Of a stretch of DNA of 64,000 bases, positions 1 through 64,000 are shown one piece after another. A program made the translations under genes and the position numbers. The stretch comes from Spartobacteria bacterium (GTDB lineage: Bacteria; Verrucomicrobiota; Verrucomicrobiia; Chthoniobacterales; UBA6821): the NCBI GenBank assembly GCA_947487385.1, contig CANKWU010000007.1, positions 7,894 to 71,893 of the forward strand, written 5' to 3'. Positions within the stretch are counted from its first letter, which is position 1; every line of letters starts with the position of its first letter. Under the pieces are notes generated by a model. It made no database searches, had not been told where the DNA came from, and saw only the letters and a list, made by a program, of their open reading frames with translations.

Positions 1-331
1 TTTCTCTTTCCTCAGCCAAGGCTGCCAGTTGACCATGCAGATCAGGAGCATGGTCAAAAGGATGCCCTTGGCAGAAAACGGTGAGATCAGCCAGGGAATC
101 GTATCTCGCGATAAGATGAGTCAGGTAGGTATGGGCTTCCCTGCCTATATTCGGAAGAGGTATTTCGCACATCCCCGCCCTTCCAAGGAGACTCTGCGGC
201 AAAGCCTGGACAGACCCCTTGTTGTAGATCGAGATCCGAAACGATACTGGCACTCTTCTAAGCCACCGGAGATCCTCCTCATGGTGTGCGACCACAAGTT
301 CAACCGATCGTTGATTGGAACAAGACTTCAT
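1..331 (-). CDS. Hypothetical protein, N-terminal part only (gene runs off the left edge)
   Basis: My own minus-strand translation from the ATG at 331 reads MKSCSNQRSVELVVAHHEEDLRWLRRV...NIGREAHTYLTHLIARYDSLADLTVFCQGHPFDH... and stays open to position 1. It is absent from the ORF track because it has no stop in the window. The listed + ORF 29..379 is its antisense shadow. The GREA..YL motif weakly recalls DUF3431-type putative glycosyltransferases. Confidence 0.4.
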   Translation of the reverse strand, partial: MKSCSNQRSVELVVAHHEEDLRWLRRVPVSFRISIYNKGSVQALPQSLLGRAGMCEIPLPNIGREAHTYLTHLIARYDSLADLTVFCQGHPFDHAPDLHGQLAALAEERE

Positions 332-394
332 TTCCTTCTTTCCTTAATGAGCTTGGCTAGGGCATGCCAGATCCATTAGACATCAACTTTTACC

Positions 395-1153
395 ATGAAC
401 ATTCTAATCCTGGCAGCCGGATACGCAACACGCCTCTATCCCCTCACTGAAAACAAGGCCAAACCCCTTCTCGAAGTAGCGGGCAAGCCGATGATTGAAT
501 GGGTTCTCGATAACCTCGCTCTGATTCCCGACATCGACCGAGTCTATGTGGTAACGAACAATAAGTTCGCCGGCGCTTTCGAGGAATGGGCCGTGGAATA
601 CAAATCAAAGGGAGAGGGCGGAGCCAAGATGGAGTTTTCGATCATTAATGATGGATCCACATGCGATGCGGACAAACTTGGGGCCATCGGCGACATCCAT
701 CATGTCCTCAAAACCCAAAATATAAGCCATCAAGATCTGCTGGTCGTTGCCGGGGACAATCTCTTCAGTCAGCCAGTTCCTGAATTTGCGGAAGCCGCTA
801 AAAAATATCCTGTCACCCTAGCACTCTATGATGTCGGAAATCTTGAGGAGATTCGAAAATACAACAATGTCTCCATTGACCCCGAAGGTGTGATCACTCA
901 CTTCGAGGAAAAACCATCCCACCCCACCACCACGAAGACCGGTATCGCCCTTTATTACTACCGCAAGGATACTCTTCCCCTCATCGATACCTATGTTGCC
1001 GAGGGGAACAATCCGGATCAACCCGGACGCCTTATCCAGTGGCTCTTTCCTCGTGTCAAGGTGGGTACCTGGGATGTACCAGGAACGTGGTTCGACATCG
1101 GCAGCAAGGAGACCTTGATCGAAGCCAATGAAGTGTTCAAAAAATTCGCCTGA
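395..1153 (+). CDS. Sugar-phosphate nucleotidyltransferase (NTP_transferase family)
   Basis: The N-terminus MNILILAAGYATRLYPLTENKAKPLLEVAGKPMIEW matches the G-x-G-T-R-L / KPLL signature of glucose-1-P thymidylyl/uridylyl-transferase-like enzymes. ATG at 395. Confidence 0.8.
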   Translation: MNILILAAGYATRLYPLTENKAKPLLEVAGKPMIEWVLDNLALIPDIDRVYVVTNNKFAGAFEEWAVEYKSKGEGGAKMEFSIINDGSTCDADKLGAIGDIHHVLKTQNISHQDLLVVAGDNLFSQPVPEFAEAAKKYPVTLALYDVGNLEEIRKYNNVSIDPEGVITHFEEKPSHPTTTKTGIALYYYRKDTLPLIDTYVAEGNNPDQPGRLIQWLFPRVKVGTWDVPGTWFDIGSKETLIEANEVFKKFA

Positions 1154-1277
1154 AGCTCAGGCAAGGCAGAATGAGTAAGAATCAACCCTCCACCTCTGAG
1201 TACCGTAATAAATCACAGAACCCGAGGCAGATAAATGGCTGATTGATCCAGCGCTTCCTTAAGAAGCTCAAGCAAGC

Positions 1278-1451
1278 CTAAGCAATCTTGAGCCTCTTGC
1301 TTCCGTGGCGAGTCTTAGCAACCACGCTCCCCCGCCGGAAGAGATCTTGGATGGCAGCCAGTGTTTCGCGATCATTGCGGGCGTAGCTGGAAACTGTTGC
1401 GACCAGATCGCCTAGTGAAGTGATGTGTTTGGGGTTTGTTTGTGTTTTCAT
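1278..1451 (-). CDS. Small hypothetical protein (57 aa from internal ATG)
   Basis: ORF only (MKTQTNPKHITSLGDLVATVSSYARNDRETLAAIQDLFRRG...). No recognisable family. Confidence 0.3.
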   Translation of the reverse strand: MKTQTNPKHITSLGDLVATVSSYARNDRETLAAIQDLFRRGSVVAKTRHGSKRLKIA

Positions 1452-1621
1452 GGTTGGATCTTTCTGTTGAGTAAGACACGCCACAGGCTGAGGATGTTCA
1501 AAATTGTTATCATTAGGAAAAGGGCTCTCGACTCTTGCCCTTCGGATGATAACGGAATGGCCGGGCCTTGCTTGTCTCCAAGCTGTGGATATGCTCCATG
1601 AATCTCTAGATCAGGAATCTA

Positions 1622-2422
1622 ATGCACCTACCATCTGCCAAACGATTAACCCTCCACGGCCTGTTCGCGCCCTTTGTTCTCGGAGCACTTGCCACCTCGT
1701 CAGCAATGGCCGTCGAGACCAACCCCAGCACAGTCCTCTCTTCTGTTCCCGCCCTTGCCACAAATGCATCCGGGAATCCGGAGACACTTCTAAAACTCCT
1801 CTCGGCAGGCGGCCTCGTCATGATTCCGTTGTTGGTTCTTTCCGTGATCACCCTTGCCTTGATACTCGTCTATCTCGTGACCCTCAGGAGGGGAGCAGTG
1901 GCCGGCGCCCGATTCATGACAGTGGCCGAGACCCTGCTTGGGAAAGGAGATCTTCTGGGGCTCCTAGCCATTGCCAACAAACACCGCGACATTGCCGCCT
2001 CCATCCTTGTACGGACCCTGGACTTCGTGGCCAGCAACCCGACGGCCACTGATGAGCAACTCCGAGAAATCGCGCAGACAGAGGGAAGCAGGGAGGCCTC
2101 CCTACTGAACCAGCGTGTCGCTTGGCTTGCCGACATCGCGACCGTTGCCCCGATGCTTGGATTGCTTGGAACAGTTTTTGGTATGATCCGATCCTTTAGC
2201 GTGATGGCCAACGATGTGGCCGCCTCACGCCCGATGCTTCTGGCGGAGGGGGTAGCCGAGGCGCTCGTCGCCACAGCCGCCGGCTTGGTTGTCGGGATTC
2301 CGGCAATGATCGCCTACGCCTGGTTCCGCGGAAGGGTGCAGGAAATGATTTCTGAAATGGAAGGGGCGACTTCCCTCTTGCTGGTGAAGCTCGTCATCGC
2401 CAGAAAGCTGACGCACCGCTGA
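1622..2422 (+). CDS. MotA/TolQ/ExbB proton-channel family protein
   Basis: The motif LADIATVAPMLGLLGTVFGMIRSF and the C-terminal TM LAEGVAEALVATAAGLVVGIPA are typical of ExbB/TolQ. It is followed by an ExbD/TolR gene. Confidence 0.85.
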   Translation: MHLPSAKRLTLHGLFAPFVLGALATSSAMAVETNPSTVLSSVPALATNASGNPETLLKLLSAGGLVMIPLLVLSVITLALILVYLVTLRRGAVAGARFMTVAETLLGKGDLLGLLAIANKHRDIAASILVRTLDFVASNPTATDEQLREIAQTEGSREASLLNQRVAWLADIATVAPMLGLLGTVFGMIRSFSVMANDVAASRPMLLAEGVAEALVATAAGLVVGIPAMIAYAWFRGRVQEMISEMEGATSLLLVKLVIARKLTHR

Positions 2423-2437
2423 TTTGCACCAACCACC

Positions 2438-2878
2438 GTGAATTTCCGCACGCGCTTACAGCCGGAGCCACGGGGATTCCTGATCGCCCCGATGGTCGAT
2501 ATCCTTCTCGTGCTGCTAGGGTTCTTCATGCTCACGTGGAGCTTTGCCAGGCAGGAACGGGAACTCGACGTCCAGATGCCCTCGGCCGGCGAGGCCAAGG
2601 AGCAGAGGCGCTCCGTCGGAGAGGTGATTATCAACGTCAAGGCCGATGGTAGCCTTGTCATGAATCGTCGGAGCATGACCGCGGATGAGCTTTTGGCGGC
2701 GCTTTCACGAATTGCCGCACTCTATCCGGACCAGGCCGTGGTGCTACGCGGCGACCAGCGCGTCGACTATGGACACATCATTAAGACACTCGATCTCTGC
2801 CGGAAGGCCAATATCTGGAACATCGCCTTCGCCACGGCCAGTCCCGAAGTTTCAATGACTCCCCCCTCCCGTCTATGA
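2438..2878 (+). CDS. ExbD/TolR biopolymer transport protein
   Basis: GTG start. The single N-terminal TM (LIAPMVDILLVLLGFFM) and periplasmic domain (VVLRGDQRVDYGHIIKTLDLCRKA) follow the ExbD pattern. Confidence 0.8.
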   Translation: MNFRTRLQPEPRGFLIAPMVDILLVLLGFFMLTWSFARQERELDVQMPSAGEAKEQRRSVGEVIINVKADGSLVMNRRSMTADELLAALSRIAALYPDQAVVLRGDQRVDYGHIIKTLDLCRKANIWNIAFATASPEVSMTPPSRL

Positions 2879-5664
2879 AGAGGGCCATTTCCAACAAGAG
2901 TGCTTTTTCCAACGTCTCTCGCGACCGCACTTCCGCTGCAGCTTTTTTTTGGATCGGCCTGAGCGGACTTTCCGGACTCATGTCCACGCTCTACGCGCAG
3001 TCGCTCTCACCCGAGCCTGAAGTCCGTCGCGCCCTTCCCGTGACAGAATCCTCATATCCGACTCCGACACCGATTCCGGTCATGAGAGCTCTTCCGGTGG
3101 ATCACAATTCCATTGCTCCCTCCCTTTCAGTTTCCCCCTCGACCTCTCCTTCGAGCTCTACCACTACCGCTCCTTTGACCTCCATTCCCCGGGGATCCCG
3201 TTCATTTAATTCCTCGATTCTGGAGTCTCAACCCACTGCCCCGGCTCCGCCGCCTCCTTCCTCACCATCAGCTTCCGCATCATCCTCGAAGACGCCATCA
3301 CCCGCTCCCACGACAACAACAATAATTTCCTCTGATGCACCGGGCAGCATCCGCCTTACCCCGGGGGCGGCAGTCGATCCGTCAGCCCTGGCAACGTCAC
3401 AACTTGCGATCGCCGACGGATGCTATGCAAGGAAACAACCGGAACTGGCCATTCCCGAATATGAAAAATTCCTGATCATGGCGTCACGGAGTTCCGACGA
3501 TCGGGAACGTGCCCTGTATCGTTTGGGGGAATCACAACGCCAGATGGGCAGCATGAACGCCGCGGAGAACACCTTTCTCAAGGTGATCGCCGAATACCCG
3601 GCTGGCCAATACGTTGCCTCCTCATCATACCGCCTTGGCGAGATGAGGGAGGCGCGGAGTGAGTATTCCAATGCGGCTGATAATTTTGCGACGACTGCCA
3701 AGCGTGCCACCGATCCCAGCATCCGTCTTGCCGCGCTCTACCATCAGGCACTCTCTTTGGAAAAGAGCGGGCACCAAAAGGAGGGAGAGGTTCTTTTTCG
3801 CACGGTGGCTTCGGAAAAACAGCTCGGAACGGGACCTAATCCCTACCGCACCCCCACCCTGATGCATCTGGCCACCTTGGCTACGAACTCGGGAAACAAG
3901 CAGGAGGCTCTGGCCGATTATCGGGAAATCATGGTGACGGAAACCAAAGGAGAAACCTTTGCCCAGGCAGCTCTGAATGCAGCCCAGATCGAATCAGACC
4001 TTGGTCATCCGGAGGAGGCCCGCAAACTCCTCGAGAAAGTAGCCTCTTCCAAAGATTCTGGACGCTGGCAAAGCATTGCTTCACTCGGTGCATTGCGACT
4101 GGCCGCACAGTCCGGTGACAATGGTGCGGTCCTTCGGACTTCGGAAAGCGCCCTAGCCATCGATTCCGAAAACAAACCGGAAATCCTGCTCCTCCAAGCG
4201 AATGCCCTGAGAAAATTGGGAAAGAATGGGAAGGCCCTTGAGAACTACGATATCATCATCCGCGAGTACACCGTGAGCAAGGCCGCTTCCGAAGCTCCTT
4301 TCCAACGTCTTCTCGCGCTGCATGCCTTGAGGAGCCCTCAACTCCTCTCAGAGATCGACCAGTATCTCCTGACGGCAAGCGCTCCATCCGACAGGGCTCG
4401 AGCCCAGTTACTCAAGGCCGAGGCCACGCTCATGGCGACGAAGTATCAAGAAGCAGCCCAGCTATACCACGACCTTCCGCTTAAGGACCTGCCCCCGACC
4501 GCAAAATCCGACATCTTCTACAAGGAGGCTTGGGCGCTCATGCAAGCGAACACACAGACCACCGCAGATCAGTCCAAGCCCGTTGACTCAGCGCTCCAGG
4601 CAGAGGCGCTTGGGGCTTTGACACGCTTTATCGACTCCTTTCCGGACGACACGCGGACTCCCGCAAGCCTTGCACAGCGCGGACTCCTGAATCTCAAACA
4701 AAAAAAATTTGATGCCTCAGTGGCGGATTTTACCCTACTTGAGACCCGCTACCCGAAAGCTCCCGAACGGGAACTGGCTCTCCAACAGAAGGGCCTTCTG
4801 CTGGGTCAGCAGCAGAAGAGTGAGGAGATGGTCGCAACGTTTACCCGTCTTATTCAGGACTACCCGAAGAGCAGCGCTGCCCCTGAAGCCCATTACTGGA
4901 TCGGATTGACTGCCCTCGACCGCAAGGATTACCCCACAGCCATCGCCGAACTCACCGAAGCTCGCAAAAAAGATCCCAAACAGTTCGGAGAACGGGCTGG
5001 GCTCCGGATCCTTCTTGCCCGGTACGACCAGAATGACGTGGGAGAAGCCTCGCGTGAGGCGATGGCCTTGAAGAGCTCACTCATTCCGCCAGAGGTCGGC
5101 CGTTGGCTCGGCCTGAAAACCATGGAAGCCGGTGATCCTTCGAAAGCCGAACGCTTTCTTGCTCCTCTTGTGAATGCGGGCCTTCCCGGGAATACAGATT
5201 CAGAAATCCAAGGATCTCTGGCCCAATCCCTCATCCTACAGAATAAACTCAAAGAAGCCCAGATTCCTGCCGCTGCTTGCCTCAAGCTCGCCAAGGATCC
5301 GGCAGCCAGGGCCAAGGCTCTCCTTATGGCTGCAGCGATCCAACGCTCGCTGAAGGACTTCAACTCCGCCTCCTCGATGGTCGAGGAGGTGATGCTTCTT
5401 CAACCTGAGGGACCTATCAACGCGGAGGCTCGAATCCTGAGCGGTGATCTGCTAGTCTCAAAGCAAGACTACGTCGGCGCCGCCAAGGCATACATCACGG
5501 TCGCGGTACTTTATGACGACGCGACGATGACTCCCAAGGCGCTGGCGCGAGCCGCCGATGCCTACCGCCAGGCCGGCAATGAACCCGAGGCTCAGAAAAC
5601 GCTGGACGAACTGCACAAACGTTTTCCAAATTTTCGCAATAATCCCGGCCCGTCAAAAAAATGA
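2875..5664 (+). CDS. Membrane-anchored Pro/Ser/Thr-rich protein with long TPR-repeat domain
   Basis: Its ATG overlaps the exbD stop (ATGA at 2875-2878). It has an N-terminal hydrophobic anchor, then a low-complexity P/S/T linker of about 130 aa (nt ~3000-3400). Many TPR-like A-x-Y/A-x-x-A repeats follow (e.g. ALYRLGESQRQMGSMNAAENTFLKVIAEYP). Confidence 0.7.
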   Translation: MKRAISNKSAFSNVSRDRTSAAAFFWIGLSGLSGLMSTLYAQSLSPEPEVRRALPVTESSYPTPTPIPVMRALPVDHNSIAPSLSVSPSTSPSSSTTTAPLTSIPRGSRSFNSSILESQPTAPAPPPPSSPSASASSSKTPSPAPTTTTIISSDAPGSIRLTPGAAVDPSALATSQLAIADGCYARKQPELAIPEYEKFLIMASRSSDDRERALYRLGESQRQMGSMNAAENTFLKVIAEYPAGQYVASSSYRLGEMREARSEYSNAADNFATTAKRATDPSIRLAALYHQALSLEKSGHQKEGEVLFRTVASEKQLGTGPNPYRTPTLMHLATLATNSGNKQEALADYREIMVTETKGETFAQAALNAAQIESDLGHPEEARKLLEKVASSKDSGRWQSIASLGALRLAAQSGDNGAVLRTSESALAIDSENKPEILLLQANALRKLGKNGKALENYDIIIREYTVSKAASEAPFQRLLALHALRSPQLLSEIDQYLLTASAPSDRARAQLLKAEATLMATKYQEAAQLYHDLPLKDLPPTAKSDIFYKEAWALMQANTQTTADQSKPVDSALQAEALGALTRFIDSFPDDTRTPASLAQRGLLNLKQKKFDASVADFTLLETRYPKAPERELALQQKGLLLGQQQKSEEMVATFTRLIQDYPKSSAAPEAHYWIGLTALDRKDYPTAIAELTEARKKDPKQFGERAGLRILLARYDQNDVGEASREAMALKSSLIPPEVGRWLGLKTMEAGDPSKAERFLAPLVNAGLPGNTDSEIQGSLAQSLILQNKLKEAQIPAAACLKLAKDPAARAKALLMAAAIQRSLKDFNSASSMVEEVMLLQPEGPINAEARILSGDLLVSKQDYVGAAKAYITVAVLYDDATMTPKALARAADAYRQAGNEPEAQKTLDELHKRFPNFRNNPGPSKK

Positions 5665-6350
5665 AAACCATGAAGAGCCTTTCACTTTTTCCGCTTGTTC
5701 TTTTTTTGATTCCAGCCACCGCTCTGATGCCGAAAACACTTCTGGCTAACGCAACAAATACTCCATCAGCGACTTCCGGGACGACCACTGGGTTGGTATC
5801 CAAAGTAGCTACCAATACAGCCTTAACGAATCCACCAACTACAAATGCGCCACTCACCATGAATCCCCCCGCTCTAATCGCCCATGATCTGAGTGAAATT
5901 CATGGATCCATTTCCTTGCCAAAGGATTGGACCCTTCTTCCTGGCAAACTGCTGGAGGGAGATGTTCTTCTCGCCACCAAGGAAAATATTTCCGGGGAGA
6001 ACGATCCCTACATCACAGGCCTGAGCATGACCCTCGACCGCAACGGGGCAAAAGATTCAGGTCAGAAGGTAACGGAATACGCCATGAGTCTTGCCCGCGA
6101 AGCTCATGCCAAGGCTGGCGATGAGGCTTCTCCGCTCTGGGAGTCTCAGAGCGGATCCTTCCATGAAATTCGTTTTGATTTCCCTGTCGCGGGTGATCAA
6201 CCCCTGCAAATCACCGAGGTACTGCGCTCCTACGAAAAGACCGGAACGCTCGCCGTCATTCTCTGGCAATCCCCGAAGGAGGGAGCCGTGGCCCTTCAGG
6301 ATCTCCGGGATGCGATTCTTGCGGGCCTTATCCTTAGTGCCGAAAAATGA
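5661..6350 (+). CDS. Hypothetical secreted protein
   Basis: ATGA overlap with the upstream stop. Signal-peptide-like N-terminus (MKTMKSLSLFPLVLFLIPATA) and a T/N-rich linker. No family recognised. Confidence 0.55.
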   Translation: MKTMKSLSLFPLVLFLIPATALMPKTLLANATNTPSATSGTTTGLVSKVATNTALTNPPTTNAPLTMNPPALIAHDLSEIHGSISLPKDWTLLPGKLLEGDVLLATKENISGENDPYITGLSMTLDRNGAKDSGQKVTEYAMSLAREAHAKAGDEASPLWESQSGSFHEIRFDFPVAGDQPLQITEVLRSYEKTGTLAVILWQSPKEGAVALQDLRDAILAGLILSAEK

Positions 6351-7522
6351 GCATTTTGCGGGCCTACAAAAACCGGGGCAACCTGCCTGCGTTCCTGCTC
6401 TTTTTGTTTGCTCTGGCACTTGCCGTGGGAGGCATCGCCTTCTGGCGACTCATGCAACCCAAGCCTCTCCCACAAGTCACCCAGACACTTTCCGGTTGGT
6501 CGGCTTTGCAGGATCAAAAAGATCGTTTTTCCCATTCCTTGGCCTCAGATCGTTCACTGGAAACGATCGATCGTGAATTCACCGCTCTAGTCGAGCATGT
6601 GATCCCCTCTGTGGTCAGCATCGCTACCACGACGGCACCGGATCGCGATGTGTTGATCCGTCAATTCTTCGGCCTTAGTGGTGGTAATGTCAGCCAAAAT
6701 AGCAAGATGGGCTCCGGCATGATTGTCTCCCCGGAGGGGTACATCGTCACCAACTGGCATGTCGTCAAAGGCGCCTCCCAAGTCACAGTTCAGCTGAGTG
6801 ACGGCCGTTCTCTTCCTGCTGCGATCGCTGGCGCCGATCAACGTTCTGATATTGCTGTCCTGAAGGTTGCCACCGAAGGGCTCGAACCAATCGCCTTCGG
6901 CGACTCTGAATTGGTCAAGGTCGGCCAGATGGTCTTTGCCGTGGGCAATCCCTTCGGGCTACAGGAAACTGTAACTCAGGGGATCATCAGTGCCAAGGGA
7001 CGCCGTACCGTCAGTGAGGCCGCCAATGAGTTTTTCCAGACAAGCACCACCATTAACCCCGGCAACTCGGGCGGCCCCCTGGTCGACATCCACGGGAAGG
7101 TCATCGGCATCAACAACTTCATTATCAGCAGGAGTGGCGGCTCTGAGGGGATCGGATTTGCGATTCCCTCCAATGTGGCGCGGCGGGTCTACGAGGACAT
7201 CGTTCAGCGCGGCCGTGTTATCCATCCCTGGTTCGGAGTCGTGATGCGCCCCTTGAATGCCAGCCTTGCAAAACAGCTCGGACTACCGAATTCGAATGGA
7301 GCCTTGGTCGCCGCCACGCTTGCTGGATCGCCCGCGGAGCGGAGCGGACTTCTAGGCGGCGATGTGATTGTTTCCTTTAACGGTCACCCGATCCGTGATG
7401 GGAAAGACCTGCGCAATCGCGTGGCAGAGGCTGAAGTCGGCCCTCCCACAGGCCTAGGGGTTCTCCGTGGGGGAAGACCACTCCAGCTCAGCGTCACGAT
7501 GATTGAGGAGCCGACTGATTGA
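6347..7522 (+). CDS. HtrA/DegP-family serine protease with PDZ domain
   Basis: ATGA overlap with the upstream gene. Catalytic motifs are TNWHVV (His), DIAVLKV (Asp) and GNSGGPLVD (Ser). The C-terminal region is PDZ-like (GALVAATLAGSPAERSGLLGGDVIVSFNG). Confidence 0.9.
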   Translation: MSILRAYKNRGNLPAFLLFLFALALAVGGIAFWRLMQPKPLPQVTQTLSGWSALQDQKDRFSHSLASDRSLETIDREFTALVEHVIPSVVSIATTTAPDRDVLIRQFFGLSGGNVSQNSKMGSGMIVSPEGYIVTNWHVVKGASQVTVQLSDGRSLPAAIAGADQRSDIAVLKVATEGLEPIAFGDSELVKVGQMVFAVGNPFGLQETVTQGIISAKGRRTVSEAANEFFQTSTTINPGNSGGPLVDIHGKVIGINNFIISRSGGSEGIGFAIPSNVARRVYEDIVQRGRVIHPWFGVVMRPLNASLAKQLGLPNSNGALVAATLAGSPAERSGLLGGDVIVSFNGHPIRDGKDLRNRVAEAEVGPPTGLGVLRGGRPLQLSVTMIEEPTD

Positions 7523-7631
7523 TCCGAAACTTTTGTTCACTCCTCATCGTATCTTCACTCCTCTCCTTCCAAAATCCGGCTCTCGCGCGCTTGCGGAGTC
7601 AGGGCCTTGGGAACTAGATTATTCCTTTGTC

Positions 7632-8378
7632 ATGCTAGCAGATCCCTACACCCGAACATCAAGTGCCCCGCGCAGCGCTCGCGTCCGAGTTGCTCTCTGG
7701 GCCCTTGGGATCATCGCCCTCATCGAGTTGATCCTTGCCGCGATCGCTCTGGCTCCCCGTTTTGTTTCCGAAATACGATCCGGCACGTTCCCAGTGCAGG
7801 CTCTGGAAGCAGTATCATTGACCAATTCTGCTGCTCCTTTGATCCAACCAGCAACTCCACAGTTTCCTGCCTCTTTGCCTGTCAACCAGCAGGCCACAGC
7901 CACTTTACCAGTCAACTCCACGCTTAAGAAGATCCTAGCCGATCAGAAGGTAGAGACACCTTTCAGACAGCAACCTGCGGATGCGGCAGTCAGCGGGGAG
8001 ACATCCCTTAAGATCGTCAACGCTCGCCTCACCGATACCGAGGATGGGTCCAAGAGGCTTCAAGTAGCCATCAAGGCAAGCTCTCAGGAACAAATCGACA
8101 GCGCCCAGGAAAAGGTTCAGGTCTATTTCTATGATCAGGATGGCGATGAGATTGTTCCAAGCAAGGCACAGGTAACCTCCAAGTGGCTCAACTGGCAAAA
8201 TGGGGAGCCCCAGCTGGTTGAGGTGACTTATCTCCCCGAATCAATTGATCCCAGTGTCAAGTTTGCCGGATATGTCATCGCAGTCTATTACAAGGGGGAT
8301 CTTCAGGACTGCCGTGCTCAACCCGTACGGCTTCAGAAGCTTTTTGAGCCCAAGTACTATATCGGAACAGACGAGTGA
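7632..8378 (+). CDS. Hypothetical membrane-anchored protein
   Basis: The track ORF 7503..8378 starts at TTG inside htrA, so the first ATG at 7632 (MLADPYTR...) is preferred. It has one TM (VALWALGIIALIELILAAIALAP). No family recognised. Confidence 0.5.
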   Translation: MLADPYTRTSSAPRSARVRVALWALGIIALIELILAAIALAPRFVSEIRSGTFPVQALEAVSLTNSAAPLIQPATPQFPASLPVNQQATATLPVNSTLKKILADQKVETPFRQQPADAAVSGETSLKIVNARLTDTEDGSKRLQVAIKASSQEQIDSAQEKVQVYFYDQDGDEIVPSKAQVTSKWLNWQNGEPQLVEVTYLPESIDPSVKFAGYVIAVYYKGDLQDCRAQPVRLQKLFEPKYYIGTDE

Positions 8379-9382
8379 TGCATCGCATGACTACTGCCAT
8401 GCCCCGGGCGACCTCCCTCGCTCTCGCCTTATTTCTGGTGCTGATCGCTTTTCCACCGACTACCCTACACTCTCAAATCCTTGTTGATCTCTCCATCAAG
8501 AGGGTGCTGTATCTCGCCTACGAGCCGCTTCTGGCCACCGTGCGGATTTCCAATCTCTCCGGCAACCCTCTTCTGCTCGCCGATGTGGAGGGAAAGAAGT
8601 GGTTTGGCTTCCAGGTGGATACACTCGACGGGCGCCCCATCCCCCCTTCCAACCCCGACTACGAGATTGAACCGATCAAAGTGGGTCCCGGAGAGTCGAT
8701 CACCCGCACCATTAATCTGGTCCAACTTTACCCGCTTGCCGACTTCGGCTCTTATCGGATCAGGGCAAGCGTCTACTCTGTCGAGCTCTCCAACTATTTC
8801 AGCAGCCCTTCGCTTACCATCGAAATTACCGAAGGACGCCTTCTCTGGCAGCAGACCGTAGGAGTGCCTGCAAGGGATGGAATCCGGGGCGGCAGCCGCA
8901 CTATCAGTCTCCTCTCCCATCGCCTGACAGAGAGGACGGATCTCTACTTGAGGATCGAGGACAAGGAAGCCGGCATAGTCTACTGCACCCACCGGCTCGG
9001 GGACTACATCTCTTACGGAAAGCCCGATATCATGCTCGACGCCTCCAACACCATTCATGTTCTTCAGAACAACATCCCCCACGAGTTTATCTACACGAAG
9101 GTCGGTCTGGACGGTAAAATTCTGGACCAGCTTTCTTACACCGCTCCCAAATCACGTCCCCAACTCAAACGCTTCGAAGACGGCACCATCTCTGTGGTGG
9201 GGGGCGCCCTGTTTGATCCAAAAGCCACCCCGACTCCTGGCATCATTCCGAATCTCTCCGACCGCCCCGTACCGCTGCCAACTCCCGAGATGCCAGCCTC
9301 TACATCTGAGAAGGGCAAGAAAAAGAAGCCTAACCCGTTGCCAACCCCTGCTCCAGTTCCTGCCCCCGTTCACATCGACTAA
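8378..9382 (+). CDS. Hypothetical secreted protein with Pro/Lys-rich tail
   Basis: GTGATG overlap with the upstream stop (8375-8380). Signal peptide (ATSLALALFLVLIAF). The C-terminus reads PVPLPTPEMPASTSEKGKKKKPNPLPTPAPVPAP. No family recognised. Confidence 0.55.
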   Translation: MHRMTTAMPRATSLALALFLVLIAFPPTTLHSQILVDLSIKRVLYLAYEPLLATVRISNLSGNPLLLADVEGKKWFGFQVDTLDGRPIPPSNPDYEIEPIKVGPGESITRTINLVQLYPLADFGSYRIRASVYSVELSNYFSSPSLTIEITEGRLLWQQTVGVPARDGIRGGSRTISLLSHRLTERTDLYLRIEDKEAGIVYCTHRLGDYISYGKPDIMLDASNTIHVLQNNIPHEFIYTKVGLDGKILDQLSYTAPKSRPQLKRFEDGTISVVGGALFDPKATPTPGIIPNLSDRPVPLPTPEMPASTSEKGKKKKPNPLPTPAPVPAPVHID

Positions 9383-9445
9383 AGAACCGCTGAAGTCTCA
9401 GATCCGCTCAACTTGACTAGAAGAAGTTTCCGCCGATAAGTATTA

Positions 9446-10105
9446 GTGCTCATGTCACTCTTGTTCATAAAACGATTTCTGCAAATCAGCGGATTCAGGC
9501 AAGTCATCCAGACTGCCATAGCCTGCATGGCCATGCTTCTCATCGGCGCCTGCGCCTCCTACGACGGTCGGTTGAACTCCACAGCAACCCAGTATCTAGG
9601 GACCGATGGCTCCATTGTCACGAGAGCCTCCACGGCATCGCTGGCCGACAGAATATCCTACTGGGCGGGTGAGTCAGCGAACGGCCCTGGCCACATCATC
9701 ATCAATATCAGCCAGCAGAAACTCTTTTACTACAAGGGAGGGAAACTCGTCGGCGTCTCCGCAGTCTCAACCGGCAAGGATGGACACGACTCGCCAGTGG
9801 GTAATTTCAAAGTCCAGAAGAAGGAAAAAGAGCATGCCTCCAATCTCTACGGCGACTTCGTCGACACCTCTGGCACTGTGGTGGTAAAGAACGTCGATGC
9901 TATTAAAGACAAGCCTCCTGAAGGCACTCACTTTCAAGGCTCTTCCATGCCGTGGTTTATGCAGTTTGCTCCGGGTGTTGGAATGCACACCGGCTTCCTG
10001 CCGGGAATCCCTGATTCCCATGGTTGCATCCGTCTGCCGGACAAGATGGCCAGGATTTTCTACGATGTGACGCCGGTCGGCACTCCCGTCACGGTCGAGA
10101 AATAG
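9446..10105 (+). CDS. L,D-transpeptidase (YkuD domain), probable lipoprotein
   Basis: The catalytic motif HGCIRLP lies near the C-terminus, with a lipobox-like LLIGAC near the N-terminus. The start is ambiguous (GTG 9446 / ATG 9452). Confidence 0.8.
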   Translation: MLMSLLFIKRFLQISGFRQVIQTAIACMAMLLIGACASYDGRLNSTATQYLGTDGSIVTRASTASLADRISYWAGESANGPGHIIINISQQKLFYYKGGKLVGVSAVSTGKDGHDSPVGNFKVQKKEKEHASNLYGDFVDTSGTVVVKNVDAIKDKPPEGTHFQGSSMPWFMQFAPGVGMHTGFLPGIPDSHGCIRLPDKMARIFYDVTPVGTPVTVEK

Positions 10106-10227
10106 TGATCGGGCCATTGGCCCTATAAGCTTGAAATCAGAAGTAGGAAAAGAATCTCCGTTCTGTGACGATTATACTTTCTTCCCCCCTTCATCATTCG
10201 TACTTCCTCGTTCATCCTTAGTTAGCC

Positions 10228-11322
10228 ATGCCCTCTTCTTCGATCATCGTACCCGTTCCGCTTGAGAACTCGCCTTACGAGATCCTAATTGGCTCCGGAA
10301 TCCTTGCGGAGACCGGGGATCTTGCCTCCAAGGTCATCAATACTTGTCGTTGCGTTTTGATCTCAGATGAAATCGTCGCTGCTCTCCATGCTTCCAAAGT
10401 CCTGCAATCACTTCTAAGCACCGGCTTCGACCCTCACCTCTTGACCGTTCCAGCTGGAGAGGCTTCCAAGTCGATGGTGGTTGCCGCAGATCTCTGTGAC
10501 CGCATGATCCAGCTAGGCCTGGATCGAAAGAGTGCCGTCTTTGCGCTCGGCGGGGGCGTCGTGGGTGATCTGGCCGGATTTATAGCCTCCATCCACTATC
10601 GTGGGATCCCCGTGATCCAACTCCCAACGACGGTCGTCGCCCAAGTCGACAGCTCCATCGGAGGAAAAACAGGCGTCAACAGCCCTCTCGGAAAAAATCT
10701 GATCGGCACATTCCATCAGCCCCGCCTTGTGCTCTCTGACACCGCCACACTCTCAACCCTGCCAGATCGCATCTTCCAGGAGGGACTTGCCGAGGCTATC
10801 AAGCATGCCGTGATTGCCGATGAGCCCATGCTTGCTCTCCTGCTCGGTTTATTACCTTTTGACCGCTCCTCGGATCTGAGTCCCCTAATCGCCCGGAATG
10901 CCGCCATCAAGGCCCGGATTGTCAGCGAGGATGAGTTCGAGACCAAGGGTACACGCGCCCTACTGAACTTCGGTCATACCATCGGTCATGCTATCGAGTC
11001 CGTTGCAGGTTATGGCAAACTATCCCATGGGGAATGCGTCGCCATCGGAATGATCGCCGCTCTTGATCTCTCTGTCCGTCTTGCGGGCTTACCAAGCGAT
11101 CAGGCCAACCGCGTTAAGGAAGTGATCATGGCATGCGGTCTTCCAACCTCCATTCCGCACGATCTGCCTATCAACTCCATTTTAGCCGCCCTGGGCCGGG
11201 ACAAGAAATTCGATGCTGGCGCCATCCGCTTTATTCTAACCCCAAAACTCGGCACCGCTTTCGTCAGTGACAAGGTGACCCTTGACGATGTCACCGAGGC
11301 GATCGCTAGGATTACCACTTGA
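10228..11322 (+). CDS. aroB: 3-dehydroquinate synthase
   Basis: GGGVVGDLAGFIA, LPTTVVAQVDSSIGGKTGVN and NFGHTIGHAIE are canonical AroB motifs. Confidence 0.9.
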   Translation: MPSSSIIVPVPLENSPYEILIGSGILAETGDLASKVINTCRCVLISDEIVAALHASKVLQSLLSTGFDPHLLTVPAGEASKSMVVAADLCDRMIQLGLDRKSAVFALGGGVVGDLAGFIASIHYRGIPVIQLPTTVVAQVDSSIGGKTGVNSPLGKNLIGTFHQPRLVLSDTATLSTLPDRIFQEGLAEAIKHAVIADEPMLALLLGLLPFDRSSDLSPLIARNAAIKARIVSEDEFETKGTRALLNFGHTIGHAIESVAGYGKLSHGECVAIGMIAALDLSVRLAGLPSDQANRVKEVIMACGLPTSIPHDLPINSILAALGRDKKFDAGAIRFILTPKLGTAFVSDKVTLDDVTEAIARITT

Positions 11323-11328
11323 TCCGTA

Positions 11329-11358
11329 ATAACAACCGTGGCAACTTAAGGTTGTTAT
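11329..11358. promoter_or_regulatory. 9-bp perfect inverted repeat overlapping the phd start codon (candidate TA operator)
   Basis: ATAACAACC (11329-11337) - 12 nt - GGTTGTTAT (11350-11358). The ATG of the antitoxin gene is at 11357. Confidence 0.4.
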
Positions 11359-11584
11359 GACCCTCGAACTTAAAGTCCGCAAGATCGGTAATTCCCTTGG
11401 GGTGGTACTTCCCAAGGAGGCCCTGTCCCGTCTCAATGTGGAGGAGGGCGACACCCTAACCCTCAGCGAATCTCAGGATGGTATCCGTCTGACAGCGGCC
11501 AATCCAGCCTTTGCCGACACAATGGCCGTCTTTGAATCGCTGAGTCGTCGGTACCGAAACACCCTGCGGGAACTAGCCAAATAG
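11357..11584 (+). CDS. AbrB/SpoVT-fold antitoxin (Phd-like partner of Doc)
   Basis: MTLELKVRKIGNSLGVVLPKEAL is the classic swapped-hairpin AbrB/MazE N-terminus. It lies directly upstream of a Doc gene. Confidence 0.8.
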   Translation: MTLELKVRKIGNSLGVVLPKEALSRLNVEEGDTLTLSESQDGIRLTAANPAFADTMAVFESLSRRYRNTLRELAK

Positions 11585-11591
11585 CAATCCG

Positions 11592-11978
11592 GTGAAAGAG
11601 CCGCGATGGATCGAACGCGAGGTCTGCCTCGCGCTTCACGATATGCTTCTTTCCCAATACGGAGGATGCGCTGGACTTCGCGAATCAGGATTGCTGGATT
11701 CGGCCCTCGCCCGACCGCTCCAGCTTCTTTCCTACGGATCGCCTTCGCTCGCCGAGTTAGCAGCCTCCTACGCAGCTGGAATCATCAAAAATCATCCCTT
11801 CCTCGACGGGAACAAGCGGACAGGTTTTATGCTCGGAGCCGGTTTTCTTGAGCTCAACGGCATGGAGTTCGTGGCCTCGGAGGCCGATGCCGTGATCAAA
11901 ACCCTTGCACTAGCAGCAGGAGAGATGACCGAAGGAGCTTATGCAGTGTGGATCGAGCAGAACTGCCGTAAAGCCTAG
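11592..11978 (+). CDS. doc: Doc (death-on-curing) Fic-family toxin
   Basis: HPFLDGNKRTGF matches the Doc variant of the Fic motif HxFx(D/N)(A/G)NKR. GTG start 8 nt after the antitoxin stop. Confidence 0.85.
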   Translation: MKEPRWIEREVCLALHDMLLSQYGGCAGLRESGLLDSALARPLQLLSYGSPSLAELAASYAAGIIKNHPFLDGNKRTGFMLGAGFLELNGMEFVASEADAVIKTLALAAGEMTEGAYAVWIEQNCRKA

Positions 11979-11983
11979 AGCAC

Positions 11984-12691
11984 TTATTTGCCACGCTTAT
12001 ACTCAATGGTTCCTTTGCCCTTGAGAGGTTGGGAATCGTAGATCTGCTTGCCGTCCTCAAGGATAGATAGCGTTACGTCCGTATCATCCTCCGTACTTGT
12101 TGCTGTGATACTTTCAAAATATTGGCCGGGAAAATTACAGCTTGGAGGGTTGGAGAATATCTTTTCCTGATCAACCCCACTCGTATTCCACCTGGCATCT
12201 ACTTTCATTTTCTCCATGCCTTTACCCATAACCACAAAAGTCAATGTTTTGTCTTTAGGACCACTCCATCCGAGATCCGTACTCTTTGTCGTAATGAGAT
12301 AGTACTTTCCATTGATGACGGCATAGCCATCGCCACCAGATGTCATTCCATTTTCACCTGCGGGGGCGCAGGTAACTTTAATTTGGCCTGATGGAGGGTA
12401 CGTAGGCTCGTATTTTTTCCCGTTTACAATATTGACGAAACTTTTTCCTTCGGAGTTTGACTCAAATTTCACATCTGTAATTTTTCCGTTGGAAAAATGA
12501 AACCCCACAACAGCTTCAAGCATCTTTTTATCTGCCTCTGAACAACCATCCGTGTAGTAAAAGGATAAAAGCTTGGCTTTATCTTTTTGTTCAATCGCCC
12601 TTCGATAATTTGCCAAAAACTCTTCGCCGGTATCCGCTAGAGCTAGTTTTGGTAACAAAAAGACCAATAAAAGAGGGAAAACTTTTTTCAT
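11984..12691 (-). CDS. Hypothetical secreted protein (AT-rich gene)
   Basis: The internal ATG at 12691 gives the signal peptide MKKVFPLLLVFLLPKLALA. The sequence is visibly more AT-rich than its neighbours. No family recognised. Confidence 0.55.
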   Translation of the reverse strand: MKKVFPLLLVFLLPKLALADTGEEFLANYRRAIEQKDKAKLLSFYYTDGCSEADKKMLEAVVGFHFSNGKITDVKFESNSEGKSFVNIVNGKKYEPTYPPSGQIKVTCAPAGENGMTSGGDGYAVINGKYYLITTKSTDLGWSGPKDKTLTFVVMGKGMEKMKVDARWNTSGVDQEKIFSNPPSCNFPGQYFESITATSTEDDTDVTLSILEDGKQIYDSQPLKGKGTIEYKRGK

Positions 12692-12776
12692 TTTCCTCTG
12701 GAAATAATTACTCAAATTCCTCAGGTCAATCTGCAAAGGCGCTGGAAGCTTGGATGAATAACAAGGCGAGAGAGAA

Positions 12777-12795
12777 GCGGTAGTGTTTCTACCGC
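12777..12795 (-). terminator. Possible intrinsic terminator downstream of fabH
   Basis: GCGGTAG-tgttt-CTACCGC 7-bp stem. On the minus strand it is followed by TTCTCTCTCGCCTTGTT, which is T/C-rich and not a clean U-tract. Confidence 0.35.
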
Positions 12796-12848
12796 AAGTG
12801 ATTAGCAACGCCGCCCCGCGCCAAAATCCCAAGCCTTAGCCCAAAGGG

Positions 12849-13859
12849 CTACCACTCGACGACGGTGCTCGCCCAAGTCAACCCCCCCCCAAACACCACC
12901 ATCAGGATCTTATCACCCTGCTTGAAACGGCCTGAGCGGGCAGCCTCATCGAGGGCAATGGCGACGGCAGCGGCCGAAGTATTGCCATAGAAGTCGAGAT
13001 TAACCATGAAGCGGTCCATGGAAACTTGGAGGCGATCGGCGATAGCCTCGATGATGCGGAGATTGGCCTGGTGGGGAATAAAGCAAGCGATGTCATCGGC
13101 AGAGACACCGGCATCAGCAAGCGCCTGCTGGGAGGCATTGACCATGGCAGTCACAGCATGCTTGTAGGTCTCGCGACCGTTCATTCTCATGGTGGCGGGA
13201 TTCTCTGTGAAGGTGGGGGAGTTAGCCGGGTGAGCGCTGCCGCCGCCGGGAATATAAAGAATCTCGGCCAGCTTGCCATTGCTGCCCATGCGGGAGGAGA
13301 GGATGCCTCGTGATCCCTCGCGATGACGCAGGATGGCGGCGCCGGCACCATCCCCGAAGAGAACGCAGGTATTCCGGTCGGTCCAGTCGACAATGCCTGA
13401 GAGCTTGTCAGCGCCGATCACCAGCACGGTCTGACAGGTGCTGGAGGCGATGTACTGACGGGCTGTCTCCACGCCGAAGAGGAAGCCGGAGCAGGCGGCA
13501 GAAATGTCAAAGCAGGCGGCGTTGACAGCACCGATCTTGGTCTGCACCAAGCATGCAGTGCTAGGGAAGAACATGTCCGGAGTGCAGGTCGCGCAGATGA
13601 TCAGATCGATCTCCTCCGGGCTGATACCGGCGTTCTCTATCGCGGCTTGGGCCGCACGGGCTGCGAGTTCGCTGGTCGGTTGTTCCGGCCCGGCAATGCG
13701 GCGTTCGCGGATGCCAGTGCGTGCCTGGATCCACTCGTCACTTGTCTCAACCAGCTTCTCCAAGTCGGCGTTGGTCATCACACGGTCAGGCGCATAGCTG
13801 CCGGTACCAATGATAGAGGCGCTACGGAGGGAGCGGAGGGAGGGAGTATCAGACGGCAT
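12849..13859 (-). CDS. fabH: 3-oxoacyl-ACP synthase III
   Basis: SIIGTGSYAPDRVMTNADLEK..., the active-site ACSGF, and the C-terminal GGGLTWAS. The start is taken at ATG 13859 (MPSDTP), overlapping the plsX stop. Confidence 0.9.
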   Translation of the reverse strand: MPSDTPSLRSLRSASIIGTGSYAPDRVMTNADLEKLVETSDEWIQARTGIRERRIAGPEQPTSELAARAAQAAIENAGISPEEIDLIICATCTPDMFFPSTACLVQTKIGAVNAACFDISAACSGFLFGVETARQYIASSTCQTVLVIGADKLSGIVDWTDRNTCVLFGDGAGAAILRHREGSRGILSSRMGSNGKLAEILYIPGGGSAHPANSPTFTENPATMRMNGRETYKHAVTAMVNASQQALADAGVSADDIACFIPHQANLRIIEAIADRLQVSMDRFMVNLDFYGNTSAAAVAIALDEAARSGRFKQGDKILMVVFGGGLTWASTVVEW

Positions 13860-14937
13860 GGGAATCTTCCAAAGTTGATGTATCTGGAGCAAGGGCTGTT
13901 AAGGTGGCTGATGCAGCCTGGGCCAGATGGGCATTCTTTAAATTGTAGGCCCTAACCGCCTCAACGATGCGGGGGTTCACCTGCTGCTCGATGAACTCGG
14001 TGGCGACGCGGATTGCGTTCTTGATGGCTAGGGGTGTGCTGGATCCGTGGGCGATGATGCAGATGCCGTTCACCCCCAGCAGGGGGCTGCCGCCGTAGTT
14101 CTCGTAATTGGTTTTTTTGCGGATGGCACGGAAGGCATTCCTAGCAATCCATGCGCCGAACATCCGGAAGGGGGTTTTGGTGAGTTCGTGCTTCAACCAG
14201 CGGAAGACAGCACCGGCGGTTGCCTCGGCCGTCTTGAGGACAACATTGCCGGTGAATCCGTCGCAGAGGATCACCTCGACAGGATGCTCGAAGAGGTCAT
14301 GTCCCTCAATGTTACCACGGAAATTCAAGGAGGAGGCTTTCAGAAGTTTGAAGACATCCTTGGTGAACTCGCTTCCCTTCACATCCTCGCCACCGATCGA
14401 CATGAGGCCGATCTCGGGATTGGTGTAACCAAGGACATGTTCGGAAAGGACTGACCCCATGATCGCGTATTGGAGAAGGTGGACGGGACGGGCGTCGACA
14501 TTCGCTCCCGCATCAATGAGAACGCAGACGTTCTTCTCGGTGGGAAGGTAGGAGGCGATGCCGGGACGCTCGATTCCCTCAAGGGTGCGAAGTTTGATCG
14601 TCGTGGCCGCGACGGCTGCCCCAGTATGACCTGCACTCACGATGGCGTCTGCATCACCCTTCTTGACCAGATCAACAGCACGGGCGACGGACGAGTCTTT
14701 CTTGCGACGGACAGAATCGACGGCCGCATCGCTCATCTCCACAACCTGGGTCGTGTGGACAATCTCTATCCTAGGGTCGGTACAGCCAATCTTGGCCAAC
14801 TCGATCTTGATGGCCGTCTCGTTGCCAGTGAGGAAAAGTTTGGTGATCTTCGGGTACTCCCGGAGAGCCATAGCAGCTCCGGCGATCGTACTCTGAGGGG
14901 CGTAGTCACCCCCCATGGCATCGAGGGCAATCCTCAT
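13849..14937 (-). CDS. plsX: Phosphate acyltransferase
   Basis: MRIALDAMGGDYAP is the signature PlsX N-terminus. It sits in the conserved yceD-rpmF-plsX-fabH order. Confidence 0.9.
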   Translation of the reverse strand: MRIALDAMGGDYAPQSTIAGAAMALREYPKITKLFLTGNETAIKIELAKIGCTDPRIEIVHTTQVVEMSDAAVDSVRRKKDSSVARAVDLVKKGDADAIVSAGHTGAAVAATTIKLRTLEGIERPGIASYLPTEKNVCVLIDAGANVDARPVHLLQYAIMGSVLSEHVLGYTNPEIGLMSIGGEDVKGSEFTKDVFKLLKASSLNFRGNIEGHDLFEHPVEVILCDGFTGNVVLKTAEATAGAVFRWLKHELTKTPFRMFGAWIARNAFRAIRKKTNYENYGGSPLLGVNGICIIAHGSSTPLAIKNAIRVATEFIEQQVNPRIVEAVRAYNLKNAHLAQAASATLTALAPDTSTLEDSHAV

Positions 14938-15030
14938 GGTCCTGCGGCTACTGGTCCTGTTATCGTTACTGGGACTGTCTGATTCCTCAATGGATGAGGG
15001 TGAAGAGCAAGCCCGAGACGTTAATCCGCT

Positions 15031-15213
15031 TTATGCCACCTCGACATCAAGCACCTGACGACCGCGGTAGGTGCCGCAAGCGGTGCAGGCAGTGTGGGAA
15101 GGAAGAGGTGCGCCGCACTGGGTGCACTTGCCCAGCTTGGGGGCATGCCAGCGGTTTGCGGCCTTGCGGGTGCGAAGGCGCATCTTTGAAGTTTTACGTT
15201 TAGGTACTCCCAT
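15031..15213 (-). CDS. rpmF: 50S ribosomal protein L32 (Zn-ribbon type)
   Basis: The internal start gives MGVPKRKTSKMRLRTRKAANRWHAP...CTQCG...CTACG. The track ORF is 5'-extended. Confidence 0.9.
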   Translation of the reverse strand: MGVPKRKTSKMRLRTRKAANRWHAPKLGKCTQCGAPLPSHTACTACGTYRGRQVLDVEVA

Positions 15214-15682
15214 CGGATGGTGGTGTTTTGAGTTGGTCGAGTGCTTCCCAGATTGCAGGACGAGCCGCCTTCTCCATTGGCAAAGGAGCGGTGCGGGCAC
15301 TCGCCGGGAAACTGGCGGGGCAGGTCTTTTGTCCACCTTGGTCACATCGGGGATGTGCAGGCAGAAGGAGATGTATATCCTCCCTCACCTCGCGGGTCAA
15401 GTCCACTAATTCATTTCCGTCCAGCTCGATCTGAGTGGCGAATGAGTCGATCACGATCTCCCTCTCAAAGGTTTCAAGGCAGGAAACACAGGTCATAGCG
15501 ACCCTCTGAGCCAAAGCCCCGGTGGCAAAGAGCCCACCGTCGGAAAGTCCCACATCAAGAGAGTATTCCAAGAGGCCGATCGGTTCAGCCTCGGCCTCTT
15601 CGAGGCCCAGGGAAGCTGGGTCCTCCTCACCCTCCAGATGCAGGGTTCCTCCCTCGGGAATCTGACGGAGATGGACTTTCAT
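15200..15682 (-). CDS. yceD: YceD/DUF177 family protein
   Basis: Acidic 160-aa protein with C-x-x-C (CVSCLETFE), lying immediately upstream of rpmF as in most bacteria. Confidence 0.75.
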   Translation of the reverse strand: MKVHLRQIPEGGTLHLEGEEDPASLGLEEAEAEPIGLLEYSLDVGLSDGGLFATGALAQRVAMTCVSCLETFEREIVIDSFATQIELDGNELVDLTREVREDIHLLLPAHPRCDQGGQKTCPASFPASARTAPLPMEKAARPAIWEALDQLKTPPSDGST

Positions 15683-15831
15683 GTCCTGATCCTACCCTAA
15701 GGTTCTCAGGGATGAAAGGGATCATGAAAAATTGATCTCTGAAAAGTTAAAAAGTTACAAGGTAAGCGAATGCCTCCGAGTTCCGGATTTCCCCCGCCGC
15801 TTGAACCCTTCTAACCCTTTTTTAGCGTTCC

Positions 15832-16320
15832 TCAGTCTTTAGGAAATTTTTCTTTGAGGGCCGCAAAGACAGGAACGGAAACAAAAGGAGTCACATCGCC
15901 AGCAAGTCGCGCCACCTCCTTTACGATCCGGGAACTCAGGAAGATACAATCCTCGCGGGGCGTCAGGAAAATCGTCTCGATCTTTGGTTCGAGACGGCGG
16001 TTTGTCAGGGCCATCTGGAACTCAAACTCGAAGTCGGAGACCGCCCTTAAACCACGGATGACCACGAAGGCCTCACGACGACGGCAGAAATCGACCAGCA
16101 GCCCGTTGAGCGGCTCGACCAAAAGCCCCTCTCGTGGACCAACGCTCTTCTGAATCAGATCGACTCTCTCGGCGGTCGTGAAGAGAGGGTTCTTTGCCTC
16201 ATTGTCCGCCACGCCGATGATCACTTCGTCAAAGAGCCCGAGCGAGCGGGTGATCAGGTCGAGATGACCATTTGTGACTGGGTCAAAGCTTCCCGGGTAG
16301 ATCGCACGGCGGTGGCTCAT
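15832..16320 (-). CDS. coaD: Phosphopantetheine adenylyltransferase
   Basis: AIYPGSFDPVTNGHLDLI (T/H-x-G-H motif). The start is taken at ATG 16320 (MSHRRAIYPG). Confidence 0.9.
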   Translation of the reverse strand: MSHRRAIYPGSFDPVTNGHLDLITRSLGLFDEVIIGVADNEAKNPLFTTAERVDLIQKSVGPREGLLVEPLNGLLVDFCRRREAFVVIRGLRAVSDFEFEFQMALTNRRLEPKIETIFLTPREDCIFLSSRIVKEVARLAGDVTPFVSVPVFAALKEKFPKD

Positions 16321-16336
16321 AAAGCTAAGGAAGTGT

Positions 16337-17998
16337 CTATTCCCACTCGATGGTTGCCGGCGGCTTGCTGGAGACATCCAACACGCAGCGGTTCACACCC
16401 TTCACCTCGTTGATGATGCGGCTTGAGATCTTGGCAAGAAGGTCATAAGGAAGACGCACCCAGTCGGCCGTCATGCCGTCCTGACTCTCCACGACGCGTA
16501 GGGCGATCGTGTAGTCATAGGTGCGCTCGTCACCCATCACCCCGACCGACTGGACCGGCAGGAGAACAGCGAAGGACTGCCAGACCTTAAAGTACCAGCC
16601 CGAGGTCTTCATTTCCTGAAGAACGATCAAGTCGGCATCACGCACAATGCGGAGACGCTCCGGAGTGATCGCTCCGATGATGCGGACGGCCAAGCCGGGG
16701 CCCGGGAATGGCTGACGATCCACCACCTCCTGAGGCAGCCCCAGCTCGCGGCCCACCTCGCGGACCTCATCCTTAAAGAGCTGCCGCAATGGCTCAACGA
16801 GTTCAAATTTCATATCCTTCGGGAGACCGCCTACATTGTGGTGGCTCTTGATCAGCGAGGCGGGATTCCCGGCGATGGAGACGCTCTCGATGACATCCGG
16901 ATAGAGCGTCCCTTGGGCAAGGAATCTGAAGGGATGCTTAGAGCCCTTTGCTGATTTCCGAAGATCCTCGGCGGCATGCTCAAAAATACGGATGAATTCC
17001 GTTCCGATGATTTTGCGTTTTTTCTCTGGATCGGTGACCCCCTTGAGCTTGCCAAGGAAACGTTCGGCCCCATCGACAATCTTCAGCCGGATCTTGAAGT
17101 TCCTTCCAAAAAGTTTTCCGACAGCATCCCTCTCCCCGGAACGCAGAAGTCCATTGTCAACGAAGATGCAGGTGAGTTGATCCCCGATCGCCTTATGAAT
17201 GAGCGCCGCCGCCACGCTCGAATCCACCCCGCCGCTGAGACCGAGAATCACGCGCCCGTCACCGACCTGGTCACGGATCTGGGAGCAGATTCGATCGATG
17301 AAAGACTCCATCGTCCAGTCACTCGGACAGCCGCAGATGCCATGGAGGAAATTCTGGATGATTGCCTTCCCTTTCGGGGTGTGGTGCACCTCAGGATGAA
17401 ATTGCATCCCGTAAATCCTGCGTTTGGAGTCTGCAATGACCGCATGGGGTGCATTCTCCGTGGTTCCGATGGCAGTGAAGCCCTTGGGCAATTTTTCAAC
17501 GCGGTCGCCGTGACTGTTCCAGACATCGATCTTCTTGGGCAAACCCTTGAAGAGAGGGGAGGAGCCGATGGTGGCAAGCACCCCTTTCCCATACTCACGG
17601 TGGTTGGAGCGAGCCACAGAACCGCCGAGATCTCGGGAGAGGAGCTGCATGCCGTAGCAGATGCCGAGGATCGGCAGCCCCAGATCATAGATGGCCGGGT
17701 CGACTTTCGGAGCCATTGGCGCGTAGACGCTAGCAGGACCGCCCGAAAGGATGATCCCCTTCACCGTCCCGTCAGCGAGGATCTCGCTGGCCTTTGTCGA
17801 GTGAGGCAGGATCTCGGAAAAAACGCGACACTCACGCACACGGCGGGCAATGACCTGAGTGTATTGGGACCCGAAATCAAGGATAACAATCTTGGAAGCT
17901 GCCTTGGAAACCTTCGGTGCTTCGGGAGACTTGCTCTTTTTGAGTGACGGTTTCAAAGGCTTTTTAGATTTTATAGTTTTTGTAGACACTGTTGGCAT
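16337..17998 (-). CDS. guaA: GMP synthase (glutamine-hydrolysing) with Lys-rich N-terminal extension
   Basis: [18 protein letters not shown], the GATase Cys (ILGICYGMQ), the ATP-PPase SGGVDSS and the C-terminal TIEWE. About 38 extra N-terminal residues are rich in K/S/P. Confidence 0.9.
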
Positions 17999-18076
17999 CT
18001 CGGTCGGAAAGGATTTAGTCAGGGCTCTAGTCTTGCTGAAGGCTTCTTCTGGGCTTAGTGAGAGCTGATTGGGAGC

Positions 18077-18280
18077 TTATTGGAATTCGTTGCCGAGTTG
18101 GCCGCCCATGTCGCTCTTCATCACCTTTTCATTAAACAGATGCCCTTTACCCTCAAGCCCCTGCACAGCTGTATCGGCGACATCATCGGCATCACTTTCA
18201 GCCGTAGCGCAACCCGTCATAGAGAACAAGGGAATCACAAGGAGGATAGAGACGATAAGAATTCTGAATCGATTCATCAT
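18077..18280 (-). CDS. Small lipoprotein
   Basis: MMNRFRILIVSILLVIPLFSMTGC is a signal peptide plus lipobox. The mature part is acidic. Confidence 0.55.
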   Translation of the reverse strand: MMNRFRILIVSILLVIPLFSMTGCATAESDADDVADTAVQGLEGKGHLFNEKVMKSDMGGQLGNEFQ

Positions 18281-18447
18281 GCGACCCTAAAAGATCCGAT
18301 CCAGAAGGCAATACGGGAAGCCGAGTCAACGACTCGGCGGGGATGGGATATCGGCCATCGGGAATAGGCGTGAGAAAGCAGACCGCACCAATTCTTTTCC
18401 TGATTTGCTGAATTCCAAAACAATCGGCATCATTCTAAATCAAGTTC

Positions 18448-19044
18448 ATGAAAGGTGGCATCCCTCCCGATCTGCTCTTGGAGGCCTATGCCTCGGGTAT
18501 CTTCCCGATGGGGCTGCCAGATGGGAAGATCCATTGGTACTCGCCCGACCCCAGAGGCATTCTCCCTCTGGAGGAATTTCACACGCCTCATGGACTCAAG
18601 AGGGCCCTCAAAAACCACAGCTGGGAAATCCGTATCGACACAGTCTTTCAAGAGGTCATGCGAGCCTGTGCATCACGCGAAGAGACCTGGATCACGGAAG
18701 CGATCGAGGGGAGCTACACCCTCCTTTTTGAGAGCGGTCACGCTCACTCCGTTGAGGTCTGGCAGGACGGGAAGCTGGCAGGAGGCCTCTACGGTGTATC
18801 CATCGGAGGGGCATTCTTTGGCGAGTCGATGTTCCACCGCGTCACCGATGCCTCGAAGGTTGCACTCTGGCATCTCGTGGAGATTCTGAAAAGAGGAGGC
18901 TTCACATTGCTCGACAGCCAATGGACCACCCCCCACCTGGAACAATTTGGTGCCAGAGAAATCCCGCGGACTGACTATCTGGAAAAACTTGCTGCAGCCT
19001 TGATCCAGAAAACAACATTCTCCAAGCCTCACAATTTCCCTTGA
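18448..19044 (+). CDS. aat: Leucyl/phenylalanyl-tRNA--protein transferase
   Basis: LLEAYASGIFPM...W.SPDPRGILPL..FH and GESMFH are typical of Aat. Confidence 0.85.
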   Translation: MKGGIPPDLLLEAYASGIFPMGLPDGKIHWYSPDPRGILPLEEFHTPHGLKRALKNHSWEIRIDTVFQEVMRACASREETWITEAIEGSYTLLFESGHAHSVEVWQDGKLAGGLYGVSIGGAFFGESMFHRVTDASKVALWHLVEILKRGGFTLLDSQWTTPHLEQFGAREIPRTDYLEKLAAALIQKTTFSKPHNFP

Positions 19045-19201
19045 ACACAGAGCAAGCTGGCAAGATCAGAGCAGCATGACAGACACCCTCTTCACGATGG
19101 CCCTCTCCCTTTTGGGTGGATACCTCAACTGCTTGGCCTTCAACCGTCTTGTTGCCAAACATGATCGGATACCCGCCAAGGCTCAGTAATAATAATCCCT
19201 G

Positions 19202-20485
19202 TTAAAGAGTGGGCACCATTACGCGGATCAGCACGTTTGCGATCCCGCCGAGCAGGATAAGCGGAACAATGCTCACTTTCTTGGAGTGCAGCAAAAAGAA
19301 GGCGATCAGGGCTAGCAGTAGGGGAAGTGCTGAGGGTCGGCCTGAAGGCAGAAAGAGGGCCTCTGAAAACCAGAGGGCAAGGCAGGTCATCACAGACGTC
19401 ACCACAGCTCCTATTGCGGCAAGCCCGCCAGCCATGCGGGGATTCCGAGCAATCCCATCCAGATGGGGGGCCAGCGAAAAAATCCAAAGAAAGCTAGGCA
19501 GGAAAAGAGACCAGATGGCTGACAGGCTTCCCAATGTCGCGGAAAGTAGAGGTGACAGAATTCCCGGGGCCTTGTAGCAGCCCAGGAAAGCCACGAATTG
19601 CAGGGCGATCAGCAAAGGGCCAGGAGTTGTCTCGGCAAGACCTAGCCCGTCCATCATCTCCCCGGAGGAAAGCCATCCCCAGTCACCCGAGGCATGCAGT
19701 GAGACATAGGAGAGGGCCGCGTAGGCACCGCCGAAACTCAGCACCGCAACCTTGCCAAAGAAAAGTCCTACCTGAAACGGCATCGCCATGAACCCAAGCC
19801 AAAAGAACAGAGCCAGCATTGGAACCAGCCAAATTGCTAGAATGCTCAGGGCCATGCTTAGAGACGATAGGCAAGATCTCATCTGACTTCCCGACCTCGG
19901 TGGGGATTTCTCGGAGGACTCTTCCGGCGTCGAAGTTTTTTTCAGTAATAACCCCCCGATCAAACCGAATCCCAACACCACAACGGGATAGGGAATATGT
20001 GACAGAAAGAGACCAAAGGAAATCATGGCAATCAGTGCAAGCGGCCAACTGGTTATGGTCCGACGTGCGATCCTGAACAATGCAGAGGCAACGATCGCCA
20101 CCACAGCAGGCTTCAAGCCGTCAAAAAAGGAATGCATCAACGGCCAGTCGCGACCTGTCACATAGAGCAGACTTAGCACCCAGAGGAGTAGGACCGCAGG
20201 CAGAAGAAAGAGCACCCCGGCAGCGATTCCTCCCCGGATCCCGTGGAGACGCCACCCGAGATAGATGGCGAGTTGTTGGGCCTCCGGACCAGGCAGAAGC
20301 ATGCAAAATTGAAGAGCCCTCAGGAACTCGACTTCGTTGATCCATCCTCTTTTATCGACTACCTCGGCCTGGAGGATCGCGATCTGACCCGATGGCCCAC
20401 CGAAGCCGATACAGCCGATCTTTAACCAGAGACACACGGCCTCACCTAAGGTTGGCTTGGCTGGAGAGAGGTGGGCAACACCCAT
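19202..20485 (-). CDS. chrA: Chromate ion transporter (CHR family, two-domain)
   Basis: FGGPSGQIAILQAEVVDKRGWI in the first half and SFGGAYAALSYV in the second half mark the duplicated CHR domains. Confidence 0.8.
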   Translation of the reverse strand: MGVAHLSPAKPTLGEAVCLWLKIGCIGFGGPSGQIAILQAEVVDKRGWINEVEFLRALQFCMLLPGPEAQQLAIYLGWRLHGIRGGIAAGVLFLLPAVLLLWVLSLLYVTGRDWPLMHSFFDGLKPAVVAIVASALFRIARRTITSWPLALIAMISFGLFLSHIPYPVVVLGFGLIGGLLLKKTSTPEESSEKSPPRSGSQMRSCLSSLSMALSILAIWLVPMLALFFWLGFMAMPFQVGLFFGKVAVLSFGGAYAALSYVSLHASGDWGWLSSGEMMDGLGLAETTPGPLLIALQFVAFLGCYKAPGILSPLLSATLGSLSAIWSLFLPSFLWIFSLAPHLDGIARNPRMAGGLAAIGAVVTSVMTCLALWFSEALFLPSGRPSALPLLLALIAFFLLHSKKVSIVPLILLGGIANVLIRVMVPTL

Positions 20486-20507
20486 AACGGCTTGCTTTCG
20501 ACCCGTC

Positions 20508-23000
20508 TTATCCTTGGTTAAACAGCGGCAACTCTGCCGTCGGGTCGGGGGCTCCCTGCATCTTACGACGTGTTCCGGCCAGGGTTGGACGTCCCTCGGC
20601 GTTAAGTTCCGTTTTTTCCAGATTTGTCAGGATCTCCCACGCCCGTTCAATCACCGCGGGGGGAAGTCCCGCCAGACGAGCCACCTGGATGCCGTAGCTC
20701 CGGTCGGCTGCCCCTTGGATGATTTTTCTGAGAAAAATGATCCGGTCGTTCTGCTCCCGAACAGCAACATTCAGATTCCGAACGCCAGAACGTGTACGGG
20801 CAAGATCGGGGAGTTCATGGTAGTGGGTCGCAAAGAAGGTGCGGCATCCGGTGATATCATGCAGATACTCCGCGACGCTCCAGGCGATCGAAAGTCCATC
20901 GAAAGTCGCGGTGCCGCGTCCGATCTCATCCAGCAGGACAAGACTCCGGGAAGTGCCGTTGTGGAGAATATTCGCCGTCTCGTTCATCTCGACCATGAAT
21001 GTCGAATGTCCCCTCGAGAGATCGTCACTAGCTCCAACCCGGGTGAAGATCCGATCAGTCACACCGATCCGGGCCGACTTAGCGGGAATCCAACTTCCCA
21101 TCTGGGCCATAACGGTGAGAAGGCCGACCTGCCGAAGGTAGGTCGATTTACCGGCCATGTTCGGTCCGGTAATGATGCCCATGCGATGGTTGGCCGCATC
21201 GAGATCGGTGTCATTCGGCACAAAGGACTCTCCGCCGGCACGCTGATCGAGCACAGGATGACGCCCCTCGTGAATCTCGAGCATCATGGAATCATCCACC
21301 ACGGGACGGGCATAGCCAAAGAGTCGAGCCGTCTCTGCCAACGAGCAAAGGGTGTCGAGCGCACCTGCCGATGCTGCCGTTTCCTGCAGAGGTCTCACCT
21401 GATCCAGGACGGCGGAGCGGAGGCGTTGGAAAATTTCAATCTCGAGCGCTTTTGCCCTTTCCTCGGAACCGAGGATCCTACCCTCCATCTCCTTCAGCTC
21501 CGGGGTGATGAACCGTTCCCCTCCGGCTGTTGTCTGCTTGCGGGTGTAGTCGCCGGGAACGCTCCCAAGATTCGCCGTGGTGATCTCGATGAAATAGCCG
21601 AAGACAGCATTGAAACGGACTTTCAACGACTTGATCCCGGTGCGCTCAATCTCCGTTTCCTGCAACGCGGCAATCCAGCCCTTTCCCTCGGTGGAAGCAT
21701 TCCGGAGTTCATCCAGAGCAGCATCGAATCCAGCACGGATAATTCCTCCCTCGCGGATTGTGGGAGGAGGTTCATCGACAAGTGCGGATTGAAGAAGAAC
21801 GGTAAGTTCCGGAAGCAGATGGAGATGCTCCCCGAGTTCTCCTAGGAGGCTCCCTCCACACGAGGCAAGCGTTTCTCTAAGGGAAGGCAATGATCCCAAA
21901 GAAGAAGACAGAGTGGCAAGGTCGCGGGCATTGCCGGAATTCTGACTAAGTCGGGAGATGGAGCGCTCGATGTCACGGATTCCGCCGAGTTGATCGCGCA
22001 GATCGCCCAGCTTAATCTCTGAGGAGATCAGAAAACCTATGGCATCCTGCCGTCCGGTGATCGCGGCAGGATCAATTAACGGGCGCAGAACCCAGTCACG
22101 CAAGGTGCGGGCTCCCATCGGTGTAACGGTCTTGTCGAGCGCCCCGAGAAGGGTCATCCCCCGTCCGGCCCTCGAAGAGACAAGTTCCAGATGTCCCTGA
22201 GTGGAGGCATCCAGCAGAAGATGCTCGGCCTGCCGATAGCCCCTGAGGGAACGGAGATGCCCAGCATCGCGGCGAAGCGTGCGGGTCAAGTAATGGAGGA
22301 GAGCGCCGGCGGCGGTGATTCCAGACGGAATGTCATTCACGCCGAAGCCGTCCAAGGAGTGAACTTTGAAATGGGAAAGCAGTATCTCCTTCGAGGCCAT
22401 CGGATCGAAGAGATAGGTCTCCACCTCCTCGGGCTCAGCGAAACCAAGGGGCAACTCTTTCAATAAATTCTTACTCCCCTCGGGAACAAGAATCTCAGCG
22501 GGAGACATGCGCACCACCTCGTCTAAGACCGCCTCGGCGGAAGAGAGCTCCGTAATGTGGAACTCGCCTGTACTCAGGTCCGCACAGGCAAGGCCGAAGA
22601 GACCCCCTTCCTTGGCCGGGGGAAGAATTGCTGCGGTGAAATTATGACTTTTCTCCTCGAGTCCTGCATCTTCCAGGGTGCCTGGGCTGAGAATGCGGGT
22701 GATCTCACGTCGAACAAGTTTTCCTGGCTGGACCTCTCCCACTTGCTCGCAGAAAGCGACACGGCGACCGGCAGCAAGCAGCTTCTCCATGTAGCCGCGT
22801 GCCGCATGATAGGGGACGCCGCACATCGGCACGTCGCCGCGCTTCGTGAGTGCCACATTCAGGATCGCCGAGGCCTCCTTGGCATCGTCGAAGAACATCT
22901 CATAAAAATCACCGAGACGAAAAAGCAGGAACGTCCCCGGCGGTAGGTCGCGCCGCAGGGCGTGATACTGCTTCATCATCGGCGTTCCCTCGGCGGCCAT
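20508..23000 (-). CDS. mutS: DNA mismatch repair protein MutS
   Basis: TPMMKQYHALR at the N-terminus, Walker A GPNMAGKSTYLRQ, and STFMVEM. Confidence 0.95.
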   Translation of the reverse strand: MAAEGTPMMKQYHALRRDLPPGTFLLFRLGDFYEMFFDDAKEASAILNVALTKRGDVPMCGVPYHAARGYMEKLLAAGRRVAFCEQVGEVQPGKLVRREITRILSPGTLEDAGLEEKSHNFTAAILPPAKEGGLFGLACADLSTGEFHITELSSAEAVLDEVVRMSPAEILVPEGSKNLLKELPLGFAEPEEVETYLFDPMASKEILLSHFKVHSLDGFGVNDIPSGITAAGALLHYLTRTLRRDAGHLRSLRGYRQAEHLLLDASTQGHLELVSSRAGRGMTLLGALDKTVTPMGARTLRDWVLRPLIDPAAITGRQDAIGFLISSEIKLGDLRDQLGGIRDIERSISRLSQNSGNARDLATLSSSLGSLPSLRETLASCGGSLLGELGEHLHLLPELTVLLQSALVDEPPPTIREGGIIRAGFDAALDELRNASTEGKGWIAALQETEIERTGIKSLKVRFNAVFGYFIEITTANLGSVPGDYTRKQTTAGGERFITPELKEMEGRILGSEERAKALEIEIFQRLRSAVLDQVRPLQETAASAGALDTLCSLAETARLFGYARPVVDDSMMLEIHEGRHPVLDQRAGGESFVPNDTDLDAANHRMGIITGPNMAGKSTYLRQVGLLTVMAQMGSWIPAKSARIGVTDRIFTRVGASDDLSRGHSTFMVEMNETANILHNGTSRSLVLLDEIGRGTATFDGLSIAWSVAEYLHDITGCRTFFATHYHELPDLARTRSGVRNLNVAVREQNDRIIFLRKIIQGAADRSYGIQVARLAGLPPAVIERAWEILTNLEKTELNAEGRPTLAGTRRKMQGAPDPTAELPLFNQG

Positions 23001-23068
23001 GGTTTAGGTGATTAGTCTGAAGACTGAAGGCTAAAGGCTGTTCACGAGCCACTCTAAGAATATCGATC

Positions 23069-23857
23069 CTAGGAATTGAGGAAAGCTGTCAGAGGACTGG
23101 TCGCAATGGCATGCTCGGCGGCCATGGGCAATCCGGCAGCCACCGCTTCAGCGGCCCCCTCGACAGCCATCCGGAAAGCACGGGCCATGCGGACTGGATC
23201 ACCTGCGACGGCAATCGCGGTATTAACCAGTACGGCATCGGCCCCTAACTCCAAGGCCTCGGCTGCATGGCTAGGCGCTCCGATTCCCGCATCGACGATG
23301 ACAGGCACCGTCGCCTGCTCGATGATGATGGAGATTTGATGACGAGTCTCGAGGCCCCGGTTGCTCCCGATCGGTGAACCAAGCGGCATGACCGTCGCGG
23401 CTCCCGCTTCCTGCAGGCGCTTGGCCAGAACAGGGTCAGCATTGATGTAAGGAAGAACAGTGAACCCTTCAGCCACCAGCATCTCTGTCGCTTTCAGTGT
23501 CTCAATGGGATCTGGAAGCAGGTAGCGGGGGTCGGGATGGATCTCTAGCTTTACCCACTTCGGCAGACCTGCGGACGCGGAGAGGTGTGCCAGACGAAGA
23601 GCCTCCTCTGCCGTATTGGCGCCACTAGTGTTGGGAAGGAGGAGGTATTTCTCAGGGTCAATGAACTCCAGGATATTGGCAAAGGGATCTCCCTTCCCGG
23701 AGAGATCGGCACGGCGGAGCGCCACAGTAACGACCTGGGTGCCACTCGCGGCCAACGCCTCACTCATGACGGAGGCAGAGGAAAACTTTCCAGTTCCCAG
23801 AAAAAGGCGCGAGGAAAACTCACGCCCGGCAATGATCAGTGGCGATGCTGCAGACAT
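23069..23857 (-). CDS. thiG: Thiazole synthase
   Basis: [37 protein letters not shown] and VIVDAGIG are canonical ThiG motifs. Confidence 0.9.
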
Positions 23858-24126
23858 TTCCCCTATGCTATTGGTGAAGTGGCAACCCGTGCAAGAAACC
23901 CCGACAGTGGGAGTTTTAAATATGGTATTGCTTGCGTGCTAAAGCGTCAGGAACTCAAAAAGGGAATCTAGGCAACCGCTGAATCAATCTTAGCGAGGCG
24001 CGCTGCTTGGAATTCTGAAACTAAGGCAAGGTGATTGGGAGGGAGCGTGTGAAAATCTACCCCAACTCCTCTCCTCTCGCCAGCAGTGCACTTTTTGGAC
24101 AGCCTCTTACGGATCAACTTACCCCG

Positions 24127-26244
24127 ATGATATCCCTCAGAAAGTCTTTGGTTCCGCGATCCATCGGACAGCGTTTTGCATTGGCCATCGGGACCGGGGC
24201 CTCTGGCATCCTGATCGCACTAGCATTAGTGAATTTCATTAACGGGAGTGAGTTGCTCTTGAATCAAGCCTCACAAGAGGCGATCAGGCAGGTCCATAAT
24301 GAGATTGGCAACTGGGACGACCAAATCGAACGGATCGGAATGCTTCCGAGGGTCATCGGAGCAATCGAGGTAGATAGTCAAAGCCAGGTAACAATCCCCT
24401 TGCTGGCAACCCTGCTAAAACGTACCACCGGCAACAGCGTCTTCGGCCTTTACATGTATCGTGAGGATTTAGACTGGCATGATCCCAAGTCGTACAGCTG
24501 GGTTAACCTCAAGAGTTGGCCCAATGCCGCATCCCCTACATACCTTGCTTACGACTTTCATGATCCTACGCAAGATTGGTATCGGGGAGCGAAGGAGGGC
24601 AAAGGACTGCACGTTACTCTCCCCTATTTTGCTGCGGGCGGCTCAGAAATCAACATGATCAGCATCACTAAGGCTGTACGCGATCCCTCCGGAAAATTCA
24701 TTGGAGTGGCAGGAGCCGATGTTTCCATGGAAGAAATGGAAAAGATGATCCGGGAGATGGATCTCCGTGATTTTGGGACAAATCGTTTTGTTAAAAACGA
24801 TGATCCCAAGAGTGCTAACTCAACAAGGATGGAGAAATATCCCGTCCAATCCTCCTACCTGATCTCAAAAACAGGCGCAGTGATCATCGGTCCCGGAATC
24901 GAAACAGAAAAGAGGGCTCGCAAACCGGGGTATCAGCATCCTGAAGAAAGCATGGAAACCCTTGCTGACCATGGCCTGCAACTCGCCCCTGAACATCTCT
25001 CGCAGATTCTCTCCACAGAGACCGGTTGGCTGCGTGTCGAACAAAATGGAGACAAGCTGATTTGTTGGGCTCAAAGCAAGATTACCGGATGGAAACTTAT
25101 TCGATCGGTTCCCTACAGCATGATCATTGCGCCAGCCAGTCACTTGGCATCGGAATCTCTTGTGATTGGAGGGGTCGGGCTTTTTGTGCTGATCGGTGTC
25201 GTGTTCTTCACTGCTCGCAGGATCTCGGAACCGATCACATCACTCCAGTCCGTCGCCACAAACTTTGAGCGCGGTTCCTATGATAAAGGGAGAGATGTAC
25301 TCAGCCGGATCGAAAAACGCCCCGACGAGCTGGGTCGGTTTGCCAAGAGCTTCTCCGCCATGGCGCAGGAAATCCACCTGAGGGAAGAGAGACTCTCGGA
25401 GTGGAACACCAACCTGGAAGTGACGGTGAAAGAACGAACTTCCGATCTGGCTGCCGCCATGTCCAAAGTCGAGAAAGTGAATGCCGCCATGGAGGCTGAA
25501 CTTGCAGAGGCAGCAGCTTACTCCCGTGCCGTACTGCCTGGGAAACTGACCACGCCCGTCACCACCGACTGGGTATTCATCTCTTCTTCGCAGCTCGGTG
25601 GGGATTCCTTCGGTTATCACTGGATCGACGACGACACCTTCTCCCTTTATCTGCTCGATGTCTGCGGTCACGGCGTGGGGGCGGCCTTGCTCTCCACTAG
25701 CGTGGTGAATGTCCTCCGCTCCTCCTCCCTTGCTGACACAAACTTCCTAGATCCTGCAAATGTTCTTGCTCAACTGAATGCCGCTTTCCCGATGGAGCGG
25801 CATAACGACATGTATTTTACTGCCTGGTATGGAGTCTACACCCTCTCCAACGGCACCCTGCGCTTCGCCTGCGGCGGACACCCTCCCGCCGTGCTCGTTG
25901 CGCCGGATGGAACGATCTCCAATTTGACTGCCAAGGGCACCGTCGTAGGGGCCTTCCCCAATCCCACCTACGAAACGGCTTCGACTGAAGTAACGCCGGG
26001 CTCCAGACTCTATCTTTTCAGTGACGGAACCTATGAAATCGATCGCCCCGACTCCACAATGATGACCCATCAGGAGTTTTCCGAAATCCTCAAAGCTCCC
26101 GTCACAACAGGAACTTCCAAACTGGAAACTGTTGTCATGGAGGTGCGGAAACAGCAGCAAAAGGAGGCCTTCGCGGATGATTTCTCATTGGTGGAGTTTC
26201 TCTTCCCCGATCACAACATCCCTCCCACGGCCTCCTCGGAGTGA
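24127..26244 (+). CDS. Membrane sensor: periplasmic Cache-like domain + HAMP + PP2C/SpoIIE serine phosphatase (RsbU-like), kinase domain lost
   Basis: Two TMs flank an extracytoplasmic domain of about 300 aa. An HAMP/coiled coil follows (RPDELGRFAKSFSAMAQEI), then a SpoIIE-type phosphatase (GGDSFGYHW...LLDVCGHGVGAALLS...LYLFSDG). The start is taken at ATG 24127 by alignment with the paralog. Confidence 0.8.
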   Translation: MISLRKSLVPRSIGQRFALAIGTGASGILIALALVNFINGSELLLNQASQEAIRQVHNEIGNWDDQIERIGMLPRVIGAIEVDSQSQVTIPLLATLLKRTTGNSVFGLYMYREDLDWHDPKSYSWVNLKSWPNAASPTYLAYDFHDPTQDWYRGAKEGKGLHVTLPYFAAGGSEINMISITKAVRDPSGKFIGVAGADVSMEEMEKMIREMDLRDFGTNRFVKNDDPKSANSTRMEKYPVQSSYLISKTGAVIIGPGIETEKRARKPGYQHPEESMETLADHGLQLAPEHLSQILSTETGWLRVEQNGDKLICWAQSKITGWKLIRSVPYSMIIAPASHLASESLVIGGVGLFVLIGVVFFTARRISEPITSLQSVATNFERGSYDKGRDVLSRIEKRPDELGRFAKSFSAMAQEIHLREERLSEWNTNLEVTVKERTSDLAAAMSKVEKVNAAMEAELAEAAAYSRAVLPGKLTTPVTTDWVFISSSQLGGDSFGYHWIDDDTFSLYLLDVCGHGVGAALLSTSVVNVLRSSSLADTNFLDPANVLAQLNAAFPMERHNDMYFTAWYGVYTLSNGTLRFACGGHPPAVLVAPDGTISNLTAKGTVVGAFPNPTYETASTEVTPGSRLYLFSDGTYEIDRPDSTMMTHQEFSEILKAPVTTGTSKLETVVMEVRKQQQKEAFADDFSLVEFLFPDHNIPPTASSE
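25480..25849 (+). repeat. Near-identical 370-bp block shared with 28236..28605 (gene-conversion tract)
   Basis: By manual alignment at constant offset 2756 there are 4 mismatches in 370 bp. The flanking homologous sequence is clearly more diverged. Confidence 0.85.
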
Positions 26245-26270
26245 ATGCCTAACTAAGAAAGCGTTAACTC

Positions 26271-26385
26271 ATCGAATCTCTCCGCGAGAGGAACCAAATG
26301 CCATCCGCTTCAGCGACCGTGGCAATGCGTTCAACCTGCTTGATCGGGACGCAGTCGAGGCAGACAAACCCGATCGAGCGATTTC
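26271..26385 (+). pseudogene. Fossil of an RsbW-like HATPase_c kinase domain (out of frame, after the stop of the upstream gene)
   Basis: The segment is alignable to 29169..29273 of the paralog. It translates in another frame to AIRFSDRGNAFNLLDRDAVEADKP, against ITIRFSDHGNPFNPLDRDEVDTDKP in the intact copy. Confidence 0.8.
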
Positions 26386-26736
26386 CTAGGCCACTGAGGA
26401 GCCGATCGCAACGAGTGCCTCGTCCCGCGTAGCGCAGACGGGATACGCGGTCTCAAACTGAGCGATATCGAAAATTCTTTTCACAGAAGGCTGGAGGGCA
26501 CAAACGGCCAAACCCCCACCGACCCGCTGCAACTGCCTCCCAAGCAGGAAGAACTCGCGAAAACCAGCACTACTCACGTACTCAAGACCAGCTAGGTCGA
26601 ACACAACACCTTTAGAGCCACATGACTCGATCTCCTTAGCCACGGAGTCCTTGATCATGTTCTGCTCGGTTGCATCAAGACGCCCTTTGAGTACTACGAC
26701 AAGGATGGGACCGGCTTTTTCGAATTGCAAATCCAT
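26386..26736 (-). CDS. STAS-domain anti-sigma-factor antagonist (RsbV/SpoIIAA-like)
   Basis: 116 aa. VVVLKGRLDA...VVFDLAGLEYVSSAGFREF places the phosphorylatable Ser in the D-x-x-x-x-x-x-S-S-x-G context. Confidence 0.85.
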   Translation of the reverse strand: MDLQFEKAGPILVVVLKGRLDATEQNMIKDSVAKEIESCGSKGVVFDLAGLEYVSSAGFREFFLLGRQLQRVGGGLAVCALQPSVKRIFDIAQFETAYPVCATRDEALVAIGSSVA

Positions 26737-26867
26737 AATTCAGATTAACTCAAAACGCTCCGAGGTCAAGTACTGCTCTCTCAATGTGTCGCAAGCAGAG
26801 GCAAACAGCGCCTGAGCATCCGCTTGGCATTGACCCATGGATAAACTATCACTTGCCTAAGAAGCAA

Positions 26868-29411
26868 ATGTCCATGCTCTCTCTGAAACATTATCTAACA
26901 CCCCGATCAATCGGGCAGCAGTTCGCCCTCACCATCGGAGCCGGAGCAGGTGTGATCCTGATCGTCTTGGCAGTAGCCAACTACATCAGTGGCAGGGAGC
27001 TGCTTCTCCAGCAAACTTCACAGGAGGCACTCCGGGCGGTAAATGACGAGATCAACACGATGGATGATCTCGTCGAGAAGATGGCGATGTATCCCGAGGT
27101 CATCGCCGCCACAGAACTCTCCGGCACGAATAACGAGGGAGTTAAGGTTCCATGGCTCTCCTCTCTGCTCGTGCACTCGCCGATGCCTGCCATCTACGGG
27201 GTCTACATGGCCAGAGATTCCAAGCACTGGCAGGATCCCGATTCCGACCCGTGGGTTGACCGCAAGAGCTGCCCAAATCCGGCACACCTGAAGTACGACT
27301 TCCATGATGAGAGTCAGGACTGGTACATCGGGGCAAAGGAGGACAAAAGACTCCATGTGACTCAGCCTTATTTTGATGCGGGAGGCTCAGACATCGACAT
27401 GATCAGCATTACCAAGCCCGTTTACTCAGACGAAGGAACCTTCGTTGGGGTGGCAGGCGTCGATGTGGCTCTGGACGAAATGCGAAAAATCGTCCGGAAA
27501 ATTAACATTAGGGATTATGAAACGGATCTGACTCAGGGCGATGGGGGCGGCAAGGTCACCCTCTCTCCGAAGAGTCAGACCGTGGGTGTGCAGGAACCGC
27601 ATGAAACGGCCTATCTGGTCTCCCAAAGTGGCGCGATCATCGTCAGTCCCGAGACATCGCAGGAAAAACCTGCTTCGAAATCTGGCGAACAGGATCCGAC
27701 CAAGGCCCTGGAAGACCTGCTCAGCAACGGACTGGTCACCAGCGTTCCCGGCATCCAGAAGATTCTGGCCTCGGACAGCGGATGGCAGCGCCTCAAGGAT
27801 GGAAGTAACAAGGTGATTTACTGGGCCAAGGGCAGGACCACCGGATGGAAACTGGTGCTGGAAGTGCCTTACGAACTCATCGTGGCTCCGGCCAGAAAAT
27901 TAGCAGAACAGTCGGCGATCATCGGTGGGGCGGGGCTTTTTGTGCTGATCGGTGTCGTGTTCTTCACATCCCGCAGGGTTTCGGAGCCCATTACCGAGCT
28001 TCAGACCGTGGCTACCTCGTTTGAGAAAGGAAGCTATGACGGCGGGGCGGGGATTCTGGAACGGATCGAAAAACGCCCCGACGAGCTGGGTCGGTTTGCC
28101 AAGAGCTTCTCCGCCATGGCGCAGGAAATCCGCCTGAGGGAAGAGCGTCTCTCGGAATGGAATGCCAATCTCGAACAGACAGTCAAGGACCGCACCGCCG
28201 ACCTCGCCGCAGCCATGGAGAAGGTCAAGACGGTCAATGCCGCCATGGAGGCGGAACTTGCAGAGGCAGCAGCTTACTCCCGTGCCGTACTGCCTGGGAA
28301 ACTGACCACGCCCGTCACCACCGACTGGGTATTCATCTCTTCTTCGCAGCTCGGTGGTGATTCCTTCGGTTATCACTGGATCGACGACGACACCTTCTCC
28401 CTTTATCTGCTCGATGTCTGCGGTCACGGCGTGGGGGCTGCCTTGCTCTCCACTAGCGTGGTGAATGTCCTCCGCTCCTCCTCCCTTGCTGACACAAACT
28501 TCCTAGATCCTGCAAATGTTCTTGCTCAACTGAATGCCGCTTTCCCGATGGAGCGGCATAACAACATGTATTTTACTGCCTGGTATGGAGTCTACACCCT
28601 CTCCACCGGCATCCTACGCTTTGCCAGCGGTGGTCACCCTCCCGCCGTATTGATCGCTCCAGACGGAAACGTGCTTCATCTCTCAGCCAAGGGCGCGGTC
28701 GTGGGAGCCTTCCCCAAGCCCATCTACGAAACGGCTTTGACTCAAGTTGTGCCGGGCTCCAGACTCTATCTTTTCAGTGACGGAACCTATGAAATCGATC
28801 GCCCCGACTCCACAATGATGACGCACGAGGAATTCTCCATTATCCTCAAGGATCCTGTTGCAACAGGAACCCGTAAACTGGAATCTGTCGTCATGGAGGT
28901 GCGACAACAGCAGCAAAAGGAAGCCTTCGCTGATGATTTCTCATTGGTGGAGTTTCTCTTCCCCGATAACCAGCCTGCGTCCCATGGGGTCCTCCGATTG
29001 AAGGCCGAACTTAGCGAACTGACACGACTCCACCCGTTTCTCACCTCCTACTGCGAGAAAGAAGGTACCCCTACGGAGCAGATCTTCGACTTCGAGGTCA
29101 TCCTCGAGGAACTCGTCACCAATGTCATCAAATACGGTTGTGTTCAGGCCGGGAAGGAATGCTGCCTCATCGAACTTCTCCGCGAGGGAAACCAAATCAC
29201 CATCCGCTTCAGCGACCATGGCAATCCGTTCAACCCACTTGATCGGGACGAAGTCGACACAGACAAACCGATTGAGGAACGCGAGATCGGAGGCCTCGGC
29301 ATCCACTTCATCAAGAATCTCACCGACTCACAGAGCTACGAATACAAGGATGGAATGAACATCCTCACTCTCAACGTAACATTCACTACTTTAGCTAATG
29401 TTGATGCCTGA
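26868..29411 (+). CDS. Membrane sensor: Cache-like + HAMP + PP2C/SpoIIE phosphatase fused to C-terminal RsbW-like serine kinase (HATPase_c)
   Basis: Architecture matches 24127..26244. It adds a C-terminal domain of about 140 aa with an N-box EELVTNVIKYG, DHGNPFNP and GGLGIHFIKNL. Confidence 0.8.
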   Translation: MSMLSLKHYLTPRSIGQQFALTIGAGAGVILIVLAVANYISGRELLLQQTSQEALRAVNDEINTMDDLVEKMAMYPEVIAATELSGTNNEGVKVPWLSSLLVHSPMPAIYGVYMARDSKHWQDPDSDPWVDRKSCPNPAHLKYDFHDESQDWYIGAKEDKRLHVTQPYFDAGGSDIDMISITKPVYSDEGTFVGVAGVDVALDEMRKIVRKINIRDYETDLTQGDGGGKVTLSPKSQTVGVQEPHETAYLVSQSGAIIVSPETSQEKPASKSGEQDPTKALEDLLSNGLVTSVPGIQKILASDSGWQRLKDGSNKVIYWAKGRTTGWKLVLEVPYELIVAPARKLAEQSAIIGGAGLFVLIGVVFFTSRRVSEPITELQTVATSFEKGSYDGGAGILERIEKRPDELGRFAKSFSAMAQEIRLREERLSEWNANLEQTVKDRTADLAAAMEKVKTVNAAMEAELAEAAAYSRAVLPGKLTTPVTTDWVFISSSQLGGDSFGYHWIDDDTFSLYLLDVCGHGVGAALLSTSVVNVLRSSSLADTNFLDPANVLAQLNAAFPMERHNNMYFTAWYGVYTLSTGILRFASGGHPPAVLIAPDGNVLHLSAKGAVVGAFPKPIYETALTQVVPGSRLYLFSDGTYEIDRPDSTMMTHEEFSIILKDPVATGTRKLESVVMEVRQQQQKEAFADDFSLVEFLFPDNQPASHGVLRLKAELSELTRLHPFLTSYCEKEGTPTEQIFDFEVILEELVTNVIKYGCVQAGKECCLIELLREGNQITIRFSDHGNPFNPLDRDEVDTDKPIEEREIGGLGIHFIKNLTDSQSYEYKDGMNILTLNVTFTTLANVDA
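28236..28605 (+). repeat. Partner of the 25480..25849 near-identical block
   Basis: See 25480..25849. Confidence 0.85.
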
Positions 29412-29657
29412 TCGCTCGAGAGGAGAGCGAAGCGAGGCTTTAGTGGTTCCCTGGTAGAGCTTGATCCCACTTCCTCGGTCTCACAAATCCAATGAACTTC
29501 CTCACCCAGTTGCGAAAAAGTCATACTTCCCCGCAACGATGCTGCGGGAGAACGGGCCTTGTGAAATCTTCCCCACCTCTCATCCCACATCGCATCGGAT
29601 ATGGGAGAACTCTGTGGAACCTTGGAAATCAACGAGTTATCACTCATCTTTTAAAAT

Positions 29658-29698
29658 AACACATGTGTTCCATTAGTGCAATATAATGACATGTCATT
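29658..29698. promoter_or_regulatory. Two perfect palindromes with a shared ACATGT core flanking a TATAAT hexamer
   Basis: AACACATGTGTT lies at 29658-29669, TATAAT at 29682-29687 and AATGACATGTCATT at 29685-29698. This is 23 nt upstream of the first gene of the AT-rich block. Confidence 0.35.
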
Positions 29699-29720
29699 CT
29701 AAAATACGTTCGCTTCAAAA

Positions 29721-30131
29721 ATGATCCTTCGATACACGGCAGTATCTATCTTCGCGACCTGCTTGGTTACTGGCTGCGATGAGTCCGTGCCACTGAATTA
29801 CTCCACTCGCGCTGATGCCAATGCCGAGAGCCTTTTCGCACGAGGATGGCTACCTGAGATTATTCCGCCATCGAGTCGCAACATTTCCATGCGCAACGAA
29901 CTCGACCTGAATATCTCGAACGGTGAGTTCAGTTTCGAGCAGTCGGATCATGACGCATTCGTGACCCAGCTTGAGAGAGAGTCATCACGGGACGAGGGTG
30001 GGTCTCTCGCCTATGTCTATCACGAATGGACCTTCTGGATCAATGGCGACAAGAACCACTGCCGATTTCACATGCGCCTCACCCGGAACAAAAAACAAAG
30101 CGAACAAGACGGCACATCCAACGGCGGGTAA
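29721..30131 (+). CDS. Small lipoprotein, unknown function
   Basis: The signal peptide plus lipobox is AVSIFATCLVTGC. No family recognised. Confidence 0.6.
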   Translation: MILRYTAVSIFATCLVTGCDESVPLNYSTRADANAESLFARGWLPEIIPPSSRNISMRNELDLNISNGEFSFEQSDHDAFVTQLERESSRDEGGSLAYVYHEWTFWINGDKNHCRFHMRLTRNKKQSEQDGTSNGG

Positions 30132-30165
30132 CCTCCTTCTTTGAATTCGGGCTTCACTCTCCTCC

Positions 30166-30888
30166 GTGGATGGCCTAGACGTTCGGCTGAAAAATCTTCC
30201 TATGCCCCTAACTCAATCCTATTCGCGCGTTAAAGACGGTGTCGTGCAAGTCCTCGCCCTGAACGGCTCAACGCTTGTATCCTTCGGATCAGGTTCGGTT
30301 ATCGACGATGGATGCAAGGTTCTGACCTGTGAGCATTGCGTGATTGCTGGCACGCAGGCAGCTATCGCAGACCCAAGGAACCCAGGACGAGCACTTTTCG
30401 GTAATGCGATCTTTGTGGACAAGGCCAACGATATCGCCGTGCTAGAATTTCCAAATCCTGTCGGCACGGCTGTCGAACTCGTGAATAGCTCGAAATGTCA
30501 GATTGGGAATGGTGCCTTTGTAGTTGGATTCCCAATGGGGGTGAACGAACAAACGCTCTTTTCTGCTCACATTGCTAGCATCACTGGAAGTCACCTCCGT
30601 ATTGATGCGTCAGTGAACCACGGCAACAGCGGTGGGCCGCTTTTTGACCTCGATGGCAGGCAGATCGGCATCGTGAACGCGAAACATGGCTCACTTTCGC
30701 AGTTTCTTACACAGGTGAAGGATGCCAAGCCTGGTGCGATGATGAGTATTGGAGGGATTGATCCAGTGAAAACAATTCAAGTGCTGATACAAGAAATGCA
30801 GAAGAATCTGAATTTGGGTATTGGTTACGCAGTTCCGACCGAGAAGATAAAACCACTTCACGCCATCCTCACAAAGTGTGTTAAATAA
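30166..30888 (+). CDS. Trypsin-like (S1/S1C) serine protease without PDZ domain
   Basis: The triad context is LTCEHCV (His), NDIAVLEF (Asp) and NHGNSGGPLF (Ser). The start may be GTG 30166 or ATG 30187. Confidence 0.75.
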   Translation: MDGLDVRLKNLPMPLTQSYSRVKDGVVQVLALNGSTLVSFGSGSVIDDGCKVLTCEHCVIAGTQAAIADPRNPGRALFGNAIFVDKANDIAVLEFPNPVGTAVELVNSSKCQIGNGAFVVGFPMGVNEQTLFSAHIASITGSHLRIDASVNHGNSGGPLFDLDGRQIGIVNAKHGSLSQFLTQVKDAKPGAMMSIGGIDPVKTIQVLIQEMQKNLNLGIGYAVPTEKIKPLHAILTKCVK

Positions 30889-30892
30889 ACTC

Positions 30893-30951
30893 GCCGAACA
30901 AGTCGGTGGAGGCAACCGGCATTCGCCGGTGCCTCACCTCTGCCGTTAGCC
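30893..30951 (+). repeat. attC-like element A (59 bp)
   Basis: GCCGAAC-aagtc-GGTG(G)AGGC-a-ACCGGC-attc-GCCGGT-GCCTCACC-tctgcc-GTTAGCC. The outer boxes resemble RYYYAAC / GTTRRRY with one mismatch each. The spacers are 5 and 6 nt, the left arm has a bulged G, and no T-run follows. Confidence 0.55.
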
Positions 30952-30963
30952 TAAAACCTACAC

Positions 30964-31596
30964 ATGATGCCATCGCTTAGCGTAGCAATTTCACTTATCG
31001 CACTAGGCGTGTCGGTAATTACGGCTTGGCTTACATTTTTTCGTCGAGGTAGGCTTGTAATGACGCAGCCGACGCTGGTGTTTTTCGGGCCAGACGGACC
31101 TCAGTTCATCGGAAAAAATAAAATATACCTTCGAACACTAATATATTGCACGGCTAAGCGTGGAATTGTAATTGAGAGCCTTCACGTGACAGTGCAGAGA
31201 AACGAGTCGAAACAGAACTTCAATATATGGGTATATGGAGACAATGGAGATCTGAAGAGAGGAAGCGGTATTTTCGTCCCACAGGAGGGAATTACATTCG
31301 ACCACCATTTTCTACAACCAGCAGACGGCTCTAACTTTAAATTTAAAGCAGGTGCATACAGACTGACGGTTTTAGCCAAGCTCGTAGGTGAAGAAACTCC
31401 TAAAGAGCTGATGACGATAAAGCTCTCAATAAGTGAGTCGCAAGAACTTGCGCTTTCAAGCCCGCAAACAGCTATCTTTTTCGACTGGGGACCTGATCAG
31501 CAAAACTATCATCCTCATATTCGAAACGGCATGGATATCGATTCGGATATGAAGAAACTCATAGAATCATTTGATAAAATAAAAGGAAAAGGCTAA
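30964..31596 (+). CDS. Hypothetical single-pass membrane protein
   Basis: N-terminal TM (SLSVAISLIALGVSVITAWLTFF) followed by a soluble domain that looks beta-rich. No family recognised. Confidence 0.55.
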   Translation: MMPSLSVAISLIALGVSVITAWLTFFRRGRLVMTQPTLVFFGPDGPQFIGKNKIYLRTLIYCTAKRGIVIESLHVTVQRNESKQNFNIWVYGDNGDLKRGSGIFVPQEGITFDHHFLQPADGSNFKFKAGAYRLTVLAKLVGEETPKELMTIKLSISESQELALSSPQTAIFFDWGPDQQNYHPHIRNGMDIDSDMKKLIESFDKIKGKG

Positions 31597-31648
31597 CCAA
31601 GCGATGCAGCGAACGCCCTTCGGTCGTCGCTGATCTTGCACGTTAAAT
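31591..31648 (+). repeat. attC-like element B (58 bp)
   Basis: GGCTAAC-caagc-GAT(G)CAGCGA-acgcccttcggtcg-TCGCTGATC-ttgcac-GTTAAAT. The right box is a perfect GTTRRRY. The stop codon TAA of the upstream gene lies inside the left box. Spacer and bulge geometry match element A. Confidence 0.55.
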
Positions 31649-31665
31649 AACTCCAAGCTTTTCCT

Positions 31666-32163
31666 GTGCTAATTAGCCCATTGGCAGATGTTCCAGCGGC
31701 CATTCCTACGATGGCAAAATGGTTCTATGATGAATGGCACACCTTTGATGGTCGTTCCATCGATCAGATCACTGCCCAACTTTCAGATAATCTCAACCGC
31801 CATTCACTCCCTATCACCTTTGTGGCACATGAGAATCTTGAGATCATGGGGACTGTTTCCCTCGATATTTCGGATCTTCCGGAATTTGACTGCTATTCTC
31901 CTTGGCTCTCATCGCTCTATGTCCATGAGGGCCATCGAGGCAAAGGCGTTGCCTCTACTCTTGTCAGTCATCTCAAGCATTTTGCATGCTCAGGTGGAGT
32001 CACTCCCTTATACCTCTGGACTCCTGGCTCTACATCCCTCTACGAGCGATTAGGATGGTTTGAGATTTCAAGAAGATCTTACCGATATAAGGATATCACT
32101 ATCATGAGTTATGCCGGTTTGCATGGGTGTTCTGTACATAGTGTCGCTCAGCTCCTACGTTGA
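31666..32163 (+). CDS. GNAT-family N-acetyltransferase
   Basis: The acetyl-CoA motif A is HEGHRGKGVASTLV. The start may be GTG 31666 or ATG 31711. Confidence 0.75.
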   Translation: MLISPLADVPAAIPTMAKWFYDEWHTFDGRSIDQITAQLSDNLNRHSLPITFVAHENLEIMGTVSLDISDLPEFDCYSPWLSSLYVHEGHRGKGVASTLVSHLKHFACSGGVTPLYLWTPGSTSLYERLGWFEISRRSYRYKDITIMSYAGLHGCSVHSVAQLLR

Positions 32164-32169
32164 GGAAAA

Positions 32170-32583
32170 ATGAATATTCATTACGAAACTAATCGTGCGA
32201 TTTCTGAGCATGAATTTATCGACCTGCTTCGTCGCTCGACGTTAGCCGAACGTCGCCCCATTGATGACGCAAACTGCGTGAAAGCGATGCTTCATCATGC
32301 AAATTTGCTCTGTACTGCGTGGGACGGTACGGCGTTGGTTGGTGTAGCCCGCTCTGTTACCGATTTTGAGTATTGCTGTTACTTATCTGATTTGGCGGTT
32401 GACCAAGACTATCAGAAGAAGGGGATTGGTCGTGCGTTGATCCGACTGACACAGTCAAAGCTAGGGAAGCGAGCGAAGTTGATTCTCCTGGCGGCACCGA
32501 AGGCCGAAGCTTATTACCCTCAGATTGGGTTCGAGGCGCACCGATCCGCATGGCTTATCCCCGCTATCCAAGAACTAAAATAA
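32170..32583 (+). CDS. GNAT-family N-acetyltransferase
   Basis: Motif A is DQDYQKKGIGRALI. A GAGG sits 8 nt upstream of the ATG, and the gene is only 6 nt from the previous GNAT stop. Confidence 0.8.
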   Translation: MNIHYETNRAISEHEFIDLLRRSTLAERRPIDDANCVKAMLHHANLLCTAWDGTALVGVARSVTDFEYCCYLSDLAVDQDYQKKGIGRALIRLTQSKLGKRAKLILLAAPKAEAYYPQIGFEAHRSAWLIPAIQELK

Positions 32584-32593
32584 AAATCACGAA

Positions 32594-32635
32594 GCCAAAC
32601 CAGGCGTTAAAACATAACGCCCACGGACGTTAGCC
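32594..32635 (+). repeat. attC-like element C (short/degenerate)
   Basis: GCCAAAC-ca-GGCGTTA-aaaca-TAACGCC-cacggac-GTTAGCC. The right box is identical to that of element A, but the spacers are asymmetric (2 and 7 nt) and the length is only 42 bp. Confidence 0.3.
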
Positions 32636-32851
32636 TAATTCCTCAGCCAAGGCGGGGAAGTTTGGATGCAGGACATGACGGCTTGGAACCAAGCCTCAGG
32701 GAAGAGGCGCGGGAGACGGCCTCCCGGCAGCCCTACAGAGAGGGACTGCTTGCCGGAAGCAAGTTTGCCGTCAAAAGCCCATTAGTCATCCTACGCCGAC
32801 CGTAGGCCAACGCTGCTATCCGCCGATATCGCGAGCGCCTTCCCTTGCCAC

Positions 32852-34264
32852 TTAGATCTTGCGGAGCTGAATCGAATCAAACTTCTCATCCCCCTCAACG
32901 ATGTCGCTCATCACGATGAGCTGATCACCTTTGTTCAGGAGGCCACGGGAAAGAAGAAGTTCTTCTGCCTTTTTGACAGATTCCTCGGGAGTCGCCCCGA
33001 ATGGCATCACGAGCGGCATGACGCCCCAGTTGAGCGTGAGATGACGGGCCGTCACTTCCGAAGGGGTGATGGCGTAGATGGTTGCGTGCTCGGGACGGAT
33101 GTGGCTGGTGTAGTCGGCCATGTCGCCGTGGCGGGTCAAGACGGCAATGCTGGCATTCGCAAAGGAGTTAGCCAGCACGACACCGGAGTGTGCGGTCTTC
33201 TGGCGGGGAGTCAGCAGGGAGGTCTGCTCGGCAAAGTGGGCGCTGCCGCTACGCTCAATACGACGTGCGATCCGGTCGAGGACCTTCACGCAATCGATGG
33301 GATATTTCCCGACGGTAGTTTCTCCACTGAGCATGATGGCATCAGCCTGCTCAAAGACTGCGTTGGCGACATCGGTCACCTCGGCGCGGGTCGGGACAGG
33401 ATTTTCGATCATCGACTCCAGCATGTGCGTGGCGACAATGACCTGCTTGCCGATCTTAAGAGCTATCTTGAGAATCTTGCGCTGGATGATGGGCAGTTCC
33501 TCCATCGGGCATTCGATGCCGAGATCTCCACGGGCGATCATGACGGCATCGGTCTCCTTGATGATCTCGGCGATCAGCTTGACGGCGCTCTGATCCTCGA
33601 TCTTCGCGATGACGCGGGCCTTGCTGTTATGGAGAGCCAACACACGGCGCATCTCGACGACGTCCGAAGGTTCGCGACAGAAACTCAGGGCGACAAAGTC
33701 GACGCCCACCTCGGTGCCGACAGCAATATCAGCAAGGTCTTTTTCCGTGAGGGGGGGGAGATTGACCTTCACTCCCGGCAGATTGATATGCCTGCGGGAA
33801 CCAAGCGCTCCCGGTGTGAGTACCTCGCAGCGGATACGGTTATTGATCTTGGAAAGAACCTTGAGATGGATGACGCCATTGTCCACAAGGACCACGTCCC
33901 CCTCGTTGATGTCGTCGATCAGGCCGTCGTAGTTAACGTTGACGGAATAGAGCTCCTCACTGCGGGCACCACGGACGGTGAACTCCATGATGTCCCCAAC
34001 CTTGAGATTAAGTTTCGTCGGGAGGTCGCCGGTGCGGACAGCAGGACCCTGTGTGTCGAGGAGGATACCTACCGGCATATCAAGCTCGGCAGCGATCCCC
34101 CTGATGGTCGGGACGATCTGGCGCACCCAATCATGCTGGGCATGGCTCATGTTGAGCCTGAAGATATTGGTTCCAGCCAGGATCATCTCGCGAAGACGCT
34201 CCGGAGACTCGGTCGCAGGGCCTAGGGTACAGATAATTTTGGTTTTACGAAGAGCAATGGTCAT
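32852..34264 (-). CDS. pyk: Pyruvate kinase
   Basis: RKTKIICTLGPA, NMSHAQH and MIARGDLGIE. The start is taken at ATG 34264 (MTIALRKTKI). Confidence 0.9.
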   Translation of the reverse strand: MTIALRKTKIICTLGPATESPERLREMILAGTNIFRLNMSHAQHDWVRQIVPTIRGIAAELDMPVGILLDTQGPAVRTGDLPTKLNLKVGDIMEFTVRGARSEELYSVNVNYDGLIDDINEGDVVLVDNGVIHLKVLSKINNRIRCEVLTPGALGSRRHINLPGVKVNLPPLTEKDLADIAVGTEVGVDFVALSFCREPSDVVEMRRVLALHNSKARVIAKIEDQSAVKLIAEIIKETDAVMIARGDLGIECPMEELPIIQRKILKIALKIGKQVIVATHMLESMIENPVPTRAEVTDVANAVFEQADAIMLSGETTVGKYPIDCVKVLDRIARRIERSGSAHFAEQTSLLTPRQKTAHSGVVLANSFANASIAVLTRHGDMADYTSHIRPEHATIYAITPSEVTARHLTLNWGVMPLVMPFGATPEESVKKAEELLLSRGLLNKGDQLIVMSDIVEGDEKFDSIQLRKI

Positions 34265-34387
34265 AAAAATGGGATGGTTTGGAAATGATGTCTCGGCAGT
34301 GTCTGGGGAATCCAAAGAGCCAATCAGAGAGGCACGCTCTTGAAAAGCATCACTTCAATGAGACTCTGTAGAATTGTGCGGCGGTTG

Positions 34388-35125
34388 CTATAATCCGCTT
34401 ATCGGGACGACAAACTCTGGGCGCTGTAAAAAGGGAAGTTCGCCAAGTTTTTTAGGACGGCGGGTCTTCCTTTCTGGAATCAAACCATGCTGAAAACAAT
34501 ACTCGGAAATCGTCGCGACGATCTCTCGCGCGGTCCGTTTCCGATCAATCGAAATCCCTCCGAGTGAGGCTCCTCCGGCGTTTGCCACAGCACCCGGCAC
34601 GGAGAAGGCTCCCGCAGGGGTGAAGGCTGCCCAAGCGCCGGGAGCCAAGCCAGACCCCCCTGAGGTAAGGAGAGATAGGAATTGGGTGGATTCCTTCCCT
34701 GAGTCTGCGAAAACCTGGACCCGAGTCTCAAGCTTGGTTCCCCCAGCTCCGAACCCGACAATCGTTCTCAAGACGCGGCTCCCCTGATTCACACGATCAT
34801 AGGTGCCAGCCACGAGCCAGAAGTTTCCGCGTGGCGGCACTTTGCCTGGCTTGAGGACTTCGGCAGGAGCGACATACTTATTGAGTTGTTCAACGATCCC
34901 CTGAGCGAGAGCAAGCTTTTCGGCAGCAATGAAGGTCGTTAGGTCTTTCCCATCACGATCAACGCGAAAATTGTCGAAGGGGGCTTTGAATTCTTGGACA
35001 TAAATCCTGGCAGGAAGTTTTTTCGGGCCCTCACCCTTGGAAAAAACATTGCCGACTCCGACAGAGGCGCAACCCGTAAGAGCTACCAAGGAGACAGCAA
35101 AAAGAAAACGAAGAGAGCAGTTCAC
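34388..35125 (-). CDS. Putative lipoprotein
   Basis: A GTG at 35125 gives (M)NCSLRFLFAVSLVALTGC, a signal peptide plus lipobox. The track ORF start at 35224 would overlap the divergent neighbour. Possibly DUF4410-like (weak recollection). Confidence 0.5.
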   Translation of the reverse strand: MNCSLRFLFAVSLVALTGCASVGVGNVFSKGEGPKKLPARIYVQEFKAPFDNFRVDRDGKDLTTFIAAEKLALAQGIVEQLNKYVAPAEVLKPGKVPPRGNFWLVAGTYDRVNQGSRVLRTIVGFGAGGTKLETRVQVFADSGKESTQFLSLLTSGGSGLAPGAWAAFTPAGAFSVPGAVANAGGASLGGISIDRKRTAREIVATISEYCFQHGLIPERKTRRPKKLGELPFLQRPEFVVPISGL

Positions 35126-35197
35126 GAGACGGAAGAGATTCAAGGTCGTTGAATTTGCTCGCGAAGCCGACGATGTCCATGAAAAAAGCAGATTGCC

Positions 35198-36502
35198 ATG
35201 ACAGCCGCTGAAGTTCCTCATCATCTCCCCGGGCCCCTTCTTCTGGTCCCGTTCATTCTTCAGTTGCTGGCCATCGCCCTCATGCCGTTTCTCTCACCTC
35301 ATTGGTGGGAGCGTCATTACCCCAAGGTTGCCATGGTGCTCGGCGGATTTACAGGGGGTTACTATCTACTGATTTATCACGATGCTCCTCGCATCGGCGA
35401 GGCCCTTCATGAATATGGAAGCTTCGTGATTCTGCTGGCCTCGCTCTTTATCGTGGCTGGGGGAATCCATATAAGTATCCGAGGGGAGATGCGCCCTTCG
35501 GGAAATCTGCTCTTTCTACTCACCGGCGCGGTACTGGCTAATCTGATCGGAACGACGGGAGCCTCGATGCTTTTGATCCGTCCCTGGATTCGAATGAATA
35601 AGTATCGATTCACCGGTTTTCACACGGTTTTTTTCATCTTTCTCGTTTCGAATGTCGGTGGAGCCCTGACCCCCATCGGAGATCCGCCCCTTTTTCTAGG
35701 CTTTCTCAAGGGAGTACCCTTCTTCTGGACTCTGCTCCATCTCTGGCAACCGTGGCTCCTGGTCACTCTGGTCTTGGGCGCGATTTTCTACCTGATAGAT
35801 CGTGAGAATTTTCTCAGGGCGCCCCGCGCCGTACGCTCTGTTTTGGTGGAGGGGAAAGGAAGAGCCGGTGAGCCCTCCTTCTCTGTTGAGGGCATCGCTA
35901 ATCTGATTCCTCTGGGGGCGATCATCGGGGCCTTCTTCCTGCCAAGCCCCTGGCGCGAGGTCATCATGGCCGTCGTTGCTTTCCTCTCCTGGTATCTCAC
36001 CCCCCGACTGATCCATCAACGGAATGACTTTTCGTTCAACCCGATCAAGGAAGTGGCTTGGATTTTTCTTGGGATTTTTCTCACGATGATCCCCGCCCTT
36101 GATTATCTCGGGTACCATGCCCCTGCTCTCGCCTCTACCATGGGCATGGGAAGCACTCACTTCTATTATGCCACGGGAATTCTCTCCTCCGTTCTCGATA
36201 ATGCTCCAACTTATCTGGCCTTCCTTTCCGTGGAGATGGGCCTGCAGGGCGGTTCACTGAACCACCCCCAGGACATCATCAGGGTTGCCAGCGAAGACCC
36301 GGCACATCTGATGGCGATCTCCCTGGGAGCGGTCTTCTTCGGCGCCATGACCTATATCGGTAACGGACCGAACTTCATGGTGAGAAGCATCGTGACAGGG
36401 TCGGGCGAGAAGTGCCCAGACTTCTTCGGATACATATTCCGCTATGCACTCCCAATTCTTCTCCCGGTGCTAGCGCTGGCCGGTTGGTTGTTCCTCAGGT
36501 AG
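35198..36502 (+). CDS. Polytopic permease, ArsB/NhaD (citrate-transporter-like) superfamily; putative ion transporter
   Basis: About 11-12 predicted TMs. The N-terminus PFILQLLAIALMPFLSPHWWERHYPKV resembles proteins annotated as sodium:proton antiporters. The substrate is not inferable. Confidence 0.5.
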   Translation: MTAAEVPHHLPGPLLLVPFILQLLAIALMPFLSPHWWERHYPKVAMVLGGFTGGYYLLIYHDAPRIGEALHEYGSFVILLASLFIVAGGIHISIRGEMRPSGNLLFLLTGAVLANLIGTTGASMLLIRPWIRMNKYRFTGFHTVFFIFLVSNVGGALTPIGDPPLFLGFLKGVPFFWTLLHLWQPWLLVTLVLGAIFYLIDRENFLRAPRAVRSVLVEGKGRAGEPSFSVEGIANLIPLGAIIGAFFLPSPWREVIMAVVAFLSWYLTPRLIHQRNDFSFNPIKEVAWIFLGIFLTMIPALDYLGYHAPALASTMGMGSTHFYYATGILSSVLDNAPTYLAFLSVEMGLQGGSLNHPQDIIRVASEDPAHLMAISLGAVFFGAMTYIGNGPNFMVRSIVTGSGEKCPDFFGYIFRYALPILLPVLALAGWLFLR

Positions 36503-36511
36503 CATCATGCT

Positions 36512-37099
36512 ATGTTTACTGGACTTATTGAATCTATCGGGACCGTTCGATCGCTCGAGAAGCGCGGCGATGCCGCCCGCGTGGCTCTCGAGACTCCCTT
36601 GGCGATCGACCTCTCTGTAGGTGAAAGCCTGGCCGTCAATGGTTGCTGCCTCACCGTTACGACCAAAGATTCCGCTTCGGCAAGTTTCGATCTCCTGGGG
36701 GAGACCCTTGCACGGACAAATCTCGGTCATCTCGCTGCCGGATCACGGGTGAATCTGGAACGCGCCCTGCGAGCAGACGGCCGTTTCGGAGGACACTTTG
36801 TCCAAGGCCATATCGACACGACGGCCCAGGTCATCTCTGTAGAAAAAAAGAACGGAGATCTCCTTCTTCTGATCGAACTTCCTCCGGCGGGAGCCCCTTA
36901 CTTCATCGAAAAGGGATCAATAGCCGTGAATGGAGTTTCGCTGACCGTCTCCTCTCTCACGAACGATCACTTCGGCCTCTGGATCATACCACACACCCTT
37001 CAAGAAACAAATCTTGGCGATCTTAAGAATGGTGATCTCGTGAACCTCGAGTATGACATGCTCGCGAAATACGCGGCGCGGCAATTGGGTGACAGGTAA
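36512..37099 (+). CDS. ribE: Riboflavin synthase alpha chain
   Basis: MFTGLIESIGTV, with the duplicated lumazine-binding repeats (GESLAVNGCCLTV / GSIAVNGVSLTV). Confidence 0.9.
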   Translation: MFTGLIESIGTVRSLEKRGDAARVALETPLAIDLSVGESLAVNGCCLTVTTKDSASASFDLLGETLARTNLGHLAAGSRVNLERALRADGRFGGHFVQGHIDTTAQVISVEKKNGDLLLLIELPPAGAPYFIEKGSIAVNGVSLTVSSLTNDHFGLWIIPHTLQETNLGDLKNGDLVNLEYDMLAKYAARQLGDR

Positions 37100-37197
37100 C
37101 GAGAATGGATGATCAGGCATGCATGACCTAGCTGCCTTTCCCATGATTTTTCATCTCCCCCCATCGCCGATTACCTGAACCCTATCCCCCTCTTGTC

Positions 37198-38331
37198 ATG
37201 CTTCGCATCGCTCTCCTCATGCTCTTTCGGGATCGAGCTAAGTATGTTATGCTCATCGTCGGACTGACCTTCTGCTCTCTTCTCATGACCCAGCAGTCCT
37301 CGGTCTTTTGCGGCCTGATGCTCTGGACCTCGGCAACGGTCCGAAACATCGGGGCCAAGGTGTGGGTCTTCGATGCCAAGGTGGAGCAGGTCAACGAAGT
37401 GATCCCGCTTCGAGAGATTGAGGTCACACGGGTCCGCGGTATACCTGGAGTCGAATGGGCCGTCCCTCTCTATGTCGGCATTGAGCAGGCCCGACTCAGC
37501 GACGGATCGTTCCAGAATATTCAGTTGGTGGGACTCGACACGGCGACTTTTGTTGGTCGTCCCATGGAGATCACCAAGGGAAGGATCGAGGACCTGCGCA
37601 TGCCGGACGCCGTCATCATCGACCAAGTCGGTGTTGATAAGTTCCGAAAAAAGGGAATCACGATCGATATTGGAACCACCTTTGAGATCAACGACAAGAC
37701 GGCGCGCGTCGTGGCGCTCTGCCATGCCAACCGGAGCTTCCTCGGGCAACCATACATCTACACAACCTATGACCGGGCACTTCAGTTTGCGAAGCCCCAG
37801 CGAAAGATGATGAGCTGCGTCCTGGTAGAGCCCAAGCCAGGGGTTTCCTCCAAGGAGCTTGCTGAGAGCATCAGTGCGATTCCGGGCCTGCGAGCCTTCG
37901 AACGCGACGATCTCTTCTGGAGTACCGTGTGGTGGTATATCAAGAACACCGGCATCCCAATCTCCTTCGGCACGGTTGTTCTTATGGGAGTGATCGTTGG
38001 CATCGCAATCGCTGGGCAGACCTTCTACCTCTTCATTCTGGATAATCTCCGCTACCTCGCAGCGCTGAAGGCCATGGGTGCGCGTATGCCTATCTTGGCC
38101 GCCATGGTCTTTCTCCAATCCTTCTCCGTAGGATTTGTCGGCTTCGGTCTCGGTGTAGGGTTGACATCAATCTTCGGATACAAGGTTCTTAAAATCGAAC
38201 AGCCACCTTTTTTCATGCCGTGGCAGGTGCCGGCCTTTGTGGCAGTGATCATTATCCTTATCTGCTGTTTTTCAGCAGCAATTGGCCTTCGCCAGATCGC
38301 AAAGCTGGAGCCAGCCGTCGTCTTCAAATGA
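37198..38331 (+). CDS. ABC exporter permease, FtsX/DevC-like
   Basis: It has an N-terminal TM, a large periplasmic loop and a C-terminal FtsX-type 3-TM bundle. An ABC ATPase and an HlyD adaptor follow. Confidence 0.75.
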   Translation: MLRIALLMLFRDRAKYVMLIVGLTFCSLLMTQQSSVFCGLMLWTSATVRNIGAKVWVFDAKVEQVNEVIPLREIEVTRVRGIPGVEWAVPLYVGIEQARLSDGSFQNIQLVGLDTATFVGRPMEITKGRIEDLRMPDAVIIDQVGVDKFRKKGITIDIGTTFEINDKTARVVALCHANRSFLGQPYIYTTYDRALQFAKPQRKMMSCVLVEPKPGVSSKELAESISAIPGLRAFERDDLFWSTVWWYIKNTGIPISFGTVVLMGVIVGIAIAGQTFYLFILDNLRYLAALKAMGARMPILAAMVFLQSFSVGFVGFGLGVGLTSIFGYKVLKIEQPPFFMPWQVPAFVAVIIILICCFSAAIGLRQIAKLEPAVVFK

Positions 38332-39065
38332 GCTCTTACGAAGCATCGCAAGTAGGGTCGGGTTCCATAGCTGTGGCAGTCCGTAACGTGACGAAGATCT
38401 TTCAAAACGGTGACACCCCTACTTATGCCCTGCGTGATGTTTCCTTCGAGGCTCGGTGTGGAGAACTCACCATGATCGTCGGCCCCTCGGGTTGCGGAAA
38501 GACAACCCTACTAAGCGTGATCTGCGGGACATTGGCGATAGACTCCGGCAGCATTGAGGTCTTTGGAAAAAACTTGGGCGCCATGAGTTCCTCGGAGGTG
38601 ACCGGGTTCCGCAGTAAGAATGTGGGATTCATCTTTCAGCAGTTCAACCTGATCCCAACCCTTACCGTGGTGGAGAATGTTTCCATCCCGCTCATCCTAC
38701 AGGGTTGGAACTACCGCAAGGCCGAGGAAAAGTCTGCAGCGATCCTTAAAGATGTGGGCCTGGGCGAGCGTATTCGATCGTTTCCAAAACAGCTCTCCGG
38801 GGGGCAGCAGCAACGGGTCGCAATCTCCCGTGCCCTAGTCCATGACCCCAAACTCATCATCTGTGACGAACCGACCGCCTCACTCGATGCCAAGACCGGT
38901 CATCATGCTCTGGAACTTCTTAAGAGGAGCGCCTGCGCTCCCGATCGCTGTGTGATTGTCGTCACCCACGATAGTAGGATTTTTTCCTTCGCAGATTGGA
39001 TTGCAGAGATGGAAGATGGCAGGGTGGTAAAAAGTTGTTCCGCCTCCGAATATCATCATGCTTAA
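38328..39065 (+). CDS. ABC transporter ATP-binding protein (MacB/LolD/DevA-like)
   Basis: Its ATG overlaps the upstream stop (ATGA at 38328-38331). Walker A is GPSGCGKTT, the signature LSGGQQQRVAISRAL and Walker B LIICDEPT. Confidence 0.9.
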   Translation: MSSYEASQVGSGSIAVAVRNVTKIFQNGDTPTYALRDVSFEARCGELTMIVGPSGCGKTTLLSVICGTLAIDSGSIEVFGKNLGAMSSSEVTGFRSKNVGFIFQQFNLIPTLTVVENVSIPLILQGWNYRKAEEKSAAILKDVGLGERIRSFPKQLSGGQQQRVAISRALVHDPKLIICDEPTASLDAKTGHHALELLKRSACAPDRCVIVVTHDSRIFSFADWIAEMEDGRVVKSCSASEYHHA

Positions 39066-40050
39066 ACGTCTCAGCATTTTTCTGGCGCTTGCGGGGATCC
39101 TCGCAGTCACCCTGCTCGTGTTCCGACTGAAGAAAGCCCCGCCAACACCAATCCCCTTGGTTGAACCGTCACGAGCACCCTATGCCGACTCCATCGGGGC
39201 TCGCGGGATCGTTGAGGCGGTCAATGAGAACGTCATTGTTGCACCGATTCTGCCAGGGATGATCACGGATATCTACGTGCACGTCGGGGACTTGGTGAAA
39301 AAGGGAGCCCCCCTCTTCCGACAGGATACCCGTGATGCTGGGGCTAAAGTCAGCGCCCAGCAGGCTCAAGTCGCACTCTTGGAAGCGCGCGTCAAGGAAT
39401 CGGAGGTGCGGGTAGCCGACAAGCAGGATGATCTGGCGCGAGCTGACCGACTCCTCTCGCAGAGGGTGATTAGCGACGATGTGCAGCGGAGGAAGTATTT
39501 TGAACTTAAGTCGGCAGAGTCCTCCCTTGACTCCGCGCGCGCAGAACTCCTCCTGGCTCGCGCCCAGTTGACTCAGGCGGAAGTGACGCTCGATCTGCTC
39601 ACCGTTCGAGCACCGCGAGATGGCGAGATCCTCCGGCAGAACATGCATGAGGGGGAATACGCGGGGGTCGCTTCTTCCGATCAGAACACTCCCTCCCTAC
39701 TGCTTGGGGAAACGACGCACCTGCAGCTCCGTGCCGACGTGGATGAGGATAGTGCTTCACGAGTCCAGACGGGAGCTGTTGCCGTGGCCTACATCAAGGG
39801 GATGCACTCTGATCCCATCCCTCTCCGCTTCGTCCGGATCGAACCCTACATCACCGTGAAGAAGTCGCTCACCGGCGATAGTAGCGAGCGCGTCGACACC
39901 CGCGTCCTTCAGGTGATCTACCAGTTCGACAAGACCAAGGTGCCCGTCTATGTGGGCCAGCAGATGGATGTCTTTATCGAGGGTAAAGCCCCTAAGGATC
40001 CGCAACGCGAGAACGACAAAAAGATCCTTCTCACGCCTAAGTCATCCTGA
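39058..40050 (+). CDS. HlyD-family periplasmic adaptor (DevB-like)
   Basis: 8-nt overlap with the ATPase gene. It has an N-terminal TM, a lipoyl-like hairpin (GDLVKKGAPLFRQD), a coiled coil and a beta-barrel. Confidence 0.8.
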   Translation: MLKRLSIFLALAGILAVTLLVFRLKKAPPTPIPLVEPSRAPYADSIGARGIVEAVNENVIVAPILPGMITDIYVHVGDLVKKGAPLFRQDTRDAGAKVSAQQAQVALLEARVKESEVRVADKQDDLARADRLLSQRVISDDVQRRKYFELKSAESSLDSARAELLLARAQLTQAEVTLDLLTVRAPRDGEILRQNMHEGEYAGVASSDQNTPSLLLGETTHLQLRADVDEDSASRVQTGAVAVAYIKGMHSDPIPLRFVRIEPYITVKKSLTGDSSERVDTRVLQVIYQFDKTKVPVYVGQQMDVFIEGKAPKDPQRENDKKILLTPKSS

Positions 40051-40146
40051 GCCTGGTAAAGTCCCTCAGCCAAATGGTGTGAAGGCAAATTAACATTCAC
40101 CGGTTTTATCAGCGGAATGAGTGGGAGAGACGCCCTGCACCTACCC

Positions 40147-40872
40147 TTAAGACTTGCCGGAAAAAGGTAATTTACCTCGGACTGCTATTGGAGAACCTTC
40201 GGCAAGAAAAATGGAACTCGGCGGATAAGATAGACTTTCGACAAAAGCATTTCCATAAAGTTTGGAAACGTCTGCGTCTAATTCGTAATCAGTACATTGC
40301 TGAATATTCCAGCGTGGATGTTCCACCTGAAATTCGCAACCTTCCCGAGACTGAGCGTTATAACCCCAGTAGTGCTCAGTAATGAACTCTTCTTCCGAGC
40401 CAACCGCTATTGCCCCTAAAGGACCTACTCCCGTAGCTCGAACTGATTCCCATTGATGATTTCTTTTCCAGGAATATTCAATCCGGACTCCTGATTCGGT
40501 CACACCGATGTGGTGTTTCATCGGCAGAGCTCGATAGGGCTCACCGTAGAAAGTACGTGCAGTAAAGGCAATCGCCCACTTGGGAACCAATTCGCTGACA
40601 AAAACTACTCCCCGTCGCCAGGAATTCTTGATTTTACGCCGAACATAAAATCTTAAATTCACCTCTTCAAAATCTTTGTGAAAGGGAAATGTGAACCCCA
40701 GAACCCGAGTCTTGATGAACCTAAATCCAACGATGCTCAGATACGTTTTATTATCAAAGAAGTCCAACTCAGTACCTGAAGGCACAAGTGGCTTCAGGAC
40801 AGCAGGATCGACCACATAATTAGCCATTAAAAGGTGCCTCCATTCGGCAGTGAGGAATAGGGAAGTTTTCAA
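40147..40872 (-). CDS. DUF2071 (YqjF-like) family protein
   Basis: LFLTAEWRHLLMANYVVDPAVLKPLVPSGTELD matches my recollection of the DUF2071 N-terminus. Confidence 0.6.
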   Translation of the reverse strand: MKTSLFLTAEWRHLLMANYVVDPAVLKPLVPSGTELDFFDNKTYLSIVGFRFIKTRVLGFTFPFHKDFEEVNLRFYVRRKIKNSWRRGVVFVSELVPKWAIAFTARTFYGEPYRALPMKHHIGVTESGVRIEYSWKRNHQWESVRATGVGPLGAIAVGSEEEFITEHYWGYNAQSREGCEFQVEHPRWNIQQCTDYELDADVSKLYGNAFVESLSYPPSSIFLAEGSPIAVRGKLPFSGKS

Positions 40873-40924
40873 GGGCTACCCTTAAGTCCAGTTGAGCGAT
40901 CGTGAGATGTCGATTAAGAGTTTT

Positions 40925-42517
40925 TTAACCTGGAGTGTTAAGCGTAAGCGTCCTTTTAGGATCCTTGTTTAAGGATTTCAGAAAACTCTCTGCCTCGGCG
41001 ACGATTTTGAGACGCTCCTTGGCATCACGTTTTTGCCATGACCGGACAGGCATTGCGGTTCTGGGATTTCGGATCAAGAGCTCCTGATTCGTGTGGAAAA
41101 AATTCCAATAGAGTAGATTCAGCGGGCAGGCCCCTTTACCGCTCTTGATGCTGGGACTGAATGAACAGGTGCTGCAATAGTTGCTCATTTTATTGATGTA
41201 GGCACCACTGGCAGCATAGGGCTTGGTAGCCATGAATCCGCCATCCGCGTGCAAGGCCATTCCAAGAACGTTCGCAGCCATCACCCAATCATGGGCATCG
41301 ACATACATCTCGTTGAACCATCGAAGTGCTTCCTGAGGATTAACTCCTGCCATTAGTAAAAAGTTCCCCAGAACCATGAGCCGCTGGATGTGGTGATTGA
41401 AACCCCGGTCAAGCGTTTCCCGTAGGGCTGTGGACAAACAGTTCATCGAGGTCTCACCGGAGTAGAAGAACTCGGGGAGCGACCGTGTGGCGTTAAGACC
41501 ATTGACCGAGGCGTACTCAGGCATTTTTAGCCAGTAGACACCGTTCACAAACTCACGCCAGCCGATCACTTGCCTGATAAATCCCTCCACGGCATGGAGG
41601 GGTGCCTTCCCTTCTTTGAAGGCCTTCTCTGCCGCCAGAACGCACTCCATTGGTTCGAGTAAGCCGATGTTGAGCATTGGTGAGAGGATGGAATGAAAGA
41701 GATCGCCATCTTCCGACACCATCAAGTCCTGCCAGGTGCCGAATTCCGGCAAGCGAGATTCGATGAATTCGCGCAGAGCTGTAAGAGAATCCACCCTCGT
41801 GACCGGTAATGAAAAGTCAGCGGCTTTTCCCGGTGCATCCGGATAGATCGTTGCCAACTCACGAGCGACTTCCTGTGTGATTTCATCCTGTGGCAGTGGA
41901 TGTGACTTTTTCGGTCGCGGCATACCTGCCTTCTTCCAGTCGGCAAAGGTGGCTCGGTTCTCCTGATCGTAGTTCCACTGCCCGCCGAGTGGCTTGGAGG
42001 CATCATCGGCCTCCATCAGCAGTCCCGTGCGACGACGCATCTCGCGATAAAAGGTCTCCATGAGAAGGCGCTTCTTAACTCCTGCCATCTCTAGAAAATC
42101 TTCCCTGGAGCACAAAAACTGAGTCGTTGGGATGATTGTGAGGGGAACAGGCAACTTGGCTTCTAGGATCTTCAGCGCCAGCTGCTCGTCATAATTATTA
42201 GGCTGGGCAACAAGCAGGGATGCGGGCTTTTGATCCCTACAATGCACTTCTAAAACAGATCGCATATCAGCTGTATTCTCCAACCGGTGATACTCAACTT
42301 CCCACCCTTCTGCTTCCCGTTCCGCCGCGAAGTGTCGCATGGCAGAGAGCAAAAGCATGAGGCGATGACGATGGTAGGGCAACTTGCCGAAGGACTGCCT
42401 CGACTCCACAAAGAGGAGGCGGTCCCTACCCTTTCGGGCCGATGCGATGGCCGCATGATGCTCCGAGAGCTGATCCGGAAGGATCAAAATAGAGTGCTTT
42501 TCAGAAGAAATAGGCAT
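40925..42517 (-). CDS. Fe-S bacterial cryptochrome/photolyase (FeS-BCP, COG3046; (6-4) photolyase-like)
   Basis: It resembles the deoxyribodipyrimidine photolyase-related protein family. One Cys lies in NCLSTALRE, followed by CSTC-x12-C (CSTCSFSPSIKSGKGAC). That reproduces the C..C-x2-C-x12-C 4Fe-4S ligand spacing known for PhrB/CryB. Confidence 0.8.
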   Translation of the reverse strand: MPISSEKHSILILPDQLSEHHAAIASARKGRDRLLFVESRQSFGKLPYHRHRLMLLLSAMRHFAAEREAEGWEVEYHRLENTADMRSVLEVHCRDQKPASLLVAQPNNYDEQLALKILEAKLPVPLTIIPTTQFLCSREDFLEMAGVKKRLLMETFYREMRRRTGLLMEADDASKPLGGQWNYDQENRATFADWKKAGMPRPKKSHPLPQDEITQEVARELATIYPDAPGKAADFSLPVTRVDSLTALREFIESRLPEFGTWQDLMVSEDGDLFHSILSPMLNIGLLEPMECVLAAEKAFKEGKAPLHAVEGFIRQVIGWREFVNGVYWLKMPEYASVNGLNATRSLPEFFYSGETSMNCLSTALRETLDRGFNHHIQRLMVLGNFLLMAGVNPQEALRWFNEMYVDAHDWVMAANVLGMALHADGGFMATKPYAASGAYINKMSNYCSTCSFSPSIKSGKGACPLNLLYWNFFHTNQELLIRNPRTAMPVRSWQKRDAKERLKIVAEAESFLKSLNKDPKRTLTLNTPG

Positions 42518-42664
42518 CGGTGATTAGGAAAAAGTTTACCCCTGCCGTGAGCGATTGCAGATGTAAATAGATGAGTGTTTCGAAAGTTTTTACAATTTTA
42601 GAACCAAAACTTTAGCAAAGTGGCATGAATGACGCCAAATTGACTCCCCTGCTAGAGTTAACCC

Positions 42665-43468
42665 ATGAGCAACACTCTTACGACGACGGAAGCCTATCTT
42701 AATGAAACTCTGCAGTCGGACTTAGAGACCATTGAATTACATCCCATCTTTGGATCCGTTCAATCTGAAGCCCAACTTCGCCTCTTCATGGAAAATCATG
42801 TTTTCCCGGTTTGGGATTTCATGTCTCTGCTGAAGTTTCTGCAGGCCACCCTGGCACCTGCAACCTGGCCTTGGATGCCAAGGCCTCTGGCTCACGGTGA
42901 TCTGGTGCGCTTGATCAACGATATTGTTGTCGCAGAAGAGAGCGATAAACTTCCCAAATCCCATCAAGGAGATTCTTCTCACGCCAGCCATTTTGACCTT
43001 TACCTGATAGCCATGCGTGAGGTCGGAGCCGACACGATGCCGATTACCGAGTTCCTGAGTGTCGTGGCGTCCCGAGGTCTTGATGCGGCTCTGGAGGCAC
43101 CGATGGTTTCTGATGCATCGCGGGCTTTCATGAAGGATACTTTTGCACTCCTTAGAGAGGGTAAACCCCACAAGGTGGCGGCCGCTTTCTCTTTCGGTCG
43201 TGAAAATGTCATCCCAGGCATGTTCACCTCATTGCTCGAGAAACTTGTCATCACTGAAGACCGTGCTCCGATTTTTCATTACTACCTGAAGCGTCACGCC
43301 GAACTCGATGGCGACGAACATGGTCCAGCAGCCCTTCGTTTGGTAGCCACTCTTTGCGGAGATGATCCGGTGAAGCTGGATGAGGCAGTCCATGCTGCCA
43401 AGGCGGCGCTGGCAAGCAGGGGCCGTCTCTGGGATAGCCTTCTAGAGAGACTGCTTTCCGATCACTAG
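42665..43468 (+). CDS. DUF3050 family (heme-oxygenase-like fold) protein
   Basis: IELHPIFGSVQSEAQLRLFMENHVFPVWDFMSLLKFLQ matches my recollection of DUF3050. Confidence 0.65.
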   Translation: MSNTLTTTEAYLNETLQSDLETIELHPIFGSVQSEAQLRLFMENHVFPVWDFMSLLKFLQATLAPATWPWMPRPLAHGDLVRLINDIVVAEESDKLPKSHQGDSSHASHFDLYLIAMREVGADTMPITEFLSVVASRGLDAALEAPMVSDASRAFMKDTFALLREGKPHKVAAAFSFGRENVIPGMFTSLLEKLVITEDRAPIFHYYLKRHAELDGDEHGPAALRLVATLCGDDPVKLDEAVHAAKAALASRGRLWDSLLERLLSDH

Positions 43469-43470
43469 TC

Positions 43471-43638
43471 ATGAGGATCAACGGGAAGGTGGTTAAGAAG
43501 GCCGACTTGCCGGAGAAGATCTGCCTGCACTGCAACCGCCCTTTCGCATGGCGCAAGAAATGGGATCGTGACTGGGAGTCCATCACCTGCTGCAGCGAAG
43601 CCTGCAAGGGAGAGTTAAAGCAAAGCCGTCGCCAGTGA
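43471..43638 (+). CDS. DUF2256 zinc-ribbon protein (55 aa; not in supplied ORF track)
   Basis: My own translation reads MRINGKVVKKADLPEKICLHCNRPFAWRKKWDRDWESITCCSEACKGELKQSRRQ*. The pattern C-x2-C..F.WRKKW...W....CS..C is the DUF2256 signature. The gene sits 2 nt after DUF3050 and 2 nt before the photolyase gene. Confidence 0.8.
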   Translation: MRINGKVVKKADLPEKICLHCNRPFAWRKKWDRDWESITCCSEACKGELKQSRRQ

Positions 43639-43640
43639 TC

Positions 43641-45080
43641 ATGAGTGCTCGGGAGCGGGTTCATCTGGTCTGGCTGAAGCGGGATCTGCGCCTCCACGAT
43701 CATGCCCCACTGGCCGAGGCTTCGCGGCGGTGTGCCGCAGGAGAAAAAGCCCTCGCCCTCTATGTCCACGAGACGGACTACTGGGCTACCGACAAGGCCT
43801 CGCCGGACCAATGGGGATTTGTGGCGGAATGTCTGAGGTACCTTGCGACGAATCTTGAAAAAATTAACTGCCCGCTGCTGATCGCGAAAGCTCCCTCCGC
43901 AGAGATCGTGTTGGAATCGCTCTTTGATCACTATGGGGTTGCGGAACTCCTCTGCCATCAGGAGACGGGCAACGGCTGGACCTTTGAGCGGGATAAGCGT
44001 GTGCATTGGCTTTGCAGAGAACGAGGCATCCCGGTACGGGAATTTCTCCAGAACGCCGTAGTCCGTGGCCGGAACAGACCACCCCAGAAGCCGGAGCATC
44101 AGTCTTTCTGGAGAGAGTGGATTTCGGAAGCGCAAGCCCCGACGCCTCGCTTCTGGAGTGCCCCTTCCACTCTGCCGCCGCAGTTCGTCTCCCCCGATCT
44201 CTCGACACCGGCGAGCGTCACGCGTCAACGTGGCGGCGAGGCTATGGCTCTTGGGCTACTGGAGAGTTTCCTGAATGAGCGTTGTCTTCTGCACGCCGGA
44301 TACCGTGTGGAAATGGGAAGCCCCCTGCATGCCCATGAGGCCTGCTCGCGCCTCTCCCCGCATCTTACCTGGGGGAGTCTCTCCACAAAGCGGGCGTCTC
44401 AGGACTCCATGGCACGAGAGCCGCGCCCACCTCACGGGAGCATGATGCACCGCAACAGCTTCCACCGCCGCCTCCGCTGGAGGGATCACTTTCTACAGAA
44501 ATTCGAGTCCCTGTCATGGATGGAATTCCGCTGCATTAATAGCTCAAGGGAGAGCCTGCACCGATGGGATCAGGCCGCTTACGAGCGCTGGGCCTCGGGC
44601 ATGACGGGCTATCCCTTCATCGATGCCTGTATGCGCTCACTCAATGCCACGAAATGGATCAACTTCCGCGCCCGGGCCATGCTTGTCTCGTTTGCCTCCT
44701 ATGCGCTGAATCTCGATTGGCGGCGATTCGCTCCCCATCTCGCCCGCACATTCCTCGACTACGAACCAGGCATCCATTACAGCCAGATCCAGATGCAGGC
44801 GGGCACCACCTATGGCTCCCCTCCTAGGATCTACAATCCGATGAAGCAGTCTCTGGAGAAGGATCCTGATGGGGAATTTATCCGCCATTGGGTTCCGGAG
44901 CTTCGAGACATTTCAAGCAACGCCATTCATCTTCCCCAAGATGTCAACCGACCGGGCTATCCGGCCGCAATCGTCTCACCAGGATCGCTCTGGCGCGTCA
45001 TGCGATCAAACGGCCCAAAGACTCAGAATCCTAAGACAAAGAAATCTGAGCTTCAGCCGGAGCTATTTCTTCCCGATTGA
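43641..45080 (+). CDS. Cryptochrome/photolyase-family protein (canonical domain order)
   Basis: The N-terminal alpha/beta domain reads VHLVWLKRDLRLHDHAPL. The FAD domain reads TGYPFIDACMRSLNATKWINFRARAMLVSFA...LDYEPGIHYSQIQMQAG...IYNPMKQSLEKDPDGEFIRHWVPEL. The subclass (CPD/DASH) is not assignable by eye. Confidence 0.8.
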   Translation: MSARERVHLVWLKRDLRLHDHAPLAEASRRCAAGEKALALYVHETDYWATDKASPDQWGFVAECLRYLATNLEKINCPLLIAKAPSAEIVLESLFDHYGVAELLCHQETGNGWTFERDKRVHWLCRERGIPVREFLQNAVVRGRNRPPQKPEHQSFWREWISEAQAPTPRFWSAPSTLPPQFVSPDLSTPASVTRQRGGEAMALGLLESFLNERCLLHAGYRVEMGSPLHAHEACSRLSPHLTWGSLSTKRASQDSMAREPRPPHGSMMHRNSFHRRLRWRDHFLQKFESLSWMEFRCINSSRESLHRWDQAAYERWASGMTGYPFIDACMRSLNATKWINFRARAMLVSFASYALNLDWRRFAPHLARTFLDYEPGIHYSQIQMQAGTTYGSPPRIYNPMKQSLEKDPDGEFIRHWVPELRDISSNAIHLPQDVNRPGYPAAIVSPGSLWRVMRSNGPKTQNPKTKKSELQPELFLPD

Positions 45081-45113
45081 TGATTCTTCCAGGCGGGATA
45101 CTCTTTCAGGGAG

Positions 45114-46082
45114 ATGAGCATGGCTTCCCACTGGATCAATGCATGGCGCGGATCCCTAGCTGCCGATGCCCTGGCGATGCCTGTTCATTGGTACTACGAC
45201 ACAGGGGCCCTTCGACGTGAGTATGGTGTCGTCGACCGCTACCTTGAGCCAAAAAATCCCCATTCCGGAAGCATTCTCTGGCGTTCGGAATACCATGCAC
45301 TCAACGAGAAGGGAGATATTCTCCGCGATCAGGCCCGCTACTGGGGAGAGCGCGGGATTCATTATCATCAGTTCCTCAAGGCCGGCGAGAATACACTGAA
45401 TTACCGGCTCGCCCGGGAACTCTTCGCATTCGTGAAGGAAAGAGGTGGTTACGATCCCGATGCCTGGCTTGAGCGCTATATTACTAAAATGCTGGAGCCC
45501 GGATGGCATCGCGACACCTATGTGGAGGAGTATCACCGTGCCTTCTTCACTAGGTACGCGCAGGGTAAGAAGCCAAGAAAATGCGGAATCAGCGATGAGC
45601 ATATCGGGGGGCTAGCCACCGTACCTGCTCTTTGCGCGGCGCTATGCTCCTTGGAACAGGGGATCGAGCTTTCGGAATTGAGGGTGATCGTGAAAGAGCA
45701 TGTCGGGTTAACTCATGCCCATGCCAATGTACTACGTGCAGCAGATACCCTAGTACGCCTTCTCTGGAAGGTAACTGAAGGGATGGAAGTTCACGAGGCG
45801 ATCCGCCTTGAGGGCGGGGACTGGATCTCAGGTAAGAAATCAGATTCATGGCTCCACCAACCTGACGAGTATGTCGTCGGATCCCGCTTCAGCCCCGCCT
45901 GCTACATCGCCGATGCAATGCCTGCATCGCTCTATCTGGTCTGGAAATATTCGCGCGACTTCTCGGCAGGTATTATCGCCAACGCTATGGTCGGAGGTGA
46001 CAGCTGCCACCGCGGGGCCGTGGTAGGCAGCATCCTCGGGGCAGCTAACGGAGTGCCAGAACGGTTTTTGCTCACCCTATAA
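45114..46082 (+). CDS. ADP-ribosylglycohydrolase-family protein
   Basis: LAADALAMPVHWYY lies near the N-terminus and GGDSCHRGAVVGSILGAANG near the C-terminus. These correspond to the two metal-site regions of the ARH/DraG fold. Confidence 0.7.
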   Translation: MSMASHWINAWRGSLAADALAMPVHWYYDTGALRREYGVVDRYLEPKNPHSGSILWRSEYHALNEKGDILRDQARYWGERGIHYHQFLKAGENTLNYRLARELFAFVKERGGYDPDAWLERYITKMLEPGWHRDTYVEEYHRAFFTRYAQGKKPRKCGISDEHIGGLATVPALCAALCSLEQGIELSELRVIVKEHVGLTHAHANVLRAADTLVRLLWKVTEGMEVHEAIRLEGGDWISGKKSDSWLHQPDEYVVGSRFSPACYIADAMPASLYLVWKYSRDFSAGIIANAMVGGDSCHRGAVVGSILGAANGVPERFLLTL

Positions 46083-46100
46083 TTCGGAATTATTGATTCA

Positions 46101-47303
46101 ATGAATCCAACGCGTGAGGAGGGACTGCAAACGCTCGAGCGTTTTTTACCCCATGCCGGTATCAGCTATAGAGAGAGGCGTAATTTTGTCCCCGGAGTTG
46201 TTTCGGGGCTTTCCCCCTACGTGCGTCACCGGTTGATCACGGAAGCTGAAGTCGTCGGAGCAGTTCTTCAAAAGCATTCTTTTCAAGAAGCCGAGAAATT
46301 CATCCAGGAAATCTGCTGGCGTACCTATTGGAAGGGATGGCTGGAGATGAGGCCCTCGGTTTGGTCGGAGTATCTTGAGGCACTTCAAACGCTTAAAATC
46401 CAAATGCAAGAGGAGCCTGATGTGAATGATCGAGTCCAATCAGCCGAAAGTGGTGTTACAGGGATTGGTTGCTTTGATGACTGGGCCAACGCACTCCGTG
46501 AGACCGGATATCTTCACAACCATGTCAGGATGTGGTTTGCGAGCATCTGGGTTCATACGCTGCGTCTGCCATGGCAACTGGGAGCTGACTTCTTTATGAG
46601 GCACCTGCTGGACGGAGACCCAGCTTCCAATACCCTCTCGTGGCGCTGGGTCTGCGGACTGCAGACGCAGGGAAAGGTCTATGTGGCGACTGCCGAGAAT
46701 ATCGAGCGCTTCACGGATGGGCGTTATACTCCGCGCGGGCTTCTGGCTCAGGAAGCTCCGATGATGAGGGAGTCTTTCACAAATCACCCGCCACTCCCAC
46801 TGGCTCATCCCGATCAGCATGTTTCGGGTGAAAAAACTCTTCTGCTCATCACTGAGGAGGATCTCCACCCGGAGGATTGGGGTATTCCTCGTAGCGATGT
46901 GTTGGGAATCGTTCTTCTCGATTCGGCTGAGGCATATCCCGGGATCGCAGCGCTCCCCGTGGGATGGAAGAGCCACGCGCTCGAGGGAGCTGCCGCACGA
47001 TTGGCCGGTGAATTTCAGTGCCCTATCACGTGCCTCCAGAGTGATAAGGAATCACTATCCGCTAAACTGCGCACCCTTCTGCAGGAGTATGGAGCAGGCT
47101 GCTACAGCACCATGACTCCTCCCGTTGGCCCGACACTCAGCCTCATTGATCCGGTGCTTTCGGAACTGGTGAAGGAGGGTGTTACTGTCAGAAGACTGCG
47201 GCGTTCTTGGGATGACGCATTCTGGCCGCACGCGACCCATGGGTTTTTTAAGTTGAAGGAGCGGATTCCATCCGTTCTGAAGCAGCTGTCATTGATCCCT
47301 TGA
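46101..47303 (+). CDS. Photolyase-like protein with FAD-binding domain at the N-terminus (possible permuted CPF)
   Basis: LSPYVRHRLIT, TGYLHNHVRMWFASIW and LLDGDPASNTLSWRWVCG all lie in the first ~200 aa. The C-terminal ~185 aa read like a photolyase alpha/beta domain (KTLLLITEEDLHPEDW...). Confidence 0.65.
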   Translation: MNPTREEGLQTLERFLPHAGISYRERRNFVPGVVSGLSPYVRHRLITEAEVVGAVLQKHSFQEAEKFIQEICWRTYWKGWLEMRPSVWSEYLEALQTLKIQMQEEPDVNDRVQSAESGVTGIGCFDDWANALRETGYLHNHVRMWFASIWVHTLRLPWQLGADFFMRHLLDGDPASNTLSWRWVCGLQTQGKVYVATAENIERFTDGRYTPRGLLAQEAPMMRESFTNHPPLPLAHPDQHVSGEKTLLLITEEDLHPEDWGIPRSDVLGIVLLDSAEAYPGIAALPVGWKSHALEGAAARLAGEFQCPITCLQSDKESLSAKLRTLLQEYGAGCYSTMTPPVGPTLSLIDPVLSELVKEGVTVRRLRRSWDDAFWPHATHGFFKLKERIPSVLKQLSLIP

Positions 47304-47339
47304 TCAATGACTTATCGGCGAGACTCCCGTAGCGTTCTA

Positions 47340-47588
47340 TCACTCCAAGTCCTCATGATTCGAGGGCTTCAAACGGCGCTCCAGAAGCTTCCGGTGTTTT
47401 GTCACCCGGCCGCCAACTCGTTTTCTCCACATGGTAAAACTGGATGGCTTAAGTTCGCGGCGCATGATGTCGATCACCTCATGCTCTGCAAGACCAGTGC
47501 GTGTTTTTATTTCCTCAAACGTGGTTCGATCTTCCCACGCCAGACGAATCACCAAAGAAATCTGATCGCTTTGAATTTTTCCCTTCAT
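47340..47588 (-). CDS. TIGR03643/DUF2805 family small protein (photolyase-associated)
   Basis: RLAWEDRTTFEEIKTRTGLAEHEVIDIMRRELKPSSFTMWRKRVGGRVTKH matches the family consensus as I recall it. Confidence 0.7.
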   Translation of the reverse strand: MKGKIQSDQISLVIRLAWEDRTTFEEIKTRTGLAEHEVIDIMRRELKPSSFTMWRKRVGGRVTKHRKLLERRLKPSNHEDLE

Positions 47589-47597
47589 GGCGTGTGA

Positions 47598-48224
47598 TCA
47601 TCGGATCCCAATGAATTTACGGAAGGTGAGGTTGATCCGGGGCGTAGAGATTTTCTTGGTCTTGGGCATGGTATGCTCCCAGTGATGCTGGGTGGCTCCC
47701 TTCATCACCAGCAGGCTGCCATCTTCAAGAAGCACGGAAACGACCTCCTTGGACTTGCGGTGTTTCAGTTTAAAGATCCTTTCCGCCCCAAGGCTCACGG
47801 AGGCAATGAGAGGATTCTCGCCTAGGGTCTTTTCATCATCGCTGTGCCATCCCATTCCCTCGGAGCCGTCATGGTAAAGATTCAGCAGGCAAGAGTTGAA
47901 CTGGTGGCCGCACTCGCTCTCGACGCGCTCCTTGATCGTCACAAGAGCAGGGGTCCATGGTGCCGCGACTTTGCTTGTGCCGGAATAGGAGTAGGTGAAC
48001 TCTCCATCCCCCATCCAGGCCACTTTCCGGGAGAGGATCCTTTTCTGTCCAAAGAGGATCACCTCGTCCTGCTGCCAAGGGATCCCTGTTAGGAGCTCTT
48101 CAAAAAGACGGGACGACTCCCCCGCCCCAAAGAGCGAGGGGACATATTCGACGATCCCATCATAAGGAAGATAAGGAAGAAGTTGCCCGTTATTCACTGG
48201 CACAGAGGCCCCTGCTGGAGTCAC
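47598..48224 (-). CDS. alkB: Alpha-ketoglutarate/Fe(II)-dependent dioxygenase AlkB
   Basis: NLYHDGSEGMGWHSDDE (HxD), QHHWEH (distal His) and RINLTFRK (2OG Arg). Confidence 0.85.
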   Translation of the reverse strand: MTPAGASVPVNNGQLLPYLPYDGIVEYVPSLFGAGESSRLFEELLTGIPWQQDEVILFGQKRILSRKVAWMGDGEFTYSYSGTSKVAAPWTPALVTIKERVESECGHQFNSCLLNLYHDGSEGMGWHSDDEKTLGENPLIASVSLGAERIFKLKHRKSKEVVSVLLEDGSLLVMKGATQHHWEHTMPKTKKISTPRINLTFRKFIGIR

Positions 48225-48348
48225 GACCAGTTGGGAGGGTGATTCCAGAAACGGGGCTTGCCCACATGGCAGTGCAGTGACGTTCCGATGGCATTACCGA
48301 ACCACCGGGTCACAAAGAAAAGGAGGCGGGGAATCTGGTTCATGGGAG

Positions 48349-49560
48349 TTAGTCTAGGCTGGAGAGACGATCCTGCAGCGGTGAGATGGGATGGAAAACA
48401 GCCGTCTTGGTTGGGGAAAGGGAGATGTCGGTGGCGTTGAGTCGTTCAACCTTGGATAAGATGTCGCGTACCTCTGCAAGAGTTGCCAAGGAGGCTAGGA
48501 ATGAATCGGCACGCCGCGTCCAGAGCCTATTCAGTGTTGGCCAGACAAAGAGGGCCAAAAAGCACCATGTCGTCATAACGGCTGCTCCGCATAGCCCTGC
48601 CTGCACCGGATTTATGCTTGGCAGAAGAGATGCCGCTAAAATTCCCAGCAATGTCCAAACCGCCACGATGACCAGGATTAGGATCCACGCTCCCGATCTG
48701 CGGTAATATTCCTCACGGGCTACAAGAAGGGCAGCCTCACGCGGGGTGAGCCATTGCGCGACTGTGGTCGAGAGGGAAAGGACTCCCCGGGGGGAGATGC
48801 AACCGTTCACCGTTTCTTCATCGCCATGATCGAACCAGCGAACTGGTCTCAAGGTGATCTTCAGCGGTTTCAGCTCGAACTCAAGATTCTCCTCAAAAGC
48901 TTTCTCTAAAGAGCCTGCATCAGATGGACGGCCAGCAGGGACAAACAGAAAAAGGATCAAAATGAACGCTCCCGCGGCGAGCAGCATCGGCACAGCCCAT
49001 TGCCGAGGAACTTGATGAAACGCGGCGAAGAAAAGAAACCCAGTCCAGAGCCCCGCTAACGTGAGCAACCGGTTTCGCACCCAATCCTTCAGCCAACCAG
49101 TTTCATATTCCACGATACGATTCGCCGCACTTTCCAGGGCGCTGCCCATTAGAAGGTCAAAAGGGAGGTTCGCCAGAGTTATCAGCAGCGCCACCGAAAG
49201 TAAAACCGCCGGGACCGCTACTGGACCGGAGAGGCCACTTGCCCACCACGATGCACTGAGGGCAAGCCCCCAGATCAGCGCAAGATTGGCTCCGATCGAT
49301 GTGATGCCCGCCCAAAGACGAACGCGCTGGTAGTTACTAGGATCCACCGTGGTAGTTTGTGCAATAGAAAAGGCCGGGTCAATGACCCGGTCGCCGTCGG
49401 TTCGCTGCTTTGAAAAGACCCTCTTAACCCTGGAGAGGCAGTCGTGCGTCACTATGATAGCTCCTGCGTTGGAGGTTGTTGGATGTTTCGAATCTTTATT
49501 AGCCCAAGTATCCCAACTCTCCTCCACATGAACAACCTCCAGAAACTTCACACCTAACAC
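48349..49560 (-). CDS. Polytopic membrane protein, M48/M56-peptidase-like but lacking HExxH
   Basis: Multiple TMs. LTPREAALLVAREEYYRRSG occupies the position and context of the ...E..AVLAHElgH... zinc motif, and the C-terminus FHPISPLQDRL resembles the HPP...R tail of M48 peptidases. The true start is uncertain. Confidence 0.45.
   Translation of the reverse strand: MLGVKFLEVVHVEESWDTWANKDSKHPTTSNAGAIIVTHDCLSRVKRVFSKQRTDGDRVIDPAFSIAQTTTVDPSNYQRVRLWAGITSIGANLALIWGLALSASWWASGLSGPVAVPAVLLSVALLITLANLPFDLLMGSALESAANRIVEYETGWLKDWVRNRLLTLAGLWTGFLFFAAFHQVPRQWAVPMLLAAGAFILILFLFVPAGRPSDAGSLEKAFEENLEFELKPLKITLRPVRWFDHGDEETVNGCISPRGVLSLSTTVAQWLTPREAALLVAREEYYRRSGAWILILVIVAVWTLLGILAASLLPSINPVQAGLCGAAVMTTWCFLALFVWPTLNRLWTRRADSFLASLATLAEVRDILSKVERLNATDISLSPTKTAVFHPISPLQDRLSSLD
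49268..49390. repeat. Left copy of a 123-bp diverged direct repeat (within the 5' part of the membrane-protein gene)
   Basis: It matches 54542..54664. The first 29 bp are identical, then 72 of 94 match with no indels (manual count). Confidence 0.85.
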
Positions 49561-49682
49561 TCTGGTTGAAACGTTACCCTTACACTGTCTTAAACATTAG
49601 TGACTCCACAGGTTCTCCATTCTTAGATATGGCTGTCTCAATAAGATTTCTTTTGATAAGGAATCCCTGCCTACCAACCTTT

Positions 49683-51227
49683 ATGAAGATCGCATTATTC
49701 CCTGCGCGAATCCTTTTCGCCATTCTTGGACTGCTCATCACCGCACACTCAACGCACGCGGCCGATAAACAGAAAAAGCCCAACATTCTCATCATCTGGG
49801 GTGATGACATCGGTCAGTTCAATCTCAGTGCAGTTAACCGCGGCATGATGGGCTACCGCACACCGAATATCGACCGTATCGCCAGCGAGGGTGCTTATTT
49901 TACCGATTGGTATGGCCAGCAATCCTGCACGGCAGGACGCGCAGCCTTTATCACAGGCCAGTCACCGATCCGCACCGGCCTCACCAAAGTGGGTCTTCCA
50001 GGTGCCCCTGAAGGGATGAAAAAAGAGGATCCCACCATCGCGACCCTTCTTAGAGCGCAGGGCTATGTCACGGGCCAGTTCGGTAAGAATCACCTCGGGG
50101 ATCGGGACGACATGCTGCCGACCAGTAATGGATTTGATGAGTTTTTTGGGAATCTCTATCACCTGAATGCCGAGGAGGAGCCTGAAAACCCCGACTATCC
50201 GAAGAGTCCCGAGTTCAAAAAGAAGTTCGCCCCACGCGGCGTGATTCACAGTTATGCCGACGGCCGCATCAAGGACACAGGCCCACTGAACAAAAAACGC
50301 ATGGAGACGATTGACGACGAGGTCAACGAAAAGACCTTCGCCTTCATGGAGCGTGCGGTGAAGGAGGGTAAGCCTTTCTTTCTTTGGTGGAACTCAACAC
50401 GTATGCACATCTTCACGCACTTGAAGAAGGAGTCCGATGGCAAGACGGGACTCGGCATTTATGCGGATGGTATGGTTGAGCACGACGCCCATGTCGCTCA
50501 GTTGCTTGCTAAACTCAAGGAGCTTGGTCTTGAGGAGAACACCATCGTGATGTACTCCAGCGACAATGGTGCCGAGTCCTTCACCTGGCCAGATGGAGGT
50601 ACCACCATGTTCCGTGGGGAGAAAAACACTCAGTGGGAGGGAGGATATCGCGTGCCGACTTTCATCCGCTGGCCTGGGGTCATTAAGCCCGGCACCGTGA
50701 TTAACGATATCGGGTCCCATGAAGACATGTTGCCCACACTGCTTGCCGCTGCGGGAGAACCAGCTGTAAAGGAAGAGTTGCTCAAGGGAATGAAGGTTGC
50801 AGACACCACTTACAAAGTGCACTTGGATGGCAATAACCTCCTACCATCACTAAAAGGAGAGGCGCCGTGGCCTCGCAAGGAATTCATCTATTGGACCGAT
50901 GACGGTAGCGTTGCGGCCCTTCGGTACGATAACTGGAAGATCACCTTCCTGAAACAAAATGCCCACGGCATGAATGTCTGGCTTCATCCGTTTGAGGCGC
51001 TTAGGGCGCCAATGGTCACCAACCTTCGCATGGACCCCTTCGAACTCGCTCCGGACATTGGCATGGGTTACCAACGCTGGTATCTAGAGCACATGTTTGT
51101 TATCGCACCCGCCGCAAATTATGTGGGGGGATGGTTGCAGAGTTTCCGTGAGTTCCCTCCACGTCAAAAGCCCGGCAGCTTCAATCTTGATCGTGTGATG
51201 GAGTCCGTAACCTCGGCGAATGAGTAA
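49683..51227 (+). CDS. Arylsulfatase (Cys-type, formylglycine-dependent)
   Basis: The signal peptide starts at ATG 49683. PNILIIWGDDIG and the FGly motif SCTAGRAAFITG (C-x-A-x-R) are present, with GKNHLG as the sulfatase signature 2. Confidence 0.9.
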   Translation: MKIALFPARILFAILGLLITAHSTHAADKQKKPNILIIWGDDIGQFNLSAVNRGMMGYRTPNIDRIASEGAYFTDWYGQQSCTAGRAAFITGQSPIRTGLTKVGLPGAPEGMKKEDPTIATLLRAQGYVTGQFGKNHLGDRDDMLPTSNGFDEFFGNLYHLNAEEEPENPDYPKSPEFKKKFAPRGVIHSYADGRIKDTGPLNKKRMETIDDEVNEKTFAFMERAVKEGKPFFLWWNSTRMHIFTHLKKESDGKTGLGIYADGMVEHDAHVAQLLAKLKELGLEENTIVMYSSDNGAESFTWPDGGTTMFRGEKNTQWEGGYRVPTFIRWPGVIKPGTVINDIGSHEDMLPTLLAAAGEPAVKEELLKGMKVADTTYKVHLDGNNLLPSLKGEAPWPRKEFIYWTDDGSVAALRYDNWKITFLKQNAHGMNVWLHPFEALRAPMVTNLRMDPFELAPDIGMGYQRWYLEHMFVIAPAANYVGGWLQSFREFPPRQKPGSFNLDRVMESVTSANE

Positions 51228-51242
51228 GGGAGAAGACTCACG

Positions 51243-52226
51243 GTGATCCACCGCAACCTCTGTACGCTGGCATGCATTCTCTGGTCTGCGCTGGCGACCC
51301 ATGCGAGCGAGCCCCTGCCATCATGGAACGATAGTTCCTCGAGGAGGGCGATCCTCTCCTTTGTGGCGAAAGTCACCGATAAATCGGGAGGCAGTTTTGT
51401 GCCCCCCGCCCAGAGGATCGCCGTATTCGACAACGACGGGACACTCTGGCCAGAAAACCCGATTCCATTTCAGATGTCATTCACCATTGAGGAGATAAAA
51501 CGACAGCTCCCTCAGCACCCCGAATGGAAGTCCGATAAGGATATTCAGGCTGCTCTTTCGGGTGACTTCCCCCCTCTTCTTCGAGACCATTTCAGGGGAC
51601 TGTTACACATCATCTCTGTTGCAGGCTCCGGCATGACTACCGACGAGTTTGCTGCAAGCGTCCGTCGTTGGTTTGCCTCTGCCAAGCATCCACGATTTAA
51701 CAAGGCTTACGACGGCCTTGCGTACCAACCCATGCAGGAGTTATTGGCCTACCTGAGAGCCAATGGATTCAAAAACTACATTGTTTCCGGCGGAGGGTTG
51801 GATTTCATGCGCGCCTTCAGTGAGCGAGTTTACGGCGTTGTGCCGGAACAGGTCGTGGGATCCCACACTGCTGTCGTCTATGAATTGAGGGATAGCGGTC
51901 CCGTACTGGTCAAAACCATGAACCGTCTCTTTGTGGATGACGGCGCCGCCAAGCCAGAGGCCATTCATCAATTCATCGGACGCCGGCCTATTGCTGCCTT
52001 TGGCAATAGCGACGGAGATAAAGAGATGCTGGAATACACCACTATCGGGAATCCTCTCCCATCCCTCGGCCTGCTTATCCACCACACCGATAAGGAGAGG
52101 GAGTATGCCTATGACGCCAAGCCACAGAGCAGTGGAAAACTTATTACCGCTCTAGCAGAGGCCCCCCAGCGCGGCTGGGTTGTGACTGATATGAAAAAGG
52201 ACTGGCGGTTGATCTTTTCGGAGTAG
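51243..52226 (+). CDS. Secreted HAD-superfamily hydrolase/phosphatase
   Basis: GTG start and signal peptide. HAD motif I is VFDNDGTLW and motif IV-like is FGNSDGDKEM. Confidence 0.65.
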   Translation: MIHRNLCTLACILWSALATHASEPLPSWNDSSSRRAILSFVAKVTDKSGGSFVPPAQRIAVFDNDGTLWPENPIPFQMSFTIEEIKRQLPQHPEWKSDKDIQAALSGDFPPLLRDHFRGLLHIISVAGSGMTTDEFAASVRRWFASAKHPRFNKAYDGLAYQPMQELLAYLRANGFKNYIVSGGGLDFMRAFSERVYGVVPEQVVGSHTAVVYELRDSGPVLVKTMNRLFVDDGAAKPEAIHQFIGRRPIAAFGNSDGDKEMLEYTTIGNPLPSLGLLIHHTDKEREYAYDAKPQSSGKLITALAEAPQRGWVVTDMKKDWRLIFSE

Positions 52227-52253
52227 TGTGTGCATCGTTCCACTGCTGAAAAT

Positions 52254-53492
52254 ATGAGATCCATCCCGTTTTTATTATTACTCGGCTTACCTGTTCTATC
52301 TGCTCAGGTGGCCCCTCAGTCCAATTACGAAGTGCTTGAGCCAGTTCCTGCAGCAAACTTCATCCCTGCTGTCCTGATGACGAATACACACTGCACCGTC
52401 GCACCTATGGCGCAGACCGATGGCCTCCACCTTACCTATACTCTTCAGAGTCCTGCTGGCACTGAATCAATCGTCGGCACACAGAGCCTCATCACACGCG
52501 TCACCGAGATGAAAGCACTCGTAGCACTTGATGAAATCGATAATTCGGAGGAGTTTGGAAAGGCGCTGCTCAAGGCGGGTGCCGAAAAAGTCGGGAGCGT
52601 GAGGGATGTCGTGAAGGATCCACTTGGAACCGTCCAACGCCTCCCCCTCGGAGCCTCCCGACTCTTGGGACGCGTCTCCACCTCTGTTAAAAATGCTGCT
52701 GAAGGGAATGCCGATCCGCGCGCTGGAGCACAGCAAGTTCTGGGAGTCAGGAGAATGAAGAACGAGTTGGCCGCTCGTTTCGGAGTCAGCCCCTACTCAC
52801 GGAATGCCTTGCTTCAGAATAAGCTGGATGCCACTGCTCGGGCGATGGCGGGCGGCGCTCTCGTCGTGAACCTCTCAGGTCTCATGTTCACTGGAGGAGT
52901 TGGCACTGCCATTTCCGTAGTTGGCGTAAATCAGACACTTCAGCGCACGCTCATTGAGTCGACACCCGAGGAAATGGCAGTCAAGAACCGTGCTATACTT
53001 CTGGCGCTCAAGGCCGCTCCCGATGCGGTGGAAGGCTTTCTCTCAAATCCCTCCCTCTCACCTTGGCAGAAGACGATTCTCACTGCCGAACTGAAGGATA
53101 TTGGTCTGAATCCAGATCCCTTTCTTAGGCTTGCATCGAAGCCCGCAACCCAAGAGGAGGTTCTTGATGAGATGCAGATCATGCAAATTTTACTCAAACA
53201 CCATAAAGAGATCGCCCCCATTGTCTCCATTATCTCCATAAGTGAGGTCGCCGGCGCGCTTGCCGCACTAGATGCAAACGGCACCTTGGTCACACCAGTT
53301 AGCGCAGATCTTATTCTCTGGAGTGCAACGAAAGAGTCTGGTGCCGATGCGCTCCTGAAAATGGCAAAGGAAGATCCGAGGGTAAAACACGTGACTCTTG
53401 TCACAGATGGTCTCGTCTCGGCCCGTGCCATGGAGGAATTCGACAAACGGGGAATCTTCGCAACCCCCCAAGCTCTCGGACCCCTACGCTAA
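52254..53492 (+). CDS. Hypothetical secreted protein
   Basis: ATG 52254 gives the signal peptide MRSIPFLLLLGLPVLSAQ. No family recognised. Confidence 0.5.
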   Translation: MRSIPFLLLLGLPVLSAQVAPQSNYEVLEPVPAANFIPAVLMTNTHCTVAPMAQTDGLHLTYTLQSPAGTESIVGTQSLITRVTEMKALVALDEIDNSEEFGKALLKAGAEKVGSVRDVVKDPLGTVQRLPLGASRLLGRVSTSVKNAAEGNADPRAGAQQVLGVRRMKNELAARFGVSPYSRNALLQNKLDATARAMAGGALVVNLSGLMFTGGVGTAISVVGVNQTLQRTLIESTPEEMAVKNRAILLALKAAPDAVEGFLSNPSLSPWQKTILTAELKDIGLNPDPFLRLASKPATQEEVLDEMQIMQILLKHHKEIAPIVSIISISEVAGALAALDANGTLVTPVSADLILWSATKESGADALLKMAKEDPRVKHVTLVTDGLVSARAMEEFDKRGIFATPQALGPLR

Positions 53493-53503
53493 CTAGCTTC
53501 AGA

Positions 53504-54604
53504 ATGATTCGCTCCTTGCGGTTCTCAATGCTGGGGGTGCTTTTATTGCTGGGATGTCATCCCTCTGCACCATCCAGCGGTATGGTTTTGATCCCCGGTG
53601 GTGACTTCTTGATGGGCTCAGACGCTCCGTATGCTTTACCCAACGAGAGACCGGCTCATCAGGTGAAGGTAAAGCCCTTCTTCATGGACATTCATGCGGT
53701 CACCAATGCCGAATTTGCAAAATTCGTGAAAACCACCGGCTATATCACCGTTGGAGAGCGACCCGTCGATTGGGAGGAATTAAAAAAACAAGTGCCACCA
53801 GAAACGCCTAAGCCACCCGCCGAGACCCTTGCGCCTGGGTCGTTGGTTTTTCATCCAACCACGGGGCCTGTTGATTTACGTGATATGTCTGCGTGGTGGC
53901 AATGGCTCAATGGCGCCTCGTGGTCTCATCCAGAGGGACCCGACAGCAATATCATCGGCAGGGAAAACCACCCAGTGGTGCACATTGCTTGGGAGGATGC
54001 AAAAGCCTATGCGGCTTGGGCTGGGAAACGCCTCCCCACCGAGGCTGAATGGGAATTTGCAGCCAGGGGCGGAGTCAACGGAGAGCGCTACGCATGGGGT
54101 AACCAAGAGAGTCCTGACGGGCGTTTTATGCTGAATCGTTGGACCGGACAATTTCCCTACCACGATGATGCCTCGGATGGTTTTGCCGGCACCTCGCCAG
54201 TCGGCACTTTCCCATCAAATAGCTTCGGGCTTTATGACATGGGAGGCAATGTGTGGAACTGGTGCAGCGATATCTATCGCGCCGATGCCTTTGCTGAGGA
54301 GGCCAAAGCCGGCCTTGTTTGTTGTGACCCCACCGGGCCCAAAACCTTACAGGGTGAGAAAGCCGTTCTAGGTGACCCTTCCCCACCCATGGTTCCAGGA
54401 GCAGAACGAAGAGTGACCAAAGGAGGGTCTTTTCTCTGCCATCCCGACTACTGCGAAAGCTATCGCCCCTCCGCAAGACGTGGCACTCCACCTGACACGG
54501 GGAGTAGCCATGTTGGCTTTCGCTGCGCCAAGGATGCGAGTCCCCAGATCAGCGCAAGATTGGCTCCGATGGAGGTGATGCCAGACCAGAGGCGGGCGCG
54601 TTGA
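53504..54604 (+). CDS. Formylglycine-generating enzyme (SUMF1/FGE family sulfatase maturase)
   Basis: HPVVHIAWEDAKAYAAWAGKRLPTEAEWEFAARGG, RVTKGGSFLC and GFRCA. The last ~22 codons run into the right repeat copy. Confidence 0.9.
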   Translation: MIRSLRFSMLGVLLLLGCHPSAPSSGMVLIPGGDFLMGSDAPYALPNERPAHQVKVKPFFMDIHAVTNAEFAKFVKTTGYITVGERPVDWEELKKQVPPETPKPPAETLAPGSLVFHPTTGPVDLRDMSAWWQWLNGASWSHPEGPDSNIIGRENHPVVHIAWEDAKAYAAWAGKRLPTEAEWEFAARGGVNGERYAWGNQESPDGRFMLNRWTGQFPYHDDASDGFAGTSPVGTFPSNSFGLYDMGGNVWNWCSDIYRADAFAEEAKAGLVCCDPTGPKTLQGEKAVLGDPSPPMVPGAERRVTKGGSFLCHPDYCESYRPSARRGTPPDTGSSHVGFRCAKDASPQISARLAPMEVMPDQRRAR

Positions 54605-54664
54605 TAGTTGACTGGATCCACCGGGATAGTTTGTAAAAAAGAGAAGGCCAGGTCATTGACCCGG
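54542..54664 (-). pseudogene. Orphan fragment homologous to the 5' region of the 48349..49560 gene (right copy of the direct repeat)
   Basis: The minus-strand translation is RVNDLAFSFLQTIPVDPVNYQRARLWSGITSIGANLALIWG. The intact gene reads RVIDPAFSIAQTTTVDPSNYQRVRLWAGITSIGANLALIWG. No downstream continuation exists. Confidence 0.75.
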
Positions 54665-54701
54665 CCTTCTTCGTGAATTTGCGCTCTGGGAGAGCTGAAG
54701 A

Positions 54702-54905
54702 CTATTTTCCCTCGGCGTACCGCGCAAGACGGTTGGAGAGAATCAGGAAGGTCGGGGCCCAGAGGCCGACGAAGATCCCGAAGAGTTCGCCATGGGTACG
54801 AACCTCAAAGCTCACATCCTTGCCGCCGGCATAATACCAGATGGCGATGGAGGCGAGGACTGAGGCGAGTCCTAGAACGAAACAGAGGTGACTGAGTTGT
54901 TTCAT
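54702..54905 (-). CDS. Small two-TM membrane protein
   Basis: 67 aa with two hydrophobic helices (LCFVLGLASVLASIAIWYY; LFGIFVGLWAPTFLILS). No family recognised. Confidence 0.45.
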   Translation of the reverse strand: MKQLSHLCFVLGLASVLASIAIWYYAGGKDVSFEVRTHGELFGIFVGLWAPTFLILSNRLARYAEGK

Positions 54906-55066
54906 AACTGTTCCTTAATGATCTTCAGAACAGAAAGAAGCGAGAAAAATCTTGTAAGCAAAACGACTACTTCCGGAAATGAAACAACTCCTTCCCATGA
55001 AGAAATTTTCAGCTACTCTTTGAGCTGTAGTTAACAGTATTAATTAAATACAAACCACCACATTCC

Positions 55067-56230
55067 ATGACACTCCCGATTGCCGAGCAGATTGCCGCCC
55101 GCTCCTTTCCTCCCTTCAGCCTGGAGCGTCTTCTTAAAACGACTTTCGCCCCGAAAGAGGGCCAACGACTCTGCATCTTGATCGATCTGGAAAATCCAGC
55201 CGATATCAAGGATTTTGCCTTTCTGAACAACGCCTCGCTCACCATTCAGAAGCATGCCGTGGAGTCGTTCCACAAACCGCTCAATGGTGAGATCCTGGCC
55301 AAGATGGGACTCAAGGGTGGAGAGATCTTCGCCTACAAGCTCACAGGCGGCAGCAATCTTGATCTGCCGGATGAGGCTTTTGACCCCTCAGGCAAGCAGG
55401 TCAGTCTCTCCAAGGATGTCTATCCCAACTATGACATCATCCTTTGCATTTCGACCTACTCAGCAACTGCCCCTCTGACAGCCTTTGCCAAGCAGTACGG
55501 CTTCCGTGGAGCGACCCTGCACGGAGTAAACGAGATCATCCTCGCAAGCGGACTCGCTGTTGATTACGACGAGGTCAGCGTCGAGGCCGAGAAGCTTCGT
55601 CTTGGAGTGACCAACGCAGACTGGGTAGAGATCGAGTTCGGCTGCGAAGATAAGGACTACACTCTCCGCCTCATTCTCAATGGCCAAGAGGCCCAGAAAA
55701 GCCATGGCCTCTGCCGCGGTGACGAGCCTGATGTTGCGAATCTTCCCGCCGGAGAGGTCTACTTCGTTCCCGAGGGTGCGGAGGGATCCTTCCCCCACAA
55801 GTACGAGGATGGAACGCTCGGACTGATGACCGTAACCGGCGGCCGTATCGTGAAGGCCGAACTCATCAAGGGAAATGCTGCCACTGTTGAGGCCCACAAT
55901 GCCAAACTCATCTCCGACCCAGTCACTGGAGAACTCGGAGAGCTGGGCCTGGGCACGCAGCTCCTTCCGGTCAGCGGACGTGACATCCAGGATGAGAAAG
56001 TGCGTGGCACCATCCACGTGGCCACAGGGCGTAGCGACCATCTCGGTGGACATCTGGTTCCCTCCATGTTCACAGAGAAGAGCCATGCCACCCATGACGA
56101 CATCCTCTTTGCCCCGCACAAGACTCCTGAGATCCAGGTCAAACAGGTCCGGATGAAGCGCGGTGAGCAAAACGAGGTGCTGATCGAGAACTACGAACCC
56201 TCGGCCTACACCCACTCACTTGTAGCATGA
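55067..56230 (+). CDS. Aminopeptidase-T/M29-like protein (tentative)
   Basis: ANLPAGEVYFVPEGAEG, LGELGLGTQ and IHVATGRS resemble the NLPxGEVF / GEfgiGtN / HiAlG blocks of peptidase family M29. Confidence 0.4.
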   Translation: MTLPIAEQIAARSFPPFSLERLLKTTFAPKEGQRLCILIDLENPADIKDFAFLNNASLTIQKHAVESFHKPLNGEILAKMGLKGGEIFAYKLTGGSNLDLPDEAFDPSGKQVSLSKDVYPNYDIILCISTYSATAPLTAFAKQYGFRGATLHGVNEIILASGLAVDYDEVSVEAEKLRLGVTNADWVEIEFGCEDKDYTLRLILNGQEAQKSHGLCRGDEPDVANLPAGEVYFVPEGAEGSFPHKYEDGTLGLMTVTGGRIVKAELIKGNAATVEAHNAKLISDPVTGELGELGLGTQLLPVSGRDIQDEKVRGTIHVATGRSDHLGGHLVPSMFTEKSHATHDDILFAPHKTPEIQVKQVRMKRGEQNEVLIENYEPSAYTHSLVA

Positions 56231-56392
56231 TCGTTGTCGGCGTGGCCGGCAACGAGGGTGAATAGCTTAAAAAGGCTGTTTTACTGTTAGAAAGGCCAGG
56301 CGGCTTTCACGCCAAGGGCGCGGAGAGTCTTCCCCAAATCCTAGCTTCTAACTTCCAGTCCACGCTTCATCACTTTGATGAAAGTGGCGTCA

Positions 56393-57331
56393 TCAGATGA
56401 GCTGACTTTGCTTCTTGGCTCTTAAGAGAACCCAAGCAAGAAATACTCCTCCAAGGATCAAAAGCCAGAATTCCCCCGGCTCGGGAACGGAATCCAGGAT
56501 GGCGGAGCGGTAAGAGGCCACATCGATGCTGTAGGTAAGGTTTCCAAAGACGGCTGTGTTGTCTGGCTGCCCCGAATAGTTCTCTACCAGATCCATGATG
56601 CCAGCGAGTTGATAAGAGCCGTCGTTCATCAGCACGAAAACCCCTCCGCCGGAGTCACCAACGGCAGCCTGAGCCTCGTTAGGGATCCCGGAATCGAAAG
56701 TTGTCTGGATCATGCTCGTGGAGTTCACCGTTACCACTCCGTCTGCCTGATTGCTTCCCCAACGCTTCGAGTTTGAGGAGAGTTGCTTGTATCCTGAGGC
56801 ATTGAAAAAAACCGGGGGGCGTACCTCACTCCATGTGTAGGGGGTGGAACCCGTGTTGACGTTCCAGTAGGTCCTGGAATCGGCGCGGTCCTTTCCGTTG
56901 CCGATCATCGTCAACGTTTCGCCAGTCGCAGGAGATGTTCCCGCCAGTGTGAGATTGCTCAGCAGGGAAAGGCCGGTCCCTTGGCCCACTGTGATCTGAT
57001 AGGCATAGAGGTCGAGGCCCGCGATATTGGTGCCGCTCCCTGATACTGACTGATATACGGCACCGTTGATGGAGAAATTACGGCTTCCCCCATCGTTATA
57101 GACATGGCCTGCGGTAAGCACCCAGTTCGCGCCGCCATAAGCTCCAAGATAGACGCCCGAACCGCCGTTCACCATCCCCACATAGTTCCACCCCAGATCG
57201 CCGTTAGACCCGGAGGGGGCGTTTGTATTACCCGAACCGTTGCCCGAACCGATCACGACGGCGAACGATGAGGTTGACGAGGTGACCGTGAGGACAACCA
57301 ACAGGAAAATACAGAGTTTTCTAATGCTCAT
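56393..57331 (-). CDS. Trypsin-like serine protease with C-terminal PEP-CTERM sorting signal
   Basis: Signal peptide, then VLTAGHV (His) and AAVGDSGGGVF (Ser). The C-terminus is VPEPGEFWLLILGGVFLAWVLLRAKKQ, i.e. the PEP motif, a TM and a basic tail. Confidence 0.75.
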   Translation of the reverse strand: MSIRKLCIFLLVVLTVTSSTSSFAVVIGSGNGSGNTNAPSGSNGDLGWNYVGMVNGGSGVYLGAYGGANWVLTAGHVYNDGGSRNFSINGAVYQSVSGSGTNIAGLDLYAYQITVGQGTGLSLLSNLTLAGTSPATGETLTMIGNGKDRADSRTYWNVNTGSTPYTWSEVRPPVFFNASGYKQLSSNSKRWGSNQADGVVTVNSTSMIQTTFDSGIPNEAQAAVGDSGGGVFVLMNDGSYQLAGIMDLVENYSGQPDNTAVFGNLTYSIDVASYRSAILDSVPEPGEFWLLILGGVFLAWVLLRAKKQSQLI

Positions 57332-57376
57332 AATTAAGTCACAAAATCACAGCCTTGGAGGGGTGTCAACGGCCCA

Positions 57377-58615
57377 TTACCACTGCATCGCCTTAATGCG
57401 GGCGGCAGCCTCGAGTGCTTTCTCGCGACTGTTGAAGGCGGAGATTCGGAAGTAGCCCTCACCAGCGCGGCCAAAGCCGCTACCGGGTGTGACAACGATG
57501 TTCGCCTCATTCAGCATCCGGTCAAAGATCTGCCAGCTGGTTTGTCCGGTTGGACCATGAACCCAAATATAGGGGGCATTCACTCCTCCATAAACCTCGA
57601 GCCCGCATGACTGAACGGCATCACGCAGAATCTTAGCATTGCCCATGTAATACTCCACGAGCGAGGCAACCTCGGCACGACCCTTCTCACTATAGAGTGA
57701 GGCAGCTCCTCGCTGGGTGATATAGCTGACACCGTTGAATTTAGTCGTGAAACGGCGGTGCCAAAGCGGATGGATGGGGCGACGCTCTCCGCCCAAGCAA
57801 CATGCCGTCAGTTCCTTAGGAACCACGGTGAATGCACAGCGCGTGCCGGTGAACCCGCCGTTCTTCGAAAAGCTACGAAACTCGATCGCACACTCCCGCG
57901 CGCCGGGGATCTCGTAGATCGATCGTGGGATGGAGGAGTCGCTGATATAGGCCTCATAAGCCGCATCGAAGAGGAGAATCGATCCGTGATTCCGTGCATA
58001 GGCCACCCAGGCCTCCAGCTGTGCTCGCGTGGCGACAGCTCCCGTTGGATTATTGGGAAAACAGAGATAGATGACATCGACTTTTTCGGAGGGAATCTGG
58101 GGAACGAAGCCGTTCTCCGCCGTGCACTCCAGATAGGTGATGCCTTCGTAGGAGCCATCTTCCCTCCCCTCACCGGTGTGTCCCGCCATCACATTGGTAT
58201 CGACATAGACGGGGTAGACCGGATCCATGACGGCGATTTTATTATCGTGACCGAGGATATCGAGGATCGCGCCGCCATCGCACTTGGAGCCGTCGGAGAC
58301 AAAGATTTCATCATCCGCCACGTTGAGCCCACGATCACGGTAGTCACTCTGAGCGATTGCCGATCGGAGAAATTCGTAGCCTTGCTCGGGGCCGTAGCCG
58401 CGGAATCCCTCACGGGTCCCCATCTCATCCACAGCGGTGTGCATCGCCTCTCGCACGGCTGAAGGAAGCGGTTCGGTCACATCGCCGATGCCGCAGCGGA
58501 TCATTCGAGTAGCTGCCTCCGGATTTGCCTCCGTGAAGGCCTTCACGCGCCGTGCGATTTCAGGAAAAAGGTAACCGGCCTTGAGCTTGAGATAGTTGGA
58601 ATTGAGAGTCGCCAT
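57377..58615 (-). CDS. dapL: LL-diaminopimelate aminotransferase
   Basis: The N-terminus [23 protein letters not shown]...[13 protein letters not shown] and the PLP Lys context [10 protein letters not shown] are present. Confidence 0.85.
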
Positions 58616-58715
58616 TAGGTCTTCAAGTGAACAAAAAACCCCGCCTTGTTGCCAGCGCGGGATTGGGAATTTTTAGTTCCATGGATCTGTTGCCGCCGAC
58701 TACACATCTTCAAAC

Positions 58716-59198
58716 TCAGATCCTCTTAAGAATCTCCTCCGTAACCTGAGCAAGAGACCGTTCGATGGAGACAGTCAGAGCATCCATCGGCTCCTCCAGG
58801 GTAGAAAACTGACTCTCCAAAAGCGTCGGGGGCATGAAGTGATCAGTGCGTTTCTCGATGCGGCTTCGGATCGCCTCGCGGGACCCCTGAAGGTAGATGA
58901 AGCGCAGGGCAGGAAGACCCACGGCAAGACGGTCACGGTAAACCTGCCGGAGGGCAGAGCAGGCAAGGAAGGTATCGAGGCCATTGGAGGAGCGGTGTTT
59001 CAATTCCTCGTTGAGGAGATCTAGCCATCCCCACCGATCTTCATCGGTGAGAGGTATTCCCGCAGCCATCTTGGCCTTGTTGGCCGGTGGATGAAAATCG
59101 TCCGCATCCAAGAAATCCCCTCCCCTAGCCTCCGATAGACGGAAGGCCACGCTGCTTTTCCCGCAACCCGACACTCCCATGACGACATATAGACCCAT
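58716..59198 (-). CDS. gntK: Gluconokinase
   Basis: The P-loop GVSGCGKSS and DADDFHPPANKAKMAAGIPLTDEDRWGWL are diagnostic of GntK-type kinases. Confidence 0.8.
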   Translation of the reverse strand: MGLYVVMGVSGCGKSSVAFRLSEARGGDFLDADDFHPPANKAKMAAGIPLTDEDRWGWLDLLNEELKHRSSNGLDTFLACSALRQVYRDRLAVGLPALRFIYLQGSREAIRSRIEKRTDHFMPPTLLESQFSTLEEPMDALTVSIERSLAQVTEEILKRI

Positions 59199-59204
59199 GA
59201 CGTA

Positions 59205-60464
59205 TCAGGCCGCGACTCCGGACGCCCAAGATGCGGGGTTCTCAAGTTGGAAGAGCATCTCTCCCGCCTTCGGGACAAGCAGGATCCCCTCCTCCTCGCG
59301 GTCAGCGAAGTCCTCCAAACGGATTGATGCAGGATCACGGTAGCCCATGTTGATCCGCTCGCAGACCTCCCGTGGAATCCCGGTTGCCAGCGTGACGCGA
59401 GCCCTGCAATGCTCGACGCCGCTCTCGTAAGTGCCGACACCGCGAACATGAGTGCTGTGGGCGATGACTCCCCACGGGTAATCCTTGAAGCGCTCCCACT
59501 GGCCGAGGAAGTAGTCGCGGCAGTGGTAGCCGAGTTCTTCGATCAGCTTCCCATGCACCACGGAGACCTCGTGGATGTGGGGTGCGTAGATAATGAGTTC
59601 CCCTCCGTCGGCAAGTACCGGTTCGAGCTTGTACATGCACTTGCCGCCCACCCAGAGCTCGTCGTACATCGCTGGCGCGCATGAAAGGATTGTGTGGAAA
59701 GGGCGCGGTTTGGTGGTGATGTGAAGTTTGCGGGAGAGTTCCGAGGCCTCGTCCCAAGCCTGCTCCGGTGTGCCGGAAAAAAGACCCGCCAGACCTCCTT
59801 TGTCGACGACCATGCAGAGGCAGCGTTTCGAAATCGTCACCAGTGAGGCGGCCCTGTCGACGACCTTGCGGACAGGGGTCCATTTGTGACCGATGATCAT
59901 CGGGTTTGTGACGACGGCTCCAAGCCAGTGGAAAAAGTTCAGGATCTCCGGGCCCGCGACCCCAGGAAAGAGGTACTTGTTCCCACCTGAGAAGCCGACC
60001 ACTTCGTGGGGAAAAACCGGCCCGATGATCAGTAACTCATCGTAGTCAAAGAGGCGTGTGTTGATCGTGACAGGCACCTCCATAGCAAAGAGTCCTCCAG
60101 AGAGATTGCTGATCTCGTCAGGAGTCAGAACGCCTATCTGGCGGAGCGCAGCGGGATTGTCCCATTCATGGTTTAGGAAACCGACCTTCGCGTACTGGGT
60201 GGAGCGCTCCTCCCCGGTGATCTCCAACCGCTCACAGATCGCCTCCTCGCTCATCGGGGGATGGGTTCCGAGGGCGATCATAATATCCAAGGAAGCAACC
60301 TCGGGGGCAAGGTGGCGGTAGACCTCCTTGAAAACCATCCCGAGCGGGCACCCCCGGGTGGCGTCGGGAACAATCAGTAGGAGACGCTTGCCGCTCATGC
60401 CTTCAACAGGAAGGCCCTCCGCGACAATCCCGGCGACCTGTTCAGAGGTGAGGTGATCGCTCAT
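59205..60464 (-). CDS. LarA-like nickel-pincer-dependent 2-hydroxyacid racemase/epimerase (DUF2088)
   Basis: LLLIVPDATR is the N-terminal motif. HEVVGFSGGNKYLFPG holds the His and the NPN-tethering Lys context of LarA. Confidence 0.7.
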   Translation of the reverse strand: MSDHLTSEQVAGIVAEGLPVEGMSGKRLLLIVPDATRGCPLGMVFKEVYRHLAPEVASLDIMIALGTHPPMSEEAICERLEITGEERSTQYAKVGFLNHEWDNPAALRQIGVLTPDEISNLSGGLFAMEVPVTINTRLFDYDELLIIGPVFPHEVVGFSGGNKYLFPGVAGPEILNFFHWLGAVVTNPMIIGHKWTPVRKVVDRAASLVTISKRCLCMVVDKGGLAGLFSGTPEQAWDEASELSRKLHITTKPRPFHTILSCAPAMYDELWVGGKCMYKLEPVLADGGELIIYAPHIHEVSVVHGKLIEELGYHCRDYFLGQWERFKDYPWGVIAHSTHVRGVGTYESGVEHCRARVTLATGIPREVCERINMGYRDPASIRLEDFADREEEGILLVPKAGEMLFQLENPASWASGVAA

Positions 60465-60474
60465 CGGAAGAAAC

Positions 60475-61302
60475 TTAGATGGTCTGACTCAGGAAGCCGC
60501 CGTCCACACGCAAATCGATGCCAGTGACGAACCCGCTGGCCGCGTTGCTGGCAAGGAAGACCGCCGCACCAATAAGCTCAGAGGATGTGCCGAAGCGAGC
60601 CATCGGCGTATGCCCTAGGATGCTCGCAGCACGGGGTGTTGGGGATCCGTCGTCGTTGAAAAGGAGCTTTCGGTTCTGCTCGGCGGGGAAGAAACCTGGA
60701 GTGATCGTGTTCACCCTCACTCCCTTTGGTGCCCATTCGCGTGCCAGGAATTGGCTCAAATTTAGAACGGCGGCCTTGGCGGATGAATAGGCAACAACCC
60801 TTGAGAGGGGAAGATGCGCAGAGACGCTGGCGATATTGATGATGCTTCCTCGCCCTTTTTCGACCATGGCTCCACCGAAGACCTGGCAAGGCAGCAACGC
60901 TCCGCCGACTAGGTTGAGATCGAAACTTTTTGCCCAGTCCTTGCTACTGATCTTCTCAAAGGGGTTTTCCGGAGTCACCGTCACCGAGGGATCGTTGCCT
61001 CCGGCCGCATTGACCAAGATCGTCGGCTCGCCAAGAGCACTGTGAATCTCCTGCTGTGCTTTCTCCAGACTCTCCCTAGAAGCGGCATCGGCAGTGAAGA
61101 ACTGAGCATTTCCACCGGCATCAACAATCCGGGAGACGCATTCGGCGCCACGCTCCTCATTCCGTCCGAGGACAGCAACCTTGGCTCCTGCCGAAGCGAG
61201 CCCATCAGCCAAGGCACCTCCGAGGACACCGGTGGCACCTATCACCACGGCGACCTCTCCGGAAAGATCAAACAGGCTGAGAGAATTTGTCGATGACTTC
61301 AT
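60475..61302 (-). CDS. SDR-family oxidoreductase
   Basis: VVIGATGVLGGALA is the TGxxxGxG-type motif, with NAAG and the catalytic YSSAK. The start is taken at ATG 61302. Confidence 0.85.
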   Translation of the reverse strand: MKSSTNSLSLFDLSGEVAVVIGATGVLGGALADGLASAGAKVAVLGRNEERGAECVSRIVDAGGNAQFFTADAASRESLEKAQQEIHSALGEPTILVNAAGGNDPSVTVTPENPFEKISSKDWAKSFDLNLVGGALLPCQVFGGAMVEKGRGSIINIASVSAHLPLSRVVAYSSAKAAVLNLSQFLAREWAPKGVRVNTITPGFFPAEQNRKLLFNDDGSPTPRAASILGHTPMARFGTSSELIGAAVFLASNAASGFVTGIDLRVDGGFLSQTI

Positions 61303-61563
61303 GGACTGAATATTTGTCGATTCAAGACAAGGAGGCAACCGCCTTCATGATGGAAGGTTTTCCGAGGTTAGGGAATCGCTGATTCAATCGCATAGAGGCC
61401 GTTGCGGGAAGCCGTTGCGGATGTGAAGCAACGACCGGGCAAACAATGGGCCGCGGGCACGGAGGGCTACATCGTTTTGCTATCAGCTGAGTTGAACCAA
61501 AGTCCCGCTTATCTCCTTGCCGTGAGGCTTGTGGAGATTTCTAATCTCAGCTCCCCCAGTAAT

Positions 61564-61638
61564 GCGCGATTAGCTCAGTGGTAGAGCGCTTGCTTCACAC
61601 GCAAGAAGTCGCAGGTTCGAACCCTGCATCGCGCACCA
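61564..61638 (+). tRNA. tRNA-Val (anticodon CAC), CCA encoded
   Basis: Manual cloverleaf: acceptor GCGCGAT/ATCGCGC, D stem GCTC/GAGC, anticodon stem CTTGC/GCAAG with loop TTCACAC, and T arm GCAGG-TTCGAAC-CCTGC. 75 nt. Confidence 0.9.
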
Positions 61639-61804
61639 TTTTCTACCGAATAAATCGGCAGAATGCGATTATCCCCTGATTCATGACGAAAAAGCCCAAC
61701 CTGGCGCAGGGATTATTGATGCGGGGCTAGGCGTGTGAGCGACACTGTAGTTTTCCTACAGCGAGTAAGCAGCAACAACACCCCGCGCTAAAAGCGCAAG
61801 CCGC

Positions 61805-63655
61805 CTACTCGACGGTAACGCTTTTGGCCAGATTCCGCGGCTTATCCACATCGCACCCCAACTCCACCGCAATGTGGTAGGCAAAGATCTGGAGGACGAT
61901 CGATGTCAGGATCGGGGTCAGGATCTCAGGGGCATCAGGAATGAGAATGACATCGTCACAGACCAGCGAGAGTTCCTTCCCCTTACCCTCGGTTCCGATG
62001 GCGATCACAGGGCCACCTCGGGCCTTGACCTCCTCGATATTGCTCAAATTCTTGTGAAAGACGGCGTCGTGCGGGGCAATCACTACAGATGGGGTCTCAG
62101 GGTTAACCAAAGCGATGACTCCGTGCTTCAGTTCTGCACTGGGATAGCCCATGGCGGCGATGTAGCTGATCTCCTTGAGCTTCAGAGCACCTTCCATGGC
62201 CACGGGATAGTTAAACTGACGCCCCATAAAGAGCATCACCTTCGAATGAGCATACCGCTTCGCGATTTTGGCGATCTCAGGCTCAAGCTGGAGGACTTTC
62301 TCGATCTGGGCAGGAAGGGCCTCGAGTTCGGTGATAATACGGGTTCCAGCTGAGCTGGAGAGATTACGAATCCGGCCTAGAAGTAGGGCGATGAGGGTGA
62401 GAATCGTAACCTGGGAGGTGAAGGATTTGGTGGCGGCCACTCCGATCTCAGGGCCGGCATGCATGTAGACGCCGCCGTCACTTTCCCTCGCAATCGTGCT
62501 CGCCACGTTGTTGCAGATCCCAAGGGTTCGGTGACCCTTTCTCTTGCTCTCACGAAGGGCGGCCAGGGTGTCTGCAGTCTCGCCGCTCTGACTGAGAACA
62601 AACACCAGGGTGTCCTTGGTCATCGGAAGGTTGCGGTAGCGGAACTCGCTGGCGTACTCACACTCGGTTGGGATCTGGGCCAGACTCTCGATCAGGTACT
62701 CGCCAACCATGGCAGCATGAAAGGCAGTACCGCAGCCGCTGAGCACGATCCGCTCGATGGTGCGGAGTTCGGCATTGGACATATTGAGTCCGCCGAGTTT
62801 GGCGGTGGCCTCTTCATGGGAAAGCCGCCCACGCATCGCATCGGTGACGCTGCGGACCTGCTCGTGGATCTCCTTGAGCATGTAGTGAGGGTAGTCCCCC
62901 TTGCCCACATCCTCTTCAGTCATGTCGACCTTGGTGACGCTGTAATCAGCCCCATTCCCCTGAACTGTGGAGAGGGTAAATCCCTCGTCGGAGAGGACCG
63001 CAATCTCGTAGTCGTTCAGATAGACGACATCGCGGGTGTAACCAACGATGGCACTGACATCGCTGGCCAGGAAGTGTTCCCCCTTCCCGATGCCGAGCAC
63101 GAGCGGGCTTCCCCGGCGTGCCCCAATCAGGACTCCGGGAAGATCCGCATGCACGATGGCGATTCCATAAGTGCCTGCAACCTGACCAAGAGCCTCCCGA
63201 AGTGCGGAAACAAGAGCTCCCGGAGTACGCTCCGAACAGCGGTCAAAGGCACGTCCGACAAGATGGGCCAGGACCTCGGTGTCGGTCTGGGAGTGAAACT
63301 GATGCCCCTCCTCTTCGAGTTGTGCGCGAAGCGAGGCGTAGTTCTCAATCACGCCGTTATGGACGAGAGCCAACTTGCCGGAACGATCGAAGTGCGGGTG
63401 AGCATTCTCGCGGGTTACCTTGCCATGAGTGGCCCACCGAGTGTGACTGATGCCGGTGGAGCCGCCGATCGGATTGATGGCGATAGCCTTGCGCAGATCA
63501 TCGATACGTCCCACCTCCTTGCGCACGGAGACAATCCCCTCCTCTAGGGTGGCAACGCCGGCAGAGTCATACCCTCTGTATTCCAAACGACGAAGCCCCT
63601 CCAGAAGGATTGGGGCTGCCTCAGCACTACCGACATAGCCTACGATTCCGCACAT
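61805..63655 (-). CDS. glmS: Glutamine--fructose-6-phosphate aminotransferase
   Basis: MCGIVGYVG N-terminus, two SIS domains, and the C-terminal KPRNLAKSVTVE. Confidence 0.95.
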   Translation of the reverse strand: MCGIVGYVGSAEAAPILLEGLRRLEYRGYDSAGVATLEEGIVSVRKEVGRIDDLRKAIAINPIGGSTGISHTRWATHGKVTRENAHPHFDRSGKLALVHNGVIENYASLRAQLEEEGHQFHSQTDTEVLAHLVGRAFDRCSERTPGALVSALREALGQVAGTYGIAIVHADLPGVLIGARRGSPLVLGIGKGEHFLASDVSAIVGYTRDVVYLNDYEIAVLSDEGFTLSTVQGNGADYSVTKVDMTEEDVGKGDYPHYMLKEIHEQVRSVTDAMRGRLSHEEATAKLGGLNMSNAELRTIERIVLSGCGTAFHAAMVGEYLIESLAQIPTECEYASEFRYRNLPMTKDTLVFVLSQSGETADTLAALRESKRKGHRTLGICNNVASTIARESDGGVYMHAGPEIGVAATKSFTSQVTILTLIALLLGRIRNLSSSAGTRIITELEALPAQIEKVLQLEPEIAKIAKRYAHSKVMLFMGRQFNYPVAMEGALKLKEISYIAAMGYPSAELKHGVIALVNPETPSVVIAPHDAVFHKNLSNIEEVKARGGPVIAIGTEGKGKELSLVCDDVILIPDAPEILTPILTSIVLQIFAYHIAVELGCDVDKPRNLAKSVTVE

Positions 63656-63779
63656 AAGATTTTTTTAATAATGCCCTTTACCCTTGCTTGAGGGATTTTG
63701 AGCGATTTAAGAGGATGACAAACAGAAGGAGTCTTCGCAAGATGCTTCGGTCTCCACCAAACCATCCATTCTCAAGAAT

Positions 63780-64000
63780 ATGCAAACCAAGCATGTCATC
63801 GCCCCAGCAACCCGCACCCTGGCCATCATCATGGGTGGAGGAGCAGGCAAGCGTCTCTTTCCCCTCACCAAAGATAGGGCCAAGCCGGCCGTGCCAATCG
63901 GAGGGAAATACCGTCTCGTCGATGTGCCGATCAGCAATTGTCTGAATTCCGGCATCCGGGGCATCTATGTCCTGACGCAGTTCAACAGCACGTCTCTCCA
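63780..64000 (+). CDS. glgC: Glucose-1-phosphate adenylyltransferase, N-terminal part (runs off the right edge)
   Basis: My own translation from ATG 63780 reads [73 protein letters not shown]. This is the canonical GlgC N-terminus. It is not in the ORF track because it has no stop in the window. Confidence 0.85.

What the first reader, a model, noticed from the sequence alone, without database searches (positions are those of the whole stretch)
24127..29411. Partner-switching locus built from two tandem Cache-HAMP-PP2C sensor paralogs flanking a STAS gene, one fused to its own RsbW-like kinase
The gene order is sensor-phosphatase (+), STAS antagonist (-), sensor-phosphatase-kinase (+). The second protein (about 850 aa) places an extracytoplasmic Cache-like sensor, HAMP, a SpoIIE/PP2C phosphatase and a C-terminal HATPase_c serine kinase (EELVTNVIKYG, DHGNPFNP, GGLGIHF) on one polypeptide. 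Opposing activities toward the neighbouring STAS protein (Ser in LEYVSSAGF) are thus joined in a single membrane sensor. No sigma or anti-sigma target is encoded nearby, so the output of the switch is unknown. The periplasmic domains of the two paralogs are much more diverged than the cytoplasmic parts, which suggests two different ligands feeding one STAS node.
Basis: partly seen in the sequence, partly recalled or inferred. Interest (0 to 1): 0.6.

Follow-up and report, generated by a model that had tools for sequence, protein, structure and literature searches.

The report
Two-sensor STAS phospho-switch, one kinase-fused
A freshwater Verrucomicrobiota genome carries a small signalling switch in which two membrane sensors, one also carrying the opposing kinase, most likely set the phosphorylation of one small STAS protein; all the parts belong to known families, but the locus is being reshuffled unusually fast.

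Summary
Gene A (24127-26244, +) is dCache-HAMP-PP2C. The STAS gene lies at 26386-26736 (-). Gene B (26874-29411, +) is dCache-HAMP-PP2C plus an RsbW-type kinase. All catalytic motifs are present, and STAS Ser56 aligns with the SpoIIAA phospho-serine. No sigma or anti-sigma gene was found in the 64 kb window or within 10 kb in relatives.

The fusion is not new in kind. The best solved-structure match is the fused RsbU-RsbW part of M. tuberculosis Rv1364c, and SypE of Vibrio fischeri is another dual kinase/phosphatase acting on a STAS protein. More than 80 protein clusters from Chthoniobacterales share B's architecture.

New points:
- A is a decayed fusion with a kinase pseudogene remnant at 26268-26378.
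- A 350-bp A-to-B gene conversion keeps the PP2C cores near-identical.
- A close relative deleted A and left a scar.
- Two old ectodomain types (44% identical) replace each other at this locus in genomes that are otherwise 99-100% identical.

"Two different ligands" is unproven, because the putative pocket motif is the best conserved ectodomain segment. The output is unknown. My verdict is a new variant of a known kind, of moderate-low interest.

The parts
24127..26244 (+). Gene A (705 aa), a membrane sensor phosphatase. TM1 aa 17-35, double-Cache ectodomain about aa 40-343, TM2 aa 344-363, HAMP about aa 361-417, helical linker, PP2C/SpoIIE aa 501-689. It has no kinase domain.
   Evidence: Pfam, TM segments and motifs, homologues P0063, P0078 and P0075. 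The ratio of synonymous to non-synonymous differences against strain L090 indicates purifying selection.
24550..24657 (+). Putative ligand-pocket motifs of A's membrane-distal Cache module: YDFHDPTQDWY ... PYFAAGGSEINM. A has D->A, D->E and D->N changes relative to the family consensus PYFDxGGSDIDM.
   Evidence: Alignment to the Mlp24 ligand-binding domain, family alignment, coordinates.
25497..25850 (+). Gene-conversion tract in A. It is 98.6% identical to B 28253-28606 and covers the end of the linker and the first half of the PP2C domain.
   Evidence: Four-fold-site divergence is 0-0.09 here against 0.67-0.73 in flanking HAMP pieces.
26268..26378 (+). Kinase pseudogene remnant after A's stop. 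It is 87% identical in DNA to B 29166-29276 (G1-box region, 'IRFSDRGNAF..DRD'). It is out of frame with A. The N box is lost in a deletion of about 150 bp, and the G2 box and C-terminus are lost at the STAS stop codon.
   Evidence: blastn E 1e-33. The remnant is closest to the resident B. It evolves faster than the flanking genes between strains: 93.5% against about 98.5%.
26386..26736 (-). Single-domain STAS protein (116 aa) of the anti-sigma-factor antagonist type. The predicted phospho-acceptor is Ser56 (codon 26569-26571).
   Evidence: Pfam STAS 5e-16. NCBIfam TIGR00377 scores 63.4, above its cut-off of 53.45. Alignment to SpoIIAA 1TH8/1TID.
26737..26873 (.). Divergent intergenic region between STAS and B, presumed to hold both promoters. 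It is swapped together with the sensor gene in the L003/L006 allelic replacement.
   Evidence: The consensus promoter scan was uninformative.
26874..29411 (+). Gene B (845 aa; 847 aa if the start is 26868), a membrane sensor with both phosphatase and kinase. TM1 aa 17-35, double-Cache ectodomain, TM2 aa 347-366, HAMP, long helical linker about aa 405-472, PP2C about aa 483-696, RsbW-type GHKL serine kinase about aa 704-837.
   Evidence: Pfam, AlphaFold2 model, Foldseek, more than 80 homologous clusters, invariant motifs.
28253..28606 (+). Gene-conversion tract in B, the recipient copy. B here is only 85% identical to B of relative L004, against 92-98% elsewhere, yet 98.6% identical to A.
29001..29372 (+). 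HATPase_c_2 (RsbW/SpoIIAB-type) kinase domain of B. N box 29106-29138, G1 29214-29231, G2 29289-29309.
   Evidence: Pfam 4e-19. The best NCBIfam matches are RsbW and SpoIIAB models, all below equivalog cut-offs.

Best explanation
The locus is a self-contained partner-switching-type phospho-switch with no sigma gene, in a Chthoniobacterales ('Spartobacteria') bacterium.

B is a membrane receptor, probably a dimer. A periplasmic double-Cache domain signals through TM2, HAMP and a long helical linker to a PP2C phosphatase. An RsbW-type serine kinase follows directly on the same chain. The kinase phosphorylates Ser56 of the STAS protein encoded divergently next door, and the PP2C domains remove that phosphate. 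Ligand occupancy therefore sets the fraction of unphosphorylated STAS.

A has lost its own kinase. It adds a second, differently built ectodomain that can only push STAS towards the unphosphorylated state, so B supplies the only kinase. I take unphosphorylated STAS to be the diffusible output. It would act on a target encoded elsewhere, as SypA does in Vibrio fischeri, rather than free a locally encoded sigma factor.

Shown here: the domain composition, the catalytic and acceptor residues, the conservation and synteny, and the evolutionary history of the two copies.

Inferred: who phosphorylates whom, the sign of ligand control, dimerisation, and the output.
For: - All three partner-switching components are present with significant scores. 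STAS passes the NCBIfam anti-sigma-antagonist cut-off, and the kinase matches RsbW and SpoIIAB models best.
- The PP2C motifs GGD, DVCGHG, SDG and DD and the kinase N, G1 and G2 boxes are invariant in 25 homologues of 53-93% identity. The PP2C motifs are also intact in A.
- STAS Ser56 aligns with the SpoIIAA phospho-serine.
- The AlphaFold2 model gives the topology TM, PDC1, PDC2, TM, HAMP, long helix, PP2C, kinase.
- The best structural match is the fused RsbU-RsbW part of Rv1364c, E 6e-19 over 377 columns. The ectodomain matches double-Cache ligand-binding domains at target-normalised TM-scores of about 0.7.
- In Rv1364c the kinase domain phosphorylates the STAS domain and the phosphatase domain dephosphorylates it (review PMC9138534). 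SypE does the same to SypA, with SypA as the downstream output (PMC10120452).
- The STAS(-)/sensor(+) pair is syntenic next to thiG-mutS in every close relative examined, and none has a sigma gene within 10 kb.
- STAS is more conserved than its sensors: 93% against 84% in L001, and 78% against 52-63% in L008. The same STAS (99% DNA identity) serves either sensor type in L003 and L006.
- A is under purifying selection, with 20 synonymous and 12 non-synonymous codon differences against strain L090, similar to B's 23 and 15.
- The linker-dimer control model for PPM phosphatases, which includes HAMP-linked ones, comes from PMC12143880.
Against: - There is no biochemical evidence for any step.
- No target has been identified, so 'STAS is the output' rests on analogy and on the absence of a nearby sigma gene.
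- Sigma genes are also unlinked in Chlamydia, where RsbW is nevertheless reported to bind sigma-66.
- The HAMP Pfam scores are just below the curated cut-off.
- The model is of moderate quality, with mean pLDDT 73.5 and pTM 0.38.
- A close relative (L004) has deleted A, so A is dispensable.
Confidence: 0.55

Rival explanations
1. Classical anti-sigma switch. The kinase domain of B is a membrane-tethered anti-sigma factor that sequesters a sigma factor encoded elsewhere in the genome. Unphosphorylated STAS displaces it, as in RsbU-RsbV-RsbW-SigB or the chlamydial Rsb system.
For: The kinase domain matches RsbW and SpoIIAB models best and STAS is of the anti-sigma-antagonist type. Rv1364c, the closest structure, is reported to regulate SigF. 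In Chlamydia, also in the PVC group, RsbW is proposed to hold sigma-66 although the genes are unlinked.
Against: No sigma gene lies in the 64 kb window or within 10 kb in any syntenic relative. The kinase is fused to a membrane protein. In several partner-switching systems the STAS protein or a non-sigma protein is the output.
Confidence: 0.25
2. A is a decaying duplicate on its way to loss. Only the STAS-B pair is functional, and the 'two-input' design is incidental.
For: A lost its kinase through a frameshift, a nonsense change, a deletion of about 150 bp and a 3' truncation. The close relative L004 deleted A altogether and left only 77 bp of it. A carries three substitutions in the otherwise conserved PYFDxGGSDIDM pocket motif. 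Most relatives have a single sensor.
Against: The 705-codon ORF is intact with all PP2C catalytic motifs. Substitutions between two strains are biased towards synonymous changes, as in B, while the kinase remnant next to it diverges faster. A was the donor in a recent conversion of B. Kinase-less sensor-PP2C genes are the normal state in the 'type 2' form of the locus.
Confidence: 0.15
3. The fused kinase is an RsbT-like cis-regulator. It activates or gates the adjacent PP2C domain and phosphorylates an RsbS-like STAS inhibitor. The real phosphatase substrate is then another protein.
For: RsbT is a paralogue of RsbW in the same HATPase_c_2 family. It binds RsbU and phosphorylates STAS proteins (background and the abstracts listed). 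Physical fusion to a PP2C domain would suit a regulator.
Against: Only one STAS gene and no other candidate substrate are linked to the locus. The best family matches are RsbW and SpoIIAB. In the solved analogue Rv1364c, kinase and phosphatase act on the same STAS domain.
Confidence: 0.08

Closest known systems
Mycobacterium tuberculosis Rv1364c (PAS-PP2C-RsbW kinase-STAS; PDB 3KE6)
   Same: A PP2C phosphatase is followed directly by an RsbW-type kinase on one chain. It is the top Foldseek hit, spanning both domains. Its kinase and phosphatase act on one STAS serine.
   Different: The input is a cytoplasmic PAS domain, not a periplasmic double-Cache domain plus HAMP. STAS is fused at the C-terminus rather than encoded by a separate divergent gene. 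The protein is soluble. Sequence identity is only about 17%.
Vibrio fischeri SypE / SypA
   Same: One protein carries both a serine kinase and a PP2C phosphatase acting on a small STAS protein, phosphorylated at Ser56. No sigma factor is involved, and STAS is the downstream output with an unknown target.
   Different: The domain order is kinase-REC-PP2C and the input is a receiver domain. It lies in a biofilm polysaccharide locus. The 'type 2' relatives of this locus carry REC-PP2C-kinase, in yet another order.
Chlamydia trachomatis RsbU-RsbV1/V2-RsbW
   Same: The organism is also in the PVC group. The phosphatase is a transmembrane protein with a periplasmic ligand-binding domain. The genes are not linked to a sigma gene, and the target has been debated. 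PP2C domains of environmental Chlamydiales are about 47-50% identical to B's.
   Different: RsbW is a separate protein. Those chlamydial PP2C matches examined here are REC-PP2C proteins, not Cache-HAMP-PP2C. I found no sequence match to a solved chlamydial RsbU ectodomain.
Bacillus subtilis RsbU/RsbV/RsbW and SpoIIE/SpoIIAA/SpoIIAB
   Same: The same three protein families and the same acceptor serine.
   Different: There are three separate proteins with a co-encoded sigma factor, and no extracytoplasmic Cache input.
Pseudomonas aeruginosa SiaABCD
   Same: SiaA is a membrane HAMP-PP2C phosphatase. It is the best NCBIfam match for A and B and its PP2C structure 6K4E is a good fold match. The kinase/phosphatase pair controls a non-sigma output.
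   Different: The score is far below the SiaA equivalog cut-off (65 against 700). From my own knowledge, not tested here: the kinase SiaB is a separate protein, the substrate SiaC is not a canonical STAS protein, and a diguanylate cyclase gene is linked. No diguanylate cyclase gene is linked to this locus.
Double-Cache (dCache_1) ligand-binding domains of chemoreceptors and histidine kinases (Mlp24, PctA, mmHK1S-Z2/Z3)
   Same: The fold and the YD..(R/Q).WY / PY.D motifs of the membrane-distal module match. The same ectodomain family sits on hybrid histidine kinases in related bacteria (P0110-P0120 and L033).
   Different: The arginine of the 'R-P-W' element, which binds the carboxylate in amino-acid sensors (my knowledge of that motif), is glutamine here in both A and B. 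The ligand is probably not an amino acid.

Membership tests
Partner-switching module (RsbU/RsbV/RsbW type) | PPM/PP2C (SpoIIE family) phosphatase with metal-binding aspartate motifs | tested here: met
   PF07228 scores 4e-39 for A and 3e-37 for B. GGD, DVCGHG, SDG and DD are invariant in 25 homologues and present in A.
Partner-switching module (RsbU/RsbV/RsbW type) | GHKL serine kinase of the RsbW/SpoIIAB type with N, G1 and G2 boxes | tested here: met
   PF13581 scores 4e-19. The best NCBIfam matches are RsbW and SpoIIAB models, below equivalog cut-offs. E746/E747, N751, D782 and G807-G810 are invariant (numbering +1 relative to the 845-aa protein).
Partner-switching module (RsbU/RsbV/RsbW type) | Single-domain STAS protein with the conserved phosphorylatable serine | tested here: met
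   PF01740 scores 5e-16 and TIGR00377 is above its cut-off. Ser56 aligns with the serine of SpoIIAA that is alanine in 1TID.
Partner-switching module (RsbU/RsbV/RsbW type) | A target (a sigma factor or another protein) that is bound and released by partner exchange | tested here: inconclusive
   No sigma or anti-sigma gene and no further STAS or kinase gene was found in the window or within 10 kb in relatives. The rest of the genome could not be searched.
Partner-switching module (RsbU/RsbV/RsbW type) | Demonstrated phosphorylation and dephosphorylation of STAS by the linked kinase and phosphatase | not testable with these tools
   This needs in vitro assays.
Rv1364c-type multidomain regulator | PP2C domain immediately followed by an RsbW-type kinase domain on one chain | tested here: met
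   Foldseek top hit 3KE6, E 6e-19, 377 aligned columns. The linker between the two Pfam domains is about 17 residues.
Rv1364c-type multidomain regulator | N-terminal PAS sensor and C-terminal fused STAS domain | tested here: not met
   The N-terminus is TM, double-Cache, TM, HAMP. STAS is a separate gene on the opposite strand.
SypE-type dual kinase/phosphatase response regulator | Kinase-REC-PP2C domain order with a receiver domain as input | tested here: not met
   Neither A nor B has a REC domain. The REC-PP2C-kinase proteins of 'type 2' relatives have a different order.
SiaA (NCBIfam NF038263) | Score above the equivalog cut-off | tested here: not met
   65 bits against a cut-off of 700.
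dCache_1 extracytoplasmic sensor | Two tandem PDC (alpha/beta) modules between two TM helices, with family-level sequence or fold similarity | tested here: met
   MCP-like_PDC_1 is above its cut-off (48 and 55.8 bits against 27), while dCache_1 is below its own (36 against 45). The model shows two alpha/beta modules between TM helices. Target-normalised TM-scores to Mlp24, mmHK1S-Z2, PctA and PscC are 0.66-0.77.
Amino-acid-sensing dCache (conserved Y..R.W..Y..D motif; from my own knowledge) | Arginine in the 'R-x-W' element that binds the ligand carboxylate | tested here: not met
   Mlp24 'RKRPWY' aligns with 'ESQDWY' in B and 'PTQDWY' in A.

The most novel reading that the evidence does not exclude
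The ectodomain exists as two ancient allelic types, alpha (A-like) and beta (B-like), only 44% identical. They replace each other at this one locus in genomes that are otherwise 99-100% identical, and this genome carries both. Gene conversion keeps the linker and PP2C dimer-interface region of A and B essentially identical. A and B could therefore form heterodimers, giving a combinatorial two-input receptor feeding one STAS protein. The alpha/beta dimorphism would then be a balanced polymorphism in what the cells sense, comparable to specificity groups in other signalling systems.
Probability: 0.12. Interest if true: 0.65.

Novelty: new variant of a known kind. Interest (0 to 1): 0.35.

Why it matters
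Partner-switching modules are common outside Firmicutes, but their inputs and outputs are mostly unknown. This family pairs a defined extracytoplasmic input with a STAS protein. Its one-sensor form has only two genes, one sensor carrying both opposing enzymes and one STAS protein, which makes it a compact system for two questions: how a Cache/HAMP signal biases a kinase/phosphatase pair, and what a STAS protein does when no sigma factor is linked to it.

The locus also shows unusually clear modular evolution of a sensor. Within one species-level lineage there is fusion and fission of the kinase, allelic replacement of the ectodomain, stacking of both alleles, gene conversion and deletion.

It does not overturn any current idea. 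Fused RsbU-RsbW proteins (Rv1364c) and dual kinase/phosphatases acting on STAS proteins (SypE) are already known.

Tried and rejected
- **A as a recent in-situ duplicate of B.** Rejected for the 5' half. A's ectodomain is 44% identical to B's but 73-78% identical to sensors P0078, P0075 and P0086 of other genomes. Its 3' end and kinase remnant are B-like, so A is a chimera.
- **The single-sensor relative L004 as the ancestral state.** Rejected. L004 keeps the first 77 bp of A and then jumps to the STAS stop codon.
- **PP2C-kinase fusions as widespread among the 80 genome loci.** Many 'PP2C+KIN' loci turned out to be REC-PP2C genes with a separate kinase gene. In the representative search only about 9 of the top 150 clusters span both domains.
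- **A TPP riboswitch or other RNA in the thiG-A spacer.** Rfam and ARAGORN found only tRNA-Val at 61564-61638.
- **Promoter and terminator consensus scan of 23700-29800.** Uninformative. It found one promoter-like site, fewer than the shuffled expectation.
- **Papers.** Greenstein 2009, Morris and Visick 2013 and Soules 2020 are not held in the library. I used reviews and later papers that cite them. A literature search for this kind of system in Verrucomicrobia found nothing.
- **A failed computation.** The first full-family MAFFT run timed out and was repeated with faster settings. A first fixed-offset comparison with L004 was wrong because of an indel and was redone on an alignment.
Full report
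**1. What is in the sequence**

- A: 24127-26244 (+), 705 aa.
- STAS: 26386-26736 (-), 116 aa.
- B: ends at 29411 (+). In-frame ATGs lie at 26868 and 26874. Homologues begin at the residue that corresponds to 26874, giving 845 aa.

Pfam gives these domains.
- A: SpoIIE/PP2C 4e-39, MCP-like_PDC_1 2e-12, dCache_1 5e-9 (below cut-off) and HAMP (just below cut-off).
- STAS: PF01740 5e-16.
- B: SpoIIE 3e-37, HATPase_c_2 4e-19 at aa 711-834, and MCP-like_PDC_1 7e-15.

Each sensor has two hydrophobic segments, aa 17-35 and about aa 345-365, bracketing the ectodomain.

An AlphaFold2 model of B, built on 25 homologues, has mean pLDDT 73.5. Its order is TM helix, two alpha/beta modules, TM helix, HAMP, a helix of about 70 residues, PP2C, kinase.

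**2. Are the parts competent?**

I aligned 25 fused homologues of 53-93% identity.
- The PP2C motifs GGD, (L)DVCGHG, SDG and DD are invariant.
- The kinase N box (EE..N..KYG), G1 (D.G..F) and G2 (GGLG) are invariant.
- A retains all four PP2C motifs.

STAS aligns end to end with SpoIIAA. Ser56 falls on the serine that is alanine in the 1TID variant, which is the phospho-acceptor. STAS also passes the NCBIfam 'anti-sigma factor antagonist' cut-off. The kinase domain matches RsbW and SpoIIAB models best, below their equivalog cut-offs.

**3. Surroundings**

The window holds one STAS gene, two PP2C domains, one kinase domain and one kinase remnant, and nothing else of these families (tblastn). 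Pfam scans of the other ORFs found no sigma or anti-sigma domain. The precomputed annotation of the identical contig L005 agrees. A few ORFs had no Pfam match.

**4. Organism and family**

Homologues come from Chthoniobacterales / 'Spartobacteria' / Verrucomicrobiota MAGs. More than 80 clusters at 90% identity share B's architecture. JGI already names them 'serine phosphatase RsbU / anti-sigma regulatory factor'.

The pair STAS(-)/sensor(+) always sits next to thiG-mutS. Three forms of the locus occur among close relatives.
- **Type 1:** STAS plus the fused sensor (L001, L002, L004, L010, L011).
- **Type 2:** STAS plus Cache-HAMP-PP2C plus a separate, translationally coupled REC-PP2C-kinase gene (L003, L006-L009, L012-L014).
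- **A-STAS-B:** seen only in this genome (L005 is identical to it) and in a 98-99% identical strain (L090).

**5. A is a decayed, chimeric fusion gene**

Directly after A's stop, nt 26268-26378 are 87% identical to B 29166-29276, the G1-box region (E 1e-33). Relative to B, A carries these lesions:
- a 1-nt deletion just before its stop;
- a nonsense change in the B-equivalent frame;
- a deletion of about 150 bp that removes the N box;
- a truncation at the STAS stop codon.

The remnant is closest to the resident B, then to B of L004 (84%), then to L001 (78%).

A's ectodomain belongs to another lineage, which I call alpha. It is 44% identical to B's (beta) but 73-78% identical to the type-2 sensors P0078, P0075 and P0086.

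Between this genome and L090, A shows 20 synonymous and 12 non-synonymous codon differences and B shows 23 and 15. The kinase remnant region is only 93.5% identical, against about 98.5% for the genes. A is therefore a constrained gene, and the remnant is drifting.

**6. Gene conversion**

Four-fold-site divergence between A and B is 0.67-0.73 in parts of the HAMP region. It falls to 0.00-0.09 over nt 25474-25833.

In the tract 25497-25850, which matches B 28253-28606, A and B are 98.6% identical. B of this genome is only 85% identical to B of L004 in that tract, against 92-98% elsewhere. So A overwrote B. This happened after the split from L004 and before the split from L090, where the A-B identity in the tract is 97%.

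**7. Loss and allelic replacement**

L004 is about 93% identical to this genome and has one sensor. It retains the thiG-A spacer and the first 77 bp of A, then jumps to the STAS stop codon. This is the scar of a 2.18 kb deletion.

L003 and L006 are 99-100% identical across more than 8 kb of flanking DNA. From the STAS start codon to about 185 nt before the sensor's stop they are only 50-67% identical over the ectodomain and 73-88% over HAMP-PP2C. L003 carries a beta ectodomain and L006 an alpha one.

The two ectodomain types thus behave as alleles at one locus. Both occur on fused and on unfused proteins, and the same STAS protein serves both.

**8. Ligand question**

The ectodomain matches double-Cache ligand-binding domains by fold (Mlp24, mmHK1S-Z2/3, PctA, PscC; target-normalised TM-scores 0.66-0.77). 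It also matches them by sequence in the membrane-distal module.

The segment YDFHD..QDWY.GAK..HVT.PYFD.GGSDIDMISITK is conserved across the alpha, beta and more distant members. Divergence between A and B is greatest in the N-terminal helix (33-36%) and in the membrane-proximal module and loops (21-43%).

The arginine of the 'RPW' element of amino-acid sensors is glutamine in both A and B. A and its strain variant P0063 alone have PYFAAGGSEINM and a three-residue insertion.

'Two ligands' is therefore possible for A against B, but the alpha/beta split as such does not indicate it.

**9. Comparison with known systems**

The best solved-structure match is 3KE6, the fused RsbU and RsbW domains of Rv1364c (E 6e-19). 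In Rv1364c the kinase domain phosphorylates, and the phosphatase domain dephosphorylates, the STAS domain of the same protein.

SypE of V. fischeri is a kinase-REC-PP2C protein. It sets the phosphorylation of the STAS protein SypA at Ser56. SypA is the downstream output, and its target is unknown.

Chlamydial RsbU is a transmembrane PP2C with a periplasmic ligand-binding domain and a separate RsbW.

I searched 1.84 billion cluster representatives with B's PP2C-plus-kinase region. Only about nine of the best 150 span both domains. Those examined have REC, GAF or dCache-HAMP N-termini, or none recognised by Pfam. The fusion therefore recurs, but it is a minority state in this PP2C clade.

**10. 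Mechanism and verdict**

The best-supported reading is a ligand-controlled kinase/phosphatase pair acting on STAS Ser56.
- B supplies the only kinase.
- A supplies a second, phosphatase-only input.
- Unphosphorylated STAS acts as the output on an unlinked target.

The domain facts and the evolutionary history are shown here. The enzymology, the sign of ligand control and the output are inferred.

The system is a new architectural variant of a known kind, not a new principle. Its main added interest is the rapid modular turnover of the sensor. Interest 0.35.

Noticed in passing
window 29412-32600: The genes downstream of B are a YbbD_head-like gene, a trypsin-like protease, an unknown gene and two GNAT acetyltransferases. 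GC falls to 0.48 at 30-32 kb, against 0.53-0.58 around it. This stretch is replaced by different genes in relatives (Macro and YoeB/Phd in L001, exonuclease VII in L004, aldo-keto reductase in L003). It looks like a variable island bordering the locus.
   Followed up: partly
L003 9851-11927 versus L006 8744-10796: Two metagenome contigs are 99-100% identical in flanking DNA but carry sensor alleles only 50-67% identical over the ectodomain. The STAS-sensor intergenic region is included in the divergent block. This is a clear allelic replacement within one species.
   Followed up: yes
L004 8776-8857: A close relative with a single sensor keeps the first 77 bp of gene A fused to the 3' end of STAS. 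This is the scar of a 2.18 kb deletion.
   Followed up: yes
L003 12109-13962, L006 10978-12831, L008 12079-13947: In 'type 2' relatives the sensor-PP2C gene is followed by a REC-PP2C-HATPase_c_2 protein of about 617-622 aa. In L003 and L006 the two genes overlap by 4 nt. That locus form also has two phosphatases and one kinase for one STAS protein.
   Followed up: partly
L033 2334-4337; proteins P0110-P0120: The same Cache-HAMP sensor family (YDYHD..QEWY motif) is attached to hybrid histidine kinases in other bacteria. The input module is therefore shared between PP2C and histidine-kinase outputs.
   Followed up: no
window 11592-11978: A 128-aa Fic/DOC family ORF (Pfam 5e-17), possibly a toxin of a toxin-antitoxin pair. 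I did not examine the gene upstream of it.
   Followed up: no
window 1622-7522: A cluster of ExbB-like, ExbD-like, a 929-aa TPR protein, an unknown gene and an HtrA-like trypsin-PDZ protease, all on the + strand and tightly packed.
   Followed up: no
window 20457-21845 (+): A 462-aa ORF lies antisense to mutS (20508-23000, -). It is almost certainly a spurious shadow ORF.
   Followed up: no
window 61564-61638: tRNA-Val (CAC) is the only RNA gene that Rfam and ARAGORN detect in the window.
   Followed up: yes

Follow-up and report, generated by a model that had tools for sequence, protein, structure and literature searches.

How did two neighbouring genes come to be nearly identical over part of a shared domain and strongly diverged around it? 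The question is raised by two sensor-phosphatase genes, gene 1 (g1) and gene 2 (g2), which lie in tandem on the same strand, 2.76 kb apart, in an uncultured freshwater Verrucomicrobium. We analysed them in a 64,000-nucleotide stretch of DNA, here called the window, and the strain of the window is called strain A. An earlier note on this DNA had attributed the pattern to intrachromosomal gene conversion. Uneven identity, unconstrained orthologs and incongruent segment trees bear this out, and we consider it very probable (about 0.9) that gene 1 and gene 2 owe their near-identical blocks to repeated non-reciprocal homologous recombination with each other (ectopic gene conversion).

Gene 1, which other gene callers start at 24049 (731 aa), matched SpoIIE (4.9e-39), MCP-like_PDC_1, dCache_1 and HAMP in Pfam, and Pfam found no kinase domain in it. 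The exact gene 1 protein also occurs in public records. Gene 2 is called elsewhere from 26868 (847 aa); its Pfam SpoIIE match is 3e-37, and NCBIfam gave weak RsbW matches. PF07228 (SpoIIE/PP2C) scored 134.7 and 128.9 bits in the two proteins, with a cut-off of 25. Both translations carry the metal-site motifs GGDSFGYHW, LLDVCGHGVGAALLS and DVCGHG. The single STAS gene is flanked by both phosphatase genes, forming a three-gene module. It matched TIGR00377 with 63.4 bits (cut-off 53.45) as well as Pfam STAS, and its translation includes LEYVSSAGFREF and an SSAG motif with the conserved serine. The components of an RsbU-type partner-switching module, namely phosphatase, adjacent STAS antagonist and RsbW-like kinase, are thus all present, and the STAS protein is presumed to be the common substrate of both phosphatases. 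Downstream lie genes for a protein of 136 aa and for a trypsin-like protease.

Table 1. Features of the two-phosphatase locus, in window coordinates; partner positions are those of gene 2.
Feature	Position	Strand	Partner	Description
Gene 1 (g1)	24031..26244	+		737 aa; dCache sensor, HAMP, PP2C/SpoIIE phosphatase (RsbU-like); from ORF and Pfam
Upstream flank	25171-25305	+		43/135 differences from gene 2
Block A	25306..25375	+	28062-28131	0/70 mismatches; end of HAMP domain; gene 2 descent
Unconverted island	25376..25497	+	28132-28253	original gene 1 sequence; helix linking HAMP to PP2C
Main conversion tract	25498..25849	+	28254-28605	352 bp, 3 mismatches; gene 2 descent
Second diverged patch	25850..25994	+	28606-28750	second half of PP2C domain
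Block B	25995..26066	+	28751-28822	72-bp exact run
Older conversion layer	26067..26211	+	28823-28967	84% identical (23/145 differences); PP2C domain end
Kinase domain remnant	26245..26385	+		RsbW-like; decayed, non-coding; downstream of gene 1 stop codon
STAS anti-sigma-factor antagonist gene	26386..26736	-		RsbV-like, 116 aa; between gene 1 and gene 2
Gene 2 (g2)	26784..29411	+		875 aa from first ATG; gene 1-like architecture plus fused C-terminal RsbW-like kinase domain
Gene 2 kinase domain	~29001-29372	+		HATPase_c_2 4e-19 (Pfam), RsbW-like

With the two genes aligned at a fixed offset of 2756 bp, a recount of mismatches shows that 25480-25849 differs from 28236-28605 at 4 of 370 positions (25497, 25602, 25683 and 25807), exactly as the earlier note had counted. 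Its claim of a fully identical 70-bp block also held (block A). The third block that it described, 25994-26064, needed a small correction, as position 25994 is a mismatch and the exact run is block B. In both strains compared below, the paralogs show a fixed difference at 25497, so the real tract begins at 25498. This tract spans the beginning of PP2C with its GGDSFGYHW and DVCGHG motifs, and the motifs that had been placed there are present in both translations. The surrounding homology is far more diverged, as had been claimed: 29 of 104 bp differ in the island part 25376-25479 (28%) and 37 of 144 bp in 25850-25993 (26%), besides the flanks (Table 1). The sensor halves have indeed remained distinct, with a nucleotide identity of only ~58%. 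The proposed homogenisation of the catalytic core stands for about the first half of PP2C, the immediately preceding helix and the HAMP end. It fails for the core as a whole: in both strains the second PP2C half (25850-25993) has kept its paralog-specific sequence.

The sliding-window check suggested in the earlier note gave a strongly non-uniform profile, with identity of 0.97-1.0 in the blocks, third codon positions included, and 0.45-0.8 elsewhere. All exact runs shared by the two genes in the window are at most 123 bp. Where both genes encode the same amino acid, the codon was identical in 113 of 116 cases inside the tract versus 148 of 285 outside (Fisher p = 6e-22). Identical synonymous codons ran for up to 52 in a row, a length that none of 100,000 permutations reached (maximum 43; p < 1e-5). 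The mosaic pattern is therefore far beyond chance. GC and GC3 of the tract (0.56 and 0.63) were not above those of the flanks, giving no signal of GC-biased conversion, which is neutral for conversion itself. Searching the window with gene 1 by tblastn and blastn for a third paralog that could have been the donor, we recovered gene 2 only. Elsewhere in the window, a 138-nt direct repeat (49262-49399 and 54536-54673, 80%) seems unrelated, judging from its ORFs.

Close relatives were found via protein-cluster and exact-protein look-ups, and they allowed the ortholog check at synonymous sites. In the main tract, dS was 0.033 between gene 1 and gene 2, whereas it was ~1.0 between gene 2 and its closest orthologs, L002 and L085, over the same codons. 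Constraint at the nucleotide level is thereby excluded. Gene 2 and these orthologs differ at 18-20% of nucleotides in the tract, with dS the same as or above that in the rest of the gene. Between the paralogs, dS was 0-0.03 in the blocks and the tract and 0.6-0.7 in 25850-25993 and in the segment after block B, and it was saturated in the island. For 26067-26220, slightly wider than the older layer, it was 0.59 between the paralogs versus > 1.4 to the orthologs.

The ancestry of each segment of gene 1 was assessed by its identity to a g1-type ortholog (L119) and a g2-type ortholog (L002). The sensor resembled L119 (0.80-0.83 versus 0.54-0.61 to L002), and so did 25171-25305 (0.88 versus 0.64) and the island (0.83 versus 0.73). 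The order was reversed in block A (0.75 to L119 versus 0.94 to L002), in the main tract (0.74 versus 0.82) and in the post segment (0.57 versus 0.71). Bootstrapped NJ trees of the segments, with L004 left out, were incongruent in the same manner. In the sensor tree, gene 1 joined its g1-type orthologs from other species at 100% bootstrap, and orthologs paired at 100% in both the island and the second diverged patch. In the tract, the two paralogs formed a clade (100%) nested among g2-type orthologs (85%), which gives the direction as gene 2 to gene 1, and the strain A paralogs paired with 94%. The paralogs also grouped in block B (80%) and in 26067-26220 (99%), where orthologs of the two strains still pair at 100%. 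Gene 2 thus overwrote gene 1 at 25306-25375 and 25498-25849, and original gene 1 sequence survives between the converted blocks at 25376-25497.

Strain B (L117, sample SAMEA8798162), which comes from a different study and is 98.1-98.5% identical to strain A, has the same block boundaries as the window together with its own substitutions. In the diverged patches (25376-25479 and 25850-25993) the differences are paralog-specific in both strains. In the tract, both strain A paralogs differ from both strain B paralogs at four sites. The strain A alleles are derived at 25515 (against most outgroups) and at 25697 (against 13 of 13 outgroups), and these derived alleles are common to the two strain A paralogs only. 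Only 4 of 370 positions differ between the strain A paralogs, versus 9-10 of 370 between orthologs of the two strains. The strain B paralogs share a 257-bp exact run, which may partly reflect a collapsed assembly. The tract therefore evolved in concert, paralogs within strain A being closer than orthologs between strains, with the reservation that strain B is possibly part-collapsed. Pairing of the strain A paralogs in the tract indicates that homogenisation went on after the split from this ~98%-identical sister strain; as some of the paralog identity in strain B may be artificial, this conclusion relies mainly on the two derived sites. In summary, the overwriting of gene 1 by gene 2 dates to about the divergence of the two strains (98% identical), more homogenisation followed later in strain A, and the conversion events are several and of differing ages.

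All sequences compared come from metagenome assembly, a step at which near-identical repeats can be homogenised. The window sequence recurs exactly over 22.5 kb, with an identical mosaic, in L082 (contig k141_3092841) and in a JGI contig (L083). One further record, L001 from sample SAMN08297371, is the same strain as the window, from which it differs by 1 SNP over the remaining 21.6 kb of the comparison. Its gene 2 carries gene 1 alleles at all 71 of 71 differing sites across 28132-28750, creating a 761-bp exact repeat whose edges match the outer identical blocks. This repeat could be a real event or a collapsed assembly. Strain B carries the window's gene 2 alleles at the sites where L001 differs, so the window state is ancestral, and the opposite polarity, with derived gene 2 patches in the window and the ancestral state in L001, was ruled out. 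In a strain-B-like contig (L118, from JGI 3300042958), the 3' end of gene 1 is overwritten by gene 2. The record names of strain B and L001 both have the form '..._METAG-scaffold_N', which may point to one pipeline. Scanning metagenome contigs with gene 1, we recovered a partial g1-type ortholog (L090) and no locus with both g1 and g2.

An older exchange is recorded at the 3' end of gene 1. The kinase domain remnant is homologous to parts of 29001-29300 in gene 2; it carries a frameshift of 1 bp near 26213 and has lost ~141 bp internally. It includes a direct repeat of gene 2 sequence (26301-26370 versus 29200-29269, 90%), and g2-type orthologs match it at 78-81% identity in their kinase domains. 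Taken with the older layer at 26067-26211, this frameshifted remnant indicates that the 3' end of gene 1 had been copied from gene 2 earlier too. Gene 2 occupies the conserved STAS-adjacent slot where relatives have a single sensor-PP2C gene. In other species of the group, this MutS-ThiG-STAS-sensor slot holds one resident sensor gene of either type, so the two-gene state was made by some rearrangement or acquisition.

Could the identity have arisen without repeated conversion? A single recent chimera, formed when the 3' half of gene 2 (HAMP end, PP2C and kinase) was copied and fused to a g1-type sensor of foreign origin, would make the identity a mark of youth. The kinase remnant fits such an origin, showing that more than PP2C was once copied from gene 2, as do the relatives, all of which have one sensor gene of either type at the locus. 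However, one event predicts one age, and dS ranges from 0-0.03 through 0.6-0.7 to saturation; moreover, a g1-type island sits within the supposedly copied region, and alleles common within one strain mean exchange after the strains split. We therefore regard the single chimera as very unlikely, though such an origin may describe the oldest layer. Extreme purifying selection on the nucleotides of the tract without any exchange, owing to an embedded RNA or DNA element or a codon-level constraint, has a practically negligible chance. The tract does encode the most conserved catalytic motifs, and among g2-type orthologs block A shows unusual conservation (dS 0.2 to L002). Such selection is nevertheless already refuted by the divergence of gene 2 from its orthologs in the tract, and constraint does not predict strain-specific substitutions common to both paralogs.

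An assembly artefact, in which similar paralog stretches were merged so that near-identity was exaggerated or invented, has in its favour that the window itself is a metagenome contig. The perfect repeat of L001, with edges at the outer identical blocks, is what popped graph bubbles between shared k-mers would give. The usual maximum assembler k is 127-141, and the exact runs of the window all fall below it. Collapse, however, leaves zero differences, whereas the window retains four isolated mismatches. The name k141_3092841 has the form of MEGAHIT contigs, presumably built at k = 141; an assembler at this setting cannot place a k-mer twice, and the genes here share no 141-mer. The same sequence in the JGI assembly, and the same boundaries with private substitutions in strain B from a different study, also argue against an artefact, as does the coherent g2-type ancestry of the tract, which an artefact need not give. 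The window thus lacks the perfect identity of a collapsed repeat and recurs in a contig presumably built by an assembler unable to reuse k-mers, and we judge an artefact extremely unlikely.

The output halves of the two genes (HAMP end, linker and PP2C) are similar enough for recombination. Under the preferred reading of repeated gene conversion, conversion would be limited to them because the sensor halves, at ~58%, offer no stretches of recombination-grade identity. Each conversion may restore identity in the output half and so make the next one easier. The island between the converted blocks suggests that short events occurred separately or that the mismatches of one heteroduplex were repaired in patches; in one gene pair, a single long event with patchy repair looks the same as several short ones. 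The predicted result is two differently tuned RsbU-like phosphatases whose catalytic N-terminal halves are almost the same. Both would presumably act on the single STAS protein encoded between them. We entertain with some doubt a wider possibility, that conversion is still segregating in the wild in both directions and that the locus is also a cassette system swapping two old sensor types between species. Sensors might then be exchanged at the conserved MutS-ThiG-STAS slot by recombination in the STAS and HAMP/PP2C flanks.

Chlamydial RsbU has a periplasmic sensor domain, and Chlamydiota and Waddliaceae homologs were among the relatives found. As in RsbU-RsbV-RsbW modules, a membrane sensor phosphatase with PP2C output here adjoins a STAS antagonist and a kinase of the RsbW type. 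Unlike in those modules, there are two sensor phosphatases per STAS gene and gene 2 carries the kinase as a C-terminal fusion; among the immediate neighbours we identified neither a target sigma factor nor any other output. Sequence similarity to characterised members is low, all NCBIfam equivalog matches being far below their cut-offs. PMC11619594 describes chlamydial RsbU as the sensor phosphatase of the RsbU-RsbV-RsbW partner-switching system. The best PDB sequence matches were Rv1364c of M. tuberculosis (3ke6), Pseudomonas RssB (3es2, 3eq2) and a 'putative serine phosphatase' (6k4e), which we take to be P. aeruginosa SiaA. These proteins share the SpoIIE-type PP2C domain, and Rv1364c also resembles gene 2 in carrying phosphatase and kinase in one chain. 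Their input domains differ, however, and the matches are weak (E 1e-14 to 1e-5) and confined to PP2C.

Ectopic conversion and concerted evolution of bacterial paralogs are familiar from tufA/tufB in Salmonella, rRNA operons and the PE/PPE genes of Mycobacterium tuberculosis. Like known paralog conversion, the present case involves non-reciprocal copying between homologs of the same genome in sharp-edged tracts of tens to hundreds of bp. Paralogs are closer than orthologs in the tract, and tract extent appears variable between close strains. Whereas the classic cases homogenise whole genes with one and the same function, conversion here involves just a portion of each gene, and the participants are multi-domain signalling genes with sensor halves from two old lineages. 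The process is treated for bacterial paralogs in PMC6053082, PMC8022953, PMC12046097 and PMC13061034. Gene 1 and gene 2 thus add a new example to a process already known. As bacterial gene conversion the case is clear but ordinary, and it leaves the understanding of gene conversion or partner switching unchanged.

The locus is a clean instance of domain-restricted concerted evolution, in which the sensor inputs stay distinct and part of the shared output domain is nearly identical. Public metagenome data reveal the donor, the recipient, the relative ages and the surviving unconverted island. PP2C-domain trees of such paralogs will mislead, and assemblies of the locus disagree exactly in the converted region. 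If two-way conversion is truly segregating, its rate, tract length and direction would be measurable relative to point mutation in an uncultured Verrucomicrobium from fresh water. If the cassette reading is true, it would mean that sensor input to a partner-switching pathway is rewired module by module.

By its encoded domains, the locus is a partner-switching module that combines a pair of sensor phosphatases with a single STAS protein and a fused kinase. A dCache-type sensor is followed by HAMP and SpoIIE-type PP2C phosphatase domains in the proteins of both gene 1 (g1) and gene 2 (g2), and g2 has an extra C-terminal HATPase_c_2 (RsbW-like kinase) domain. The STAS protein matches TIGR00377 above the cut-off (63.4 bits) and has the SSAG motif. 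Among solved structures, the top matches are to Pseudomonas RssB and Rv1364c, both through their PP2C domains, to 6k4e (titled 'putative serine phosphatase', which we take to be SiaA), and to dCache chemoreceptor sensors. The source population is uncultured freshwater Verrucomicrobiota (Chthoniobacterales / 'Spartobacteria'), with metagenome assemblies as its sole records.

Features of the locus, and nucleotide identity of g1 segments to records L119 (g1-type) and L002 (g2-type)
Feature	Position	Strand	Description	g1 to L119	g1 to L002
Gene 1 (g1)	24031-26244	+	737 aa; near-identical blocks in its 3' half		
Sensor				0.80-0.83	0.54-0.61
Segment before block A	25171-25305			0.88	0.64
Block A	25306-25375			0.75	0.94
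Island	25376-25497		identities measured over 25376-25479	0.83	0.73
Tract	25498-25849			0.74	0.82
3' segment	26067-26220			0.57	0.71
Kinase-domain remnant	26245-26385		non-coding, RsbW-like; directly past the g1 stop codon; g2 homology		
STAS anti-sigma-factor antagonist gene	26386-26736	-	116 aa; between g1 and g2		
Gene 2 (g2)	26784-29411	+	875 aa; carries the partner sequence		

Comparing g1 with g2 at an offset of 2756 bp, we found the mismatch counts of the earlier note to be correct: 0/70 bp in block A, 4/370 bp in 25480-25849, and an exact 72-bp run at 25995-26066 (block B). The patches between the blocks show 26-28% divergence, and the sensor halves share ~58% nucleotide identity. At third codon positions, the identity of g1 and g2 reaches 0.97-1.0 within the blocks versus 0.3-0.6 elsewhere, even at 80% protein conservation. 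Where both genes encode the same amino acid, they use the same codon at 113 of 116 positions in the tract versus 148 of 285 outside (Fisher p = 6e-22), and the observed run of 52 identical codons was reached in none of 100,000 permutations. Elsewhere in the window, a direct repeat of 138 nt (80% identical; 49262-49399 / 54536-54673) has one copy within a minus-strand ORF, while the other overlaps the end of a plus-strand ORF; this repeat may be a chance match.

Nucleotide-level constraint could in principle hold two genes nearly identical without exchange, but the orthologous loci that we drew from genome and metagenome collections rule this out. Between g2 and its nearest orthologs (L002, L085 and others), 18-20% of the nucleotides in the tract are different. 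The synonymous sites are free to change there, with a dS of ~1.0 between g2 and orthologs, equal to or above the rest of the gene, against 0.033 for the two paralogs in these codons. The second refuting condition in the earlier note, that orthologs would show the identical tract through selection at synonymous sites, therefore does not apply. Nor is the near-identity in the window an assembly artefact, almost certainly. An ENA contig (L082, k141_3092841) and a JGI contig (L083) match the window at 100% across 22.5 kb, and the name form k141_... presumably reflects MEGAHIT naming at k = 141. Exact runs between g1 and g2 reach at most 123 bp, so the paralogs share no k-mers for a k = 141 unitig assembler, and the four isolated mismatches would be lost in a collapse.

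The related loci reveal where each part of g1 came from. In all relatives examined, the order is MutS(-), ThiG(-), STAS(-) and a single sensor-PP2C gene (+). This gene is g2-type in L002, L003, L085, L005-L007 and L084 (sensor ~80% identical to g2 in protein) and g1-type in L119, L120/L121, L122 and L090 (sensor 70-78% identical to g1). Among the loci examined, both types occur together only in the window and its sister strain, in the order ThiG, g1, STAS, g2. The affinity of g1 changes segment by segment between the two types (see table). In bootstrapped neighbour-joining trees, the g1 sensor groups with g1-type orthologs (100%). The tract tree unites g1 with g2 (100%) and places this clade inside the g2-type orthologs (85%), and both diverged patches pair the between-strain orthologs (100%). 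Thus, the identities and trees together show that g1 received the tract and block A as copies from g2. Between them, a stretch of the original g1 has survived.

The syntenic MutS-ThiG-STAS-sensor phosphatase locus spans 20508-29411 in the window and recurs in L002-L007, L084, L085, L119, L120 and L122. The two sensor types are old and share 47-50% protein identity, and the flanking genes are 88-96% identical across related species; this pattern suggests that sensor modules were replaced or acquired in the manner of cassettes. The kinase is fused to the sensor phosphatase in L002, L003 and L085, as in g2. In L005, L006, L084, L119 and L122, the sensor phosphatase stops after PP2C and a separate PP2C + kinase gene lies downstream, beginning with a receiver domain in L119 and L122. 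The fusion could be a product of recombination between the two PP2C domains.

The remnant downstream of g1 carries a 1-bp frameshift near 26213 and a ~141 bp deletion. Its 70-bp block 26301-26370 is 90% identical to the g2 kinase-domain part 29200-29269, and g2-type orthologs match it at just 78-81% in their kinase domains. Therefore, the 3' end of g1 formerly held a kinase domain copied from g2, and this copy later decayed and was lost. g1 is thus a chimera of a g1-type sensor and an output half rewritten repeatedly from the resident g2.

The sister strain B (L117), from another study, is 98.1-98.5% identical and has both genes with the same block boundaries. At tract sites 25515, 25599, 25697 and 25698, both paralogs of the window strain (A) carry one state and both B paralogs another; the A state is derived at 25515 (versus most outgroups) and at 25697 (versus all 13 outgroup sequences). 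The A paralogs differ at 4/370 sites and the between-strain orthologs at 9-10/370, and the two A paralogs pair in the tract tree (94%). These observations together mean that homogenisation went on after the strains split. L117 and L001 are both named '..._METAG-scaffold_N' and may come from one pipeline. Isolated SNPs could have been collapsed in the 257-bp exact run of B, but the argument from derived alleles common to both well-resolved A copies is independent of any such collapse. Five sites specific to g1 of strain B cluster at 25799-25833, mostly in outgroup-like states, and the tract appears to end earlier in B than in A. Across 26067-26211, g1 and g2 form a clade (99%), yet the between-strain orthologs pair (100%; dS 0.59); this segment is an older conversion layer.

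Two further records carry tract variants. L001, a 228-kb scaffold of the same strain as the window, differs outside the tract at one position in ~22 kb compared (21.6 kb), at 33600 (window A, L001 T). Inside the tract lie 71 further differences, which all fall in 28132-28750 (L001 14102-14720) and all show the g1 allele, resulting in a 761-bp exact g1/g2 repeat. Either this repeat arose by a very recent conversion of gene 2 by gene 1, as six separate difference groups all point to one donor, which is expected from one event, or the assembler collapsed it, as its edges match the outer identical blocks. L118 is a 1.1-kb JGI contig with the gene 1 3' flank, its positions 1-510 corresponding to window 25751-26260. 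Across 25850-26211 it resembles the g2 of strain B, from which it differs at 1/144 and 2/145 sites, versus 36 and 24 from the g1 of strain B. It points to another strain with a longer gene 2-to-gene 1 tract, a third variant, or else is a chimeric short contig.

The dS against orthologs and the segment trees support the earlier note's proposal of gene conversion; the analysis refines it as to direction, extent and the number of events, and adds that g1 is chimeric in origin. The transfer was non-reciprocal, with gene 2 as donor and gene 1 as recipient in the main blocks, and it occurred in several age layers, with exchange continuing past the strain split. Homologous recombination of the RecA type, acting on direct repeats 2.76 kb apart, would account for it. 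The divergence of the sensor halves would prevent them from pairing and so limit conversion to the output half, and the process would be self-reinforcing because each event renews identity. Either separate short tracts or patchy repair of mismatches could have produced the mosaic. Selection might favour identity of the catalytic N-terminal halves, for instance if both phosphatases act on the single STAS protein, and might likewise protect the linker island and the second half of PP2C.

The tufA/tufB pair is a known case of bacterial paralogs that evolve in concert through gene conversion, and Chlamydia belongs to the same superphylum as the source organism. RsbU-type partner switching is known, including a Chlamydia sensor phosphatase (PMC11619594). 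For paralogs in bacteria, ectopic gene conversion and concerted evolution have ample precedent (PMC6053082, PMC8022953, PMC12046097 and PMC13061034). The locus is a new, unusually legible instance of a familiar process, rather than one new in kind.

Follow-up and report, generated by a model that had tools for sequence, protein, structure and literature searches.

Between a sensor gene and pyk, the 64-kb stretch of DNA that was analysed here (the window) carries, from left to right, a minus-strand intI stub, attI, five cassettes, a spacer and then the convergent pyk gene. The five short same-strand genes that a preliminary description had placed at 29721–32583 are all present at those coordinates, and all the sequences it quoted were found at their given positions. 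Cassette 1 (29709–30181, plus strand, starting TTCGCT) comprises gene 1 (29721–30131), which encodes a predicted lipoprotein with a YbbD_head match on record, and its attC; cassette 2 (30182–30945, plus strand, starting TTCGGC) comprises gene 2 (30203–30888), encoding a trypsin-like serine peptidase and starting more likely at ATG 30203 than at GTG 30166, and its attC; and cassette 3 (30946–31642, plus strand, starting TTAGCC) comprises gene 3 (30964–31596), whose product has an N-terminal membrane helix, and its attC. The last two cassettes, also on the plus strand, each carry a GNAT acetyltransferase gene: cassette 4 (31643–32159) with gene 4 (31666–32163) and a half-decayed attC, and cassette 5 (32160–32629, starting TTGAGG) with gene 5 (32170–32583) and a weak terminal site. 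The Pfam search matched Trypsin_2 for gene 2 (E 1e-18), Acetyltransf_1 for gene 4 and Acetyltransf_10 for gene 5, the latter two being the GNAT members, and matched no family for genes 1 and 3. No homologues of the five cassette proteins were found among 120 metagenome loci.

The AT-richness of the array, previously judged by eye, was borne out by windowed GC: the value is 0.486 in the array and averages 0.547 over the window, and GC as low as that of the array occurs in only 1% of 2.9-kb windows. This shift is uneven (0.44–0.49 in cassettes 3–5; 0.51–0.53 in cassettes 1–2), and a second AT-rich patch at 40000–41250 gave no attC match with either of the covariance models described below. As to how the cassettes may be transcribed, the promoter tool, whose rules were not made for this phylum, returned no plus-strand sigma-70-like match in 29300–32900, and a check for a Pc promoter, under the same rules, found a TATAAT inside the attI core with no −35 element.

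Elements A (30893–30951, plus strand, 59 nt, GCCGAAC...GTTAGCC) and B (31591–31648, plus strand, 58 nt, GGCTAAC...GTTAAAT) are integron attC sites that bound gene cassettes, and both were recovered, as had been proposed, by two independent covariance models. Model R1 was built from 18 diverse attC sites from relatives, with the window excluded, and model R2 from nine clinical class 1 attC sites trimmed to 60 nt. The R1 structure was 93.8% paired (23–38% in slid controls), and 11 of its 12 L-stem pairs showed compensatory covariation in the relatives. In the 64-kb window R1 produced three strong hits and no more, each located at a cassette end on the plus strand: B (52.9 bits, E 1e-11), A (52.0 bits, E 2e-11) and, at full length, site 1 (46.8 bits, E 4e-10), an 89-nt element at 30099–30187 (plus strand, AGCGAAC...GTTCGGC) that shares 33 nt with the 3' end of gene 1. 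With R2, run over both strands of the 64 kb, only A (33.9 bits, E 5e-6) and B (40.2 bits, E 1e-7) were significant, site 1 being missed by this 60-nt class 1 model. The Rfam search assigned no family to the array, its sole match being a tRNA. An unconstrained chain search with 7-mers and their complements was set aside as not discriminating (0.43 triple chains per shuffled window, and once within coding sequence), and conditional and family-wide tests were used in its place. A custom structural scanner, which yields about eight chance hits per strand per 64 kb, served for candidate harvest only, and its candidates were validated with the circle rule (see below) and the covariance models.

While A and B are attC sites as first described, three further elements had been missed: site 1, the right half of a long-class attC at 32112–32165 (plus strand; L', spacer TCCTAC, R' GTTGAGG; left half lost) and a terminal degenerate attC-like site at 32594–32635 (plus strand; GCCAAAC-CAGGC...hairpin...CGGAC-GTTAGCC). 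R1 scored the terminal site at 13.9 bits (E 0.18), and the boxes and spacers alone agree there. Positions 32112–32151 are ~90% identical to the right half of a 90-nt site class in 46 loci (cf. the sites of locus L004), and gene 4 now reads into the remnant, from which it takes its final ~17 codons and its TGA stop; the left box expected for cassette 4, ATTTAAC, is absent.

The RYYYAAC...GTTRRRY boxes with their invariant AAC/GTT are found in sites 1, A and B, those of A and B departing from the degenerate consensus at no more than one position each, in keeping with the original reading, and the box pairs of these three sites rank among the seven commonest in 411 family sites. Spacers are of 5 and 6 nt in A and B, again as described, and of 5 and 5 nt in site 1, and the TAA stop of gene 3 does lie inside the left box of B. 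The claim of a single bulged G on the left arm did not hold: instead, positions 16 and 23 are both unpaired and enclose a stem of 6 bp, and the same unpaired columns with six intervening pairs appear in the family alignment as well as in A, B and site 1 (A16 and A23 in the latter). This layout agrees with the canon reported for attC sites, in which extrahelical bases occur on the L'' arm only and the first and last are separated by a 6-bp stem (PMC5027507). Position 23 follows the canon in having T on the bottom strand, whereas position 16 is a C or T on that strand rather than the usual G, the attC sites of cmlA1 and estX being alike in this respect. Pairing of R'' with R' was not seen in single-sequence folding, because within an array the six final bases of R' are already part of the following cassette.

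According to the established integron model, each cassette would once have been a circle with one gene and one attC, and such a circular intermediate implies that the first six bases of a cassette should be complementary to the left box in the attC of that same cassette. In cassettes 1–3 the first six bases after G|TT do so (TTCGCT/AGCGAAC at 30099, TTCGGC/GCCGAAC at 30893 and TTAGCC/GGCTAAC at 31591). The rule fails for cassettes 4 and 5, which have decayed sites, cassette 5 starting TTGAGG with GCCAAAC as the terminal left box. It held for 173 of 295 adjacent pairs across the family (122 loci), compared with 6.9% for random pairing, and for all four in locus L101. Judging from their intact sites, cassettes 1–3 would be excisable, by way of the folded bottom strand, were an IntI supplied; cassettes 4 and 5 would be effectively fixed genes.

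The preliminary description had also stated that neither intI nor attI was present in the window, and this was correct only inasmuch as there is no intact intI. A pseudogene remnant on the minus strand at 29455–29647 (ATG at 29647–29645) is the frameshifted 5' stub of an intI gene, ~190 nt long, and covers roughly codons 1–64 of an intI of 466 codons. The stub region is 70% identical over 263 nt to positions 451–706 of locus L109, and tblastn of the stub against residues 25–64 of the L109 IntI gave an E value of 1.4e-8 in two frames. Next to it, about 29663–29714 (plus strand), is the attI, putative by function, with a conserved ~45-nt core ending CTAAAATACG|TTCGCT and the crossover between G29708 and T29709. 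Positions 29455–29708 align collinearly with L109, L169 and L089 across attI and the 5' end of intI; in these three loci the attI core sits between an intact intI and the first cassette, and homology to them stops exactly at G|TT. More than 15 loci conserve this core, each with a different cassette directly after G|TT. No IntI or Xer homologue was detectable in the 64-kb window (source scaffold, 228 kb) using a validated IntI1 probe. Tyrosine recombinases encoded beside pyk in three distant relatives (L052, L057 and L063) were considered as IntI and rejected, being of the XerC/D type.

The attC family is linked to true integron integrases in metagenomes. At least 120 metagenome contigs contain its long-class core, often with 2–7 copies apiece, and 11 core-bearing contigs encode proteins 40–55% identical to IntI1, six of them at 47–55% over long stretches. 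Two of these proteins exceeded the cutoff of the NCBIfam integron-integrase model TIGR02249 (L109, 434 bits; L182, 399 bits; cutoff, 265), and intact IntI together with the same attC family and attI was found in L109, L169, L101 and others. In the contigs examined the intI genes are divergent from the cassettes, which is the canonical layout, and the 466-aa form of IntI (L109 type) has a duplicated N-terminal SAM-like domain. Two homogeneous attC classes, of 58 nt and 90 nt, are common to more than 100 contigs with up to 98% identity across loci, and are shared by at least two attI/intI types (that of the window and that of L004/L101). Element B belongs to the short class, and 47 other loci have sites with which it shares 98% identity. 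Neither A nor site 1 has sequence relatives in other arrays, both being sequence-unique, and the model match of A is therefore structural.

Near relatives (pyk at least 96.6% identical) show that the five genes do not form a fixed conserved block, as other cassettes lie beside pyk and number 0 in L005, 2 in L003 and at least 11 in L004. L204, at the sensor gene, has the same attI and stub and five other cassettes, including a toxin–antitoxin cassette. The samples of L001 and L002 contain an identical gene array downstream of cassette 1, all five cassettes being present in L001. In the relatives, arrays are found again at both places, next to pyk and next to the sensor gene, but empty sites were also seen, in L005, L206 and L218. 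The sensor flank there belongs to a sensor|AKR site (L204, L206 and L215–L218) and the pyk flank to an ABC-F|pyk site (L003–L005), each either empty or occupied by an integron, so some rearrangement has occurred; with flanks derived from two different integron-bearing sites, the array may be a chimera. The array–pyk spacer (32636–32851), outside the integron proper, is partly alignable to L003, L004 and L005 and carries one of several scattered copies of an intergenic repeat, others being found at 61700–61800 of the window and in L206, L204 and L215. This ~215-nt tail was therefore uninformative on locus identity and was rejected as a marker of the pyk locus.

We conclude, with a probability of about 90%, that a freshwater lineage of Chthoniobacterales (Verrucomicrobiota) carries here the integrase-proximal portion of a sedentary chromosomal integron whose intI was destroyed by deletion. 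Such an array is by definition a CALIN, a term for two or more attC sites that have no integron-integrase close by (PMC4889954). The CALIN-type array without functional integrase that had been proposed is thus what we find: the window has three intact and two degenerate attC sites and lacks an intact intI. Deprived of its integrase gene, the array would probably be unable to rearrange by itself. The accompanying suggestion of the distal end of a sedentary integron has to be turned around, since attI and the intI 5' stub make the array integrase-proximal. For the same reason it is very improbable that a chromosomal rearrangement parted a distal fragment of a larger intact integron from its integrase: the two flanks, bordering separate integron or empty sites in relatives, do speak for some rearrangement, but the array begins with its proximal end, and the truncation of intI happened in situ, 43 nt from the stop codon of the sensor gene. 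Least probable of all, to the point of being negligible, is that the hairpins are ordinary intrinsic terminators or REP-type repeats with a coincidental likeness to attC. They are indeed GC-rich inverted repeats just past stop codons, with modest single-sequence folding z-scores (−1.4 to −3.4); nevertheless, part of site 1 is coding sequence, A and B are followed by neither a T-tract nor a predicted plus-strand terminator (the lack of a U-tract had been noted from the outset), and coincidence would have to account for the specific matches to two attC models, the circle-rule complementarity and the link to true IntI genes.

More weight attaches to the idea, although we regard it as rather unlikely, that cassette traffic here outlasted the local intI: the genome would contain several arrays with attI but no intI, this one among them, and an integrase from another locus (for example, a 466-aa IntI like that of L109) would go on inserting and excising their cassettes. 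The attI core adjoins at least five unrelated upstream contexts and in three longer contigs (L115, L137 and L113) has housekeeping genes and no intI upstream; attC sites 1–3 are intact and obey the circle rule; and L214, which shares the intI-stub junction of the window, is a contig that breaks exactly at attI, as if the population varied downstream. Mobilisation of CALIN cassettes in trans has moreover been deemed plausible by Cury et al. (PMC4889954). Against this, no intact intI lies within 64 kb, L001 and L002 agree in every gene downstream of cassette 1, the stub is decaying (by the frameshift here and by a further 69-nt deletion in L214), and the attI core may still be conserved simply because the loss is recent. 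The shared stub and different cassettes of the window and L204 were considered as proof of turnover after intI loss and discarded as such: the truncation end points differ on both sides, and the different cassettes can therefore predate independent losses of intI. An extension of the same idea, that the lineage runs a multi-site integron in which attI-keeping, intI-less arrays are served in trans by a single 466-aa IntI and in which recombination between arrays fused the sensor and pyk sites here, seems to us unlikely; if true, it would make cassette arrays drivers of chromosomal rearrangement.

As the remains of an integron that lost its intI in place, the array fits origin (iii) of CALINs, loss of intI, in the scheme of PMC4889954, and differs from the general case in that a recognisable intI remnant and attI are still there. 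In the survey of Cury et al. (2016; PMC4889954), only 15 of the 279 CALINs had an intI pseudogene nearby; that search was aimed at the C-terminal domain and would therefore miss a 5' stub like this one, so that intI loss may be under-counted as an origin of CALINs. The locus is a clean and fully bounded example of CALIN formation, in which attI and the intI stub sit beside intact cassettes and the distal cassettes appear to be decaying into ordinary genes. Integrons and CALINs have already been reported in Verrucomicrobia; the array is a well-documented but ordinary example and leaves the understanding of how integrons work unchanged. The family to which it belongs is abundant and previously uncharacterised in freshwater and peat Chthoniobacterales, and with its very homogeneous attC classes is useful for attC and IntI models outside Proteobacteria.

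Like the sedentary chromosomal integrons typified by the Vibrio cholerae superintegron with its VCR sites, the array appears to be chromosomal, with attC sites of a family whose highly homogeneous classes seem to be lineage-specific; its cargo is mostly of unknown function, and cassette content differs between close relatives. The arrays of this family differ from the superintegron in their verrucomicrobial host, in the repeated loss of the integrase and in their small size (0 to at least 11 cassettes, with at most seven core-bearing sites per retrieved metagenome contig). Unlike class 1 integrons, the array has no Tn402/Tn21 context and no resistance genes, its inner attC sequences are unrelated, and its integrase lineage is only 40–55% identical to IntI1. 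Nonetheless, its attC sites share with those of class 1 (aadA, cmlA1 and dfrA27 among others) the 7-nt R'', the 5-nt spacer, the L'' arm with unpaired positions 16 and 23, the 6-bp stem, L', the 6-nt spacer and the R' crossover at G|TT. In both, the stop codon often lies within R'', and a top-strand G at position 16 is also seen in the cmlA1 and estX sites.

The region between the sensor gene and pyk in this freshwater Chthoniobacterales ("Spartobacteria") MAG scaffold is, with a probability of about 0.9, a degraded sedentary chromosomal integron in which an intI stub is followed by attI, five cassettes (29709-32629, plus strand) and then pyk. The five same-strand ORFs seen in the preliminary description, and the boxes, spacers and stems of its two elements A (30893-30951) and B (31591-31648), match the sequence, with a Cache-HAMP-SpoIIE-HATPase sensor gene (26784-29411) on the left flank and the convergent pyruvate kinase gene (pyk, 32852-34315) on the right. 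Pfam searches identified gene 2 as a trypsin-like peptidase and genes 4 and 5 as GNAT acetyltransferases, with no Pfam assignment for genes 1 and 3. The AT-rich shift judged by eye holds for the array as a whole (GC 0.486, the mean for the window being 0.547, with values this low in only 1% of 2.9-kb windows) but is uneven, cassettes 3-5 being the AT-rich portion (GC 0.44-0.49). A second AT-rich patch (40000-41250; GC 0.45-0.48) spans a DUF2071 gene, reaches into the beginning of a DPRP-family gene, and gave no match to either of the attC covariance models described below (R1 and R2).

In an integrated array, each attC right box (R') gives its last six bases to the following cassette, and a cassette is therefore expected to open with six bases complementary to its own attC left box. 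This circle rule is satisfied by three consecutive cassettes: G|TTCGCT at 29708 pairs with AGCGAAC at 30099 (cassette 1), G|TTCGGC at 30181 with GCCGAAC at 30893 (cassette 2) and G|TTAGCC at 30945 with GGCTAAC at 31591 (cassette 3). The first of these box pairs exposed a third attC site (site 1, 30099-30187), overlapping gene 1 at its 3' end. An unconstrained search for complementary boxes was not discriminating and the rule was therefore validated on independent data, where 173 of 295 adjacent site pairs (122 loci) obeyed it, vs 6.9% when the same boxes were paired randomly.

Covariance model R1 was trained on 18 diverse, circle-rule-validated sites, all from relatives. Pairing in its structure reaches 93.8%, and 11 of the 12 L-stem pairs show compensatory changes, while slid partners pair at only 23-38%. 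Run on the whole window with filters off, it found only B (52.9 bits), A (52.0 bits) and site 1 (46.8 bits), all on the plus strand, a site at 32594-32635 being marginal (13.9 bits). Model R2, whose training set comprised nine class 1 attC sites carried by plasmids of enterobacteria and Acinetobacter, gave significant scores only to B (40.2 bits, E 1e-7) and to A (33.9 bits, E 5e-6). B shares 98% identity with sites of 47 loci; A and site 1 lack relatives at the sequence level, their recognition being purely structural. The unpaired bases of the left arm occupy positions 16 and 23 and are separated by a 6-bp stem, a spacing that efficient IntI1 recombination requires according to Nivina et al. 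(PMC5027507). On the bottom strand, position 23 carries the canonical T, whereas position 16 carries C or T in place of the usual G, as is also the case in the cmlA1 and estX sites. Circle-rule statistics, the R1 and R2 matches and the lack of a T-tract or plus-strand terminator prediction at A and B exclude a reading of the hairpins as terminators or REP elements, and support that of A and B as attC sites of an integrase-less array.

Cassettes 1-3 are in principle still excisable, and the sites of cassettes 4 and 5 have decayed. The right half of a long-class attC is retained at 32112-32151 within the 3' end of gene 4, and the final ~17 codons and TGA of this GNAT gene derive from the right half of the decayed 90-nt site (32112-32163), so that former recombination-site sequence now serves as coding sequence. 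Gene 5 contains a palindrome, CGACGTTAGCCGAACGTCG (32238-32256), that places GTTAGCC and GCCGAAC, the two commonest boxes of the family, side by side, probably by chance.

Upstream of the cassettes, 29455-29708 shows 70% identity over 263 nt to metagenome contig L109, in a stretch that starts at the first cassette junction and enters the 5' part of intI, and the minus strand of 29455-29573 matches residues 25-64 of the L109 integrase in two frames (E 1.4e-8). A multiple alignment with L109 and two further loci (L169 and L089) stops exactly at CTAAAATACG|TT, beyond which the cassette differs in each genome, and the ~45-nt attI core was found again in >15 loci. The gap between the stub and the sensor stop codon is only 43 nt wide. 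It had been proposed that both intI and attI are absent; no tyrosine recombinase is detectable in the whole 64-kb window, but an attI and a frameshifted intI stub are present at 29455-29708. The stub homology and the attI alignment, placed at the array start, contradict and exclude the option that this is the distal end of a larger integron. The array is a CALIN by IntegronFinder's definition that arose through intI loss, among the CALIN origins listed by Cury et al. (PMC4889954), who already reported integrons in Verrucomicrobia.

Locus L214, from another sample (sensor 98% identical), has the same junction with an additional 69-nt deletion within the stub. L204 (sensor 85%) shares the attI, but its deletion end points differ from those of the window, and hence intI was removed by deletion at least twice at the sensor-flank site; its five cassettes are different ones, with a Macro-domain gene and a PhdYeFM-YoeB pair among them. 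The attI core adjoins at least five unrelated upstream contexts (e.g. L115:5125-5164, L137:2707-2756, L113:2818-2860, L139, L187, L147 and L165). Housekeeping genes (DUF72 with a Y-family polymerase, HPr kinase, MotA/ExbB) lie upstream of it in L115, L137 and L113, the three contexts checked, with no integrase beside it, which suggests that intI has been lost repeatedly while attI was retained. This retention would also be expected if the array were still serviced by an IntI encoded elsewhere in the genome, but no cassette turnover after intI loss could be demonstrated from the loci compared, and we consider such servicing unlikely.

Integrases linked to this attC family were found in metagenome contigs scanned with the 21-nt core of the long attC class, which occurs in at least 120 of them, many holding 2-7 copies. 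Among the matches listed, at least 11 contigs encode proteins 40-55% identical to IntI1 (the probe being 100% identical to annotated intI1), at least six of these at 47-55% over long stretches, and in the contigs whose layout was checked the integrase gene and the cassettes are divergently oriented. The NCBIfam integron-integrase model scored the L109 and L182 proteins at 434 and 399 bits (cutoff 265), and in L101 the system is complete, intI and attI being accompanied by four cassettes (circle rule 4/4, three different box pairs). The window-type attI goes with a 466-aa integrase (L109:516-1916, plus strand; also L169:2361-3143 and L089:2-358) whose ~153-aa N-terminal extension is ~81% conserved in two other contigs and matches a second Phage_int_SAM_4 domain (31 bits, cutoff 27); in this IntI the core-binding domain would be duplicated. 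IntI proteins of the same attC family in L174, L182 and L101 align to it only from residue 153 on and hence show no homologous extension. Two attI/intI types, with attI ending in GGCCATTTGGCCGCCTAGTAMCTG|TT (L003 and L004, close relatives) or CTAAAATACG|TT (window, L204 and L109) and IntI proteins ~42-51% mutually identical, occur with the same homogeneous attC classes, and two integrase lineages therefore seem to share one cassette pool.

In a second sample, genes 2-5 and the pyk flank are unchanged, the contig beginning within cassette 1. Of the eighty GTDB pyk loci compared, those of close relatives (pyk identity 87-97%) keep CitMHS-DUF4410-pyk where the contig is long enough, and in all of them window synteny is lost within 200 bp of the pyk stop. 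The block is not a fixed unit, with zero cassettes beside pyk in L005 (pyk 96.6%), two in L003 (97%) and at least 11 with canonical boxes in L004 (97%), whose sites form two very homogeneous classes of ~58 and ~90 nt. The first cassette of both L003 and L004 is preceded by an ABC-F gene and a conserved leader (...CCTAGTAMCTG|TTAGAC), and its own attC left box is GTCTAAC.

The sensor and pyk flanks border two different sites in relatives. The window carries two copies of the sensor phosphatase/kinase gene (24031-26244 and 26784-29411; paralogues 65-69% identical, with a minus-strand STAS gene at 26386-26736 in between). L204, L206 and L215 have one copy, and in L203 only a short 5'-end remnant of the first copy is retained (58 residues, 91% identical). 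The sensor/AKR site of L215 (7782-8489, minus strand), L216 and L217 holds one apparently secreted 235-aa gene on the opposite strand, which has no family assignment and no attC or attI at that site, and this site therefore gains genes by non-integron routes too. Integron arrays at the pyk and AKR sites abut a dispersed intergenic repeat (...GCGCAGGGATTxTxGATGCGG..GTGAGCG..CTGTAGTTTTCCTACAGC..AACAAC...) with a CTGTAG/CTACAG hairpin, located at the 3' ends of convergent genes (window 61700-61800 and 32770-32850; L206:10730-10810; L005:11411-11560; L204:13965-14087; L215:8540-8640). The repeat may act as a terminator, serve as a secondary target for integration or represent a small mobile element; GTTAGGC is present in one copy.
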